A DNA stretch of 64,000 nucleotides from a virus (Duplodnaviria > Heunggongvirae > Uroviricota > Caudoviricetes), in IMG/VR virus record IMGVR_UViG_3300037400_003880. The stretch is one strand, 5' to 3'. How positions within the stretch are numbered: the first letter of the stretch is position 1; the number at the start of each line of letters is the position of its first letter. A program made the translations under genes and the position numbers. This document shows positions 1 through 64,000 of the stretch, one piece after another. The notes beneath the pieces are model-generated. The model did no database searches. It was given only the letters and a program-made list of their open reading frames with translations, and was not told the origin of the DNA.

Positions 1-96
1 GATGCACACGGTAATGTAAGACTGCCTTAGTTATAGAGACTTAATTTTGAATAGGCAGAAGATTTTGTAAAAGCAATAACTTTAAGAACTTGGTAA
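1..96 (+). CDS. 3' end of a gene upstream of the tape measure (probable tail assembly protein), partial
   Basis: Frame 1 is open to TAA at 94-96 if three TAGs are read as Gln; the GGGGTGA RBS of the next gene follows. Confidence 0.5.
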
Positions 97-110
97 AAGG
101 GGTGAATTAA

Positions 111-1844
111 ATGAGTACAAGCACAAATTTCCAATCAAATATTACTTTTAAAGGTAAATTTGATGTAAGTGAAATCCTCGCATCTATTAAATAGATGCGT
201 CAACAAATTTCTCAAACTTCTAATATTGAATTATTGGGAGATTTAGATAAATAGATTAACAAAGTTGAAGGTTTAGGAAAAACAATTTAGGCGCAAATAG
301 GAAAAGGTTTTTCTTCTCAGAAAGAATTCTCCTCTTTTCAATCTAATATAAGCAAAATAGAACTTGAGTTTGAAAAATTAGGTAATAGCTTTGATGACAT
401 AAATGTTGATAATTTAAAGAAATCTTTAAAAGCGGCAGATAAAGATATTAAAGATTTAGAGAGTAAGGCTAAAAAGGCTGCTTAGACTTTTGCCTCAAGT
501 TTTAAAGCAAGCTCTAATAATATTACTGGTGCTGAAAGTATTAAGAAGGAAATTATTGAAGCGGCAAAACAAGGAAAAAGTCTTGAAGAAACCTAGGCTC
601 GTATTAAAGAAATTTATGACAATCAAACCAAAGCCTTAGTCGAATAGAATAAGAAACTTAAATAGCAAAGAGAAACTGCGACAAAAAATCTAATTAATGC
701 TTAGGGGTCTTTTGCAAACGTCGGTCTTAAAGCAACAAACTTTAAAAACTCTAATGGTTCTGAGGTTTCATTGGCATAGTTTGCATAGATAAAAGCAGAG
801 TTTGAAAAAATTACTTCTGAATCAACCAATGCACAAGATGCAATAGATAAATTTAGTAAAGCTTTGGCTAAGAATAAAATTGAATTTAAAAATGCCTCTA
901 TGGTTCAAGGAAATTTTACTTAGGCTATTTCAAACTACGGGACAATGGTAGCTCCAGCAGAAGCTGCGCTGGATGAATTAAATAAATAGATTGGTAATAA
1001 TGAACGTTAGATTTCTAAGTTTGCTACTTAGTAGGTACAAATGTCTACTGCCCTTAATGATGAAGCAGGAAGATATAGAACTGCCGCGGCGGCAGTGAAT
1101 GAATATACTACGGCAAATAATGCATTAAATCAAACAAAACAAAAATTAGGAAATAGTAGTACATAGACTAGCAATGCAATTAATACTCTTAGAGGTTCTA
1201 TGGATGGTGCTGTAACTTCTTTAAGAGAAGGTGCATCAGCAACTGAAGACAGTGTTAATAGTTAGAAAAAAATGAACTCTACTCTTGATTAGTTAAAGAG
1301 TAGGATTGGATATTTGCTTTCTTTTGGTAATGCTTACTATCAATTAAGAAATATTATTAGATAGACTTTCACTGATGTACAAAAACTTGATAAAGCATTT
1401 GCATCAATTGCAATGGTTACTGATAAGACAGTACAAGATTTGTGGAGTACTTATGGTGATTATTCTGAAATGGCTAATCGCCTTGGACAATCTACAGAAT
1501 CTGCAATTAAAGCATCTGCATTATTCTATCAGCAAGGTCTTGACACCGCTGAAGCATTAAGATTAACAGAAGATACTATGAAGCTTGCTACTCTTGCTGG
1601 TGCAGACTTCGAAACTGCAACCTAGTAGATGACTGCCGCACTTCGTGGTTTCCATATGGAAATGGACTAGGGCGCGAAAGTAACAGACGTTTACTCAGAA
1701 TTAGCGGCAAATGCAGCGGCTGACGTAAATGGTATTGCTTATGCAATGAGTAAAACCGCGTCTATTGCAGCTAACGCCGGTATGGATTTTGAAACAACCG
1801 CAGCGTTCCTTACCAATATGATTGAGACTACTCAGGAAGCTCCT
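111..1844 (+). CDS. Tape measure protein, exon 1 (TAG=Gln)
   Basis: RBS plus ATG at 111; no TAA/TGA in frame; many in-frame TAGs; Ala/Lys/Gln-rich helical sequence; TMP-core-like segment ...KTASIAANAGMDFETTAAFLTNMIETTQEAP. Confidence 0.9.
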
Positions 1845-3091
1845 AAACAAAAAGTTAATTGCTTATTTTCTCTGGTAAAATTCTGAAATTTTTATAGTAG
1901 TTATTACAAAAATCTACTTTTTATTAGAAATAAATAAATAGGAGGTTTTATAATGACAAAACAAGAACGAGAAGAAAGAAGAGATAGAGTTGTAGAACTT
2001 TATGTCAGAGAAAATAAAAGTATAAATCAAATTGCAAATGAATTGAAGGTTGATTGGTCAACAATAAAAAGAGATTTAATAAGTCGTAATATTGAAATAT
2101 AGACTACTCGTAATCAATACAATAGTTCAAATGGGATTAATAACAATCTATTCAAAAAGATTGATAGTGCAGATTCTGCATATTGGCTTGGATTTTTATA
2201 TGCAGATGGTTCAATTAGGAAAGATAGGAATGAAATCACTTTGGATTTGTAGGAACAAGATAAAAAGGCAGTAGAAGATTTTCATCATTATTGTAATAAT
2301 AAAAATTCAATTAGAACGCATAATATTACAAAGAATGGAAAGACATATGTTAGTTATGTTTCTGGTTTTTCTAGTGCTTAGGTAAAAGAAAATTTAATTA
2401 ATTTAGGCTGCGTTCCAAAAAAGTCATTAATTCTTACTTTTCCTACTGAATAGCAAGTCCCCCAAGAATTTATTTATGATTTCATTCGCGGATATATTGA
2501 CGGAGATGGATATGTACAATATGATTAGACAAAACATAGATATAGAATTATAATTCTAGGGACTAAAGAATTTTTATAGGGACTTATTCAGCGATTAGGT
2601 CTATTTGAACATTGTTCAATAAATCAAGATAAGAATTCTAATATATATGTATTAACTATATCAAAGAAAGAAAATGTATTTAATCTCTTAGTTAAATTAT
2701 ATGAAAATTCAAAATTTCATTTGCAAAGAAAATTTGAAGTATATGAAAAAGCAAAAATGGGGGTATAATAAGTGATTATTATATGAATTGCATAGAATTG
2801 ACGGGAAACCCCTTAGAGCCTTTACTACTAAACCATACTAGTAATAGTGTAGTGGCGAGAATAATTACCTCGGTATAGTAAAAAAGTAAAGGATTGGGCA
2901 ATCCGCAGCCGAGTCCCATTTTATTAAAATGGAAACAGGTTCAACGACTATCGGGATTAGCTCCGTTAGACCACCAAGTGGGGTCGAAGTAATGCACTTC
3001 TCTTTGAGAAGAAGATATAGTCTGAGCTTATAGGGAAACCTATAGCAGCCTTAGAGGCGGGGTAGATTAACGACCTACTCGAACACAACTG
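1845..3091 (+). mobile_element. Group I intron in the tape measure gene
   Basis: Exon ends in U (CCT) and intron ends in G. Core elements: P AATTGACGGGAA ~2796, Q AATCCGCAGC ~2900, R GTTCAACGACTA ~2939, S AAGATATAGTCT ~3012; GAAA-capped P9. Removal gives continuous TTQEAP|ENIGTAMKTIIARF. Confidence 0.92.
1953..2768 (+). CDS. Intron-encoded double-motif LAGLIDADG homing endonuclease with N-terminal HTH (271 aa, 6 TAG=Gln)
   Basis: GGAGG RBS; motifs SAYWLGFLYADGSI and FIRGYIDGDGYV; ends at TAA. Confidence 0.9.
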
Positions 3092-6000
3092 GAAAACATT
3101 GGTACTGCAATGAAAACCATCATTGCAAGATTTACAGAGTTAAAAGAGAATGTTAGTGAAGCAGATTCTGAATTTGATGATCTTAGTTATAATAAAGTTG
3201 ATGATGCATTAAAGAGTGTTGGAATTAGCTTGAAAGATGCACAAGGACAATTTAGAGATTTGGATGAGGTATTTCTTGAACTAAGTTCTAAGTGGGACAC
3301 TCTTGATAGAAACACATAGAGATATATTGCAACTATTGCAGCAGGTTCTCGTCAGCAATCACGTTTTATTGCGATGATGGAAGATTATGATAGAACTATG
3401 CAATTGGTAGAAGTAGCACAAGATTCTGCTGGACGTAGTGAAGAATAGTTTGCTAAATATTAGGATACTGTTGAGTATAAAATTAATTAGCTAAAAAATA
3501 GTTGGGAACAATTTAGAACTAGTTTAATTGATAGTAATATTTTTAAAGAAGCTATTGATTCTTTAACTGGTTTTGTTTAGGGTATTTAGAAAATAGATTT
3601 TAAAAAGTTAATTCCTATGGCAATTATTGTCGCTCCGTTGGTAAAGAATTTATTTACTACTTTATCTAAAAATTTTTAGAATGCCCATGCATCCATGAGC
3701 AATTTGGGAAGAATCTTTACAGATGGTATAATTACAGGGATGAATGGCGCGGGGTCAAAAATTGCAAAGAAGATTCTCAATATAAATCCTTCTGATTTGA
3801 ATAAAGACGTAGGTGCAATAGAGCAAAAATTATAGGAAATAAATAAGAAAAAAGAAGAAATTTCTCAAAGGAAAGTTAAAATTGAGATTGATCAAATGAC
3901 GCTTCAATAGCTAGAAACTTAGCTAAATTCTCTTGTTGGAAGAAAGGATAAAGAAGCTGAATAGTTAACAGATCAATTAGTAGGAGATATTGAGAAATTA
4001 AGAAGAAAAATGGAAGAAGCAAAACCTACTATGGACAGCTATGACAAAAGTTTAGATGGATTAGAGAAAGAAGCTAGAGAGGCAGACGAATAGTTAAAGA
4101 AATTAAAGTTAGATTAGAAGCGAATTAATAATCTTTCTGGAGCGATAACTTCTGGTTTAGCTTAGGTAGGAACATCATTCTCGTTATTTGCTACGGCTTT
4201 ATTTTCTGGCGCTTCTGCTGCCGATAGTTTTAAACTTGCTTTAGGTTCTTTAGCAACAAGTGGTTTGAATTCTGTTCTTCAATTAGTTCCTTAGCTTATC
4301 ACAAAATATACTCAATTAACTCTTGCAGCATAGGCGACTGCTGCAGCAAATACAGAAGCCGCGGTGGCAGCTAAGGCTGCGGCGGCGGAGGCAGATGTTG
4401 CAATTGCATCGACAGGAGTCGGACTAGCTATTATTGCAATAGCTGCGGCAATTGCTGGATTAGGTTTGGCATTAAATGAATTGTACCAAAATTATAAAGA
4501 AACTCATAAGACACTTGATGAATAGATTGAGGAAGCTGAAGAGCGTCTTAAAGAATTAGAATCTAATGAAAATGAAAAAAAGAATTCTTCTAAAGAAGCT
4601 CAAGAGCAAGTTAAAAATACCGAAGACTTAATATCTAGATATGATGAATTAAGTAGAAAGCTTGTTAAGACAACGGAAGAATAGGAAGAATGGACATAGT
4701 TAATTGCTGATATTAATGAACAATTCCCAGAAATAGTATCTTCTTATGATGAAGCAAATGGGAAGATTAGTATATAGAGAGACTTATGGCAAGATATTGT
4801 TGATTTGCAGAAAGAAGCTGCCCAAGACGCTGCCCAAGAATCATTAATTGCAACTGCGGCAACAATTGGTCAAAAGAGAAGAAATGCGTAGTTATCATAC
4901 GCTTAGGCTGTAGATAAAGCTAATGGAGATTATGGCCTTAGTGAGACAAATACTTTAAATCGAAATTTTTATAATGAATTAATAAGCAAAGCTTCTTTTG
5001 ATATAGGGAAAAAAGATTATGAAAAGATAATTAGAGATGCAGCATCTGCGTAGGGCGTTGACTTAGAAAAAATAAATATTGCTTTTGGAAAAATTGGACT
5101 GACTTCAAATGAAGAATGGGAAAGATATTATAATGAATTAATAGATAGGAACTCAGATGGATGGGACACTGTAAATAGAGAAATAGAAAACATTTCCTCC
5201 TCCGCAGAGGAAACCTATTAGAAACAAATAGAATATTACAATGAACTAGAAAAGTAGAGTATTTCATCTTATTTATAGACTGGCGGAACTGAAAAAGGAG
5301 TCGCAGATTTAATTGCCTCTGGTGCAGCAGCTTATAAAACTAGAAATGTTAATTAGTTTAATTTAAATACCGTGGCAACTGCGGATGAAATTTATAATTC
5401 AAGCGGGTCTGTGGAAAGAACTACTTTGAAAGCTGCAACAGCAGGCATTTCTGAAGCATTTTTTGTCTCAATAAAAACAATGCAGACAAATGATTATCAA
5501 GAATGGAAAAAATTAAGTTCAGACTAGAAGAAGATTCTTAAAAGTATGGGATATGAAAATGAGTAGGCTTGGGAAGAGGCAAGAAAAGATTTAGCTGATG
5601 ATACTAATTTTGCAAAAGAATATGCAGAAGCTGCTTATATGTATAATGCAGAAAAAATAGCAAAAACATTAGATGAAAATCTCAGTTAGGCGCAGCAAGT
5701 TTTTATTAATGACTATATGACTAATTACACTACTATGACATAGAGTGAGATGGAATTTGCTCAAAAAACTATTCAAGGATATATTGATTCAATTGGAAAT
5801 GATGAAGATAGAAAAGTTTTACAAGAAGGATTAAATAACTGGGAAAAATAGTTCAAGGAAGAAAAACAAGAAATAGCTTCGCGTGTAAATAATTTTTTAG
5901 ATAATAATGTAAATGATTTTACTAATTGGACTATTGAATAGTTGTAGGCTTATGATACTTTAATTCAAAATGCAATTGATAGACTTGGAGCTGGAGCTGG

Positions 6001-8977
6001 AAAAGTTTATTCACAAGAAGTATACTCTTTATTTGATGATAAAAATCTTTCACCTAATTAGATTAATCAAGCATTAAATTCAATTGCTTGGGATTCTGCA
6101 ACAGGAATTAATTGGAATGATTTTAGAGAAAGTAGTATAGCGACCCTAAGAGAGCTAGGTATAGCAGGAGCGGAAGCATTCTTTGATCAGTGGGCAAAAG
6201 TTGAGCGTAAATATGGAAATTTATCTACTACACTTATTGGTGAATAGGTTACTGAATATTTAGATAATGTTAAAAAGATTACTGATGCAATCACCTCAAA
6301 TAGATCTGATATTGCTGAATTAAGCGCGAAAGTAAATTAGGGAATGTCTCTTGATTTTGATGAATATCAAAAATATTCTAAAGCTATTGAAGAAATGGGG
6401 CTTTCTGTTGAAGACTATTTATCAATAGATAAAAAAGGAAATATTGTTGCTAATACTAAAAATATAACTGATTTATTTGATGAAGCATATAAAAAGTAGA
6501 TTAAAGATATTGAAGACCAAATAAGTATGTTAGATGAAGAAGAAAAATCAAGAGAAAGCTAGCTTCAAGCACAATATGAATTAAATGTAGCTGAAATTAA
6601 TCATAATAAAATTTTGGAAGAAGGCGTGCGTTTATCTTTAGCTCAAGAAGAATCGGCATGGAGACAAGCAAGATACAAGGCTGAAACAAGAGGAGATTGG
6701 AACGAAGTAGACCATGCAGAAGCAGAAATAGGAAGAATTAACAAGCGTATGACAGAAAGTCTCCAAAAAAATTGGGATGAATAGCTTGCTGATGAAAAAA
6801 CTCGACTCAATGAAGCACTAGTTGCAAATCACGAGTCAAGAGTTAGCAGCGAAAAACAACTTAATGAGAGAGTAGGGCAACTTAGAAAAGAACATTTGGC
6901 TAATTTAAAAGTATATGATAAAGAGTTTGCAGAAGATACAAAAAAGTTAATAGATGATGAAAAAAAGAAAGTGGATGATGCAGCAAAAGCAGTAGACGAT
7001 GCTCAAAAGAAAGTTAAAGACGCATTAGAAAAAATTGCGAAGGCTGAGCAAGATGTAATTGATAAAACAAATGAATTGAATGAGGCTCTATATGGAGATC
7101 CTCTACATAAGAATAAACTTGATCCACTTTATAATTACAATACTCAACTAGAGCAATTTACTAAAAATGCCACTAGAGCAAAAGAAGCACTTTCAAAGAT
7201 GTAGCCTGGTGACGATGCTAGGTCATTAATTAATGATTTCTTAACAAATACTCATGGAGAACTAGTTAATAGACGTTCTCAAAATGAAGTTATAGCTGCA
7301 TCTATTGCTAATTATCAAGCTGATTTAACTTCAAGATTATCTGCTGAACTTGCTAGTATGAATGCTCGTTATGGAGCAAGCATTAGCACTAATACTTCTG
7401 ATTACATCTATTAGAATGGTAATCGAGTTGGTATTAATTTCTAGGCATTAAATGCAGCGAAACTTCCTGATTCTATTTCAGATTACGTAGAAGAAACAGT
7501 TGAAACAATTAATAAATTGCAAGATTAGATAGATGATAATGTTGATGAAATTAAAAAGAAAGAGCAAGAATTAAGAGATATGAGGAAAGATGCGCTTGAG
7601 AGAAGAAAATCTCTTGAGGATGAAGTTGTTAAGACATTACAAGAAAAAGCAAAAGAAGAAATTGATACTTAGAAAGATAAGTATGATGCATTGAAAGATG
7701 CTGATAATGATTATCTTGATGCTTTAGAAGATGCGATAAAAAGAGAAAGAGATTTAAGGAATAAAGCGAATGAATGGGATAGCTTAGCCACAAAAGAAAA
7801 GAAACTTTCTCTTATTCAAAGAGACACTTCTGGTGCGAATGAAAAAGAAGTTATGAAGCTTGAAAATGAAGTTCAGAATGATAGAGAAAAATTGTTAGAT
7901 GAAAGTATTGACGATATTATTAATGGCATGAAAGAGATGTATGAACTTCAGCAGGAAAGTAGAGAAATTGAAATTGAATACCAAGAAGCGATGCTTGAAA
8001 ATGCTGACACAATTAAAGCTGCTACAGCGATAATCGAGGGATGGCATACAAGTGATGATTTGGTAGCTTGGTTTGTTGAGAATGCTACTAAGGAGTTTAC
8101 TGAAGGCTCAGAAACTACAAAAGAAATTATGATTACCGAATGGCAAGAAACTGGCGACCAGATGGTCGCAGATACAGAACTTCTTCAAACAGATATTATG
8201 TCCGCGGCAGAGGTTACTTAGGAGCAGATTACTACTAATATCTATAATACAAGTGAGATATTAACTTCACAATCTCAACTTACTCTTGATACAGTGTTAG
8301 CTTCTACTAATGATGCTATTTAGAAGGGGCAACAGGCATTGGCTGATGCAATTGCTAGCGTTTAGGCGGCGAGAGATGAATATTCTGAAGCTATTGCAGC
8401 ATTAAGAGAAGCAGAAGATGCAGCAAGGTAGGCGCAGGCTGATGCCGAGGCAATGCGACAATCATTGGAGTAGCAATCTGTGGGAACACCGGTATCAGCA
8501 GGGTTATCCTCTTTCGCTACTAGTGCTTTTGGACCAATAGGATCTGAAGTATTGAAGCTTGGTGATCATTAGGCTGTAAAGGATGAACTTGCTCGCATTA
8601 TTAATGCAGGTCATTATTCTGATCAAGAACGCGCAGCATTGAGAAATTAGTTGTCTCATTATGCATCCGGTGGCTTAGTAGACTATACCGGTCCTGCTTG
8701 GGTAGATGGTACGCCGTCTCGACCGGAAGCTTTCTTATCCGCAGAAGATACTCAACGTATAGGTGAAGCGGCATAGCTACTTGCTGACTTGCCAATCTTC
8801 AGCGGCGACTCATTCAATAGTACGTCGATAACTAATGGAGATAGCTTAATCGAAGTTCACATTAATATAGAGAACATTGCTAGTGATGTAGACCTTGATA
8901 ATGCTCTTGATAAGATGAAGAGTGCAATTTGGGAGGCTGCAAATCCAGCAGGCTCATCAGTTATATTAAGCAAATAA
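3092..8977 (+). CDS. Tape measure protein, exon 2 (spliced product ~2539 aa)
   Basis: Track ORFs 3110, 6896, 7691 and 8789 share one frame and are separated by TAG in the stretches I read; C-terminal HYASGGLVDYTGPAWVDGTPSRPEAFL motif typical of TMP ends. Confidence 0.9.
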
Positions 8978-8982
8978 AAAGG

Positions 8983-9006
8983 AAGAGCCTTCTCATGAAG
9001 GCTCTT
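8983..9006 (+). terminator. Hairpin after the tape measure gene (terminator or RNA-stability element)
   Basis: AAGAGCCTTC-TCAT-GAAGGCTCTT perfect 10-bp stem; weak U-tail on +. Confidence 0.45.
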
Positions 9007-9031
9007 ACCTCAATTTTCGAGGTGAGATTAA

Positions 9032-11608
9032 ATGAAAAATTTTACTGGATTCCGTTTTGGGCAAATTCATTCAGAGGATTTGCATTTAGTAGTAATAAGT
9101 TCAAATAGTAGATATGTAAAGAATACTCAACCGGGAATTAAGGATTACACAACAGAAGTTCCTGGAGGTAATGGCTCTTATCTATTTGGTCAGACTTTTT
9201 CTACTTAGGAGTTTAGTATTAGTATTGCTTTTGATGAAGTAGATGAAAAAACATGGAGAAAAATTTCCAATTTATTCTCTACTGATAAACCACAAGACTT
9301 GGTTTTTAATGAGAATCCATATAAAACATATAGGGCAAAATTGAAGTCAAAACCTGATTTTAAAACCCTATGCTTTACTGATAGACATACTGGAGAAAGA
9401 ACTTATAAAGGCGAAGGTACTCTTAACTTTATTTGTTATTTTCCTTTTGCCTTCGGATTTAATAAATATATTGTTCGCGCGGCAGACTATTATAATTGTA
9501 TGATGCCGGAGACAATTATTAAGCATAATAGAGATCCTTATTCAGATAACCTTCCAAAATTTATTGAGCCAACAATTAAAAAACATTATAATGTAGAGCC
9601 TAATATGAGGACTCCTTGGAAGGGCGGCTACCCTTCAATTGAACAGGTTCAAGGCGGAGAATTATATTTTAATAACCCGGAAACTAATCAAAAAGAAATG
9701 ATTGATGTAAGGAAATATTTTAGCAATATTCCTGAATGGTAGTGCGCGGCGCAACTTTTAGTTTCACCAACTTTAGACTTCGACAGAGAACTTATTTATA
9801 TGCCTCAATATAGTAAAACTAATTATTATAATATGGACACTGGATTAAATAGATAGAATGGTGTTATTGGGAGTAGGATTTTAGTCTACAATCCTGGAGA
9901 CTTGCCAATTGATTTTGAAATTAAATTGGGCAATCTTGTCTCTCAATATCGTGCAAATATGAGAGACGGAGAAAATTATACATTTAGAATTAGTCGTTAT
10001 AATGTGTAGCGTTTAACTATTGAATAGGCTGTAGATTGGTGTGGAATGAAGACTTATGATTAGCTTGATGAAGAAAAGTATAAGTATGGAAATAGATATT
10101 TTACATTACTTTAGAGCAAAGTAAGTAATATTGGAAAAGACTGGACAAAAGATAATAAAGATTGGGATTATAGAATACAATCTCAATTGTTAGGAAAAAC
10201 TCATCCTCGACACGCATATTATGTTGAACCAATTCCGAGAGAAAAATTAGGAGATTTTATTCGTTTGTTTTATTGGCAGAGTAATCATATTGATGATCCA
10301 AAAGGATTTACGGCAGAACCTCTTAATTGGGAAAAAGGTAAGGAAATAGCAAATAGATATGAAGAGTTGTGCAATTTATGTATTGATGATGAAGAACGTT
10401 TTGAGCTGTATTGGAAAACTTTAAAAGAAGGAATTCTTGATTGCTATAAAGAAGTTAATGAAATAATGCTTTATGGTGGAGGTAATTTAAATAATTTTAG
10501 ATTTTTTAATGCAGATGAAGACGAAGGATAGACTTATACTTATAATGATTTTGTTAATGATTATATTAACCAGCCTTCTGAATATATCCGCTAGATAAAT
10601 GATTTAAACTATGGAGAATTTATATTTAATATTGCAAACTATCCACAATATTATACTTATGATTATCTTGATATTACTAGTTAGGATTTTGATAAAATTT
10701 AGGGGTGCGGCTGCGGTTGTGATATTCATAGGCATGAAAATGCGAATGAATCAACTATTAAACCTCTTTTCATTGACTCTGAGAAAAGAATGGTGTATAA
10801 TTTAAATGATCCAGAATGGGGAGAAATTAAAAAAGAAGGTATCCCATCTGAATGGCTTATAAATAATGAAGACAAAATGAAAAACTTCTTTCATTATAAA
10901 CCAGAAAAGAAAATCTTTAATGATAATATTAAGCAAGGGCATTGGTTCAAATTACCACCAGGATGGTCATTAATAGATATATCACCAGTAGTTAATGAAG
11001 ATAAGTGGGGCGGCAAACGCTGGTTGGATGCAAGACCTTTTATCTGGGGAAATAGGGATGAATATTTTAAGACTCATTTTGATTCAGTTTATCATGAGGC
11101 TGCAAAAGATTATCTTATTAGTGAATGTCCTCTGAATATGTTATAGAAGAAATGGGAGACTGATAATGGAGAGGTTATCGACTTTTTCTCTCAATATGAT
11201 GAAGACACTTATGAGAATAGACAAGAATTCTTTTCTGAATTGCCTTTATCAGACTTAGAAAACTATTTATAGTTTAAACGTTGGTATGTTGGAGATGAAG
11301 ATTAGAATACGGATATTGCTAAAAATTATGATGCAGCATCAAAGACTGAGTTTGCTTATAATTTAGAAAATTTTGGACACTAGGTTTCTAAAAAAAGAAT
11401 TGAAAATGCGGAGATTAACTTCTTGAAAAAGCTTGATGAATATTGGAGAATAAATACTCCTGACATAAATGGCAATCCTGATGGTTCAATAGATGATTGG
11501 TGGTGGTTTGCAAATAGCTATATTTGGGCGAACTTTCCTCCGGTATATTGGGCTTATGCGGACTTATTAAATTCTGCTTAGATTAAATACACGCCATTAT
11601 TTTATTAA
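9032..11608 (+). CDS. Distal tail (Dit)-like / baseplate hub protein with insertions (858 aa, TAG=Gln)
   Basis: Directly follows the TMP; N-terminus FTGFRFGQIHSEDLHL..EVPGGNGSY; VYNPGDLPIDFEI; ends KYTPLFY-TAA; one frame throughout. Confidence 0.75.
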
Positions 11609-11620
11609 GAGGTGAGAAAG

Positions 11621-14600
11621 GTGAGTATTCAGAAGAAAGAATACGAATTGAGTGTTTGGAGTGAAACACTTGGAGAAAATGGATAGAAGATTGAACACAA
11701 AGAATATATTATCGGCGCCCATGATATGGATTATCTTGGGCGCGCGACCAATATAAAATTAATAAAGAAAATTAATGGAACTCATAGTTTAACTTTTTAG
11801 CTACCAGATAAATGGTATGATAGTGAAAAAGGGGACTATGTAAAGAATGAATTCGTAGAATAGCTTTTTAATGAAAAAAAAGTTAAATTATATTACATGG
11901 ATGAGTGGTATGAGTTTTATATTAAGAATGTTCAAGATACTAAACAATTTAAATCTTATATGAAAACTTATACCTGTTCTGACGCTTTTATTGACGAACT
12001 TAGTAGGAATGGGTACGGAATTACTTTTGATGAAGAACTTTATAATAATGTTGAAGAAATTGGGACTTTTTCAGAAGAAATTTTAAAAGATAGCATTTGG
12101 CATTATGCTCCCTAGAACAATTGGGGAGATTTTACTGAATACTTAGAAGAAAAATTATATCGTATTCCAATTTCTTAGTTTGGTGGGAGAATTTCTGGAT
12201 ATGAATTAAAATATAATATTGAAGAAGTTGAGGATAAAGATAAATTTATTATTAATAGATTTACAAAAGAAAAGAGAAATATTGAAATGGGTGATGATTT
12301 AGCTTCGGGGAAATACTTTTGGGACTAGTATAAAGATGAAAATGGTCAAGTGAAAAATAGTTTAATGAAGGAATATATTGAATCAATTCCAAATGATGGA
12401 TATATTTATGTATTTTATTCTGATTTAGACTTTTGTTTTTAGACCACAAAAACAGAATTGACTGCAACGGAAGAGGTTTAGTTTTATGATCAATATTCTT
12501 ATGCATTAGCACCAAAAACTGTTGATCCAAACTCATTAATCCAATTCATGTGCTTCCCTGAAAATGCTATTATTGAAGTTGATGAAGCAGGGATGATAGT
12601 TAATAAAGATTATCATTATGTAATGACAGTTGATTAGTGGAATACAAATTTAGAAAATAATTCAAAATATTTTTATCAATTTGAAAATTTAAATAATACA
12701 AAAGATAAAAACTTTTTAGATAGAGGGTCTGCATTGGAATTATCCAAAGCCGAACGTCAAATTTCTGGAAACTGGTGTGTTTATTATGAAGATTATCTAT
12801 CAAATATTGGCCCGACAGAAGTTTTAACAGGGAAAAAGATTTCTATAACAAATAGAACTGAAATCAATATTACGAAAGATATTGATTAGTATGTCACTGT
12901 ATATAATAATAGATATAATGATGAGAATTATATAGATAATTATGTTAATATCGACGGTAAGTGGATTAATGATGACAATAATATTGATTATAGAGTTTGT
13001 TCTAAGACTAATACTAGATAGATTGTTCCACAATTAGCAAAAAATTTGTTAACAAATGCGAATAATATTAAATCGACAGATGGCTGGATAGTTGCAGCAA
13101 TTCCAAATAGTTCTAATTTAACGAGTTCAATAATTAAATATAATCAAGTAGAGAAACAGGATGGAGTATATGAAGGATCTCTAAAATTAATTCCAACAAA
13201 AACTGATGAAGAAAAATATAATACTTTTATTAATTTTGGTCTTGTAGGTCAAAAATATACAATTAAAAAAGATAAAATTTATTGTATCGGTATTAAAGGA
13301 GAAGGATTTGATTTATCTAATGATAAAATAATTATAGGAACTGGTTCTATTAAAGGAGAAGGAGAATATTTTATTAATTCTGATGTTATTATTCCTATTT
13401 ATAATTTATGTCAACAGAATGAGCGCTATTGTTTTATTCAATTTAGTAAAACAATAGAGAATCCATATTTTGCAATTATTTTAAGTTAGAGAAATGATAA
13501 TCCAGATAGAACTGTTTATAAAGCAGAATTTTTTGAAGCGTATACAAAGGGCATTGATCAATTTAATGATATTAATGATTCTCTTTCTTTAATGTACAAA
13601 TATAGTGGAAGAGAATTATTTGATAAAAATATTACTTGGAATGTAGAAGAATCAAAAAATATTGGTGAAGCAAAAATTAGTATTAACCTTTCTTCTGAAG
13701 ATATGAGAAGGAGAGTTATTTTTGAAGATGATATAATGCCTGGAGATACCTATGGTTTTCAAGAGTATTTTATCCAGCAGATTTAGGCAACAAATGGGAA
13801 AGAAGAAAGAATTTCAGATACTTTTAAATCAAAAGAATTTTTATCTCCATATGGTAATTTAAGTGAAAATCAATTGCCATACAGTTCAGAAATTTTTACA
13901 GAAGATGATTTAATTGTTTCTACAAAATATATTAATTTAAACAAATGTAAATTTTATAATGGTAATAACTAGGTTAAAGAGTGCGATTGTTGCTATGGAG
14001 CATAGGATGGAAAAGCAGAAAAAATGTGTATGTATTAGAAATATGGATATTGTCCTTATTTATTTTAGACAGAAAAACATTGTAGGAAAATAAGAACATT
14101 AAAAGGAGAAAAATCTAATAGATTTAATTTAACCTAGGAGCTTGGAAAAGTTTTTTAGAATTATCCTGTTTACTATACAGAGTATGAAGAGAATGGGAAG
14201 ATAAAGAAGAGAAAGGATAAAGAAAATGAATTAGTAAAAGATTTATTTTTTATTACAGAAAAAGGCGTAGAAAATAAAATTGGCTTCAGATATGAAAAAA
14301 ATTTATCTAATATTACAAGAACAATAAAGAGCGATTAGATTGTTACTAAACTTTATGTGCAAGATGTTGATAGCGAGATTTCAAAAACAGGTTTGTGTTC
14401 TATTAAAACAGCAGAAGATAATCCTTCTAAAGATAGTTTTATTATAGATTTTTCTTATTATATCGCAAAAGGAATTCTTAATGAATAGAAAACTAAAGAA
14501 GATTTATATGGAGTAAAAGAAGGAGACTTCGGATATTTAAAATAGCTTGGATATTATAATACTCAATATGATAAGTTAAGTGATTTAATTATCAATTTAT

Positions 14601-17515
14601 CCTCTGCATCTTTTTCTGAACTAGAAGCTAATGTTTCTGTTAATTTTGATGCAATAACAACTGCTTAGCAATAGTTATGGAAGCTTAAAGAATAGGCTAG
14701 CAAATATGATCAGATAAATGAAAGTGAAGAAGATTGTATGGATTTTAATATAGATGATGAAACAGCATACGATATTGAAACAAGAGAAAAAATTTGGAAT
14801 TTTATAAATAAAATAACATATTAGCATAACTCTAATTTTCGGAGAATTTGGGAAAATGAAAATATGGATGAAAGAATTGAATCATTATTACCAGAACTAA
14901 AAAAAATAAAAATAGATGGATTGGATGAAAATGAATTAACTGTGCAAAACATTCGTTCATGGGCAGCAACTTTTTCCAGAGGAAGAGAGTAGTTACCAAT
15001 AATGGAAGGAAAAAATGTTGGATTAGATTTTGATTATAAAGAAAAGGGAGATGACCGTAATCCACTTGATCGTACACTGATAGACAAAAATGGAAGAGGA
15101 TATTTAAAAATTCTTTTTAAAGACGATGTTGAACTTCAAGATCCATAGCTTATATAGTATAATCCAGCTTTCAAAATTGAAATTCTTTTTAGAAAAGAAA
15201 AGGATGGTTAGCCTTATCCATTATTTAAAAAGAAAGAAAGTCAAATTAAAGATAGCTATTTAATGAAAATCCATGAGCAAGAGAGCATCTTAAATGAATT
15301 AATGAAAGAAACTTTTGGAGAAAATTATTAGGAATCATTAAAAGATGCTTTAGATCTTCCAGAGTTTAAAATAGAAGATTTTTCAATTGAAGATTTTAAA
15401 GAAAGCGATTGTTATAAAAATCATAATTATAATTTTGGAATATTAGGATAGTTCAATAAAGAATATTTATAGATTCAAGAATATCGAAAAAAACAAGCAA
15501 TGTATTTACGATTAATTAACTCTTTGTCACTTGTTTTCTTTAGAAAATATGAGCCTTATCTTAAAGAAGGAACATGGTCTGATAGCAATTATTTAACAGA
15601 TAATGCATATTATTTTGGAGCAAAAGAAGTGTCAGCAGAGGGCGCGATCCCAAAAGTAGAATATAATATTACTGTACTTGATTTGTATGTGATAGAGGAA
15701 TATTTTGACTATATTTTTAATATTGCAGACACAACCTATATCGAAGATATTGGAATGTTTGGAATTAATGAAAAGACAGGTCTTCCAAATAGGTTAAAAA
15801 TTTTAATTTCAGAAATTACATATGATTTGGATTAGCCAAAAAATAATACAATAAAGGTTCAAAATTTTACAACTCAATTTGAAGATTTATTTTAGTAGGT
15901 CAGTGCATCTGTCTAGTCTTTGAGCTTTAATGAAAATATTTATAAGAGATCTTCTAATTTTACTTCGAATTAGTCTATTAAACAAGAAAGTCTCTAGGGA
16001 GCACTAGATTCTAATAATTTAACATTAGTAAATACACAAGAGAACAATATCTCTATTGATGCTACTGGTTAGTCTGGAAGTGATATTAATAATCATAGCA
16101 ACTAGTATAAGATGAATGGCTAGGGAATGTTCTTTTCTAATAATGGTGGGCAAAGTTGGAATATCGGTGTAGGACCAAATGGAATAAACGCAGATTATAT
16201 TAAAGTTGGATCACTTGATGCAGGTAAAATTAGAATTGTTGATAATGATTATTTATATTTTTCTTGGGATAAAAATGGAATTGTTGCTTACAGAGATCCA
16301 TAGAGTTTAACTTCTTTTAATTCAGATGATTATGCTGTTTTTAATAAACATGGGCTTTCTTTAGTTAATAATGGAAAAATCCGCCTCCGAGCAGGATATG
16401 AATATACAGGGAAAAATGGGATATATTCATCAAATGATGAAATTGGCGCGGGTATGGGTTTTTATTTATTTGATGAAAATGGAAGATCTATTTTTGAGAC
16501 TCAAGCGGGAGAATTAAGCGCAAAACTAAAACTAATAGGAGAAATTACTTCATTATCTTCATCTGATAGTTATATGGAAACCAATTGGGAATATAAGCAT
16601 AGGATAAAAATGACTAAAAAAAACATACTTTTTCAAGTAACTAGCAATCCTCCAGAAAAATTAAGTGAAGATGAAGAAGACAGTTTAAATCCATCAATTT
16701 CTAATGCTCCTATTCTTACTTTTGAAGGAAATGAATTTTTTTACGCAGATACTTATTATACTCCAGATAGGTCTTTTTATTACAAAGAAGAGAATAATTA
16801 TTATAAAGTTTACGGTTTTCCTACTCACCCGATAACAATTTATATAATAGATGAAGAAGATGAGTCTCAAATTTAGCAAATAAAAAAAGCCTCCCTAGGG
16901 ATTGGAGACTTTTTTATAGAAGAAAATGGAAGAGGTATAATTAAATATAATAGACAGAAATATTATTTTTCCCCCTCATCTTCTGAGAACTGCTTTTTAG
17001 AAGAAAATTTTTCTCCAAGCGAGATAGAAAAGTCAAATAGCTCAGGAGTTTTTATAAATAATTCATTTAAAAAAAGAGGCGAAAAAGGAAGGATTTTTAG
17101 CTGTGTGAATTTTAATTACTAGGGATCTTCTGATAATTATGAAACGCAAAATTTATTAACCGTTTATAATGATGGTACACTAATACTGGGCGGGCATTTT
17201 GATCCTACTAATGATGTATATTATTATTCTTCTAACCCTAAAATTAATGGTGATTATTCTAATACAATTAGAGTTATTAAAGGTGATATTTATCTTGGAA
17301 ATCATCTTCTCAGTGAATTAATTGCTGATGCTTCAGAATCTTTGCCTTCACATAGACATAACTTTTATTATAATCAAAGTAATTATTCCCTTGCGTATAA
17401 TGGCTAGAGCGTTGGAGCTATTAGACTTTCAGATGTAAATGGAGAGGAGTTTTGGTTAAGTTTAAATAGAATTTCTAATAGGCTTTCTGGTTAGACGGAA
17501 TCAACAGGAGGATAA
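11621..17515 (+). CDS. Large tail-tip / host-specificity protein (Tal-like, ~1964 aa, TAG=Gln)
   Basis: GTG start after GAGGTGA; track ORFs 11897, 13046, 13592, 15500 and 16454 are in one frame linked by TAG; motifs VQNFTTQFEDLFQQ and GVGPNGINADYIKVGSLDAGKI. Confidence 0.8.
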
Positions 17516-17518
17516 ATA

Positions 17519-17881
17519 ATGAAAATACTTAGGAGTCAAACACAAGTTTTATACGATATATTTAAAAGTTTTGAAAAAAACGAGGATTTTTCAATTTCTG
17601 TTAAATATAAAATTTTAAAATTAAAAAAACTTTTAGAACAAGAACTTGAATATAATTTATAGCTTTTAAAGGAATTAACTTTTAAATATGGAATGATTTC
17701 CGAAGAAGGGGAGGTACTTATTAAGAAAGAATTCATAGAAGAAGTTTCAAAACAAGTTGAAGATTTTAATAATCAAGAAATAGAGCTTCCTGATTTATAT
17801 TTTACTGTAGAAGAGCTTTCAATAACCAAAATTAATTGGAGAGACTTAGAAATTCTAATGCCTCTAATTAAGGATGAGTAA
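17519..17881 (+). CDS. Hypothetical protein (120 aa) at the end of the tail module
   Basis: GGAGG RBS, ATG 17519, one TAG, in frame with track ORF 17693. Confidence 0.7.
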
Positions 17882-17907
17882 TTTTATACAATTTATACAA
17901 ATTTAAC

Positions 17908-17963
17908 AAATGACCTGTATAGAAGTTTTGTGTAAAACATAGAACTTTTTGTACAGGTCATTT
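17908..17963 (+). terminator. Long hairpin closing the tail module
   Basis: AAATGACCTGTA...TACAGGTCATTT inverted repeat with an inner AAGTT/AACTT stem. Confidence 0.6.
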
Positions 17964-18030
17964 CTGCTTTATAAAAGTCTCTTTTCAAACTTTACTTTTA
18001 GGTGTAAGAAAAAACGCGAGGTGATGCACA

Positions 18031-18444
18031 ATGGCTTATGGTTTTAATCAACAGCCACAAAATCTTACTGTACAACAAACTCTTTAGCAAGGAAATTAGA
18101 TGGGTAATCCACAAAATATTCAGCCCCTCTTTCCTCAGCCGCAAGGAAACGTTTACAATATTAATTCAACTTTAGAAGTCGCGAACGTTCCGGTCGGCGC
18201 AGGAGTATCGGTGGCGCTTTGCTTGCCAGAGAATGTCATGTACATAAAAACAATGCAAAATGGAAATCCGTTATTTTATCCATATAAAATAACTCCATTT
18301 ACAAATGAGCCGGCGCAAGAAGAGAAATAGGCCGCAACTATTTCAATTGAACAGCTTGCATCTTAGCTCAAACAATGCATTGAAAAAGTAGAAGACTTAG
18401 AGTCTAAAATTAAAACTAAATAGAAAGGAGCTGATTTATTATGA
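18031..18444 (+). CDS. Cassette gene 1: Gln/Pro/Asn-rich N-terminus, small beta domain and coiled coil (137 aa)
   Basis: GAGGTGA RBS; TAG=Gln joins MAYGFNQQPQ... through ...KGADLL-TGA. Confidence 0.8.
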
Positions 18445-18674
18445 TTTAGAATTTAACATAGCTCGTATAGATTCTGCGCGGCCGCAATCCGCAAGAAATG
18501 GTTATGTCAATGGTTCAAAATCAAAAAATTAATGATCCTAACATAACTCAGCTTATCAAATTCGCTGAAAGTGGTGATATGGATAATTTAGTTAATCTCG
18601 CTAATTCCATCTGCTCATAGAGGGGATTGGATTTCAATTCTGAATTTCAAAACTTTATGTCTATGATGAAATAA
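18441..18674 (+). CDS. Cassette gene 2: small helical Met/Gln/Asn-rich protein (77 aa)
   Basis: ATGA overlap with gene 1; MIQNLTQLVQILRGRNPQEMVMSM...CSQRGLDFNSEFQNFMSMMK; missed by the track because of 4 TAGs. Confidence 0.8.
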
Positions 18675-18705
18675 GCGTGAAATAATAATTCTGGAGGTAT
18701 TATAA

Positions 18706-19656
18706 ATGGAAGAAAAAGGTTTAACTGTCGCTGATGCGCTAGCTTTGCGTAATGGCGGAAACAACAATGGTGGCTTTGGTTTTGGTGACGGAAGCGGCTG
18801 GTGGGTCATTATCCTTATCCTTTTCTTAATGTCAGGATTTGGAGGTCGTGGATATGGGAATAATGGTGGCGGTGGAGACACTAACACTGTATTTGTTCCT
18901 TATGGCGGCGGAAATGGCTTTGGTGGTAATAACTGGTCAGCTTGTTGCACTCCAGCTACAGCCCAAGGTATGACAGATGCATTTAACTTTAACGCTCTTG
19001 ATACCGGAGTAAGGGCAACTCATGAAGCAGTAACAAATGGTTTTTATACAAATAACCTTGCTACTACTAATCTTGGGACTGCAATTCAGCAATCTTTTGG
19101 GCAGGCGGCTCTTTAGAACTGTCAAGGTTTTAATGGTGTAACTGGCGCCATCAATGGTGTCAATAACACTGTGAATTAGGGTGTGAACTCAATTCAGTCA
19201 AGTCTTTGTAATGGATTTAATAGCGTAAATCAGGGACTTGCTAATAATGCTTATAAGCTTTCTGAATGCTGCTGTGATATGAGACAGTCAGTAATGCAGT
19301 CTAACTTCAATAATCAAACTGGTTTTAACACACTTGGTACTGCCATTGCAACTAATGCTTGCGATATTGAAAGAGGTCAAGATGATATTCGTTATTTAAT
19401 GGCTTAGAATCAGAGTCAGACTATTGCAGCAATTGACCATGTTGGAGATCGCTTAATTGATTATATGAACAACAGTAAGATGGATGAGCTTCGTACTGAA
19501 CTTTAGAATGCTAGATTCCAGATTTCTCAGGCTGCACAAACTGATGCTATTATTAGTCAACTCCAGCCTGTTGCTAAACCTTCCTGGCTCGTAAATTCTC
19601 CTTATCAGTCATTAAATTATAATGGCGTAAATGCTTGTGGCTGCGGCAATTTCTGA
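18706..19656 (+). CDS. Cassette gene 3: Gly/Asn-rich protein with one TM helix, Cys clusters and coiled coil (316 aa)
   Basis: GGAGG RBS; WWVIILILFLMSGFGG hydrophobic helix; ACC, ECCC and ACGCG motifs; TAGs join track ORFs 18706 and 19183. Confidence 0.88.
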
Positions 19657-19668
19657 GAGGTGATATAA

Positions 19669-20094
19669 ATGGCTTGTCCAAATGTATCATGTCTTTGCAA
19701 CCATATGGTTCTTTCATAGAGTGTCACCTTTACTGATGATACTCTATTGATTGATTTGCCCGCTGGCGCATATGAGAATGGAGAAAAATATTGTATCGTT
19801 ATTGCGCAAGATATTCCTGTAGAAACAACGATTGCCGCTGACGTTGCTATAACAATAGGTGGAGATACGGCGACCACTTATCCGCTTGTTAATTATAATT
19901 GCACAAATGTTTAGGCTTGTTAGATTACACCTAGAACCCGTTATGCAACAAGAGTCTTTACAAATATTGGAGAAGGAGTTTTTAAACTTCTTGGTAACTT
20001 AAATTGTTTCAATTGTCGCAGGAGCGGGGCCGCGCCAGCGTTACCAATTCCTGTCAATAACGCAACTACTACAACAGGAGGGGAAAACGGATGA
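19669..20094 (+). CDS. Cassette gene 4: Cys-rich beta-sandwich-like protein (141 aa)
   Basis: GAGGTGA RBS; MACPNVSCLCNHMVLSQSVTF...YCIVIAQDIP...NCTNVQACQITPRTRY; absent from the track. Confidence 0.82.
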
Positions 20095-20576
20095 AAGAGC
20101 TTTAGAAGAAAGTGAGAAAAGAGCTTGATAATATTGCTGAAAAAGGAATAACCTCCTCAAATCTTGAAGCAACAAATAAATTAGTAGATATTTATAAAGA
20201 TATTCTTGAAATTTGTGAAAAAGAAGATGGAGGTGACGAAATGTACGGAGCACGTGGAAGATATAGGGAGTATGATGACTATGACACTTATAACGCTCGC
20301 GGTGGAAGAGGTGGCAGTTATAATGACCGTTATAATCACTACCCTCTCGACGATCGCACAGAAAGATACTTTATAAGAATGAGAGAAGGTATGGAGAATT
20401 ATGATGCTGGTCGTTCTCGTTATAGAGATGGTGGCTCAAATGAGAGGATGGTTGAAGGAATTGAAATGACTATGGGAGCAATCGTGAACTTTGTTGAATC
20501 CTTAATGGATATTGCTGAAACCTCTCAGGAGAAAGAAATCGTTAGAAAGTATGTTGATAGGATTAAGAAAATCTAA
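20091..20576 (+). CDS. Cassette gene 5: helical protein with an Arg/Tyr/Asp/Gly-rich low-complexity middle (161 aa)
   Basis: ATGA overlap; one TAG near the start, in frame with track ORF 20112. Confidence 0.85.
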
Positions 20577-20938
20577 TGTTTAAATATTACAATGCCAATC
20601 CTTTTGGACGATTAGTTAACGATTGCACCGTAAGAGCCATATCTCTTGCAACAGAATAGAGCTGGGATTCTACATATAGAAAACTTGCAGATTATGCTCG
20701 TTCTGAAGGAATTACTTTTTCAGAAATTGAATTTATAAATGATTATTTAGCAGATTAGTTTCCTCGTTTTTGCCCAGAGGAAAGAATTTATACGTTAGCT
20801 GATTTTTTAGATTTGAAGTTGCCAGGTCGTTGGTTAGTAACAATGAGTGGACATATTACTTGTGTAATAGATGGTATATGTTATGACACCTTTGATCCAT
20901 CTAAAAGATATGTCTGGTGTATTTATAAAGTTAAATAA
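20576..20938 (+). CDS. Cassette gene 6: small putative Cys-His-Asp (papain/C39-like) hydrolase (120 aa)
   Basis: TAATG overlap; YYNANP..LVNDCTVRAIS...VTMSGHITCVIDGICYDTFD; 2 TAGs. Confidence 0.75.
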
Positions 20939-20940
20939 AA

Positions 20941-20964
20941 AAGAGGTAGGGGAACCTACCTCTT
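20941..20964. terminator. Bidirectional terminator at the convergence of + and - transcription
   Basis: AAGAGGTAGG-GGAA-CCTACCTCTT flanked by A/T tracts. Confidence 0.8.
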
Positions 20965-21688
20965 AAAATTCAATTATTTTATTTGCATTGCTATTATGCG
21001 CTCCGCATCGTCCAATTAGGATTGCATCTGCCTCATCTTGTGTTACGCTTACATCATAAAAACGCTTAACTTTTAGTTGAGCGTTTTTCTTTTTGTCTGT
21101 ACGGGTTTTTCCCTTTATTTCTGAATAAGCTCTCCAAGTGGCAGGAGCAAGAATTTCACAAGGAATATCTTTCTCATAGAAATAGTTCATTAGCACTCCC
21201 TATAAGTGCGCAAGCTTTTTATAAGTAACAACTGCTTCTCCTTGCTCTCCAAATTTCTAAAGTTGTATATCTTCCAATACAATTTTATCTGGACACCATT
21301 TCTAAATCATACTTGCAACCCAATATTTTGTTTTTGCAATTCTACTTGTACTGTCACTTCCATCAGAAGTCCATTTGCCATATTTAACAAGATTTTCGTC
21401 ATCGAAAACTGCCCAACCAGAAGTAATGCTTGCCTAGTCCAAAGCGAGGACTCTATAGCCATTCTTTTTCACAGCAATATTATCGCTCTTATAATATTTA
21501 TTCTGTTTACAAATTGGGCATTCAAAGGCACCGCGGCGCCACTTCTCATAGGAAACAAAGCAGTCATGACCTTCAGGACAATTAACCTGAAGGTCTGTCT
21601 TTAAATTAACATACTCTGTAGATATTAGTTTCCATCCATCTTTTTCAATGTCTTTCTAAATATCTTCTATCTTTAATCTGCCTGCCAT
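20963..21688 (-). CDS. ruvC: RuvC-like Holliday junction resolvase with N-terminal Zn-ribbon (241 aa, TAG=Gln)
   Basis: CPEGH...CPIC, then RVLALDQASITSGWAVF (Q=TAG), IVLEDIQ, AHLQGVL, QDEADAILIG. Confidence 0.8.
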
Positions 21689-21694
21689 ATGGAA

Positions 21695-22498
21695 TCAACT
21701 CTTGTCAGTTGACCCAAAACCACCGTCGCCGCGGTCGGTATCATCAAGAGTATCAGTCTCTTCCCATACAATCATTGGAACAGGAGCAATTACCATTTGA
21801 GCAATCTTATCACCAGCCTTAATGGTCTGACTGATATTTCCTGTGTTCTCCATAATTACACAAACTTCTCCACGATATGCACTATCAATAGTTCCGGGAG
21901 CATTTGCAACTCTCAACGGGGTTTTTAAACTTAATCCAGAGCGAGGACGAATCTGAATTTCATAACCGCCGGGAATAGCTACCTTAATACCTGTCTTAAT
22001 GAGAGCTGTAGTATGGGGCTTAAGGGTAACTTCCTCCAAAGAATAAATATCTGCACCTGCATCAGAATCGTGTGCATAAGAGGGAAGAATTGCCTCTGGC
22101 ACAATCTTCTGAATTTTTACAGTAATTCTTTCACGAGGATTCTTAACCATATCAAAAGTCAACTCAAGAGAACCCTTAATTAGAGTTGTAAGCATTTCCT
22201 TCTTATTAGGAGAAAGAGTTTCATCTTGCTCAATCTCATTCAAGAAAGCCTCAATAGCTTCTCTTGCTTCAGCAATATCCTCTGAAGAAGCTTGATTATT
22301 TCTCGCGGCAGAAAGAACCTCTCGCTGAATATCCTGATTCAAAAAGATTTTGTCAAGCTCAGGCTTAAACTGGGGATATACTTTATCAAACTAATCATCC
22401 GGTAGGTCAAGCACCATAATCATCTGATTGAATGTATCTGGACCGCCACCAGAAGACATCATAAAATTCTTTAAATCCTTTTTTACATTTGCTTTCAT
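21695..22498 (-). CDS. dut: Trimeric dUTPase with N-terminal extension (267 aa)
   Basis: AGADI, RSGL, GTIDSAYRGE and RGDGGFGST motifs; extends through one TAG to ATG 22498. Confidence 0.92.
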
Positions 22499-23244
22499 TC
22501 ATCTTCATCTCCTTCATAAAGTTTATCAACAATCTTATCAATTACACCATATTTAAGAGCTTCCTTTGGATTCATAAACCAGTCATCTGCTTTAGCTTCA
22601 TCGTATTCTTCTGATGTAATCTTAGTATTATCAAGGACAACCTGTCTCAATCTCTTAAGCTGCTTCTTATAGAAGTTTACTCGCTGAATGAACTTATGAG
22701 CATCGCCGCCGTCCATTGCGGATCCTTCATGGAAGAGATAAGAACTGTATGGGAAACCAAAACGCTTATGTCCAGAAATCGCAATAAAAAATCCGCCGCT
22801 ATATGCTGTACCAATTGTATAGGTGTGAACTGGAGTCTTAGACAGCTTAATTGTACTAATGATACTGAAAGTCGCATCCAAATCTCCGCCGGGAGTATTG
22901 ATATACAGACAAATAGGTTTACGCTCTTCTACAGGAATATTATCCATATCATCAATATTGTTCCAGAACTTTACCACTTCAAAAATACTATTTGCATGAG
23001 CCATTTCAATTTCATCAGTCAGATAAATTGAACGATCAATGAAATCATAAGTCTGAAGAACTACCTCTGGGTCAACCTGATTATCTGGATCTGCAAAGAC
23101 TTCAAAAGTACTCTGCTGCTCCTGCTCTTCCTCAAGGCTATCCTTTAATTCATCATAAACCTTTTCAATATCCTTCATAAAATCTTCCTTAGATTTTACT
23201 GTTCCATCTTCATTTAAAATTGCAATCTGTTGTGCTTCAGCCAT
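22495..23244 (-). CDS. clpP: ClpP-family (S14) protease with acidic N-terminal extension
   Basis: LYINTPGGD, AYSGG (Ser), LFHEG (His), DWFMNPKEALKYGVID. Confidence 0.85.
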   Translation of the reverse strand: MAEAQQIAILNEDGTVKSKEDFMKDIEKVYDELKDSLEEEQEQQSTFEVFADPDNQVDPEVVLQTYDFIDRSIYLTDEIEMAHANSIFEVVKFWNNIDDMDNIPVEERKPICLYINTPGGDLDATFSIISTIKLSKTPVHTYTIGTAYSGGFFIAISGHKRFGFPYSSYLFHEGSAMDGGDAHKFIQRVNFYKKQLKRLRQVVLDNTKITSEEYDEAKADDWFMNPKEALKYGVIDKIVDKLYEGDEDE

Positions 23245-23413
23245 TCATTTTATCCTCCAACTCGCTTTTTTCTACAGTAAGTACTCTGATTTCTTCTACT
23301 AAATCCTTAATGTGTGGATTCAATACGAACAAATCAAGTTTAATAGATTCAAGTTCCTTTTGTTTTTCTGTTAATTCAAAACATACCTAGGAATATCTCT
23401 CTTTATCAGACAT
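23237..23413 (-). CDS. Small coiled-coil hypothetical protein (58 aa)
   Basis: GGAGG RBS behind a promoter; one TAG; stop overlaps the clpP start. Confidence 0.55.
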
Positions 23414-23438
23414 TTATATCCCCTCCTTTATTATATAT

Positions 23439-23467
23439 ATTATATCATAAATTCTAAGAAAAGTCAA
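23439..23467 (-). promoter_or_regulatory. sigmaA-type promoter
   Basis: TTGACT-17 bp-TATAAT with extended -10 TG. Confidence 0.85.
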
Positions 23468-24383
23468 GATGAGAACTTTTAATTTTTTTAGGATCTTGCT
23501 TCAGAAGCACTCTTAATTCAGATGGAACATTTACCACGTTCGGGTAGGTAGTAATAAAAGATTCTCTGCTTGCACTTTTTAGCCATTCAATAATTTTCTT
23601 ATCTAAATCATCTACCGGCTAAGGATGAAATGGAAACTTCATTCTAATTCCAGCTTTCTTATAAAAAATACCCATCTTAACATATCTTAACTGATAATTA
23701 AGAATTGTCTCTTCTGGTCTTTTTTCAAATTTAAAAATGACAGAAGGATTAGAGAAGTTTTCAAAAAAGAAGTTTTCATCATATCTGAAATCTATTATGA
23801 TATAACTATTGATAAGTGCGCAAAATCGTTCAAATTTATAGAAAGTCTCGGCATCTTTTACCCATAACGGATGATAAAAATTAAAACGATGATTTTTAAA
23901 ATCAAGAAGGCAATCATACGCACCATCTATATAAAAGAAGTTATGGTCAACGAATGTCATTTTCATCCTATCTTTCTTATAATCACTAAAATCATTTGAC
24001 TCTAAACGAATCAATGAATTCTTTTTTAGTTCATCATATGACTAATTAGGAATTGATAGCTTATAAGATACAGGATCATAGAGGTCATAAGATGGTGCGC
24101 ATTCTGCCATTTCAGGTTTTAGTGGAGAATAAGTGTTATAGAATCCATATCCATATACTGTTTTCTTATCGCCATTAAGAATTAAAGAACGAGGAATTTG
24201 AGTGTGAGGATTGTCTTTAAAATAGATAATAGAGTTGTAGCGTCCCTCATTTTCTTGCGGGCGCATCATTTTAACAATCTGATTATTATTCTTAAAATAA
24301 TGATAGATTTTCATAAGTTCGAGGTTAGGGGCTGAACGCCCCTTATGCCATAAATCAATATCATATAATCCTATAGTAGCCAT
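23445..24383 (-). CDS. Hypothetical protein related to phage PNLxLMK radical-SAM-associated proteins, no CxxxCxxC (312 aa)
   Basis: Track ORFs 24042..24383 and 23619..24014 are in frame and joined by TAG; N-terminus IGLYDID...APNLELMKI. Confidence 0.6.
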
Positions 24384-26580
24384 TATTCTTCAACCTCCAC
24401 TCTTTCTGTTGCCGATTCAATAATCCAGCCCTTATCATCAAGAACATTGATTTTCTCAAACAGCGGCCACTCAGTGTTCTTATACTTCTTCGGAATGAAA
24501 TTATCCCCACGTCGCATACCAGTTACAATTAACTTAGTACCTCTCTGGAACCAGCTCTTTTCAACAACGTGCTTTACGCCATCTGAACCTCTTTCAGAAA
24601 TCTGCTTATCCCAAGCTGCAAACTGATTCTTCCATACCTTTACCGTAATGACACCAGTAGGTGTTAAAAGAATAATTGAACTTCTGTTCTTATCCTTGTC
24701 AATTACAGTTCCTGCAATTCGAGTAATCTTAAACATAGTGATTTCAGAACCATCTTTTGTTGTAAAGGAACGCTCAACTTCTGGCTCTTCAGGAAGTTTC
24801 ATAGCATCGCTAACTCCATAAATATCATTTCTCAAATTTTGCAGCTCATGGTCATGATAGTAAAAACCAAGACTATCCATTTCCCATTTAGATAAATTTC
24901 CTTCTGCATATTTATCCCAAATTTCTTTCAATAATTTCTCATTCAAATTATTTAGGATTTCTTCTTGATATTCCTTCATCCAAGCTCGAACTGGATCCAT
25001 TCCCTTCTTATAAATATTGTCCCACAAATTTTGCTTAATTTTTGCAAATTGTTCATTCCCTTCGACTCTAACTTCTTCAAGTTTTGTATCGTCATAATTC
25101 TCCAAATAAAAACGCATTGCAATTGTATCTAAGTCATAATAGATTCCGTCTTTAAAACTCTTAAGATACTTATTAAAATTAAACAACTTGCACTCAAATT
25201 GAAGCTCTGGCGGAATCATATCTTTTGCAATAAGCATCTGCATATTCTATAAGGTAATTCTTTTTTTCTTATCTGATACGCTTTCAAGATATAATTCCAT
25301 AACTTTTTTTCTGTCACCATTATAAAGTTCATCAAATGCACCCGCCTTTATCAAGGCAATCATTTGGAGCTTATTTACCTTAATCTTTTCCAAGAAAGTC
25401 TCAATTGAATCATAAGGTCTGTTCTTAAAAATGTCATAAACAAGTTGAGTGCCAATTCTGTTGATACCTTTCATACCATAAATGATTGCGTTTCTGTTAA
25501 TATCCGGTTTGAAAATTAAGTCGGAAAGGTTAATATCCGGAGGAAGTACTGTAATGCCTTTTGTCTTAGATTCACCTATCGCCGCACTAATCTTACCATA
25601 GTTAACGCTCTTATTTTTAACCTTAACGTCTTCATCATCATTTACGTCATCAGCATCAAGCAGGTCGGCACCACCGGCATTAACAATTAAGCACGCACAG
25701 TTCCAATAAATTGCAGGATAATTTGTTGCAAGATATAGAGTCTGAATACCTACAAATGAATAAGCAAGAGCATGAGGTTTTGCAAATGCGTAACCCATTT
25801 GAGGTCCCATTGTTGTTTCCCAAACATACTCTCCAAGATTCCTGTTTGGGCATTGAGATACGAACTTCTCTTTTAAAATAGGAATTTCTTCCATATGCTT
25901 TTTTGCGACTGTCTTTCTTGCCGCATTCGCTTCTTTCAAAGAAAAATGAGCTAACTTTTCGTCCATACAAACCATCATCAAATCTTCCTGAGATGCTGGG
26001 ACACCATAGTTTGGAAGATAATATGGTTCAAGAATTTTAATTTCCTCTTCGCTTAATCCTCTGTTCTTTACTTCTTGATACCAATAATTCATATTTGACT
26101 TCAATCTACAATATCTGTCAAGAGGGCGTTCTTTACCTTTTTCTCCCATCAGTCTCATAAGTGCATTTGCGGAAGTAAGCTCTGCCGGGTTCTTTGGCTT
26201 TATCATTTTTGCAGTTGCTAATCCTACACCAGTGCTAAACTGGAAGACATCAAGAACTTCACCTTTACCCAGAGCATCCCATAATCTCTGGTCATCAAGA
26301 TTAAGTTTAGATGGGTGAAGATAACTGTCATAGATTTCTCTTAACTTCTTTTCCTTTGGAACAATTCCATCCTTCTGCATCAACTCAATACAAGTCGTAA
26401 TTTTATCACAGATTTCAGTTACAAGAAAGTCATACTTAACGTCTCCCATTGCCTCGGCGTCATGAAGAGAAAACTGTGTTGTCAAGTCTCCATTTGGGCT
26501 CCTCATAATCGCACCAGTATCAGTCGGATTATTATTATAAAGAATAACACCAGATGCGTGCTGACCTCTTTTATTTACTA
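24383..26580 (-). CDS. dnaE: DNA polymerase III alpha subunit, exon 3
   Basis: (L)VNKRGQHASGVI, KYDFL, GYAFAKPHALAYS, OB-fold RIAGTVIDK; one internal TAG at 25247-25249. Confidence 0.93.
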
Positions 26581-27787
26581 CGGTTATCTTGATTTTTCAA
26601 TCAAGCCCTGACTATCTTTTAATTAGTATAAAATACTAATAATCCCATTTCGGTTCTCAGCCACATTGTTGCCTCCGTGGCGACACGTATCAATAGTGTC
26701 CCTACTCTCTGTCTCACCAGAGATAGTCGATACAGGCTTAACTTTTTCTTAACGGATATTTAAGAGTATTATCATAATAATTTTTTCCATAATTTATATT
26801 AGATACAACAGATGGGTCGCATCCAACTAAATCAGCAATTTGTCTATTGTTAAGTTTATTTTCTTTTAATAAAGATTTAATTATATTTGCTCTATCAATA
26901 AGCTCTTGCTTTTTACTACTGTTTTGTCTAATTGGATAGTCAATATCTCTTTTATGTGCTAAACCTTTATTAATCCTATAAACCACATCTTCATTTATTC
27001 CATAAATCTTAGCAATTTCTGCATTACCTTTATTTTCTTTTAATAAAGAAATTATTTCATCAACAATTTCTTCAGAAATTTTAATGTTTTGTTTTCTTAA
27101 AGGATAAATTAAATTATCGTTATGATATTTTTTACCAGAATTAATCATACAAATTAAACTTAAAGAAACATTATATTTATTTGCTATATCTGTAAGCTTG
27201 ATATTTTCATCTTTTATTAGACGGTATACTTCCTGAATTTCTTCATTGGAAAATGTTTGACGGATATCTTGATAGTCTTCATTATTTTTTCTTTGTTGAC
27301 CACCAGTTGTTAAATTATATCCGTTGTCTCTAACGAAAGATTTCTTTTCTTTTATCCAATATTGTTCTCTTTCATCTAATAAAGATTTGTCAATAACTTG
27401 TTCTAATAGAACTAACTCAAAATTTTCAATACCATATTCTCTAATTTTTTTATGGAATAAACAATTATAATCATTACAAGTTTCATGATAAGCAGAAGAT
27501 AAATGTAATCTATGTCTTTCTTCAATAGACTTAGAAGTTTGTCCTACATACCATTTACCTGTTATTTTATTTTGATAACCATATATATAATTCATTATTA
27601 TCACCTCTCATTAATAAGGTAATAAGATGATAAATACTCTTCAATAAAATCGTGAAGAAAAGTTTTTCCCACGGGATTACCATACCTATGTCTCACGACA
27701 GGAGCTTCAGGCTTCCCCGTTAGCTAAGATTAAATCTTAACCCCATTGATTAATGGAAAAGGTGTTTAAGGGCCAGTTTCTTCTTCG
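26581..27787 (-). mobile_element. Group I intron 2 in dnaE
   Basis: P1 AAGGGU/GCCCUU with U.G at the splice site; P CTAACGGGGAAG, Q GGTAATCCCGTG, R CCTGTATCGACTA, S AAAGATAGTC; ends in G; splicing restores IEG-L-VNKRGQHASG. Confidence 0.92.
26738..27604 (-). CDS. Intron-encoded GIY-YIG homing endonuclease with repeated HTH-like C-terminal domains
   Basis: YIYGYQNKITGKWYVGQT..IEER; repeated ..INxGK/YPxR units; lies between the Q and R elements. Confidence 0.9.
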   Translation of the reverse strand: MIIMNYIYGYQNKITGKWYVGQTSKSIEERHRLHLSSAYHETCNDYNCLFHKKIREYGIENFELVLLEQVIDKSLLDEREQYWIKEKKSFVRDNGYNLTTGGQQRKNNEDYQDIRQTFSNEEIQEVYRLIKDENIKLTDIANKYNVSLSLICMINSGKKYHNDNLIYPLRKQNIKISEEIVDEIISLLKENKGNAEIAKIYGINEDVVYRINKGLAHKRDIDYPIRQNSSKKQELIDRANIIKSLLKENKLNNRQIADLVGCDPSVVSNINYGKNYYDNTLKYPLRKS

Positions 27788-28139
27788 ACCCTTCAATTGA
27801 TTCAATAATTTCTAGAAGACCCGGATACTTACTAATTTCATCAATGAAAGCTTGAATCGGCGCTCTACCCTTTTCTGCATTACCGTTCACAACATCACTA
27901 ATGCTCCATAAGAATCCACGCTCTTGTGGAATTAGTCCACTAAGATATTGTGTTGTTTCAACTTCCAAACCATTCGGATATTCTTCTGAACGGTATCCAC
28001 GACCTGCTGCCGCAATTGCTGAACGCGTACCTTCTGTGCCAAAAGTACAAACCTGAATTACGTTTAGTTCGCCACGTTCTCTCCGAATTGCTTCAAAAAT
28101 TTTCTTTCTTTTAGATGGGGAAAGGTCTATATCAATATC
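27788..28139 (-). CDS. dnaE: DNA polymerase III alpha subunit, exon 2
   Basis: DIDIDLSPSKR...QVCTFGT...IESIEG; 352 nt, phase-compatible with exons 1 and 3. Confidence 0.92.
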
Positions 28140-28997
28140 CTTTTTACACCCTCGGTTTCCCGATATTTATTAGGGGAATAGACTATCTCTTTAGGACTTT
28201 CGTCCATAATAGGCACTACGGAATGGCATTCATCTCCACTCCTCTTAGAGATTTTACAATCTCAATTTAGTCGTTACACTTTTTAAACTCTAATCTATAT
28301 CCTCTGGACTTATAATTTTTTCTCATTCCACTAATGCTACAATTGAACTTTTCATTGGCATATTCTGCCGCAGCCTTAACGGATTGGAAAGATTCAATTT
28401 CTACATTGTCACTTTCTCTTATTAAGATGCACTCTCTGAAATTCCTTGTAGAACTCATTGTGTTATAACTATCATAAAGATTATTTATTCGATTACTCCA
28501 CTCCAAATTCTCTACTTTATTATTTTGTCTATTTTTATCTTTATGATTCACTTCAGGTAAATTATTTGGATTTGGAATGAAAGCCTCTGCAACTAATCTG
28601 TGAATTAAGAAATGGTAAGTTATATTATCTTTACATAGTTTAATATTTTCATAACCAGATTTTTGATACCAAGTTTTCATTATTCTTGGTTCTTTAAATT
28701 TGTAACTGATAACTTTTCCATCATCAGTTATTGTATATCCAGGAAAATCTTTGATTTCTTTTTCCATTCTATCACCTCGTTTATAAAGTATTAGAATGAG
28801 ATAAAATCTTCAACTTTTCCAGAAAAATAGATAAAGTTTAACTTAGCACGGTATTAACTGCTATCCTTCTCAGGACCGTAGTCTCTCTTACGAAGCTGCT
28901 TCGTGCATTGCCTTATTCCACTTCTACCGTTAGCCTTCAATTAAGAAGACACCGCTGAATGCGTTCACCTATTTTATACTGCCCAATATTAAAGTTT
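28140..28997 (-). mobile_element. Group I intron 1 in dnaE
   Basis: P1 ACUGCCU/GGGCAGU; P CTAACGGTAGAAG, Q AATACCGTGCTAAG, R TGTAACGACTA, S AGAGATAGTC; ends in G; splicing restores RVELP|DIDID. Confidence 0.92.
28267..28767 (-). CDS. Intron-encoded HNH homing endonuclease (NUMOD4-HNH type)
   Basis: GYTITDDGKV...IHRLVAEAFIPNPNNLPEVNHKDKNRQNNKVENLEW; stop overlaps the R element. Confidence 0.92.
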   Translation of the reverse strand: MEKEIKDFPGYTITDDGKVISYKFKEPRIMKTWYQKSGYENIKLCKDNITYHFLIHRLVAEAFIPNPNNLPEVNHKDKNRQNNKVENLEWSNRINNLYDSYNTMSSTRNFRECILIRESDNVEIESFQSVKAAAEYANEKFNCSISGMRKNYKSRGYRLEFKKCND

Positions 28998-30365
28998 AGG
29001 CAGTTCTACACGTTCTTTATTCAAGAATCTCCAATAAGGGAGTTCCCAAACTAGCGGATCAAGCTGAGTAATGCCTAATAGGTAGTTTGATAAGAAACAT
29101 ACAGAAGAACCACGTCCCGGACCTACGATTGAGCCGCACTCCCAGAACAAATTAATAAAATGCTGGAAAGTATTAAAATACTTGAAAAGACAATCTTCAA
29201 GCTTATCTCCAATTGTCTTAATTACATCTGCTTCAATTTCAAGTCTTTCAAAATATTCATTTTTACTTAACCTCTTTTTCTTAAGAGCATTAAGACATTC
29301 ATTGACCCAATATCTCTCTTGAATATTTTTACTACTAAGCAAACCGCTTAAAATAGGATACTTCTCTAAAAAGTCTATATCAAAATCATATTGAGCTTCA
29401 TAATCCTTAACCTCAACTTCCGGAATGATAGATGGTCTTTCAAGTTCAAAAGACTCAATTTTATCATAAATTTCCATTGAAGCCGCACACATTTTCTTAA
29501 ACTCATCTTCTGTAAAGGCAACTTTAAGATTTTCATACGCTTCATCATTATCCATCATATGCGCATCAAAATAAAATTCATCAACCTCTCTATCGCCTTC
29601 CTTTGAATTCAGATAAGCTTTATGAAGAGGACGCTCTTTTGCTGTCAGATAATGAGCATCGGAACCAATTACAATTTTCCTATTATATGCCTTTGCAATC
29701 ATTCCAACTCTTTTATTGAATTTAATTTGATCCTTTGATTGACCTGCGGCGACTTCAATATAAAAGTCTTCTCCAAACAAATCAATATTCCATCGAATAA
29801 ATTCGTCAATATCGCATTTGCACTGATAAGCTACTTCTGCGTCGTTCTGTCCTTCAGCTTCAATTAACTTCAAGACCCTTCCGCCTAAGAAACCACCAAT
29901 ACAAGCTGTTGTTGCAATTAATGAATTCGGATATTTCTCAACAATTGCTTTTAGTTCTGACATTTGAGTTGGAACTCTTGTCATACCACGAGCTGTAAAA
30001 CTATAATACCAAGCAGTTGAACTTAACTCTCTTAATGCCTTGTGCCCATCAGCATTTTTTGCAATTAAGATATAGTGCCAATATCTCTCAATATTCTCTC
30101 GGTTCTCAACTAGATAAATTTCATTTCCACACGCACATTTAAAATCTTCTGGAATTGCGCTGCTAGCCTTTAACTTCTTTTCTGCCTGTAACCACTTCAA
30201 ATGTCCACTTAAACATTCATGATCCGTTAATGCAAGTCCGCGCATTCCTAATCTTGCCGCTGTCTTAATCATGTCTGGAATCTTATTGATTGAGTCAATC
30301 AAACGAATGTTGCTATACTCACTGTGACTATGAGTATCAAATCTTGCTACTCCATTTAAGCTCAT
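28998..30365 (-). CDS. dnaE: DNA polymerase III alpha subunit, exon 1 (PHP domain; spliced product ~1305 aa)
   Basis: HSHSEYS, ALTDHE, GSDAHY, GPGRGSS, RFLNKERVELP. Confidence 0.94.
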
Positions 30366-30398
30366 TCAGTAGACCTCCCTTTCTTATTTTCTATATAT

Positions 30399-30427
30399 AT
30401 TATATCATATTTTTTGAAAAAAGTCAA
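30399..30427 (-). promoter_or_regulatory. sigmaA-type promoter of dnaE
   Basis: TTGACT-17-TATAAT with TG. Confidence 0.85.
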
Positions 30428-30455
30428 CACTTTAAATAGTGCTGACTTTCTCCTA

Positions 30456-30644
30456 TCAATTTAAAATTTCATCAATTTCTCCAATCATTTTCTTAGTGAT
30501 TGGATCCATAGAGGTACGATAATCATTTTCATATCTTGTCAACAGATGATCAATTTGATTAAGTTTATCTGCATATCTTTTACATCTTTTCAACAGACTA
30601 AACCAATTCTTTATCTTTTTAATACAAGTCATTCTGCTCACCAT
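30456..30644 (-). CDS. Small hypothetical protein
   Basis: Track ORF; true start probably MTCIKK. Confidence 0.5.
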   Translation of the reverse strand: MVSRMTCIKKIKNWFSLLKRCKRYADKLNQIDHLLTRYENDYRTSMDPITKKMIGEIDEILN

Positions 30645-30700
30645 TGTTTAACAAGAGTAACAATAACCCACTCATCGATCAATTTTGTTTTTATATACAT

Positions 30701-31393
30701 TCAATCCCCTCTTTTAAAGGTATATCCTTTGAACTCTTTCCCATCTTCAATTCTTTTTGCAATTGTATGCCTATCTATTTTTAATTCTTCCATTGCTTTT
30801 CTTAATGATGGGAAGATATGCTCTTTTCCATTTTTGTCAATAGCAATAATAGAAATGCCTTTACGTTTTAATGAGACATCTCCAGTGAAATTAGTAGAAA
30901 TTTCTTTATCATTATCATCTATAAAACAAAAAGTGTAACCCTTGCAAGAATAATTCCCCGGTTCTCCATGACAAATACGAGAAATATGAGCAACATTAGC
31001 GTTTAATTGTCTTGCCGCTTCATGAATGCTTTTATAGATTTTCTCTTCTTTCGTTGTCAAATTTATAGATTTGATTCTCTTGCTATTTTTTTCACTTCCA
31101 GAATTAATAGCCCCGCCATAATTCATATTATAACCATATCCATCCTGATAATGAGTATTCTTTTCTTTTATCCAATACTCTTCATATTTGTCTAAATCTT
31201 CATTCAAATATTCTCCTAAGATAGTCCATTCAAAATTTTCTTTTCCATATTTCTTTATGGCAGCATGAAAAATAATTTTTTCATTTTCAAGATGTTTTAA
31301 ATGTTCTTTTTTTCTTTCCTCAAGAGTTCTAGTGGTTTGACCCACATATCCTTTATTATTAATGAGATTTTTACAATAATAAATGTACCCCAT
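30701..31393 (-). CDS. Free-standing GIY-YIG homing endonuclease with NUMOD1-like repeats
   Basis: GYIYYCKNLINNKGYVGQT; YKSIHEAARQL and FPSLRKAMEEL units; no intron core found around it. Confidence 0.88.
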   Translation of the reverse strand: MGYIYYCKNLINNKGYVGQTTRTLEERKKEHLKHLENEKIIFHAAIKKYGKENFEWTILGEYLNEDLDKYEEYWIKEKNTHYQDGYGYNMNYGGAINSGSEKNSKRIKSINLTTKEEKIYKSIHEAARQLNANVAHISRICHGEPGNYSCKGYTFCFIDDNDKEISTNFTGDVSLKRKGISIIAIDKNGKEHIFPSLRKAMEELKIDRHTIAKRIEDGKEFKGYTFKRGD

Positions 31394-31445
31394 TTGTCAT
31401 CACCTCTGTTGATATGTGGGTAATTTTAATTTAATCTTCAATAAA

Positions 31446-31649
31446 TTAAACCCAACTTTTAATTAAAGTCACAATTACATAAGAATCTATAATTTCACCC
31501 TTGCTCTTCTTATCCTTCTTTACCATCTTATAGGACTTCAGCTCATATCCTTCGACATTTTCATCTGCCTTAGCTTTTTCAATGAGCGCTTTTGCCTCCT
31601 GTTCATCGTTAACTCTCCACTCTTCAGTTCTTTTGCAAAGTTCTCCCAT
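31446..31649 (-). CDS. Small hypothetical protein (67 aa)
   Basis: GGAGG RBS before MGELCKRTEEW. Confidence 0.65.
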   Translation of the reverse strand: MGELCKRTEEWRVNDEQEAKALIEKAKADENVEGYELKSYKMVKKDKKSKGEIIDSYVIVTLIKSWV

Positions 31650-31733
31650 TTTAAATCTTCCTCCTTTAATGTTTCCCAAGGGATTTCAACCCCATTTACT
31701 TTAATGCTAATTAAATCTATAACTTTATAATTA

Positions 31734-32063
31734 TCAAGAATCATTTGTCACTTTATCCAAATATTTCTTTCTGCTATTATCCATAGCTTTTATCAACTCA
31801 AAAGTCGCTATTTCACTATTTATAGTAAATAACCTATAATCATTTTTATAGCGTTTATTCCATATTTCGTGATATTTTTGTTCTGGAATTAGCTCTTTTC
31901 CACAACGCGGACAATATCTTAGAAGAATTTCAACAAAGTATTTAGTATCATCTATTTGATTAGATACACATAAAGAGAATCCTTCTTCCTATTTGTCAGC
32001 TATTGCGCCACAAAAGAAACAACAATCTTTATTATCAGGACCATCTAATATAGTTACTGGCAT
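31734..32063 (-). CDS. Small putative zinc-finger protein (109 aa)
   Basis: GGAGG RBS; CCFFCG...YCPRCG; one TAG; absent from the track. Confidence 0.6.
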
Positions 32064-32074
32064 TTTAGCCCTCC

Positions 32075-33826
32075 TTAAAAATCATAGTCATTCAATTCTT
32101 TAATTTCGATTTCGTCAACAAGAATCTGCGGCTTCCTATATCCACCCCATTCATTTATCTTTCCCTTACCTGCCGCGGCGATAGATAACTTTCCACTCTT
32201 TTGCTTAAGCTCTTCAATTAATTCTGTTGCTTTAAACTTAACGTAGGTAATCCCATTAAATTCAAAACGAATAGTATCACTATTCTTTCCAATAATAGAA
32301 TAACCACCAGGTTGCAAAGTAATATCCTCAACAACAATCATTGGCTCTTCATTACCTTGTCCCCACAATTTAGCGCCTCTGTCCATATCTTCAATAAGAT
32401 TCTTCAAGTAAGAGCAGTTACCCTTAACAACGAAGTCTGCTTCATAGAAGCCCTCATTAAAGTTTACATTTGCTAACTTCTCATTAGAGTATTCAAGCAA
32501 CTTATCAATATTGCTTTCTTTAATGCCAAAACCTGCGGCGTTACCATGACCTTCCACAAATTCCATTAGTCCGCTTTCAAGCAAGAACTTTCTAAAGTCT
32601 TTAAGCTCCGACTCGCCGCGTCCTCTAATAGAACCACGCAAATAGCCATCTTTGCTTATTCTACCCAGCATTACTGGCTTCTTATGATTAGCAGAAACGC
32701 CCATCGCACACAATCCAGTTAATGTATAAGGAATATCCATATCATCGGCATTGAGAATAAGAATCTTGTTTTTGTTCAAATCATTGTTTGCAATTTGAAT
32801 GTCTAATAAGTCAATTGCTTTGTCTCTTTCTCTGTTCTGGCGGGCCTTTGCATTAACACAGTTTCTTACAGCTTGAGTACAGATAGTCTCTTCCATACCT
32901 TTTTCTCCCCTCTTTGTTGAGGAAACTTTTAGGTCTGGAGTAATGAAGGCTTCAAACAATCTTGCCTTTTCCAAATCTGAACCAACACGAATAAGAGAGT
33001 TAATCAGCGGAGTGATATAAAATGCAATGCCAATTTGAGTAAGCGGCCCATCGCCAAGAGAAAACGACTATTTGGACACGAGTTCAGAAAAGAACTTATT
33101 TGTAATATTGTTCAATCCATACTCACAAAGGAATCTGTTCTCTACAGTCTCCATATTCATCATATCACTGATTTCTCCAAGCGCAACAAGATCAATATAT
33201 TCTCTTGCATAGTCTGTGCCGCGGCACTGGTCTATATAGCTAAGGAATTTATAGACAACGCCCACTCCACTAAGAGCTTTATTCTCATAGTTCTTGGAAA
33301 GCTGATTGTTTACAACAACTGCATACTCACTATAATGGTCTGCTTCATGGTGGTCAAGTACCAAAATATCATATCCCATTTCAGTAAGTATCTAATGCTC
33401 TATATAATCATTGCTGGAGCTATCGGGAAGGACAATTAAATCCCACTTCTTTTCTGGCGTAAAAATATCCATAAGGGTCCGGAGTCCATGCTCCTTTCCT
33501 TCCGGAACATGATAGTCAATTGTGAAATCAAAATCCTTCTTTAAATAGTCATTAAGATAGTTATAGAACAATGCAGAAGATGTATAGCCATCAACATCGG
33601 AGTCAATACAAAGATAAATCCTAGACCCCTGCTGCAAATGTTTCATCAGCAAGAAATATGCCTTCTCCATATTATCTAACTTAAGTGGATCAATCAAACA
33701 GTTAAAGCTCGGACGATAGAAATTCTATAGCTCCTCCTAATCCTCTGGAAGAATATTTCTATCTTTTAATAATTCAATTAAAAAGTCACTTGTTATATCG
33801 TGACTTGTTTTTCTAATGTACTTCAT
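32075..33826 (-). CDS. recJ: RecJ-like DHH ssDNA exonuclease (583 aa, 4 TAG=Gln)
   Basis: DSDVDG, PDSS, LDHH, ALGEISD, RGSIR, GHGNAAG motifs spread over three in-frame track ORFs. Confidence 0.9.
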
Positions 33827-34884
33827 CTTACCCAAACAGCCTCCTTATATAATTTCAAAAATGTTTCTTTTCCTCTATCTGTTGGCGAATCTTTTAAATT
33901 TAACAGATTTTTATAATCAAAGATATAACCCATTTGGCATCTTAGGCTGTACCTTCCACATATTTGATTTATTTTCTTATAATACTTTTCTCGTTCAATG
34001 TAATTTTCGCCTTCTTTATCAAATGCAATAAGAACTTTTTCAACACCCAAATTGAGCAATAATTCCATTTGATAAGCATGAACGCTACTGCCGCATACTG
34101 CAACACAAATATTATTTTCGTGCCCAAACATGGTATCATATTGAAGAACAGATTTCTCTGATTCTGCAACAATTGCCATTTTCATTCTTTGGATATTTTC
34201 CTTATTCATATTTAATCCATAAAGATTATATCCCAAGGGGTGCGCATACATTTTCCCCTCGATAATGACTGGCATATATTTTCCCATTTCCAAGTCTTCC
34301 TCATTAAGCGCACGGCCCCTAATTCCAATTAAGAAATTATCTTTATCATAATGAGGAATAATAATCTTATTCTGATCAATTGAATACCTGATTCCAAATC
34401 TTCTCATGACCTCTTCACTAATTCCATCATTTAACCATTCTGGTGTAGGATAGAAAGTGAAGGTATTTAGAATGGAGGGGTTAATATGAGGAATCACTAC
34501 TTCAATTTCTTTCTTATCATATGTCTCATACTCTGACTTATAAACTTGATAGAATCCTTCTTTCTGCTCAGGTTTATAATCTCCTGCAATTACCAATATA
34601 ATATCCTTATAAAAATTATAAGGAATATTTAGCAATTCATATCTACGCTTAAATAATTCAAAGATATTGAAGTTATCTCCACAATGAGTATAGCAATGAA
34701 ACTTCTTATTCTTCTTATAATAATACAATTTCAAACTTGCATCCGCCGGGTCTTCATTATGACATATCGTTTTAAATTGAATATATTCCTCTTTCTCTAT
34801 ATATTCATCACTCCCTAACTGGGTAACTAATTCTATTACCCTTTCTGGAGTGAGGTTATTTTCAATTTCTTTTAAATCTATCAT
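33823..34884 (-). CDS. dnaG: DNA primase (Zn-binding plus TOPRIM)
   Basis: ICH...HCYTHCG; IIIPH; ESEKSV; AFD; adjacent to the helicase. Confidence 0.85.
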   Translation of the reverse strand: MIDLKEIENNLTPERVIELVTQLGSDEYIEKEEYIQFKTICHNEDPADASLKLYYYKKNKKFHCYTHCGDNFNIFELFKRRYELLNIPYNFYKDIILVIAGDYKPEQKEGFYQVYKSEYETYDKKEIEVVIPHINPSILNTFTFYPTPEWLNDGISEEVMRRFGIRYSIDQNKIIIPHYDKDNFLIGIRGRALNEEDLEMGKYMPVIIEGKMYAHPLGYNLYGLNMNKENIQRMKMAIVAESEKSVLQYDTMFGHENNICVAVCGSSVHAYQMELLLNLGVEKVLIAFDKEGENYIEREKYYKKINQICGRYSLRCQMGYIFDYKNLLNLKDSPTDRGKETFLKLYKEAVWVR

Positions 34885-36572
34885 AACAATTCCTCAATAC
34901 TAACGTTCTTTAGTCGTTCTTTTCTTTCTCGTTCATCTCCGAATGCCTTTGTCACTTCATCCAATAATGACTGAGGGGCAATTTCTGGACTAAAGTTTTC
35001 AATCAATTGCTGTTCCATATCATCAGTAACTTCTCCTTCATTATAAAGAAGTTCCAAATCTATTAGTTCTTGATCTTTAGTTTGAATAAAATCAACAATT
35101 TGAAATTCTCCAATTGCTTTTAAATCAGGTGTAGTAACAAACAAATCATATCTTCGGCAAGTACCCAAATCCATTTTTGACCAGACTCTTACCATTGTCC
35201 ATCGTCCTCGACGATTTTTAAAAATATCTGTAACACAATCTGGAGAAAAACTAAATAATTTTTGGAAGCCCGCGACAACTTTCAATTCTTCAATTGATGG
35301 ACGAGACATAATACAAGCAAAGTCACACAAGTCAACAATTGCTTTAGAGCCTCTAATATTTCTAAAATCTTTAAAACCATCTCCTTCATCATTACTAATT
35401 TGAGTTGCAGTTAATGTAAAAACATCCAATTCTACTGTAACATTTTTAAGAGCAGTTGTAAATAATCTTAGACATACATCTTCTCTTAATCCTAAATCAC
35501 GATATTCATTTAACATCGCCGGAGAAGAGAAAATGTAATCATAAAAGAAGTTTTCGACACCCTTTTGAAGATTATATTTTCTAAATAGATTTTTTATTAC
35601 TGAAGCACTTGGATCAGGAATCTGTGCAGTTAAAAAGTTATCCTTATACATTTCCATAATATTTAAGGCTTTTGAAATTCGATCCATATGCTCCGGTCCA
35701 AAAGTACCATATAGGAACATTTCTTCATTATAACCAGTTAGATAAGCGAGAATCATTGTTTGAATCTCTGCTGGTTCTTGCTCAGTCATAATATAAAGAA
35801 CCTTTTCAGGTTTTCCTGTTGAAATCCATTTATGATATTTCGGCTCATACCTAATTGGATATGCAATATTACAAGCATCGCCGACCATCGTTCTCGTTTT
35901 ACCAACACCAGAGCCGGCACTTCTTAAATAAAGTTTCCCCTTTCTTCCTCCTCTAGTTATGGTATTAAAAATGTCTCCCTAAAGTCTTACGCCAACTTCT
36001 GGCTAAATCTGAAGAGAAGCTATTAAATCTTTAACGCCATCAAATGCAGTTCCTTCTTTAACGAAAGTATTGATGACATAACGATTTTCGAGGTCTGCAA
36101 TTTCACCCTTTATTTGGTTAAGAATATCCCCAGTATTGAGCTTTTCAAACTTTTCATTAATTGAGAAATGATTTTCTTCTAAAGGGTCTTCAGAATATAT
36201 ATTACTTACATCATATCCTTTTCTTTGGAGCTCTCTAACAAGATTAAGCTTTTTAAATTTTCTATAATAATATGCAAAGTTACTTGGCTCGCTATGAGTT
36301 TCACAATCAAGTAAAAATTGCGTGCCATTTTCTCTTTCCATAATATTTTTTGCAATGTCATTCTCTCCAAGATAAGCGTCAATATCTGTTGCATGAATCT
36401 TTTCTGCTCCTCCAACATACAAATTATAAATTGCTGAAAATACAAATTTGTCGAGTTGCTAGGAGAAGTCAGAAGGCTCTAGCTGATATTTATCAATATC
36501 ACTCAGAAGCTCTGGGCGTGCCATTATGCCGCCAAGAATCTGAATAACAGTCTTTCTATCAACAGTTATCAT
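34881..36572 (-). CDS. dnaB: Replicative DnaB-like helicase (563 aa, 3 TAG=Gln)
   Basis: Walker A RSAGSGVGKT lies between two track fragments; FFYDYI; ATQ; RGSK; FKNRRG. Confidence 0.88.
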
Positions 36573-37296
36573 CAATATCGCTCCCTAACTGATTAATATC
36601 AATCATCTTTTTCTTCTTTTTCTGCCCAATATAATCAGAGGGATTATATTTAATTTCAATTCGATCTTGTTCAAGTTGTCTTTGAATTGCCTTACTAATT
36701 TCGTCAGCCTTTTTCGCTTGCTTCTCATAATAGTATTTAGCTTCTTCATAAATAAAAGGAATAATACCGATTGAGCCACGAGCTTTTTCAGTGCTATTCT
36801 TTTTAATTTCATAAAAATATTTTAAAGTTAAAAGCTGTCCACGATAAGGCATTCCTTGTCTTTTAAATTTCTGCATTTGAGTAACGTTCCAATCACTAAC
36901 CGGTTTATCTTCAGAGTATTGACCAAATAGTCTAAAAATAAAATACCATAATGCATCTCTATCATTATTTTGATTTTTAGCCAACGCCAAATTCTCTTCT
37001 GATAAATGCTTTTTTACAGAAGACGCAGAAATGCCAAGTTCCCTTGCGACTTGGCTCATATTTTTACATTCCGCATATTTTGTATTAATTTGCTCAATAA
37101 TATCTTCCGTAATTTTAATTCGATTTTTCTTTTCCTCTTCTTTTAAATTTAGTGGGGCCGCTTCATATACGGTTAAATATTTTGAAACTGTTGAGACAGA
37201 AATGCCCAGCTATTCTGCAACTTTCTTTTTTATACCAAGCTCTTTATATAAAATTGGAATCTTCTGAATAATTTCTTCGTCAAGTTTCTTAGCCAT
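36559..37296 (-). CDS. Tandem-HTH protein upstream of the helicase (245 aa; possible loader or regulator)
   Basis: Two HTH-like units KVAEQLGISVSTVSKY (Q=TAG) and QVARELGISASSVKKH. Confidence 0.7.
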
Positions 37297-37330
37297 TTAT
37301 ACTCACCCTTTTCTTTTAATTTCTATATAT

Positions 37331-37359
37331 ATTATAACATATTTTTTTATAAAAGTCAA
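37331..37359 (-). promoter_or_regulatory. sigmaA-type promoter of the helicase/primase/recJ operon
   Basis: TTGACT-17-TATAAT with TG. Confidence 0.85.
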
Positions 37360-37364
37360 TAAAA

Positions 37365-37389
37365 TAGGCGGTACATTAAGTACCGCCTA
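37365..37389 (-). terminator. Intrinsic terminator after phoH
   Basis: TAGGCGGTAC-TTAAT-GTACCGCCTA followed by TTTT on -. Confidence 0.75.
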
Positions 37390-37393
37390 CCAA

Positions 37394-38644
37394 TTAAATA
37401 CCACCAGTTAAATCGTCTAAGTAAGAAGATGCCTGTGCAGTTAAACTTCTTTCTGTGGTTACTAACTTAACAGTAGCAAAAATTTTAGAGTAAACGGGTG
37501 ATTTCCTTAAATTAAGCAGTAGCTTCAATCCATTTTTATTTCTAAAGATTGCACTATCTGCCTGCTTAAGGTCTCCATCAAAGAAAATTCTTGACCCCTC
37601 TCCACAACGAGCAATTAAAAGTTTAATATGATCTTCTGTTAAATTTTGTGCTTCATTTACAATAATAATTGTATCCTAAAAGCTACGACCTCGAATAGAA
37701 TTCATAGGCACAACTTCCAGCTCTTCTCTCTTAATCATTTCTTGAACTTCATCAATACCAACAAGGTCTACAAGCGGTCCGATTTGTCCAGTAACTTTTT
37801 CGAGAAGCTCACCCGGCAATGCGCCAATATCCATAGTGTTTTCGGTATAAGAGTTATTAGGAACATAAACGATTTTTTTGATTTTTCCTTTTTCAAGCTC
37901 TTGTATTGCAAAATTGTTTAGAATAAAACTTTTACCTGTACCAAATTTTCCTCCAGCATAAATAATCGTTTTATTTCTATCTGAAAGAGCTTCAAATAAA
38001 CAAGACTGTTCTGGATTTCTAGGAGTAATAGGTTTCTTAAACCATTTGTTTTCAATGCGCCCATCAAAGAAATTTTTTAGCTTACCATTACTATAAATGA
38101 AAGTAGCTAAAGTCTCATAGTCTTCCTCTCCATGCTTATTCTTTATTGGTGCTCCTAAATCTTTTACAATAACAAATTCGTTCTCATAAAGCTAAATATT
38201 TTCATCTGGGAACTAATGATTATTCATCATAAAATCTAAATCCTTATGATAGCGATTTTCATCAGTTTGCAAAAATACAGTCCTTACACCAGAATAACTT
38301 TCAGAGCTGCCATAGCCACGAGATTTAATTCCTTTGATATGCGCCTTAACTTTTAAATACACATCATTAGTAATTAATTCACCAAAGCACTCATCTGCGC
38401 ATAAAAGTAACTTGTCATCAACGCTTTTTGTCAAATTCTCATAGCAATCTTTGAAAGTTATATCAGACAAATGATGTGAAATTGTGACAGCCGCGCGGCG
38501 AGCTTTAAAAGAAGTTTCAAAGCTTGGATTTAATTTTAATCCATCAAGTTCCCTTAAAACTTCTACTAGAATTATTATATCTTTTTCTTCATCAAGTATT
38601 TGCGGGAAGTCTAAAAGAATGTTTGTATCTACAATTTTTAGCAT
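37394..38644 (-). CDS. phoH: PIN-domain plus PhoH-family ATPase (416 aa, TAG=Gln)
   Basis: IVDTNILL (PIN); PRNPEQ; GKFGTGKS; IRGRSFQ; NEAQN; DGDLKQAD. Confidence 0.9.
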
Positions 38645-38664
38645 TTATACCCTCCTATAAAAAT

Positions 38665-38693
38665 AAGGGGAAAGACTTTTAATCTTCCCCCTT
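38665..38693 (-). terminator. Probable terminator
   Basis: Imperfect GGGGAAAGA/TCTTCCCC stem with T tract on -. Confidence 0.5.
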
Positions 38694-38698
38694 TAGTA

Positions 38699-39676
38699 TT
38701 AGAGCAAAGCTCGAATTTCAAATAAAACTTTTTGCAAAGTGTCTACTTGTTCTGGGAGAATTTCGCTGAATTTAATTGATTTACCGAATTCCTTTTCAAG
38801 AATCTGAGCCGCCTGAGCGTGTAAATCTTTCTGGATAAGCTGACCCCATAATGTCTTTGCTTCCTCCATAAGCTCGTCAAAATTAGCTTGCTGAGTATAT
38901 GGATTTTCTTCTTCAGTCGCTGTTCCACCAGTATGAGCAACTTCTTCATCAATTGCATTATAAATTGCGTCTACCAATTGATTATAGTCAAGAGAAATAC
39001 GAGGAACGATATATTTATATCGAGATTTTGCTAAAAATCTATCTCCGACTTCATCCCTTAAGAACATAAATCGCTTACGATCAATAGCCTCTCCATTAGG
39101 AATAGAGATTTCTCTAATATAAGCAATAATATCTACCATCTTATTGATGATGTCGAAAGGACGTGCAGGGAGTGCAGGTACAATCATTGTATACTCTTCT
39201 CCCTTTTCATTCTTATATGTCTTTTCAGTAGAGTGGCTAGTAAAGATTAAACCATAACCACTATATGCCAAGTCTCTGAAGGTTTGAGCATATTCCTTTT
39301 TTGCAAGGTCATAACCCTAACCCCAAGGAAGTTCTCTAAGTTCATCTACGCCATTCTGATTGCAAACGAATTTAGAGCAGAGCGCCCAAGCTTCATCGGC
39401 AGTATCAATAGCAATAGCATGGAACTTTTCTTTCAGCTCTTCCTTTCTGCACAACTGATTGACCATTTGTTTCCAGTCTTGCCAAGTCTTAATTGGCTAA
39501 ACATAAACATTGTTCAATGCATTAGTACCCATTTCAAATCCTGCAATAAGTACCTTATCAAACTGTGCCGCGAGGCTTGTTTTTCCTACACCAGGAAGAC
39601 CATAAAGCATCATATATTTGCCACGAAGATTCTTACTAATCTGTTGTGGTTCAAGTGAGAGCAAATCAATAGCCAT
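38699..39676 (-). CDS. AAA_24 / Sak4-like P-loop ATPase, ssDNA-annealing recombinase (325 aa)
   Basis: YGLPGVGKTS, IAIDT, PWGQGY (Q=TAG), FTSH; adjacent to SSB. Confidence 0.8.
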
Positions 39677-39718
39677 TTAGTATCCCTCCAATTAAGATTT
39701 TAGACAGAAGACTTTGGA

Positions 39719-40609
39719 TTAAAATCCGAAGTCTACTGGCTTATTCTTATTGGAAGCCTTTGTGGTTGAAGGATTGTCTGCAAGAGCCTTATGTGCTTCT
39801 GCTCTCTCGGTAAGAGCGTTCTTAATAGAGTCTGCATCATAAGACAATGCCTCTTCAAGACCACTAGGAGAACCACCTGTGATGATAAGTTCCTTCTTAG
39901 ATACGGTTCTGGTTCTGATAATTGGCTCACCAAATCCCTGTGCTTCCTTAAAAGTCTCAGACTTGTGAGTCATATTGATTCGACCAGCTACCTTAACAGT
40001 ATCCTGTGGCTGCCAATTAGCAGAAATAAACTCTGCCGCGCTACCTTGCGCAATGAGTTCAATCTTATTAGCCTTTTCGCCCCAAGTGATAACAATGAAA
40101 TCTACAATAGTTCTGCCAGTTTCATTACCATCTCTATCAAGCTCCGGACGCATCTTACCTACTACACCAGAAAGCTCAAAAGTTGCCTGCTCAAGATCAT
40201 CCTTACGAGCTTCATTCAAGAAGTTTGCAGAAATCTGGAAAGTAGAACGAACAATGTTGCTCTTCTGGTCAAACCAAGCATTCTCTTCAACTCTTGCACC
40301 TCTAATAGTTACACGAGAAGCCTTGCTTTCATCCTCTGCCGCAGCAACAGAAGTAAACTGATCCTTATAACCAACGATTCTATCGTAAAGTTTATTATCA
40401 GTTCCATCACTCTTCTTTCTCATTGCGAAGAGCTTAACAGGGATGATGTTTTCAACAACCTCTCCATTAATCTCCTAGTCAACACGAACAGACGCAGTTC
40501 CGCGCACATAATCCTTACCAGCACTGGATTTACCTTCTGTAATCTCCAACTCGTTAAGAACACCGCTTACATAAATTTCATTATCACTCAACTTCTTAGT
40601 ATCAAACAT
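39719..40609 (-). CDS. ssb: Single-stranded DNA-binding protein, tandem OB-like (296 aa)
   Basis: Beta-rich, ends in acidic/aromatic VDFGF; one TAG; strongly biased codons; replication context. Confidence 0.7.
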
Positions 40610-40658
40610 TAAAATTCAACTCCTTAAAATCAATCCAGTTTTGTTTTCTTATTTATAA

Positions 40659-40682
40659 GCGGCCCCATATTACAGGGGCCGC
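40659..40682 (-). terminator. GC-rich hairpin terminator
   Basis: GCGGCCCC-8 nt-GGGGCCGC. Confidence 0.65.
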
Positions 40683-40704
40683 CTTAAATTTTAGACTAAT
40701 TTAA

Positions 40705-41004
40705 TTAGTCTTCTGCCTCTACTTCTGCATCAGGATCAAATGCCGCGCCTGCCTCAGTAAGTGCAAAATACTTAACCTCACGAGTCTTAACATCGCCCTT
40801 CTCAGTAGTATACTCCTCAGTCTCAGTGAAACGTTCAGCATAACCCTTACGAACAAGTCCAGTTACAGAACCAGTTACAGAGCCAGCCTTCTCAAAACCG
40901 AGATCCTTCTGTACCTACTTAGTGGTAAACTTAACACCAGCACCTGCTGCCTTGAGATACTCGAATACCTTTCTTGAATTTTCAGTCATCTTAGTCTTTG
41001 CCAT
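40705..41004 (-). CDS. Small winged-helix-like DNA-binding protein (99 aa)
   Basis: MAKTKMTENSRKVFEYLK...SVTGLVRKGY...YFALTEAG; one TAG; absent from the track. Confidence 0.7.
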
Positions 41005-41095
41005 TAAAATCACTCCTTAAAAATTTTGAAATATAAAATTTATTTAATAAAATAGCAGCGGGTTTTCCGCATTGTGCTATTTATTTTATATATTT

Positions 41096-41124
41096 ATTAT
41101 ACCATTATTCTTTTAAAAAATCAA
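41096..41124 (-). promoter_or_regulatory. sigmaA-type promoter
   Basis: TTGATT-17-TATAAT with TG. Confidence 0.7.
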
Positions 41125-41509
41125 TATTTTCACTTGATGAATCTATCAATTTTTTGATTAATGAATCGGCTAGTGCAATACCCTTATTAAGGGTTTTAAC
41201 TTGTTTGCTCATTTGTTCTTTCATGAATAAGAAACATAATCCAACTCTTGATATTTCAGCGAGAGACAAATTAAAGTCTCTATCAAGTAGTTTTCGTCTA
41301 ATATTTTCAAACGAGGTCGCATCATGTTGAATTGACTTAACAAAACTTTCAGCTTTCTCGTCTTTGGGAAGACTCTCATGAAGAGTCCCGTCTTCATTTA
41401 AAAATTTTTCTTTAATACCATAGATTGCATCGAGATAGGATGTGACAGCGACTAACGCCGCATCCCTATTCTCTTTGATATATTCTATCTTTTTCTCTTG
41501 TGTTAACAT
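41105..41509 (-). CDS. Hypothetical helical protein
   Basis: Track ORF coupled to the gyrA stop. Confidence 0.7.
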   Translation of the reverse strand: MLTQEKKIEYIKENRDAALVAVTSYLDAIYGIKEKFLNEDGTLHESLPKDEKAESFVKSIQHDATSFENIRRKLLDRDFNLSLAEISRVGLCFLFMKEQMSKQVKTLNKGIALADSLIKKLIDSSSENIDFLKE

Positions 41510-41511
41510 TC

Positions 41512-43884
41512 CTAACTCCTAATCAAATCGAGTGCGATGTCATTATCATCAATAGAGATGGCTTTGACACCAGTTGCAGAACGGGAAAGCACACGAAGTT
41601 CAGCAGTTGAAATCTTGATGCTCTTCCGCTTTACTATAATAATTATATCACAATCCTTTTCAAAAGTCAAATATTTAACTATCCTATCCCCATCACGCAC
41701 GTCAGAAATCTTCTTTCCTTTAATGCCGCGACTACATACTGGGAATTCTTCAAGAGTAGTTTTCTTGATAAGACCATGTTCAGAAAGTGTAACCATATAT
41801 TTATCATTTGATTTGATAATATGAGCGTCAATTACATAATTATTATCAGACAATTTAATTGCTTTTACCCCCATCGTTGCACGACCGGTTGCTCTTATAT
41901 CATCTGTATTAATAATAACATAATTTCCTTCAAAAGTCAATATACCAACTTGTTCATCATTCATAAAGAGAACATTTACTACTTCATCGTCATCCTTGAG
42001 GTTGATAGCCTTCAAAGACTTTCCACGTTTGTGGTCATATTCTTCCGCTGAAGTCTTTTTAATTATACCATATTTTGTAATGAAAATAAAGTATTTAACT
42101 TCTGTCTTCCGATTAATTGAAGTGATAGTAGTAATTTTTTCTCCTCGATCAAACTCAAATAGTTGTGCTGCATTTACTTTTGCATTAATCGGCAAATCAT
42201 CAATTGAAAGATGGTACATCTGTCCTTTATTAGAGAAGATAAGTAAAGAGCTAAAGTTATTATCGCTAATAGTCTTTACAATAACTTCATTGTCAGCAAG
42301 TTTGATTTTTGTTCCCTTGCCGCCGCGTCTTGTTTTTACCAAAGTTGTCGATTCTTGAGTATAAATATTACCAAGATTTGTATAATAAATAAGAAGTTCC
42401 TTCTTTTCAATAGGTTCTGCATCTTCTGCTTCTCCCTTGAAATCCAAGTCCATTAAACGAGTTCTTCTTTCGTCTCCAAACTTTTTGATAACTTTTCTCA
42501 TTCCTTCTTCGATTTCCTTATAAAGGAGCGAGTTATCATTAAGAATCTTCTTAATTTGTTCAGCTTCACCGAGAATTTTCTCTTTTTCGTCTTTTAAAGA
42601 TTGAATCTCTAATCCAATTAACCTACTCAAAGGCATTTTCAAAATTGCATCAGATTGTTCTTCATTAAAACCATACCTTAAAGTTAATTTCTCTTTTGCA
42701 TCCGTTTTATTATCTGCTGTCTTAATAATTTCAACAACATCATCAATATTAGCGATTGCGATAAGAAGACCATCAATGATGTTAACTCTTGCGGCAATTT
42801 TATCCAAATCCCACTGATACATCCTTGTCTTACAATTAATCTCATGGTCAATATGAGCCAAGAGGGCATCTCTCCAACCATAAACACGAGGGAAGCGCCC
42901 ATTTTCAAGCATTACCATATTAATTGTAAAACTATCTTCTAAAGAAGTTAACTTAAATAGTTGCTTAATTAGACGAGAAGGATTTGTATTCTTTTCAAGT
43001 TCAATCTTTAATTGAGACTTCGCTGTCGATTGGTCAAGAACTCTTGCAATGCCTAATAGCTCTCCGCTATTTATTAGGCTTTCAATTTGTTCCATAATTT
43101 TCCCTACATGAACTCCATACGGAATTTCTGTAAAGATAACTGAATTATCCTTTTCATCATATGTTGCTGTACTACGAAGTCTAATAGACCCACCATGACC
43201 AGTCTTTAAAAGCTCCTTAACCGCGGATGCATTAAGAATTGTTCCTCCAGTACAAAAGTCTGGCGGACAATAAATTTCATCATAGTCGGCATCTCTATTC
43301 CAAAGCAGTTTAATCATAGCTTCATTAACTTCAGTTAAGTTAAACTGAGGAATAGAACTTGCAAGACCAGTCGCAATACCAGTTGTACCGTTACAAATAT
43401 TATAAAAGCCAAGTGATGGAGTTACTCCGGGGAACTGCTCTGTATCGTCATAGTTATCATACCATTCATCAATACAATGTTTATCAATGCCTTCAAAAAG
43501 CAGGCACCCAAGCTCTCCTACTCTCATTTCCGTATAACGGGCCGCAGATGCTTTACCATTAGTAACATGACCACACTGTCCATCAAAATCTTCAAGCAGA
43601 TACCTTAAACTAAAGGGCTGTGCCATTCTTACCAAAAGGTCATAACAAGCTTGGTCACCATGAACATAGAAGTGATCCATTGCTGCCGCAACTGACTTAT
43701 GAGATTTCTTAAACGGCTTTTTGTAAGTAATTTTTTCGAGAATTTGTGCATACATACATTGACGCGCGGCAGGCTTCATGCAGTCCCGCGCGTCAACGAT
43801 AGCTCTATCTTCAATTGTCATCCCGGCATAAATACCGAAACTTTCATTTACAACACTCAAAAGGTCAATATTCATATTTCTCAC
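41512..43884 (-). CDS. gyrA: Type IIA topoisomerase subunit A (GyrA/ParC) with beta-pinwheel CTD
   Basis: DGCKP-like DCMKP, HGD, ARYTE catalytic Tyr, RRGGKG and further CTD blade repeats. Confidence 0.92.
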   Translation of the reverse strand: MRNMNIDLLSVVNESFGIYAGMTIEDRAIVDARDCMKPAARQCMYAQILEKITYKKPFKKSHKSVAAAMDHFYVHGDQACYDLLVRMAQPFSLRYLLEDFDGQCGHVTNGKASAARYTEMRVGELGCLLFEGIDKHCIDEWYDNYDDTEQFPGVTPSLGFYNICNGTTGIATGLASSIPQFNLTEVNEAMIKLLWNRDADYDEIYCPPDFCTGGTILNASAVKELLKTGHGGSIRLRSTATYDEKDNSVIFTEIPYGVHVGKIMEQIESLINSGELLGIARVLDQSTAKSQLKIELEKNTNPSRLIKQLFKLTSLEDSFTINMVMLENGRFPRVYGWRDALLAHIDHEINCKTRMYQWDLDKIAARVNIIDGLLIAIANIDDVVEIIKTADNKTDAKEKLTLRYGFNEEQSDAILKMPLSRLIGLEIQSLKDEKEKILGEAEQIKKILNDNSLLYKEIEEGMRKVIKKFGDERRTRLMDLDFKGEAEDAEPIEKKELLIYYTNLGNIYTQESTTLVKTRRGGKGTKIKLADNEVIVKTISDNNFSSLLIFSNKGQMYHLSIDDLPINAKVNAAQLFEFDRGEKITTITSINRKTEVKYFIFITKYGIIKKTSAEEYDHKRGKSLKAINLKDDDEVVNVLFMNDEQVGILTFEGNYVIINTDDIRATGRATMGVKAIKLSDNNYVIDAHIIKSNDKYMVTLSEHGLIKKTTLEEFPVCSRGIKGKKISDVRDGDRIVKYLTFEKDCDIIIIVKRKSIKISTAELRVLSRSATGVKAISIDDNDIALDLIRS

Positions 43885-43902
43885 CTCTCTTAATCTATAA
43901 GT

Positions 43903-43931
43903 ATTATATCATTTTTTATCTAAAAAGTCAA
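43903..43931 (-). promoter_or_regulatory. sigmaA-type promoter of gyrA
   Basis: TTGACT-17-TATAAT with TG. Confidence 0.85.
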
Positions 43932-45803
43932 TTAAGTGGCTCCAAATTTTGAGAAGTCAATCTGAGAGAATACGAAATCCTTTCTCGGTTTTATATCAAC
44001 GCCCATTAGCTGGCAAAGTTGCTCAATCCCTTCTTCAGAATAGATAATTTGATCCATTCTCTGATTACCAGTTGTTGAGAACATAGTTGCTTTAAGGTCA
44101 CGCTCATTAAGCTGTCCAAGTCCTTTTACACGCTTAATGTACCCCTTTAAAGTTCCCCTTACCTTGTCGAACTCATCATCAGAATAATAGCAGCTTAAAG
44201 GATTGCCATTTTTATCCTGCTCAATAAACAAAGGAGAACGTAACCAGAAAACTCTATTTTCCTTCAAGAACCACGGACAAATCCTATGAAGATTTGCAAG
44301 AATGAGCAATGCAATATGATGTCCATCATCATCCGCATCGACGCAAATCGCGATTCTGCCATATCTTAATTTCTTAGGATCAGGTTTATCTGGATCGATA
44401 CCGAGCGCATAAAGAAGAAGTTCAATTTCATTATTCTCATAAAACTTCTTATCATCATCTTCCTTAAGCCCATTAATCATCTTACCACGAAGTCTGACGA
44501 TACCATATTTCTTCGCATCTCTGCCTGCCGCGGCAGCGTTACCCGCGGAATCTCCCTCTACAACGCACAAAATAGAATCTTGTCCAAGGATTTCTGCATC
44601 AGACAGTTTATCAATAAAGGCAATCTTTTTACTTCTCAGTTCGGTCATTTTCTTCTGACGATTGAGAGCATCCTGACGAGCTTTGTCTGCTGCCTTCTCA
44701 GCCTTCTGGAAACGTTTCATCATTTCTATGATTGCTGCAAAGTCTGGAGTATGAGAGAAGTCTTCAAGTCCTTCCTTAAAAGCGGCAGAAGCAAGTGTTC
44801 TCAAGTTTGGATTGTTAATTTTGCTCTTAGTCTGATTTGCAAAAGATGGATTTGCAACTCTACAATTAATAGCATAAACGAGACCTTTTCTAATAAGGTC
44901 AGGGTCAAAATCTTGACCACTTAAACGCTTCATGCTTGTTGTAATTGCCGTTTTAGCTCCGGTAATCGGGACGCCGCCTTCTGGGCAATAAAGTCCATTT
45001 ACAAAAACGTAAGATTTTTCACTTCCGCCAGTCCACATAAAGGCAATTTCGATTTCGTCTACGTCATCTTTCTTTGTTACAATAATAGGAGCATTCATTA
45101 GTGGATCTTTTACATTATCTGTAATAAAGTCTGCAATACCATTTTCAGAATAATATTCTTGCTTTTTTCCTGAAGTGGTCTCAACAATAAAATGGATTCC
45201 TTTATTCAAATAAGAAATATTTTTAATTTCTTCGCAAATCCTGTCATAAGAAAAACCCTCGGTCGCATTAATAAAAACTTCTTCGTCAGGACGGAAAGTT
45301 ATTGTTGTACCAGTTGTTGTTCCAGTATATTCAACTTCCTTGTAATCTTTAAGAATTCCTTGCTCAAAAACTGCCATTGCCGCTTTTCCATCGCGCTCAG
45401 ATTTAACAAGAAATTTATAAGAGGACATACAAACAGCAGTACCACCAATACCATTAAGACCAGAACTGTTCTTATAAGCATTTTTATCAAACTTACCGCC
45501 TGTATGGCTTTCAGTATAAATTGCTACGAGGATATTTCTACCATCCTTAATACCAAAAGGAACTCCTCGTCCAAAGTCTCTTACAGTTACAGTAGTGGAT
45601 GCTTCATCAAGAAGAATATAAATCTTGTCTCCATAACCGGCAAGAGCTTCATCAGTTGAGTTATTTATAATTTCTTTAAGAGCCTGATAAATTCCTTCGG
45701 TGTCATCTGAACCAAGATACATGGGCACTCTACTTCTAATAGCCTCTCTTGTTTCAAGATGTTGGATACTGTCTATTCCATATTCTTTATTCATTTCTTT
45801 CAC
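43932..45803 (-). CDS. gyrB: Type IIA topoisomerase subunit B (GyrB/ParE)
   Basis: EIINNSTDE, DFGRGVP, GLNGIG, EGDSA, RGK, DADDDG, KGLG. Confidence 0.93.
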   Translation of the reverse strand: MKEMNKEYGIDSIQHLETREAIRSRVPMYLGSDDTEGIYQALKEIINNSTDEALAGYGDKIYILLDEASTTVTVRDFGRGVPFGIKDGRNILVAIYTESHTGGKFDKNAYKNSSGLNGIGGTAVCMSSYKFLVKSERDGKAAMAVFEQGILKDYKEVEYTGTTTGTTITFRPDEEVFINATEGFSYDRICEEIKNISYLNKGIHFIVETTSGKKQEYYSENGIADFITDNVKDPLMNAPIIVTKKDDVDEIEIAFMWTGGSEKSYVFVNGLYCPEGGVPITGAKTAITTSMKRLSGQDFDPDLIRKGLVYAINCRVANPSFANQTKSKINNPNLRTLASAAFKEGLEDFSHTPDFAAIIEMMKRFQKAEKAADKARQDALNRQKKMTELRSKKIAFIDKLSDAEILGQDSILCVVEGDSAGNAAAAGRDAKKYGIVRLRGKMINGLKEDDDKKFYENNEIELLLYALGIDPDKPDPKKLRYGRIAICVDADDDGHHIALLILANLHRICPWFLKENRVFWLRSPLFIEQDKNGNPLSCYYSDDEFDKVRGTLKGYIKRVKGLGQLNERDLKATMFSTTGNQRMDQIIYSEEGIEQLCQLMGVDIKPRKDFVFSQIDFSKFGAT

Positions 45804-45821
45804 CTCACCTTTTCTATAAAA

Positions 45822-45870
45822 ATTATATCATAAAATATCAAAAAAGTCAAGATGTTAAATCTTGACTTTT
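45822..45870 (-). promoter_or_regulatory. sigmaA promoter of gyrB whose -35 lies inside an 11-bp terminator-like hairpin
   Basis: TTGACT-17-TATAAT; AAAAGTCAAGA-TGTTAAA-TCTTGACTTTT. Confidence 0.75.
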
Positions 45871-45875
45871 AAATA

Positions 45876-46112
45876 TTATTCTTCGCTATTTGTGTTCTCT
45901 GCCGACGCATCAGTAATCTTTGGCTCAGGGAATGTTACAGTCTTTCCCTCAGAAAAAGAAAGGAAAATAAACATTGTCTCCTCAACATCTTTATTAGAGG
46001 CAGTCTAAGACTCCCATTGCATATTAAGCAACTACACTCCTTTACCATCCTCTACATCTTTAATTGCCTTAACAATTGCTGGTGAAAGAATTACATTATA
46101 AATTTTCTGCAT
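45876..46112 (-). CDS. Small hypothetical protein (78 aa)
   Basis: GGAGTGA RBS after the promoter at 46159-46187; two TAGs. Confidence 0.55.
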
Positions 46113-46158
46113 TTAAATCACTCCTTGATATTTTTGCTTATTTCTAAGCTTTATTAAA

Positions 46159-46187
46159 AGTATACCATAAATAAGATAAAAAGTCAA
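46159..46187 (-). promoter_or_regulatory. sigmaA-type promoter
   Basis: TTGACT-17-TATACT with TG. Confidence 0.75.
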
Positions 46188-46188
46188 A

Positions 46189-46566
46189 TTATTCAGTATT
46201 ATCGTTCCAAATAATTTCTTTTCCGCCAATTTTTTTCCCTTTTCTTTTAAAGCAGGCGGATACAGCTTGTTTTGTTACGCTAGTGTATTCAGTGATTTCC
46301 TTCTGTTTATAAAATGGACGACCATCTATCCAACAAAGAATATTTACTTCTATACTCTTAGGAAAACTTTCACCCGTCCTAATTTGTCGGAAGTATTTGT
46401 CTTTATATCTATTAAGATTTTTTACCGCTGAGTAAATTCCGCTATCTTTATAACCTGGCATATCCTAAGTTATTTCATGAACTGTATTATATACATTTTC
46501 AAATTTTCCATCCTTATTATATACAAGATATTGATAAGAATGTTTGTCATTCTAAATTGAGTTCAT
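46189..46566 (-). CDS. NUMOD1-like DNA-binding protein or homing endonuclease remnant (125 aa)
   Basis: Two TAGs extend the track ORF to ATG 46566; YNKDGKFENVYNTVHEI and VTKQAVSACF repeat-like units. Confidence 0.5.
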
Positions 46567-47508
46567 TTAGCTCCTCCTTAAATAGTTAATTACACTTTGG
46601 ACAGCAATTGCTCCATCTGCTGCGGCTGTCAAAGCTTGTCTAACTTGTTTCTGTCTTATATCTCCAGCGGCAAATAAACCTCTGTATTTTGTACTGCAAT
46701 CGCTGTCTGTAATTATATGACCATTTTCGTCCCAACAGTGGAGAAAAATATCAAGAGGAGCAATGTTTGGCTTCATTCCAATTGCAACAAAAATTCCATC
46801 AGTCCTAAGAACACAATTACCGTCAATATTTCCACAGCATGCTTGTTCAGAATATAAATGCCATCTCTTTTCAACATCTGCTTCTGCCTTAAAGATTTTG
46901 TCTACAGGATAGTCTTGAAGAATAAAAACATTATCAAGCTTACGAACTCTATTTTCTGTTGAGGGCGCGGCAGTAATATTTCTGTCACACATTACAATAT
47001 TGACTTCCTTACAAATTTTAGACAAGTATTCCGCTTGTGTAAATGCTACGTCACCACCACCAATAATAGCAACTGTCTTGTCTTTATAAATAGGTCCATC
47101 GCAAATCGCACAGTAATGAACAGGTGCCCCGACTTCTATTTCGCATTTTAACTTATAAGGTGTTGCACCGAGAGCATAGATAATACTTTTTGCTTCATCC
47201 ATAGTACCATCTGAATAGTTGACAATATATTCCTGCGGAGAAATGCCTGTTGCTTTTTTAACAGAGACAATTTCATGCTCTTCAATTTGAATATCATTAG
47301 CTTCAAGTTGGCCGTGAAGGCTCATAGCCAAATCAAAACCAGTTTGACTGCCGGCGCAGGGGTAATTCTCTACGAGAACAGCATTTCCAATTTGACCAAA
47401 GTCATATTCATCTTTGCCAACAATTTTAAAATCAAAATTGGCTCGTTTTGCATAGAGTGCGGCAGTCATACCTGCCATACCATTTCCAAGAATTATTAGG
47501 TCTTTCAT
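46567..47508 (-). CDS. trxB: Thioredoxin reductase
   Basis: GNGMAG, HYCAICDG, GGGDVA, GLFAAGD. Confidence 0.92.
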   Translation of the reverse strand: MKDLIILGNGMAGMTAALYAKRANFDFKIVGKDEYDFGQIGNAVLVENYPCAGSQTGFDLAMSLHGQLEANDIQIEEHEIVSVKKATGISPQEYIVNYSDGTMDEAKSIIYALGATPYKLKCEIEVGAPVHYCAICDGPIYKDKTVAIIGGGDVAFTQAEYLSKICKEVNIVMCDRNITAAPSTENRVRKLDNVFILQDYPVDKIFKAEADVEKRWHLYSEQACCGNIDGNCVLRTDGIFVAIGMKPNIAPLDIFLHCWDENGHIITDSDCSTKYRGLFAAGDIRQKQVRQALTAAADGAIAVQSVINYLRRS

Positions 47509-47990
47509 TAACAATCCTCCAATCTTCTTGCGTATTGATTATCTGAAGATAGTTCTATCCCGAGCAATTCATCAAAACGATGAGGCTTGTCTGGAATAAA
47601 ACGTCCAAATTTAATTATAATATTTTTATAATTAGCTGATAATAAATCTAAATATGAAGGAATCTCTTCTGGATAATATCCTGTATATATTACAATATCA
47701 TCTTTACTACAATCCCGAAAATCAGCAATAAAAGCAAATAAGTCATTAAAATCATCAAAAGGCTCTAAACCGCCAAAGACAATTGCTTCAGTAATGGGAT
47801 TGGTAATATATCTTTGGATAATTTCTTCATCATCAATTTCAATAGTCGGCGCTAAAGCCAACTCAGAATTTTGACAGACATCGCGGCCGCATTCTTTGTC
47901 GCACTTAAAAGAACATTTGCTAAATCCTACAAACATCGAAGGTTTTCTATAATTGCAAAAATCTTCATCAATCAAGTTCTTTATTAGCAT
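47508..47990 (-). CDS. nrdG: Anaerobic RNR activating radical-SAM enzyme
   Basis: CSFKC...CQN, FGGLEP, YTGY, KFGRF, LSSDNQ; same operon as nrdD. Confidence 0.88.
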   Translation of the reverse strand: MLIKNLIDEDFCNYRKPSMFVGFSKCSFKCDKECGRDVCQNSELALAPTIEIDDEEIIQRYITNPITEAIVFGGLEPFDDFNDLFAFIADFRDCSKDDIVIYTGYYPEEIPSYLDLLSANYKNIIIKFGRFIPDKPHRFDELLGIELSSDNQYARRLEDC

Positions 47991-48333
47991 TAACTTCCTC
48001 CTAGATTTTTTGTATTGCAGCTTTTACATTCTCGCTTGAAATAGCATGAATTAATGGTATTTTATTATATTCATTAATAATTTTCTCTTCAGGAATTGAT
48101 TTAAATTCGGCAAATGTTCCTAAATGATCTGTATTGTATTTACCCCAAATGTCGATAAATATTTGATCTAATATTTCATTTAATATTTCTTCGGTATCAT
48201 GTTCTCTATAGTCGTCAATTGTAATATCAAGTGGACCAATATCATCTACTGGTCCACCCATAAGCCTTTTTCCTTGTAACTTTTTATTTATCTCTTTCAT
48301 TTTTTCAATATCATCAGGTGATAACAGGATCAT
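47968..48333 (-). CDS. Hypothetical protein (ends at 48001 if TAG is a stop)
   Basis: Track ORF 48001..48333; TAG read-through extends it to TGA at 47968. Confidence 0.55.
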
Positions 48334-48874
48334 TCTATTTCCTCATTTCTTTTAATCTTTCTTTACAATTATCAATTTTAATTTCCTTAAAAGTTTTCTT
48401 CGGCTTTAAAAAAGTAATTTTAGAAGAAGATTGAAGTTTCTCCTCCTCAAAAGAAATCTCATAATTAGGACAATTTTCATCATCTACCCAAATAAGATTA
48501 TGAGGATAAAAATAAAAAATAACTGGGAAAGTAAAAGGATCACCATCCGCAGCAAGAGAAAATGGTTGGGCAAGAATCTCTGAAGGAGAAATTGCAAAAC
48601 ATAATGGTTCATCTTCTCCGGTATTCCTATTCCTTTTAAAAGTTCTAAAATAGAAAGTCTTTATTTCTTCATCATATGGAATATGATACCAATCTTCAAG
48701 GTCTCCCAATGCTCCAGTAATAGAGCATTTCCAGTTCTTTTTCTCATATAAAGGAGTAAAGTCAACTCTTTTTAATGCTCTAGAATAGTAGAGAATTTCT
48801 CCATTTTCATCACAAATAAAAACATCAGGAACTTCTTTAACCCCATATTCACTTAGTCTATCAGTTTTCGTCAT
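48314..48874 (-). CDS. Hypothetical protein (ends at 48335 if TAG is a stop)
   Basis: Track ORF 48335..48874; read-through extends it to TGA at 48314. Confidence 0.6.
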
Positions 48875-50798
48875 TATTAATCCTCTCCCATTTTCTCATT
48901 TTGTACTCTGCTTTTCTTTCTTTTGTCCAGCTTTTAATTGGTGTGAGGAATCCAACAATTCTTGTATACTCAGTTGCGATAGGCTTACCACAAATAGGGC
49001 AGGTAGTACCATAGAAAGCGTGATTGTCTTCGCAAGCCTAAATCTTTGTATTGAAAGCAAAATAAGTTACTCCCTGATCAGCAATATATTCAACCATTTT
49101 CTTTGCTGTTTCAAAATTCTTAAATGGAGCATCAATATTTGCATGAAGAATGGAACCGCCATTGCAGAAGCTGTCAAACAGAGCTTGTACACGAACTCTT
49201 TCCTGGAGAGTTGCTTTAACACCGAGCGGCATAAACTGATTGCCATAAAGAGGTAAATCATAAATATTTGCTTTGGGATAAAAGAATTTATCTTTTCTCA
49301 TAAGTTTCGCCGCGGCATTTTCACCCGGAATCTGTTCTGTATTAATCATATAATCACATTCATTTTCCTTAATGAAGTTGTCTGCTACTTCTCTCATTAT
49401 CTTAAAGATGCGCTCACCAAAGTCCTCTCCTTCTTTAGTGTAATAAGTATTGCCAAGCTTGTCCTGATAAGTGAAACCAAATTTCTTAAGAGCTTCATAA
49501 ATTCCAATAAAACCGATTGTATTATAGCAAGACTTGAAATCAATTAAGCCATAAGAGAAGTTTGGAAGGAGTCCCTTTTCTACATTTCTCTTAATAATAT
49601 GACGAACGACATGAAGTGCTCTAACTGCACATAAAACTCTTTCCTGAAGCTCATCGAAAAACTCTTCTGTACTATTGGTATCAAGAGCAAGACGAGCAAG
49701 GTTTATTGTATTAACCTTAATAGAGCCGACCTTGAGAGCAGTACCACCGACAGAATTGAAGTAACCAAGATCCTTAATATCACTTTTGAGGCGGCAGCAA
49801 TTAGAAAGACTTGAAACATTATCATCAATAAAGAGATTAGAGTCAGACCATTGCATATTATGCGCAATCGCCCAATTAGCGAATTCTTCATCAATAAATT
49901 TTCCATCTTTTCTAATCATAGAAATTGTAGAAACAGGAAAAGTAAACATATTTTCTTTTCTTACGTTTGCCATTACTTCCATATATAATTTCTGGAAATT
50001 CATAATTCCTTCAATATGGTCAACCATGAATTCTCCATTCGGGAATTCTGCCCCACCAAATAGTGCCATTAAATACTCTCTATCAAAGACAGAAGTGTTT
50101 GTAAAAGCAGATTGCTGTCCATCTCTTACACAAGGCTGGTTAACTGCATAAATAAAGCGCTGGATATTCTGTCTTGCATAAGACTCTCCATCTTGAATAC
50201 CTAAATAATTATTTTCTACATCCTGTTTCCAGAAATAATACATATAAGGAATTAAATTAGGAAGACCTACTGCGCCAGAAGTCCTGTTACTAGCAAAGTT
50301 AATAAATTCCTTTACAAAGTCAATAAAAGTTGTCAAATGCTTAGGAGGCTTTGGATTAAAATTATCGCCAAGAAAATAAAGTCCTTTTTCCGCTAAATCT
50401 TTTAAATCATAAGCAAAGCAATATGATTTAAAGGTTGAAGTATCTGCATCATGAAGATACAATTCTCCTACCCATTCACGTCTTAACCAATCATTAGCGG
50501 CTTTGAATCCATAAGCTTTCTGAAATTCATAATAAATTTTATTAAAAGCCATTAATTTCCTATGTGGCTTAGGCATTTCGGTGAGAAGAGTCACTACATC
50601 CTTGCGGCGCACATTTGCATTTGAATCAATACTTGCATCCGCAACAACGCCTTCATCAATAAAATTGTCAATGAAGTCTCCATAAGAGAGCTGCTCATCC
50701 GCCTAGCCGTTTAGACGAGCCAATTCTTCTCCATACTCATTCTACATACGATTCCACTAAGTGGTAAAATTTTTTCCTTCTTTTATGTTAATTAGCAT
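48861..50798 (-). CDS. nrdD: Class III anaerobic ribonucleotide reductase, no ATP cone (645 aa, 4 TAG=Gln)
   Basis: LYLHD, NCCRL, TINL, EQIPGE, HANI; after the TAG at 49038: CEDNH..CPICG and YTRIVGF glycyl-radical loop. Confidence 0.93.
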
Positions 50799-51015
50799 TA
50801 GTTTGTTCACCTACCCATTTAATTGCTTTACTAAAGTCTAAGTATGCCCCGTGAACTTCAAGAATCGGCAAAGTAACAGTGTCAAGATAATTGCAAAGTG
50901 TCATAATCGAATCTGTATCAGTGTTCACTTCATATTCAATATTTGCTGCATCAAGTTTCTTTGCTAAAACCGAACATTTCGGGCATCCAGTTGAGTACAA
51001 TACTGGTTTCGACAT
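50788..51015 (-). CDS. NrdH/glutaredoxin-like redoxin
   Basis: VLYSTGCPKC, TLPILEV; first gene of the RNR operon. Confidence 0.85.
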   Translation of the reverse strand: MSKPVLYSTGCPKCSVLAKKLDAANIEYEVNTDTDSIMTLCNYLDTVTLPILEVHGAYLDFSKAIKWVGEQTNAN

Positions 51016-51045
51016 AGCTTATCAACTCCTTTCCTTATTTTCTTA

Positions 51046-51074
51046 ATTATAACATAGAATCTTGAAAAAGTCAA
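51046..51074 (-). promoter_or_regulatory. sigmaA promoter of the redoxin-nrdD-nrdG-trxB operon
   Basis: TTGACT-17-TATAAT with TG. Confidence 0.85.
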
Positions 51075-51173
51075 GATTTTAAGTTATTCGGTAATTTTAT
51101 GTGTGATTTTACAAAAATGATTCTATAAATTTCAGATGATTTTACTAAAATCAGATTATTCAAGATAAAAAGA

Positions 51174-51199
51174 AAAGGACTGACATTTGCCAGTCCTTT
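51174..51199 (-). terminator. Intrinsic terminator
   Basis: AAAGGACTG/CAGTCCTTT stem with T tract on -. Confidence 0.7.
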
Positions 51200-51203
51200 A
51201 TGA

Positions 51204-51593
51204 TTATTCAACATCCCATGCTTTCATTTCTTCAACAATAGTATGAACATAAGAATTCCCGCCGAAAGCATCATACTAATCTAATAAACTTAATAAATCT
51301 TCTTTTACATGAATTGGGAATTTTTTATCTGCTTTATACTTCTCGTAGATATTGGTAATTGAATGTCTTAATGAAACCACTGTCGCCGCATCATTCTTAT
51401 TGAGTCTCTTTAAGACTTCTTTCATATCATCTTCCATCTAGGAATTGGCTTCTTTGCATCCATCAAGAATCATTTTGTGGAGAGCTTCTTTTGGCTTCTT
51501 AGAAATTAATCCCCAAAAGGTAATTAAAGTAATAATAATTCCAATTCCACTCCCAATTCCTTTAAAAATTGTCCATAAAGTTGCAAGAGTCAT
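51204..51593 (-). CDS. Membrane-anchored phage protein with GGNS motif (129 aa; holin-associated-like family)
   Basis: N-terminal TM GIGIIITLITFWGLI; LRHSITNIYEKY...YDAFGGNSYV; 2 TAGs; absent from the track. Confidence 0.65.
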
Positions 51594-52006
51594 TTTTTCA
51601 CCCCACTTCTTATGAGATTATCATTGTGATATTTTGTCTAAACTCTATATGATGAATTTGTGAAAATTTTTTCTAAAGTCAAATCATCTAAATCCCAATA
51701 AGGAATTCGGATTAGTGGAATCTAATGCATAAGGCAATATCTATTTTTCTATCTGTCTCTCTCTTGTTGCTTTAAAAATCCAGAATGATTTTTGTGAAAG
51801 TAAGGAACGTATTCATAGTGTTGTCTTCCATCGAATTCTACTAAGCAAAATAGTTTGTTATTTTTGATTAAACCAAAATCGTATCTTAAATAAGTTTTTC
51901 TTTTTCCTGTTAAATCACTAAAGCTTACTTCTCTAATAAATTGTATCCCACCGCGCCTAAATAAATTTATAAGTTTTTGTTCCCCTTTAGAAATTTTAGT
52001 CTCCAT
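51590..52006 (-). CDS. Vsr/DUF559-like PD-(D/E)xK endonuclease (138 aa)
   Basis: SKGE, LRYDF, VEFDGRQH, RDRQKNRYC...IPLIRIPYW; the C-terminal motif needs TAG read-through. Confidence 0.8.
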
Positions 52007-52832
52007 AATCTTCTCTCTTTTTTGGCGGAGGTGGCGGTGGAGAACAAGGTTCAGGAACAAACACAGGATACGGCATTGGCGCAAAAGCAACTTTTCCATT
52101 TTCTGGGTGGTATTGTGGAACTTTATATGGTTCAATATGAAATGTTGCTAGATGATAATATGTACCATCTTTACAAGGAACGCCCTTCGGATAGTGCGCA
52201 ATAATTCTCTTTATTCCTTCCTCTTCACTTAAGCCCCTCTCCCACTCATAGAACTCACAGTTAAGATTTGCTGAAAAATAAGTAGTATTAATTATGTCAT
52301 AATGCTCTCTTTCTTTTTCTTTCTCTTCCATTTCATTGCGCCATACTCCTAATTGAGAAGTAATAAGAATAGTAGAATCTTGATTTAGTTCATAAGGAAT
52401 TCTATAATAGACTTCATGTCCATTTTTAATTTCAAAAATTTCTTTTCTTTCATTCCAAAAGACATCAAATTGAACATAATATTCTTCAACCATATAAATG
52501 AATTGTACTATGTCTAAACTACGCCATTTTGCATCAAGGAATTTTCCTGTTTCATTATCTGTTGTCTTGACTTCTTCGGGGAAGATTTTTTCGGGATGTC
52601 TGAAGTTATATCCCTTGAAGCCGGGGAGTCGTCCGCATCTGCTATCAAACCATCCTAATTCTCTGTCTCTCTATGGATCGCCCAAAATTCTCTGCATTAA
52701 TAGGGCAGTCTTAAGATAGTCTTCTCTTAAATTGCAGACAGGGAACTTCTTACAAGTAAAACACTTCGGATGAATTTGAGTATAAGGCGGCGGCTCCGGA
52801 ATTCGAATGGGGGTTAAAAAGCATTCTCTCAT
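51996..52832 (-). CDS. Hypothetical protein with CFTC..PVC motif and Pro-rich ends (278 aa)
   Basis: GAGGTGA RBS at ATG 52832; one TAG; in frame with track ORF 51996..52493. Confidence 0.65.
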
Positions 52833-52922
52833 AAAGCTCACCTCTTAAAAAAAATAGGGAAGACCTAAGTCTTCTCCTCTAAATCAAGTATTTTTCGCTA
52901 CTTCTTACTTCAACAGATTGAT

Positions 52923-54047
52923 TTACTTAATTTGGTCAAAAGAACATTCTTCTGCGTTCTTGTCATCTCTCCATCTTACAATCTTACCATGACGTAGACT
53001 AAAACCACCATCAATATGTTCTACTTCCATCGCAGTAAGTTCTGCAACTTTCTTTTTCCATTCCTCAGTATTGTCAACAATTCCACTCTTTAATTCATCT
53101 GTAATACCAGAAATCCATCCAATATGGACTGGCTTTCCTTCTTTATAAACAGAGAATGATACTGCACTCGCCCAGCCATTATAGTAAGGTTTAGTAACAG
53201 GCTCCCAAGGAGCTCCATGACAATATTCAAAGTACATATTTTTGTTTGACTTTTCACCAGTCTTAATGTTTTCCCAATAGGGCCAGCTTTCGATTTCCTT
53301 TCCAGAATAAAGTCTGGTTGGAAGTTTATAGTCTCCATCAAGAAAAGCATCAATAGTTTGCTCAATTTCCATCTTTACTTTAAGAGTTTTCCTTGCAGTT
53401 CTCTTGCCAGGTTCAGGCTTGGAGTTTGCTCTTGTGATAACAATCCCCTCTCCGCCGGTATTAAGAATTTGACCGAGAGTATTCCAAAGTTCTTCTCCTT
53501 TAAGATACTTTGCGTAACGCATATAGTTATTAATTGGTTGAGCATACCCATTAATTTCGGCAATTTTATTAAAACGAGCTTCTGCCGTCTTATCTAGAAA
53601 GCTTTCACCGCGCCAAGCCCAAACGTCAAAAATGTAATAACAAAGTTTTTCACCGACATTTTGTCTCTCGATAGCCTTATCCTTCAAGCATCCAAGAATA
53701 GTAGTAACTTTTCTTGAGCCGCGCTGATTAGGGAAGTAAAGTTCTCCAAGAAAACAAGTTCCATTTGGGAGCCAGTCAAAGAAAACATTAAGCTGTGGCA
53801 CCCACTCATGCTTATCAAGATAATCACCTGATACAGATTTCGAACGTCCTTGAAGAATGATATTACCATCTTCATCCTTAATAAGGCGAGCATAATGTCC
53901 ATCCATCTTCTCTGCACCAAGATACTCTTCCGACATAATGAAATTTTTTGTTTCTGCCTGTCTATCTCCCTTATAAGTCTTAGGGAATGACCAGTATTTT
54001 TCCGCCTCAAGATTATGAAAATCAATTCCATCAATAAAACCGTACAT
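52923..54047 (-). CDS. lig: ATP-dependent DNA ligase
   Basis: AEKMDG (motif I), GELY, FDV, EGIV, LKVK, SLRHG..RWRDDK. Confidence 0.9.
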   Translation of the reverse strand: MYGFIDGIDFHNLEAEKYWSFPKTYKGDRQAETKNFIMSEEYLGAEKMDGHYARLIKDEDGNIILQGRSKSVSGDYLDKHEWVPQLNVFFDWLPNGTCFLGELYFPNQRGSRKVTTILGCLKDKAIERQNVGEKLCYYIFDVWAWRGESFLDKTAEARFNKIAEINGYAQPINNYMRYAKYLKGEELWNTLGQILNTGGEGIVITRANSKPEPGKRTARKTLKVKMEIEQTIDAFLDGDYKLPTRLYSGKEIESWPYWENIKTGEKSNKNMYFEYCHGAPWEPVTKPYYNGWASAVSFSVYKEGKPVHIGWISGITDELKSGIVDNTEEWKKKVAELTAMEVEHIDGGFSLRHGKIVRWRDDKNAEECSFDQIK

Positions 54048-54072
54048 TTATTGTACCTCCTTCATTTTTATA

Positions 54073-54118
54073 ATTATAACATATTATAAAAAGAAAGTCA
54101 AATGTTCATTTGACTTTC
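54073..54118 (-). promoter_or_regulatory. sigmaA promoter of the ligase with -35 inside a hairpin at the RNase H 3' end
   Basis: TTGACT-17-TATAAT; GAAAGTCAAAT-GTTC-ATTTGACTTTC. Confidence 0.78.
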
Positions 54119-54589
54119 CTTTGCTTCAACCGCTTTCTGGTCTACGAAATTATTAAATTCATCATTAGAATGACCTTTTACTTTGACCCATTCAACTGCA
54201 ATGAAACTATTTTCAAGGCTGAACACCATTTCATAGATTGTCTTAATGATTTCTAAGTTCTCAATAGGTTCATGCTTCTTGCCGCGAGTCCATCCATTTG
54301 CTTTCCATCCATTTATCCATTGAGTAAAGATGTTAATGCAATATGCAGAGTCAGAAAAAATTCTAACAACATCACATTGAGTTGTATTCTTACAGGCATA
54401 ACTTAGAGCTTCCATAATTGCAGTAAGCTCTTGCTCGTTATTTGTTGTTTTAGTGCTGCCGCCGTTTTTCCAATTAGCCACTTCATTGTCTTTAATAAGT
54501 GCCCACGCCCAGCCGCCGGGTCCTTTAGAATATTTTCCATTATTACAATTAAGCGTGCAGGCTCCATCTGTATAAAATTCATAAATCAT
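54098..54589 (-). CDS. rnhA: Ribonuclease HI
   Basis: YTDGAC, TNNEQEL, SDSAY, WVKVKGHS, VDQKA. Confidence 0.93.
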   Translation of the reverse strand: MIYEFYTDGACTLNCNNGKYSKGPGGWAWALIKDNEVANWKNGGSTKTTNNEQELTAIMEALSYACKNTTQCDVVRIFSDSAYCINIFTQWINGWKANGWTRGKKHEPIENLEIIKTIYEMVFSLENSFIAVEWVKVKGHSNDEFNNFVDQKAVEAKESQMNI

Positions 54590-55095
54590 TCTTTAATATT
54601 CTCCTCATAAAAAGTAATAGCTTTATTTCTAAAGGTTTGTAAATCATTATCGTTCTTAATAACGTAATCATAAAGAAAATTATTCACGTTATCATCTGCC
54701 GGATTCCCATAGGTTTTTGCTTCGCCTTTGGTAATGAGGATTGTTTTTGTCTCTGGGTAAAGAGATTTAAACCAAGCAATATCTTCATATTCCCGCATAT
54801 CAATAAAAACAACATCTCTCCGTAATTCTTGTGCATACTGAACATAGCGCTCAATATAATCATAATCGTAATTGTTATAATTATGCAAAAGAACTTTTAA
54901 ATCATGAAGAAAGGCCCTGTCTTTATTGTCTTTCTTCCCATCCCAGCCAATGTGCTTCGCAATTGATTTAATAGGTGTGATAATAGATAGAATTGAAGTA
55001 TCTTTATGATAAATATGCTGCGCGTATGTGTGGATAGTCTCTTCAAAAGTTGTCTTTCCGCAACCACCCTGTCCATTCACGATAAAAATTTTCAT
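54586..55095 (-). CDS. P-loop deoxynucleoside-monophosphate kinase-like protein
   Basis: IVNGQGGCGKTT, PIK, R..L, FIDMRE, YDYVIKN. Confidence 0.75.
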   Translation of the reverse strand: MKIFIVNGQGGCGKTTFEETIHTYAQHIYHKDTSILSIITPIKSIAKHIGWDGKKDNKDRAFLHDLKVLLHNYNNYDYDYIERYVQYAQELRRDVVFIDMREYEDIAWFKSLYPETKTILITKGEAKTYGNPADDNVNNFLYDYVIKNDNDLQTFRNKAITFYEENIKE

Positions 55096-55994
55096 TAAAT
55101 CTCTCCTAACATTTCATATTTTTTATTATCATACTCCCAATTTCCATAAAAGTCAATATGACAGGATGAAAAATTATGATAAATATAATAAGGTATTTCC
55201 ATATTATTTATATTATTATCGCCAGGAATATTTGCTTTATTGCTAACATATGTTGCAAATTCTGGTGCAGATAACATTTGGGGAGATTGTTCATCATAAA
55301 AATAAAAAACTAATCCATCGTAATCTTCAATTTCTGAAAGAAGTGCTGAATCTTCCTCAATATTATTAATTAATTTAACTGCGGCAATATTTTTCTCATA
55401 TTTAAAAGTCAAGTTTTTGCACCATTCATCATTTGTTCCATTTAAAAAATTATTAAAAGCTTCAATCTCCATACTATCTAATTGTATTTTATCTTTTTTA
55501 ATATAGCCAATATGATAAAAAATTTGAGAAGCTTTTAATTGTTCTGGTGTAAAACGAGCTATCGGCGTCCATGTTTTACAGGGGAAATCATTAAAGATTT
55601 TTTCCATTCCTAGTACATTATATAGAGGGTTAACTGGTTGTACAATGACACAGCTATTTTTTTCTTTCCAATATTTTTTGGCAAAGAATGGATGAATTTT
55701 CTTTTCATTTTTAACATATTGTTTAGTATGCCTAGTTTTCCCCATAATCAAAATTTGAAAATTGAATTTACAAATTGATTGCAAATTTTTTAACATCCTG
55801 TAACAGATGAGACTCAGTAAATCATCTTTATAATCAAGAATAAAAATTCTTTCCGGCATATCTTTATAAAGATATTCAAATTCATTCATGCGGCGATTTA
55901 TGAGCCAATTTGTTTGAGCCTCAAGAGAGAATCCTGGAATAGGATACTCAAGGTTTAAGTCATACATTAAAATTTTACGTTGTGCTTCTAGCAT
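55095..55994 (-). CDS. Hypothetical protein (possibly degenerate PP-loop/NadE-like fold)
   Basis: Track ORF with its own RBS and promoter; only weak resemblance (ILDYKDDLLS, WTPIARF). Confidence 0.6.
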   Translation of the reverse strand: MLEAQRKILMYDLNLEYPIPGFSLEAQTNWLINRRMNEFEYLYKDMPERIFILDYKDDLLSLICYRMLKNLQSICKFNFQILIMGKTRHTKQYVKNEKKIHPFFAKKYWKEKNSCVIVQPVNPLYNVLGMEKIFNDFPCKTWTPIARFTPEQLKASQIFYHIGYIKKDKIQLDSMEIEAFNNFLNGTNDEWCKNLTFKYEKNIAAVKLINNIEEDSALLSEIEDYDGLVFYFYDEQSPQMLSAPEFATYVSNKANIPGDNNINNMEIPYYIYHNFSSCHIDFYGNWEYDNKKYEMLGEI

Positions 55995-56022
55995 TTAACG
56001 TCACCTCACTTTTCTTATTATT

Positions 56023-56104
56023 ATTATAGCAATTTTTTCTTAAAAAGTCAATTTAATAGAGATTAAATGATTAATTTGACTTTATTTGAACAGGATGTTA
56101 CAAT
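56023..56104. promoter_or_regulatory. Back-to-back divergent sigmaA promoters at the strand switch
   Basis: - strand TTGACT-17-TATAAT (56051-56023); + strand TTGACT-17-TACAAT (56076-56104). Confidence 0.8.
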
Positions 56105-56124
56105 ATTAAAGGAGATGGATGAGA

Positions 56125-56373
56125 ATGACTATTACATATAAACTTAAAAAAGATATTGTAGCAAGAACTGCTGCATAGTTAAATTGGAATTTGAAACGAG
56201 TACATTCTTCTATTCGAATCATTCATGGAGATAGAATTGTTAATGGAAAATCTCTGATTGGAATAATGTCTGCTAATATGAGATTTAATGATATTATTTC
56301 TATTATTATAGATGAATTTACCGACATTGAAGAAGTAAAAGAATATTTTAATGAGGTTGGGAGGGAAATTTAA
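56125..56373 (+). CDS. HPr/Crh-like protein lacking the phosphocarrier His (82 aa)
   Basis: DIVARTAAQL (cf. GLHARPAA) and VNGKSLIGIMS (Ser46 motif) at the exact 31-residue spacing. Confidence 0.8.
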
Positions 56374-56579
56374 TGAGTGAGATTGATTATGATAGTTTAA
56401 TTTAGAAAGATATTTCTAGGATGGTAAATCCAACAAATTAGGTTAAAAGATTTAATTTTAATTTAGAACCAAATACTTGTTATGTTTTTAAAGATGCGTT
56501 TGCACAAAAATAGATTGAAGCTCTTTGTAATAAAATTGAAGAATTAGAGGAAGAAATTGAAAAATTAAAGAATAAATAA
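56373..56579 (+). CDS. Small coiled-coil hypothetical protein (68 aa, 3 TAG)
   Basis: TAATG overlap with the HPr-like gene; ends at TAA. Confidence 0.55.
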
Positions 56580-56665
56580 ACCCGATTTTTTTAGATAAAA
56601 AGAAAAATATAAATACTTTTAAATGAGCGCAATGCGCGTGATAAATAAAAAAAGAGGTGATTTTT

Positions 56666-57775
56666 ATGGCTTGGGATTGGGATGAGACAAAAACCCCTAG
56701 ACTTTCTATTATTAAGATTGGTAATGAAACCTTCTATGTGAAAGATGCTGAAGCACGTGCAGCTATTGATTCTATTACTGCTACTGTCGGCGGTGTAATG
56801 CACTGGAGAGGTATTTCTACTACTGATCCTACTACTGGAACCGTAACTATTGATGGTAAGGTACTTACCCCTGAGGCTGGTGATGTTGTTGGTTATACTA
56901 TTGGTAGTGGAGTTTCCGCAACTCAACTTGAGTATGCTTACAATGGTTCTACCTGGCAAGAATTCGGTTCTACTGGAACGTTAAAGGCACTTGCTTTTAA
57001 GGATAATGCAACTGGTTCTTTTGTTCCTCTTGGTGAAATTACTTCAGCTACATTTACAGGAAATTAGCTGACTTCTACTGGTACCTTTACTCCTGCTGGT
57101 ACTATTTCCGCGGAATTTACTGGGGATACACTTACCTCTACTGGTAACTTTACTCCTGAAGGTTCTGTAAATGTTTTTGCTGTTGAGGCAGGAATAGGTG
57201 ATACTGCAAACTATACTCCTAGTGGTACTGTAGACGGTTCTTTCGTTGGAGCACGAATGACTTCTACTGGAACATTTACCCCGGCAGGTACAATCTCTGC
57301 TCCTACTGTAACTCCGACAACTGGTAGCGTTGCAGAAGTTGACCAAATTAATACTGTAGTTTCTGAAATTCAAAATGCAGTAAAAGCAAGTGCAAATTCT
57401 GCGACTGAAACACTTACATTTACTACTCTTGAAGCTTCTGACATTACAAAAGTTGCAGCTATTACTACTAAGTCTGCAACAGTTCTTACTGATGTAGATG
57501 TTGCCGCACCTACTTTTACAGGAACAGAAGGAAATGTTTCTGTTTCTGGAACTACAGCAGGTTCTCTTCAGGATCTTAGCTTCTCTGGAAATGGGGCGGT
57601 TATTACTGCTACTTTCACAGGAACTCAAGGCAATGTATCCGTTTCTGGAACTCCAGAAGGAACTATTTCCGCAGACTTTACTGGAACTCAGGGCAATGTT
57701 TCCGTAGCTGGAACTCCTACTGGTTCTATTAGTGTTGTTTGGGAAGGTCAAGATACTTCTGTTACTGTTTCTTAA
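56666..57775 (+). CDS. Thr/Gly/Ser-rich repeat fibre or adhesin A (369 aa)
   Basis: One TAG joins track ORFs 56657 and 57257; FTGTxGNVSVxGTPxGTIS repeats. Confidence 0.8.
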
Positions 57776-57794
57776 ACAAATTAAAAAGAATGGT

Positions 57795-57820
57795 GTGTGG
57801 CATTTTAAGAAATGCCACAC
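57795..57820 (+). terminator. Hairpin between the fibre paralogs
   Basis: GTGTGGCATTT-TAAG-AAATGCCACAC. Confidence 0.6.
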
Positions 57821-57849
57821 CCACCTATTATTAAATGAGGTGAATTAAA

Positions 57850-59148
57850 ATGCCAGATAAATATATTTCAAAGGTGACCGCGAATGGCTAGCTTTATAAC
57901 ATTAAGGACGCGAAAGCATGGGCGGATATTGAAGATTTAAAAACAAGTGTCACTGGTGCTATGCACTATATTGGAATAGCTGAGACTGCAATTTCTGATG
58001 GTTCTACCACTAATCCTATTACAATCGGTGGAAAAAGTGTAACTGCAAAGGCAGGAGACGTTGCAATTTATGGAGAATTAGAATTTGTATGGAGTGGCAC
58101 TTCTGGTAAGTGGCAAGAATTTGGTTCAACCGGCTCTCTTAAAGCTCTTGCTTTTAAGGATAGTGCTTCCGGTTCTTATACTCCTGCTGGTACTGTATCT
58201 CAGCCTACCTTCGCTGGTACAGAGGGCGATGTAAGTGTAAATGGAACTGGAACAATTAGTGGTCTTACTTTTACTGGAGATTGGAAAAAGTTTAGTGGTA
58301 CTACTACTGCTACAGGTAATGTAAGCGTATCTACTAAGACCACATCTAATCAAACTGCTACTGTATCTTCTACTACAGGAACAGCAACTTATACTCCTGC
58401 TGGTACAGTATCTCAACCTACTTTTGATAATGGTTCAGTATCTGCATCTGGTGAGTTTACTCCTGAGGGTAGTGTAAATCTTTCAACTACTTCTACTGTT
58501 CTTGAAGTATCTAAGGCAGCAAGTGGCACAGCAACTTATACTCCACAAGGTTCTGTTTCTGCACCTACAATTAGTGTAGCAACTGCCGGCGCGACCACTA
58601 CTGTAAATTCTATTACCGCGGTAGGAACACTTCCTACATGGAACGCAACTGTAGATGAAAACACTGAAACCCTTTCATTCTCTTGGAGTCAAGGAACTCT
58701 TCCTACAAAGGGCGAAAATCAGACTGTAAAGACAGGTGACGCTGCATATAGTGCTTCTCAGCCAAGCTTTACTGGAACAGGCGCAAGACTTACTGCAACT
58801 GCATTTAATCTTCCTACGAGCGCAGACTTCGTTGGAACAGAAGGAAACGTTTCTGTTACAGGTACTGCAACTGGTACAGTTTCTCAGCCTACATTCTCTG
58901 GAACAGGCGTTAGACTTGTTACTGGAAATATCGCTGTTCCTGCTACTTATGAAGCAACCTTTACTGGTACTTCAAGTGATGTTGCTATTACTACTGAAGC
59001 TGCAACCTCTTCTACTGGAAATTATCAGCCTACTGGTACTGTTTCTGAGGGTAGCATTAGTGTTACTGCTGGTGGTAAGTTTACTCCAGAGGGTACTGTA
59101 TCTCAGCCAACCTTCACTGGAACTGCCGCAACAGTTACTGTTTCCTAA
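57850..59148 (+). CDS. Thr/Gly/Ser-rich repeat fibre or adhesin B, paralog of A (432 aa)
   Basis: GAGGTGA RBS; one TAG near the start; shared WQEFGSTGxLKALAFKD; YTPAGTVSQPTF repeats. Confidence 0.82.
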
Positions 59149-59176
59149 TTTATAGAGAATTAAGAAAACTGATTGT

Positions 59177-59205
59177 TTGACTTTTTATAAAAAATTTGCT
59201 ATAAT
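59177..59205 (+). promoter_or_regulatory. sigmaA-type promoter upstream of the DGR cassette
   Basis: TTGACT-17-TATAAT with TG. Confidence 0.82.
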
Positions 59206-59266
59206 TTAATAGTAAAATAAAAGTAGGACTTTGTTTTATGTTCTCTTTAAAAATATAAAAAAAGAG

Positions 59267-59300
59267 AAGGGGATATCAAAAGATTGATATCCCCTTTTTA
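59267..59300 (+). terminator. Strong intrinsic terminator between that promoter and the DGR target gene
   Basis: AAGGGGATATCAA-AAGA-TTGATATCCCCTT then TTTT. Confidence 0.8.
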
Positions 59301-59365
59301 TAAAAATTTTATATTTTTAGATTATATTTTAAATAAGGGAAAAATCTTGAAGAGGAGGGAAGAAA

Positions 59366-60898
59366 ATGGCTAATGAAAAATATATTAGTAAAATTAATGT
59401 TAATGGCGACACTTATGAAGTAAAAGATTCAAAAGCCAATGAAGTTGAAATTACAACAACTGATACAACTCCAACAGATGAAAATGTTGAAATGTGGGTT
59501 AATTTAGGACAAAAACATACGGTGTATATTCCAGAAACTGCAACGGACGTAAGCTATAATAATTCAAAAACTTTACTTGATGCAAATAACCTTCAGGACG
59601 CGATTGATTCAATTGCAGAAGTTATTCACCCTACATTAACAGTTTATGCAGAAAATGGAACTGAACTAACAATTTCAAGAGGAGACATCACTATTGAAGG
59701 AACTGTTGAATCAAATAGCTTTACAACTAATATTCCTCAAAAAGGAGTTTGGAATATTGAAGCGACTTATGATGGTGAAACTAAAGCTACGACGGTAAAT
59801 GTTCAAACTGTAAAAAATTATAAGGTTTATATGCTATAGGCATCAATTTGCGGTGTTGAATGGGGATTTACTGGAAACTCATTAACAAGAACTGATGACA
59901 GTGCTTTATTTACAGACCCAGTTCCATATGTAAATAATGGAGAAACTCCTGGTTCTTCTCCGTTTGATAATCTCTATCCTTGGAGTGAAATGACTATTGT
60001 TACTCACAATGGAAATTCTTTAGTTAAAATACCTAAATTTTGGTATAAGATGGAAAAAACAGCTTCTTCACTTTCAATAAAAATTGCTAGTAAACCAGCC
60101 GAAGGATTTAAAGTAAGTCCCGCCCATAGAGATAGAGGAGAGGGAGAAAAGAATTATGTTTATATTGGAAGATATCATTCAGATTCTACTTATAAGTCTA
60201 CAAGTGGAGTAAAACCAATTAGTAGTATAACTAGAGCTACCGCAAGAGCTAATACCCATGCTCTTGGAGAAGAGTACTGGCAATTAGATATGAGCCTGTG
60301 GATAACTATTTGGTTACTTTATTTGGTTGAGTTTGCAAATTGGAATTCTCAATTAACAATTGGATATGGTTGTGGTGGAGGTTCTAGTGTTGGAAAAGAA
60401 AATTCTGGCTCGACTGATTCAATGCCATATCATACAGGCACAATGCAAACCTCAAGAACAACATATGGAGTTGGAATTCAATATAGATATATTGAAGATC
60501 CATGGGCCAATGTACTTGATTGGGTTGATGGAATTACCTTTAATGGTGCAAACATTTATGCTTATGAAAGTCCAGATCAATATTCTGATAATTATGCTAG
60601 TGAAGGCGCAGTTCTTGTAGGAACTAGACCGACCTCTTCTAATTATATTTAGAATTGGAATATTAGTTCGACTAAAGGTTTTGATTGGTTTATGTACCCT
60701 AGTAGTGTTGGTGGTTCTACAAATCAAGTACCGGATTGCTGCTACTATGGTGCTGGTGGTGTTGTGTTGTTGGTTGGTGGTCACTATTACTACCAGAATG
60801 CGGGCCGCGGGTTGTTCTGCTTGGGCGGTGGCTACGCGGCTTCTGGCTCGTACGGCGACGTTGGCGTGCGACTACAACGTATTCCGAAAAGTAATTAA
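59366..60898 (+). CDS. DGR target protein: fibre/adhesin with C-terminal C-type-lectin-fold (Mtd/FGE-like) variable domain (510 aa, 2 TAG=Gln)
   Basis: Track ORFs 59366, 59990 and 60692 are in one frame; VKIPKFWYK, YIGRY, YRYIEDPWANVLDWVDG; VR at the C-terminus ending GVRL. Confidence 0.9.
60731..60874 (+). repeat. DGR variable repeat (VR)
   Basis: 144-nt copy of 61044-61187 with 24 mismatches, 23 at TR adenines. Confidence 0.96.
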
Positions 60899-60906
60899 AA
60901 ATATTA

Positions 60907-60973
60907 AAAGTGCTCTGCACTTTACATAAAAGACACAGTAAAAAGGTGACATAAGTTTAGTTCTTAACTAAAC
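60907..60973 (+). promoter_or_regulatory. Two short hairpins downstream of VR/IMH (candidate target-recognition cruciforms)
   Basis: AAAGTGC-TCT-GCACTTT (60907-60923) and GTTTAGTT-CTT-AACTAAAC (60955-60973). Confidence 0.6.
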
Positions 60974-61043
60974 GTGGGGATGATTACACAGTCATGTTCA
61001 TGTTTGGTTCTCCTTCTGTTTTATTCTAAAAAAATATGAAAAA

Positions 61044-61187
61044 CCGGATAACTGCAACTATAATGCTGGTGGTGTTGTGTTGTACGTTGGTGGTAACTAT
61101 AACAACCAGAATGCGAACCACGGGTTGTTCTACTTGAACGGTAACAACGCGGCTTCTAACTCGAACGGCAACATTGGCGTGCGACTA
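61044..61187 (+). repeat. DGR template repeat (TR)
   Basis: 14 AAC/AAT codons in the VR frame; diverges from the VR after GGCGTGCGACTA (IMH*). Confidence 0.96.
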
Positions 61188-61320
61188 ATTAATATAAATC
61201 TTCTTAATTTCTTATGTGTAATCATTCGCTCACCACTAGGTGAAGATTATGGAATATAACGTAGCTTAGTAGGTTAATTCTCGAAAAGCTACAATCCATA
61301 TTAATTAAGGAGTTGAAAGA

Positions 61321-62385
61321 ATGAAAAGAGTTGGCTATTTATGGGAAAAATTTTTGGATGATGAAAATATTTTAAAAGCAATAAAGGAAGTAAATAAAAC
61401 GCATAGAACTAGTCACGGAAAAAGAAATTTGGTAGTGAAAAGAGTAGAAGAAAACCTTGAAGATAGTGTTAAAACTTTAAAACAAATTGTTAATAATAAT
61501 TTTATTCCAGCAAAGGCAAAAGAAAGAATAATTTTTGATAACAGTGCATAGAAAGAAAGAGTTATCCATGAGCCGCCATTGTGGCCTGATTAGTATATTC
61601 ATCATATGTTAATATAGGTTCTTGAACCAATAATGATGAGGGGAATGGATTACTGGTGCTGTGCATCTATTAAAGGACGTGGAGTAAAGAGAGGAATTAA
61701 AGGTATTAAAAAATGGATGAAAGATTCTGTTAATACTGCCTATGCAGCAGAATTAGATATTTATCATTTTTATGAAAGTCTTCAGAAAGATGTTGTAATG
61801 AATCGAATGAAAACTTTGATTAAAGATAATAAGATTTTAAATTTTATTAGCGTACTCATTTCCGATGGTATTAGTATTGGAGCATATTTTAGTTAGTGGT
61901 TTGCCAATACTGTTCTTTAGGTTTTAGATAATTTTATTCGATAGAAATTAAAAATTAAGTATTACATTCGTTATATGGACAACTTCACACTTTTTGATAA
62001 AAGTAAAACATATCTTCATTTTTGTATTAAATAGATAAAAATAAAACTTTCTCTTTTAAATTTAAAAATGAAAACGAATTGGTAGATTTTTCCGACAAGT
62101 AAAAGATTAGTTTGTGCATTAGGTTATCGTTATGGAAAAAATTTTTCTTTATTAAGAAAAAGATCTCTTTTCAAACTTAAAAAGCATTTAAAAATAGTTT
62201 ATAAGAAAATTAATAGTAATAAAAGAATAAAAACAAAAGTTGCGGCTGGTCTTATTTCAAGATTTGCACAATTAAAATGGTGTAATAGTTATTAGTTAAC
62301 TCATAAATATATATATGATAATATTATTTTAAAAATGAGAGAGCTAATAGGAAGCAGAAGGAGGCGATTAAATGTTGGATTATAA
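61321..62385 (+). CDS. DGR reverse transcriptase (354 aa, 9 TAG=Gln)
   Basis: RVIHEPPLWPDQYIHH, LDIYHFY, GISIGAYFSQWFAN, YIRYMDNF; directly downstream of the TR. Confidence 0.93.
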
Positions 62386-62728
62386 TTTTGGAAAAATTCA
62401 ATATAATGGAGAAGAATGCCAATTCCTGAGAACTAAGGGAGAAGAAACTTCTTATGAGAATGGAACGTATCAAACTTTTTCTTATTAGGATAATTTTATA
62501 AAAAAAGATGAATCTTGTAAAATTATAAGAACAATTAAGAAAGATAGAGATACAGCGGGAAATTATTATACTTGGTATATCATTGAAGATTACGTTGAAA
62601 AAGTAAATAATTTCCCTGAATATGATTAGAAAATTGAGAAAACAAATGCCGCAATTGATTATCTTTTTATGATGGAAGGATTTGATCCATTAGATAGCGG
62701 AGATGATAATTATGAGTAGAATGTATGA
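62372..62728 (+). CDS. Hypothetical protein after the RT (118 aa; XkdW-like tail-fibre assembly partner?)
   Basis: GGAGG RBS; DRDTAGNYYTWYII; ends TNAAIDYLFMM; precedes XkdX. Confidence 0.6.
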
Positions 62729-62852
62729 AAAAATTAAAGAATACTATGAAAAAGGTTTGTGGTCAGAAGAATGGGTAAGAAATGCTCAGGGAAGATGGTT
62801 AACAGAGGAAGAAGTTCAACAAATTTTAAACGGTGGTGAAAACAATGATTGA
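62712..62852 (+). CDS. xkdX: XkdX-family small phage protein (46 aa)
   Basis: MYEKIKEYYEKGLWSEEWVRNA..RWLTEEEVQQIL. Confidence 0.75.
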   Translation: MSRMYEKIKEYYEKGLWSEEWVRNAQGRWLTEEEVQQILNGGENND

Positions 62853-63489
62853 ACTTAATATGGCAAAGTTTAATGTAAAAAATCCAACAACGGGATAGTT
62901 TGAGCCGCTTGACGGAGCAACTTAGGCAAGAATTCAGTCAGATTGGAATTAGACAAACAATGCAGCAGAAGACTATATTAAGAATAAACCAGTTATTGGC
63001 ACTGCAGCGACAAAGGGTGTTGATACAGAACTTTTGCCTGATAGCGAAAATTTAATTACTTCTGGTGCTGTTTATGATGCTGTTCAAAGTATTACAAGCA
63101 CCACTTATAACAAAACAGAAACAGGCGCTTTGCTTGCCGGAAAAGCCGACCTCGTTGACGGCAAAGTTCCTGCATCACAATTACCCTCTTATGTGGATGA
63201 TGTTCTGGAATATTCAAGCACATCAGCATTTCCTGTAGCTGGCGAAAGCGGAAAGATTTATGTTGCTACTGATACCAACAAAACATATCGTTGGGGCGGT
63301 AGTGCGTATGTAGAGATAAGCGAATCACTGGCGCTCGGTGAAACATCTTCGACAGCATATGCAGGAAACAAAGGAAAAGCAAATGCAGATGCAATTGCAG
63401 CTATTAAGGACGGGACGACTATTGACAGTTTCGCGGATGTTGAAGCAGCCATCGGAGACATAAACACAGTCTTAGAGGAGGTGTTATAA
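62845..63489 (+). CDS. Tail-fibre-related protein (214 aa)
   Basis: QSDWNQT...DYIKNKP (second Q=TAG); KADLVDGKVPASQLPSYVDDVLEY; GKIYVATDTNKTYRWGGSAY. Confidence 0.78.
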
Positions 63490-64000
63490 TGCCAAATACA
63501 ATTGCGCAAAACCTTCAACGATTGCAGACTGCTAAAACAGATATTGCAAATGCTATCACGACGATGGGCGGGACGGTGACAAGTGGTGATGGATTTGAAG
63601 ACTTTCCGGCGGAGATTTTAGGGATTCCAGTTGGTGGAGAAGTAACGATCGACCGAGTGTATTTAACCACATCGGAACCAAGTTCATCTTATAACATTGC
63701 TGTATATAATCCTAGTAACTGCACATTAGGCACTCTTACTAGTGTAGCTAGTTATGCTAGAGTAGTGGCAACAAGATCGAATGTGTTTATAATTCTTCCA
63801 GTAACTATATCTGCAACAGTATCTGGTTATCGTAGCTTAAGAGCAACAGTCTCTTACAATGTTCACAGTTCGCTAGAAACCTTGTACGGATTTGATAAAT
63901 ACTCTAATTATACTTTATATGATTATCGAAAAGAAGAACCATATTATGCTGAAGCCACAGTTACGATGTCAAACTACAATACTATAGAAATGGATTTACC
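63489..64000 (+). CDS. Tail-fibre-associated protein, runs off the window end
   Basis: TAATG overlap; MPNTIAQNLQRLQTAKTDIANAITTMGGTV..; frame open for 170 codons. Confidence 0.7.
   Translation, partial: MPNTIAQNLQRLQTAKTDIANAITTMGGTVTSGDGFEDFPAEILGIPVGGEVTIDRVYLTTSEPSSSYNIAVYNPSNCTLGTLTSVASYARVVATRSNVFIILPVTISATVSGYRSLRATVSYNVHSSLETLYGFDKYSNYTLYDYRKEEPYYAEATVTMSNYNTIEMDL

Follow-up and report, generated by a model that had tools for sequence, protein, structure and literature searches.

The closest described relatives of the locus analysed here are proteins of crAss-like phages, in which RefSeq entries named 'spike protein/glycoprotein' and 'outer capsid protein/viral fiber' are direct sequence homologues of its products. 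The remaining likenesses concern single parts of known systems. The third bead of the trimeric tail fibre of Pa193 has been described (PMC11456595), and this bead III of gp47 (9b45) is alike in fold to the predicted product of the fourth gene of the locus, g4, although g4 is a free protein and does not belong to a fibre chain. Papain-like proteins of clan CA, such as Josephin-2 (6pgv), the C39 domains of PCAT1, LahT-type and ComA proteins (7s5j, 6mpz, 5xe8) and PeiR (8z4h), appear to share with the family of the sixth gene, g6, both the fold and the Cys-His-Asp order. C39 systems have a linked transporter, whereas the cassette has none and g6 has no Pfam match. The nap of the Bacillus exosporium, with the BclA C-terminal domain (PF18573), resembles the module in its stalk-plus-tip layout and gives a weak match for an alternative g4, but the BclA stalk is collagen and the cassette stalk a coiled coil, and the cassette hosts include non-spore-formers. 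In influenza HA2, a class I fusion protein, a Gly-rich hydrophobic peptide is followed by Asn-rich heptads as in the third gene product, g3; unlike class I fusion proteins, g3 has no C-terminal anchor and no envelope is known. The parts of the module resemble known folds.

The window, that is, the whole stretch of 64,000 nucleotides that was analysed, forms part of the genome of a large tailed phage in which TAG is translated as Gln (table 15), and its nearest relatives are viral contigs of 179-180 kb. The cassette is located between tape-measure and Dit genes, which lie upstream on the + strand, and a replication arm encoded downstream on the - strand that includes resolvase, dUTPase, Clp-like protease and DNA polymerase genes.

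Reading frames and control elements of the cassette

Six open reading frames (g1-g6) of 137, 77, 316, 141, 161 and 120 amino acids were found on the + strand under table 15, with 19 in-frame TAG codons among them, and they fragment if read with table 11. Comparison of g1-g6 with two relatives gave dN values of 0.05-0.20 and dS values of 1.2-2.4 or saturated; the six genes are under purifying selection. The genes proposed in the original prediction are thus present, all of them stay open in the code-15 translation suggested there as a check, and the protein compositions were as described when recomputed. Translational coupling, which had been proposed for the complete set, agrees with three of the five junctions, which overlap (g1/g2 and g4/g5 by 4 nt, g5/g6 by 1 nt), but not with g2-g3 and g3-g4, which are separated by gaps of 31 and 12 nt, each with its own ribosome-binding site. 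Sequence searches in Pfam, NCBIfam and PDB returned no family for any of the six proteins. The GC content of the cassette (0.378) exceeds that of the tail genes (0.310), as had been noticed before, but it is raised only relative to them and is near that of the replication arm (0.344), with which the cassette also shares its GC3 range, so there is no sign of foreign origin.

A long hairpin (17908..17963, + strand) lies between the tail operon and the cassette, and the earlier observation of this element was confirmed by a stem of about 26 bp (z = -6.7, with 0 of 200 shuffles as stable). The outer stem varies in sequence in about 11 relatives while its pairing is kept and a T-run follows; RNAalifold gave no consensus for this hairpin, the arms of which do not align. 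The hairpin apex carries an AT-rich conserved motif (17927..17944, + strand), a candidate promoter or operator with a single exact copy within the window and one copy at the same position in 41 fetched loci, many of them redundant. This motif is retained in three loci (L017, L046 and L064) where the stem has been lost. The hairpin is probably the terminator of the tail transcript overlapping a cassette-specific DNA motif, and the overlapped motif would likely act as a dedicated promoter or operator. A sigma-70 promoter scan was at chance level, and an Rfam search with the upstream hairpin and the introns present in g3 of some relatives gave no match. At the other end of the cassette, an intrinsic terminator of the convergent replication arm is found at 20941..20964 (- strand). 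It had been described as bidirectional; its function for the - strand stands, but bidirectionality does not, with a T-run on the - strand and none on the + strand.

TAG accounted for 32% of the Gln codons of the cassette, as compared with 11.5% for the replication arm (p 2e-4) and 46% for the tail genes (p 0.06). Because this usage is nearer to that of the tail genes than to that of the replication genes, the cassette looks like a late-expressed unit, judging by its codons (compare, in part, bioRxiv 10.1101/2021.08.26.457843). A group-I-like intron interrupts g3 in relatives and the frame is restored if it is spliced, which is indirect evidence for g3 transcription. Heavy expression of g3 was considered from a crude index (rank 4 of 50) and was rejected, since the proper codon adaptation index is moderate (rank 14 of 58).

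Products of the six genes

The core stalk protein is encoded by g3 (18706..19656, + strand; 316 aa, phrog_16490) and comprises an acidic N-terminus, a hydrophobic segment, a coiled coil, Cys clusters, a PxP motif and a Cys tail. The hydrophobic segment was found in 144 of 149 family representatives, with an uncharged run of 16 residues in the median. In the window its core, W32-M42 (18799..18831, + strand), is flanked by Gly, Asn and aromatic residues and is a probable membrane anchor, short for a full membrane span. The N-side of the segment is net negative in 143 of the 144 proteins and positive in none, which under the positive-inside rule would leave the C-terminus in the cytoplasm; from these sequence features, g3 is probably anchored in the membrane with its C-terminus inside. 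No other cassette protein has a hydrophobic segment, and that of g3 is not a Sec-type signal, so the remodelling of the host surface that had been suggested for this locus is doubtful.

The coiled-coil stalk spans approximately residues 91-287 (18976..19566, + strand). Among close homologues, all 36 non-modal stalk lengths differ by steps of 7a+11b (-11, -7, 7, 11, 14, 18, 22 and 33), as in a continuous coiled coil, in a test that 28% of integers would pass and in which related sequences are not independent. Within the g3 family a CCC motif is present in 136 of 144 members and a Cys tail in 135 of 144; g3 of the window has one CCC, one CC and a CGC tail. A weak profile match of g3 to the heptad region of haemagglutinin HA2 (E 0.002, heptads only) is likely compositional and probably explains the RefSeq 'spike' label of g3 homologues. 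A double-glycine leader on g3 was also considered and rejected, as a leader-like start was found in 28 of 144 members and GG at the right distance in only five.

The product of g4 (19669..20094, + strand; 141 aa) is a free, Cys-rich, all-beta protein with 8 Cys residues, modelled with a pLDDT of about 90 over residues 11-110. The model matches residues 245-340 of the Pa193 tail fibre 9b45 (Z 5.7, rmsd 3.6, 90 aligned, 8% identity), with the next match at 3.3 and a Z score that is middling, being under 8. In BFVD, the fold matched tail-fibre proteins at E below 1e-3 and small crAss proteins, one of them equal in length to the product of the gene that follows g3 in cr271_1, and a weak Foldseek match to the Pa223 capsid spike was obtained (E 0.06). 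The g4 protein is predicted to fold as a phage tail-fibre bead, at a moderate score, and the shared fold shows no function. No homologue within a long chain with a baseplate-binding N-terminus was found among the best 120 (lengths 70-263 searched). The slot is exchangeable: in the loci retrieved with g6 it holds the bead type in 37 and a BclA_C-like type in 31, and both in none. The alternative occupant matches BclA_C (PF18573) weakly and below the cut-off (E 5e-7), whereas g4 of the window has no Pfam match and a profile-profile probability of 0.3% against the BclA-like g4 of other cassettes, and neither BclA nor TNF chains were among the listed matches in the g4 fold searches. Directly after g3 there is always a gene for a small domain; wherever its type could be assigned, it was one known from fibres, and one type can replace another. 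That two unrelated fibre-type domains can fill the slot is the strongest indication of a role of g4 as tip or decoration.

A putative papain-fold peptidase is encoded by g6 (20576..20938, + strand; 120 aa, phrog_3754/15863). Its candidate triad, C17, H93 and D104, is conserved without exception in 42 homologues, the most distant of which share 35% identity. The fold was modelled on L007, a natural table-11 homologue 68% identical to g6 (pLDDT 87), and nearly all of 50 VIA matches of this model were papain-like (best Z 6.8, rmsd 3.9, 97 aligned). The top matches, Josephin, C39 and PeiR, are tied at Z 6.0-6.8 with identities of 5-18%, so the papain call derives from the agreement of the VIA list, the Z scores being middling. 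None of the 42 members matched C39 of Pfam, and no ABC transporter was found among the six cassette genes or their neighbours. On the homologue model and the invariant residues, the g6 family is predicted to be a papain-like (clan CA) cysteine peptidase, in agreement with the Cys protease of the original prediction. A peptidase-like gene accompanies most versions of the module. Three cassettes of Bacteroidota phages lack g6 and have an HExxH protein, an exchange that suggests a requirement for some peptidase but not for g6 in particular. In the cassettes of Clostridium perfringens phages, no g5 or g6 homologue was detected and no HExxH protein among the typeable genes, and the peptidase slot may not be universal.

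The other three products are of low complexity or small. The protein encoded by g1 (18031..18444, + strand; 137 aa) has a low-complexity N-terminus that is 57% Q/N/P/Y, a small conserved domain and a C-terminal coiled coil, and belongs to no Pfam, PHROG or NCBIfam family. The g2 product (18441..18674, + strand; 77 aa), also without family, is rich in M, Q and N, probably helical and possibly a chaperone; an STI1-like chaperone was discarded, as neither Pfam nor PDB supports it. In the g5 product (20091..20576, + strand; 161 aa, phrog_28802), helical ends surround a low-complexity middle of G, Y, R and D, with 17% G, 17% Y and 16% R over the whole family.

Distribution and dispensability of the module

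The co-conservation of the six genes was examined from two sides. In the loci found from g3, gene order was kept in 16 of 16, two of them cut or shortened at the g5-g6 end. Loci fetched from g6 served as an independent test, and among the 73 with enough upstream DNA, g3 was found in 68 and g5 in 72, counts that overstate independence as many contigs are related. At 50% identity the g3 family falls into 2,184 clusters (E under 1e-10) with no annotated function, and g4 at 90% identity into more than 5,000; the PHROG families of g3, g5 and g6 are all of function unknown. When homologues of g4 and g3 were searched in the atlas, and the g6 model in a shape search, the results were unnamed phage clusters or nothing. 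Literature searches found no paper treating the cassette genes as a module and no virion proteomics of any carrier. The genes are a self-contained, co-conserved and undescribed module, as had been proposed, and none of them could be assigned with confidence to a virion or lysis function already known. A sample of 401 genomes from one phylum, searched with a narrow profile, yielded g3 once, in the centre genome itself, and a sample of 113 from one family yielded it five times; both samples are thin, and so sparse an occurrence is more in line with phage cargo than with a host gene.

Homologues of g3 are present in six cultured C. perfringens phages, in the cultured Butyrivibrio phage Ceridwen, in which all six cassette slots are filled, and in the cultured Bacteroides uniformis phage C3_41T2LP. 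They also occur in crAss-like genomes of three families, with no named cultured crAss phage among the g3 matches, and in two Methanomassiliicoccales viruses, without Cys tail and without clear partners. The carriers are thus not limited to the gut Firmicutes phages in which this gene order had been expected; they also include a B. uniformis phage, crAss-like genomes and, with g3 alone, Methanomassiliicoccales viruses. In the Bacteroidota versions g3 is kept and directly followed by a gene for a small protein; the other members are a protein that ends in a coiled coil, one rich in R, D and Y, DUF7841 and, in many cases, an HExxH protein. In the C. perfringens phages the module lies among small genes past the lysis genes and adjoins an antirepressor. 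All recorded sources of carriers are gut, faeces, rumen or sewage, and these sources, together with the varied host envelopes, point to habitat or membrane rather than to wall chemistry.

Both flanks of the module of CPD1 are matched at about 94-95% by the phages phiCP13O, 26F, 9O, 34O and 39-O, none of which has g3, and g1-g4 are all missing from phiCP26F. In these cultured Clostridium phages, then, the module is not needed as a core virion or lysis function. Three metagenomic contigs have also lost g3-g4 or g3-g5 in comparison with relatives 86-98% identical, where an assembly error is possible. The module is optional and dispensable for lytic growth in culture, as established in the C. perfringens relatives of this phage. 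Its spread across host phyla, combined with its dispensability in culture, hints at a task of importance within the animal.

Possible roles of the module

The structural character that had been attributed to the products is supported, and the explanation that we favour, with a probability of roughly 0.4, is a membrane-anchored stalk, made late and processed to maturity by a peptidase, whose tip is exchangeable and which helps the progeny in the gut. According to this proposal, g3 would insert in the host cytoplasmic membrane with its stalk toward the cytoplasm, g4 would cap or decorate the stalk, and g1 and g5, with their low-complexity regions and helices, together with g2, could be scaffold, glue or chaperone. 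Cleavage of g3 or a partner by g6 would mature or release the assembly, the cysteines of which may hold metal inside the cell or form cross-links once lysis has occurred. The completed structure would then depart together with the progeny, either on the virions or on pieces of membrane carrying them, and would help them to stick, clump or last in the gut. Points that weigh against this proposal are the middling score of the g4 match, the shortness of the hydrophobic core, the setting of the C. perfringens copies and their lack of g5 and g6 homologues, the archaeal-virus copies of g3 with neither Cys tail nor clear partners, and the moderate codon adaptation of g3.

It is possible, though we consider it unlikely, that the structure never leaves the cell and that g3 tethers to the membrane a scaffold or condensate of g1 and g5, the latter perhaps binding nucleic acid. 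Such a compartment would organise assembly, shield phage DNA or time lysis, and g6 would dissolve it. The absence of an export signal in any cassette protein and the probable inward topology of g3 are consistent with it, as is the composition of g5, with a middle that is 50% G/Y/R, and of the N-terminus of g1. In the FET proteins of eukaryotes, phase separation is driven by low-complexity regions rich in Tyr and Arg, and a condensate would work in any host. Against this, both typed occupants of the g4 slot have folds of outward-facing fibres or spore naps, and g1 and g2 are absent in some cassettes (L125).

Somewhat doubtful too is an optional virion fibre or head spike, in which a g3 trimer would dock on capsid or neck by its N-terminus, with g4 as tip and the hydrophobic segment buried in protein. 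The tail-fibre bead and the weak Pa223 match of g4 would agree with it, as would the copies of the cassette that sit within head modules and the RefSeq names spike or viral fibre of the crAss copies, labels apparently based on similarity only. However, the same g3 N-terminal segment is shared by phages whose capsids are unrelated, namely 39-kb siphophages, crAss-like phages and 180-kb phages, and it shows a charge asymmetry of membrane type. Decoration fibres, moreover, are not known to require a set of six genes that includes a peptidase, which also counts against a virion fibre.

A class I-like spike for membrane insertion or fusion, in which g6 would expose the Gly-rich hydrophobic peptide that precedes the heptads, accounts for the order of the parts, the HA2 profile match and the peptidase slot; it is improbable, as g3 ends in a Cys tail and not in a C-terminal membrane anchor, this is a tailed phage that has tape-measure and Dit genes, and the HA2 match covers heptads only. 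A kit for remodelling spore coat or exosporium, part of the original prediction, is the least credible explanation in spite of the Cys-rich proteins, the BclA_C-like g4 of other copies and the many carriers infecting Clostridia, because no coat-protein family was matched, g4 of the window is not BclA-like in sequence, and carriers include phages of Bacteroides uniformis and Butyrivibrio fibrisolvens, crAss-like phages and, for g3, viruses of Methanomassiliicoccales, these named hosts not sporulating.

A more specific form of the favoured membrane-anchored stalk can be put forward as a rather long shot. A protease-matured, cysteine-locked and membrane-rooted stalk lattice would wrap, tether or clump the progeny after lysis, and would be common to tailed gut phages of Bacillota, of Bacteroidota and, in a reduced version, of archaea. 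If true, the lattice would be a transmission structure new to tailed phages, with a role like that of the occlusion bodies of insect viruses.

The module is a very common and unexplained one of gut phages, as the numbers of g3 and g4 clusters indicate, and its function would correct the RefSeq 'spike' labels. It bears on the persistence and spread of gut phages, which is directly testable in cultured pairs with and without the module, such as CPD1 or XP41-N3 against phiCP26F or phiCP13O.

Genes flanking the cassette

A gene of 120 aa with a helical-looking product (window 17519-17881, + strand) is located directly ahead of the six-gene cassette (g1-g6). This gene precedes the cassette across nearly all close relatives and persists in the homologous locus L080, where the cassette has been lost; a PHROG search with it gave no match. 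In smaller phages, genes coding for a small membrane protein and helix-turn-helix-like proteins were found immediately 5' of the cassette (locus coordinates L173 2066-2462, L053 3325-3603 and L134 1541-2141). A Pfam search of one of these upstream genes gave no match, and none of them was seen in the window.

Many of the cassettes with a BclA_C-like protein in the g4 slot (L098-L134) carry after it an extra 60-aa gene with a hydrophobic start, which is missing from cassettes of the window's type, those of the C. perfringens phages excepted. In the C. perfringens phages the cassette is followed by two genes (L051 7018-7936; L183 6343-7099), one for a 132-aa product and the other for a Glu/His-rich product of 175 aa. 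The 175-aa product looks ferritin-like by eye, a Pfam search gave no match, and its gene is retained by phages without the cassette.

Probable introns and endonuclease genes

The core stalk gene g3 is interrupted in relatives by a group-I-like intron at a single shared site, at Trp-Trp codons 5' of the hydrophobic segment, with T as the last base of the 5' exon and G as the last base of the intron. This intron is 236 nt long in L028 (4763-4998) and L048 (5763-5998), and 740 nt with an HNH-like ORF in L029 (4259-4998); L012 and L047 have an S-like element there. An Rfam search of the g3 introns gave no match. Free-standing endonuclease-like genes (342-346 aa; also HNH-like) are recurrent insertions within or next to the cassette, and they were found in the g3/g4 gap (L021, L026, L030, L046), in the g2/g3 gap (L051), 5' of g3 (L170) and 3' of g4 (L173).

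In the window, an endonuclease gene (1953-2768) interrupts the tape-measure gene (111-8977, + strand), and homing endonucleases (26738-27604, 30701-31393) interrupt the DNA polymerase gene (24383-31393, - strand). These interruptions are probably introns.

g3 in archaeal viruses and in a Clostridia genome

The g3 homologue of the Methanomassiliicoccales viruses vir335 and vir215 (L171 and L172) is devoid of the Cys tail and adjoins a phrog_5302 tail gene, with large membrane-anchored proteins encoded 3' of it and, in vir215, a reverse transcriptase also beside it. One Clostridia genome (G001) carries g3 twice, as separate copies on contigs C10 and C14.

Retroelement and codon-biased genes in the window

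Two unannotated genes of 372 and 432 aa (56657-59148, + strand), located at the start of the + arm, gave no match in the PHROG search. They show the strongest codon bias, with TAG almost absent, and possibly encode abundant structural proteins. A diversity-generating retroelement (59366-62385, + strand) includes the tail protein gene (phrog_5302), which contains the variable repeat (60723-60874), its partner template repeat (61036-61187) and the reverse transcriptase (phrog_1423). Mismatches between both repeats fall at template A in 25 of 27 cases.

Follow-up and report, generated by a model that had tools for sequence, protein, structure and literature searches.

A recently active diversity-generating retroelement that rewrites a tail-fibre tip in a TAG-recoded bovine gut phage

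Layout of the locus and meaning of TAG

Positions 59366-62385 of the window (the whole 64,000-nucleotide stretch analysed here) hold, all on the plus strand, the gene of a 510-aa tail-fibre protein (59366-60898) that ends in a variable repeat (VR, 60723-60874), a non-coding template repeat (TR, 61036-61187), a structured spacer RNA (61231-61308) and the gene of a 354-aa reverse transcriptase (RT, 61321-62385). Together they form a genuine diversity-generating retroelement (DGR) that has been active recently and rewrites the tip of the fibre protein. Its source is a cattle-gut phage (bovine gut metagenome) that encodes a tape-measure protein, a split PolIII-alpha, DnaB, RecJ, topoisomerase II and NrdD, and whose polymerase is closest to those of SPbeta-like phages. 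We consider it very probable that the element is complete, lacks Avd and belongs to the tail-fibre module of a large tailed phage that reads TAG as Gln (code 15). The same order of target, TR and RT was found again in 56 related loci. The target protein itself had no match in IMG/VR, and the JGI metagenomes yielded a single 1.6-kb contig (L081, 59% identity) that carries no TR.

When genes are called with code 15, 59366-60898 stays open for 510 aa, as the initial annotation had proposed, and 61321-62385 for 354 aa with nine TAG codons (starting at 61549, 61591, 61615, 61894, 61918, 61942, 62032, 62083 and 62293). The initial annotation had also stated that standard calling breaks both genes, and with table 11 the longest ORFs in the RT frame are indeed 76 and 87 aa, and the target is cut into pieces of 157 and 220 aa, the second of which ends at the TAG at 60650-60652 (the other in-frame TAG of the target is at 59837-59839). 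On the 183-kb JGI/IMG contig only the 220-aa target piece and the 76-aa RT piece are annotated. The claim that recoding hides the element holds for such code-11 annotation, but not for the Logan/ENA gene calls, which contain the full 510-aa and 354-aa products, and the difficulty of finding DGRs in recoded phages is already in print (PMC12386605).

TAG lies in frame at conserved Gln positions and is not used as a stop. All 50 complete ORFs in the window end in TAA or TGA, while single genes contain up to 53 TAGs. RT TAGs fall on the invariant Gln columns Q91, Q192 and Q200, the target TAG at residue 429 is aligned with Gln in 21 of 44 homologues, and four TAG/CAG swaps separate the strains compared below. 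Production of both the RT and the complete target protein depends on TAG being read as Gln, in line with the earlier reading. No tRNA, and hence no suppressor tRNA, was found within the 64-kb window or on the 21-kb fragment of the related locus L001.

Target protein, repeats and flanking RNA

The target matches a tail protein family (phrog_5302, E 2.6e-47). Its N-terminus is disordered, its middle part is Ig-like, and it closes with a domain of C-type-lectin fold, at the 3' end of which the VR codes for residues 453-503 of 510. The lectin fold named in the initial annotation was recovered with an AlphaFold model (pLDDT 80.8), for which the best PDB match in Foldseek is TaqVP, the DGR variable protein of Thermus aquaticus (5vf4; E 5.7e-8, probability 1.0), and this match places the VR-bearing domain in the C-type lectin class of DGR targets. 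The two proteins differ in that TaqVP comes from a bacterium whereas the present target is a phage tail protein, share only 15-16% sequence identity and superpose with TM scores of 0.35-0.47, an effect of the additional domains at the N-terminal side of the fibre. Across the target family the AAC-templated columns hold N, S, Y, G, D or H among invariant scaffold columns. Upstream of the gene a consensus scan gave a putative promoter-like site (TTGACT-17-TATAAT with TG, 11/12 matches) on the plus strand at 59177-59205.

The alignment on which the element was first recognised was reproduced exactly, with 24 mismatches over 144 nt between VR 60731-60874 and TR 61044-61187, of which 23 lie on the 38 adenines of the TR core (binomial P = 8.8e-13 for at least 23 of 24) and the sole other one is a C>G at 60772. 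The homology reaches 8 nt further 5' (60723-60874 and 61036-61187), which gives 27 mismatches over 152 nt, 25 of them at adenines. In the frame of the target, all A-site changes hit the first or second base of a codon and, consistent with the earlier remark that mostly AAC codons are affected, 11 of the 12 AAC codons that the TR holds in that frame are altered in the VR. The last 14 nt of the VR (60861-60874, plus strand, TTGGCGTGCGACTA) are GC-rich and the same in both repeats, reading like an IMH, and past 60874 the two sequences diverge completely. By analogy with the BPP-1 paradigm this shared end may guide homing. About 33 nt past the end of the VR, a 7-bp hairpin (60907-60923) could serve either in target recognition by the DGR or as a terminator; at the corresponding place L001 carries another hairpin.

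Structured RNA surrounds the TR on both sides. Thirteen base pairs join an upstream arm (60978-60990) to a downstream arm (61215-61227), both on the plus strand, in a duplex resembling the 'cPRT Stop' of Bordetella phage BPP-1. L001 shows a compensatory T>C / A>G change in this duplex, relatives have equivalent duplexes of different sequence flanking their TRs, and pairing within a locus exceeds that of swapped-locus controls (P 5e-8). Single-sequence MFE folding of 60966-61320 favoured a local hairpin (60970-61006) and did not give the long-range duplex, which thus rests on comparative evidence. Downstream, 61231-61308 on the plus strand is a full-length match to the Rfam family RT-18 (RF03021; 48.6 bits against a gathering score of 41.3). 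It lies just ahead of the start codon of the RT, and in all ten relatives tested RT-18 likewise scores above the gathering threshold at this place; the Rfam model includes neither the duplex arm just upstream (61215-61227) nor the TR.

Reverse transcriptase and neighbouring gene

The RT placed downstream of the TR by the initial annotation was confirmed as DGR-type by matches to Pfam RVT_1 (30.1 bits, cut-off 29.6) and phrog_1423 (E 1.3e-64) and by its best PDB relative, 8ub7 (E 9e-15), which ranks ahead of group II intron RTs. Its closest solved relative is thus probably the Bordetella bRT, 8ub7 being taken as bRT on alignment grounds. Among the tblastn matches are records of crAss-like, Faecalibacterium and Bordetella phages, in which the matched features are annotated as RTs. 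The (I/L/V)GxxxSQ motif of DGR-clade RTs is present as IGAYFSQ at residues 186-192, with its Gln written as TAG. In place of the canonical YxDD, motif C reads YMDN (Asn codon 61981-61983), and N221 aligns with D216 of bRT, one of the three catalytic Asp residues. The YMDN motif is shared by a whole clade, made up of the window, L082 and L001-L006, in which every member but L006 has an A-biased VR/TR pair. Among the 150 nearest 50%-cluster representatives, roughly one in five carries xxDN. YMDN is a conserved variant within the DGR family, found in an active clade, and is no evidence against membership. No description of YMDN in a DGR or a reverse transcriptase turned up in the papers searched.

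The Bordetella bRT requires Avd. Among the ORFs neighbouring the cassette no gene for an Avd or HRDC accessory protein was found, and Avd-less DGRs are a recognised class, with Avd present in only 2 of 18 Zeta crAss DGRs (PMC12386605). An ORF of 118 aa overlaps the RT stop on the plus strand (62372-62728), matches neither Pfam nor PHROG, and is conserved beside the RT in L001 and L082 as well. It is a probable gene of the tail module, in the place of XkdW, and not a proven DGR accessory. As a substitute for Avd it was rejected, since in L082 it occupies the XkdW place ahead of an XkdX-like gene and since L002 lacks any small ORF downstream of its RT.

Recent activity, alternative readings and known systems

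A related strain in an independent ENA assembly (L082) allowed the activity of the element to be read from assembled contigs. The two VRs differ at 24 of 152 positions, 22 of them at TR-A sites, whereas the TRs differ at 1 of 152, the spacer at 0 of 133 (RT-18 without any difference) and the flanking coding DNA at 4-9% of positions (Fisher P 6e-7). It follows that the element has been at work after the divergence of these strains, and A-biased variation among related genomes, expected of an active element in the initial annotation, is present. Partial support for VR variation against a fixed TR comes from Logan contigs of other studies, which show changes at the same VR positions.

Our data suggests the following course of events. 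The TR would be transcribed together with its flanks, and pairing of 60978-60990 with 61215-61227 would loop it out in the manner of the Bordetella duplex. The RT-18 structure would likely provide the platform for RT binding and for priming in cis, and the RT would then copy the TR to cDNA, misincorporating opposite adenines. This cDNA would subsequently replace the VR, guided by the GC-rich 3' end that the repeats share, and the outcome would be the rewriting of 12 AAC-type codons on the predicted ligand-binding face of the lectin tip, through which the fibre may bind its receptor.

Two direct repeats of 152 nt each, 313 nt apart, could also be produced by an ordinary tandem duplication or a gene-conversion tract of the fibre 3' end, without any retrohoming. 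Such a process does not account for 25 of 27 differences falling on the adenines of one copy only, for the A-rich copy being non-coding and abutting an RT and an RT-associated structured RNA, or for the recurrence of this layout in the 56 related loci, and the adenine bias and the context effectively refute it. Slightly less remote, though still highly improbable, is that the locus is a relic, active in the past and now with a dead RT. The nine stops in the RT under table 11, the Asn in place of the residue aligned with D216 of bRT and the absent accessory gene would all fit a relic. However, TAG codes for an amino acid all through the window and stands on invariant Gln columns, the YMDN motif is kept clade-wide beside A-biased VR/TR pairs and has its xxDN counterparts among the nearest representatives, a comparison of the two translations by eye puts the conservation of the RT protein between strains at about 97%, and two strains with near-identical TRs have VRs that differ at TR-A sites. 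A DGR that has acted since these strains diverged is the reading we retain.

The initial annotation had further suggested that the code switch gates the diversification of the receptor. On this view diversification would occur only after expression of the phage's suppressor tRNA, and mutagenic homing would be timed to a particular stage of infection. The idea is consistent with a hypothesis put forward in general form by Borges et al. (bioRxiv 10.1101/2021.08.26.457843), and the RT has the top TAG share of Gln codons among the long genes of the window (9/12, 0.75), compared with 0.4-0.5 in structural genes and 0-0.25 in most replication genes. Its first TAG stands at codon 77, before all catalytic motifs, and seven of its nine TAG positions are retained in L001, the RT of which is 67-69% identical. 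The gate would not, however, be specific to the DGR: DnaB (4 TAGs), RecJ (4), NrdD (6) and PhoH also need read-through and, since most of the phage needs TAG, any such gate is genome-wide. Only 2 of the 14 Gln codons of the target are TAG, and the RTs of the close relatives L002-L005, which share the DGR layout, contain no in-frame TAG. In the 96%-identical strain (4.4% RT base differences), CAG takes the place of three of the nine TAGs of the RT, so that single TAG positions appear to drift as synonymous codons. Gating as a special feature of the DGR is thus not supported, and control of homing by the code switch is possible but doubtful. Somewhat less likely again is that the TAG load of the RT makes homing conditional on a suppressor tRNA and times it to a recoded phase with many genome copies, and that this, together with YMDN and the lack of Avd, sets the element apart as a mechanistically distinct DGR subtype.

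Compared with the prototype, the DGR of Bordetella phage BPP-1 (mtd-avd-TR-Sp-brt), the active element described here shows the same adenine-specific flow of information from TR to VR, a VR at the 3' end of a receptor-binding tail protein of C-type-lectin fold, an identical GC-rich 3' repeat end and an RT that has the GxxxSQ motif and finds its best PDB sequence match in bRT (8ub7-8ube, taken as bRT by alignment). In the BPP-1 ribonucleoprotein (RNP), upstream and downstream RNA form a duplex, the 'cPRT Stop', that loops out the TR (Handa et al., bioRxiv 10.1101/2023.10.23.563531), as the duplex at the present locus would do. The upstream arm adjoins the TR in BPP-1 whereas here it lies about 45 nt before it, and the present element differs further in having no Avd, the gene order target-TR-RT, a spacer RNA of the RT-18 family, YMDN instead of YMDD, and RT and target genes written with TAG=Gln codons.

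Recoded RTs of DGRs beside recoded tail targets have already been published, in the 'recoded persisters' of the infant gut and in Zeta crAss-like phages (Lou et al., bioRxiv 10.1101/2023.08.07.552389; PMC12386605). There too an RT with multiple TAGs adjoins a recoded tail-protein target, the 3' VR of which changes over time, whereas the present phage is not crAss-like and comes from the bovine gut. That recoded phages carry DGRs with TAG-laden RTs is thus a point made in the literature, and the element described here is a clean example of a kind that is not itself new. It is a natural DGR, fully resolved and shattered by standard annotation, and therefore a useful test case for code-aware DGR finders, with its activity visible from two wild strains. 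Of secondary interest are a clade of RTs that does without Avd and still mutagenises at A although Asn stands where the second catalytic Asp would be, and a compact RNA, made up of the TR-flanking duplex and RT-18, that is comparable with the Bordetella RNP.

The template and variable repeats

The repeat pair proposed in the initial annotation was reproduced exactly: an ungapped 144-nt alignment of the variable repeat (VR, 60731-60874) with the template repeat (TR, 61044-61187) contains 24 mismatches, 23 of which fall on TR adenines (38 in the TR copy), and the chance probability of at least 23 of 24 changes lying on A is 8.8e-13. The sole non-A mismatch in this core, a C>G change at 60772, is a private point mutation, since Logan contigs of other runs have C there. 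Every A-site change affects the first or second codon position in the frame opening at 59366, and 11 of the 12 AAC codons that the TR contains in the target frame are changed in the VR. Self-BLAST adds 8 nt to the pair (60723-60874 and 61036-61187; 27 mismatches, 25 at A), and no further VR for this TR was found in the 64-kb window. Both repeats end at the 3' side in an identical GC-rich 14-mer, beyond which the sequences part, and a 7-bp hairpin lies 3' of the VR (60907-60923), with a different hairpin at the corresponding place in the related locus L001. A diversity-generating retroelement (DGR) in a recoded phage is a supported reading of this locus.

The same cassette is present in L082, a sister strain from an independent ENA assembly whose target protein is 90% identical to that of the window. 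Between the two strains the VR differs at 24 of 152 positions, 22 of them opposite TR adenines, whereas the TR differs at 1 of 152 (Fisher P 6e-7), the spacer at 0 of 133 and the VR-to-TR interval at 3 of 161; divergence is 8.1% in the target upstream of the VR, 4.4% in the reverse transcriptase (RT) gene and 9.3% in the next gene, a 118-aa ORF. Mismatches to the shared TR lie at A in 25 of 27 cases for the window VR and in 22 of 25 for that of L082. The simplest reading of these sequences is that separate rounds of mutagenic homing would have occurred since the strains split. In Logan contigs of three further runs, the same VR positions are changed. The predicted VR-only variation at TR-A sites was borne out on related genomes, as assembled strains and contigs rather than population reads. 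Other contigs of the source metagenome run, one of 21 kb, carry TR-like sequence about 90% identical to window 61053-61178, so related DGRs coexist in the sample.

The reverse transcriptase and its flanking RNA

The RT identified downstream of the TR (61321-62385, 354 aa) passes Pfam RVT_1 (30.1 bits; cut-off 29.6), matches PHROG 1423 (E 1.3e-64) and contains the DGR signature IGAYFSQ. Its tblastn matches include crAss-like, Faecalibacterium and Bordetella phage records, and in the matches listed the aligned features carry a reverse transcriptase annotation. The closest solved relative is 8ub7 (E 9e-15), with group II intron RTs ranking behind. We take 8ub7 to be the Bordetella phage BPP-1 enzyme bRT, because it has 328 residues and the Asp pair of its RYMDD aligns at 215/216, the residues named as catalytic by Handa et al. 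(bioRxiv 10.1101/2023.10.23.563531).

Catalytic motif C of the window RT (61972-61983) reads YMDN, not YMDD, with N221 aligned to D216 of bRT. YMDN is invariant across the window, L082 and the related loci L001-L006, and occurs in 9 of 80 IMG/VR relatives (L047, L049 and L050 among them), while xxDN is found in about one-fifth of the 150 nearest 50%-cluster representatives. The variant is compatible with activity, since most members of the YMDN clade (the window, L082, L001, L002, L004 and L005) have A-biased VR/TR pairs. In bRT the observed metal adjoins D138 and D215 (Handa et al.), an arrangement that may account for tolerated loss of the second Asp. Within the literature library searched, no paper pairs 'YMDN' with 'diversity-generating' or 'reverse transcriptase', and the variant may perhaps be undescribed. 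L002, a non-recoded relative in this clade, has an adjacent tmRNA gene (L002 9282-9604) and is probably an integrated prophage.

The Rfam RNA RT-18 was detected above the gathering score at 61231-61308, and lies directly 5' of the RT in 10 of 10 relatives tested. Just 5' of it, 61215-61227 is complementary over 13 bp to 60978-60990, 45 nt 5' of the TR. L001 keeps this pairing through compensatory T>C and A>G changes, and L002, L004, L006, L007, L008, L013 and L027 keep it with other sequences at the same two places, their arms often bounded by GGGA...TTCC. At 56 loci whose TR/VR pairs are A-biased, the two arms were more complementary within a locus than in swapped-locus controls (Mann-Whitney P 5e-8). 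The duplex flanking the TR is the counterpart of the 'cPRT Stop' duplex, which Handa et al. saw in the Bordetella RNP and predicted for a further 207 DGRs. Single-sequence folding favours a competing local hairpin (60970-61006) over the duplex; the two are mutually exclusive, which could reflect a conformational switch or coincidence. The L001 substitutions likewise preserve this hairpin. The upstream arm is about 45 nt from the TR in the window and L001 but abuts it in most relatives.

Recoding of the cassette

Reading TAG as Gln opens long ORFs in the window, such as those of a tape-measure-like protein (1955 aa, 53 TAGs) and of a different protein (1967 aa, 47 TAGs), and none of 50 complete ORFs ends in TAG. 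TAG codons of the RT occupy alignment columns (PDQ, SQW, LQ) where Gln is invariant across ten relatives, and the column of TAG 60650 in the target is Q in 21 of 44 homologues. L082 has CAG at three of the nine RT TAG sites and at one TAG site of the next gene, single T/C changes that preserve the residue only if TAG encodes Gln. With table 11 the RT frame breaks into pieces of 76 and 87 aa and the target into 157 and 220 aa, the latter ending at 60650-60652; a 183-kb JGI/IMG contig accordingly holds the target only as the 220-aa fragment and the RT only as the 76-aa fragment. In the same protein collection, gene calls from Logan and ENA include the full 510-aa and 354-aa products. The amber reading and the predicted gene breakage were thus both upheld, while the claim that the element is hidden stands for code-11 pipelines but not for code-aware ones.

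DGRs of this kind are known. Lou et al. (bioRxiv 10.1101/2023.08.07.552389) found DGRs in three of three TAG-recoded persisting infant-gut phages, with an RT containing multiple in-frame TAGs adjoining a recoded tail protein and a VR that changed over three years. In Zeta crAss phages, whose fibres are lectin-tipped and cassettes mostly Avd-less, seven DGR RT genes were reported to be amber-suppressed, a feature said to hamper DGR detection (PMC12386605). The present phage differs from these in lineage and habitat.

It was further suggested that receptor diversification is gated by the code switch. This would be in line with the hypothesis, published by Borges et al. (bioRxiv 10.1101/2021.08.26.457843), that late genes are delayed by recoding. 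In no other long gene do TAGs make up so large a share of the Gln codons as in the RT (0.75, against 0.4-0.5 in tail genes, 0.08-0.14 in the three fibre genes and zero in many replication genes), and the first TAG of the RT precedes every catalytic motif. However, DnaB, RecJ, NrdD and PhoH also require read-through, so gating is not specific to the DGR; no more than two TAGs occur in the target, close strains swap TAG and CAG, and the close RT relatives L002-L005 share the layout with an RT devoid of in-frame TAG. We regard gating as possible but unsupported, and rather unlikely.

The target fibre and the phage

The annotation of the 510-aa target (59366-60898) as a lectin-fold fibre holds: it has a hit to a PHROG tail-protein family and over 1800 homologues, and its AlphaFold model (pLDDT 80.8; residues 1-72 poorly predicted) has as its top PDB match TaqVP (5vf4; E 5.7e-8), a DGR variable protein with a C-type lectin fold. 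In alignments of the family, the columns templated by AAC vary among N/S/Y/G/D/H and lie between invariant scaffold columns. No gene resembling Avd, the accessory protein of the BPP-1 DGR, adjoins the cassette. The conserved 118-aa ORF over the RT stop codon (62372-62728; L001 7052-7402; L082 13007-13363) has no family match, and appears to occupy the XkdW position of PBSX/SPbeta-type tail modules, since an XkdX-like gene follows in L082.

The target is the third of three consecutive fibre-like genes (56657-57775, 57850-59148, 59366-60898) and the only one with a VR; the three have in common an N-terminal motif, KYISK..NG..Y.[IV]KD, and their bodies differ. Upstream of the target, L082 has a shorter, different gene set. 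In the window, 59177-59296, upstream of the target gene, contains a promoter-like site close to consensus (TTGACT-17-TATAAT) and after it a GC-rich hairpin of 13 bp, scored as a terminator on the minus strand.

The window also codes for a Dit-like protein, RecJ, DnaB, PhoH, two topoisomerase II subunits, NrdD and a ligase. An HNH/endonuclease gene (phrog_4645) appears to interrupt the tape-measure protein, leaving it in two ORFs (111-1886, 1953-2768, 3110-8977). The run in which the phage is best represented is a bovine gut metagenome. A PolIII-alpha-type polymerase, nearest to those of SPbeta-like Bacillus phages (38% identity), is encoded on the minus strand in N- and C-terminal ORFs (24383-26506, 28989-30365) about 2.5 kb apart, with two genes between them, one weakly HNH-like.
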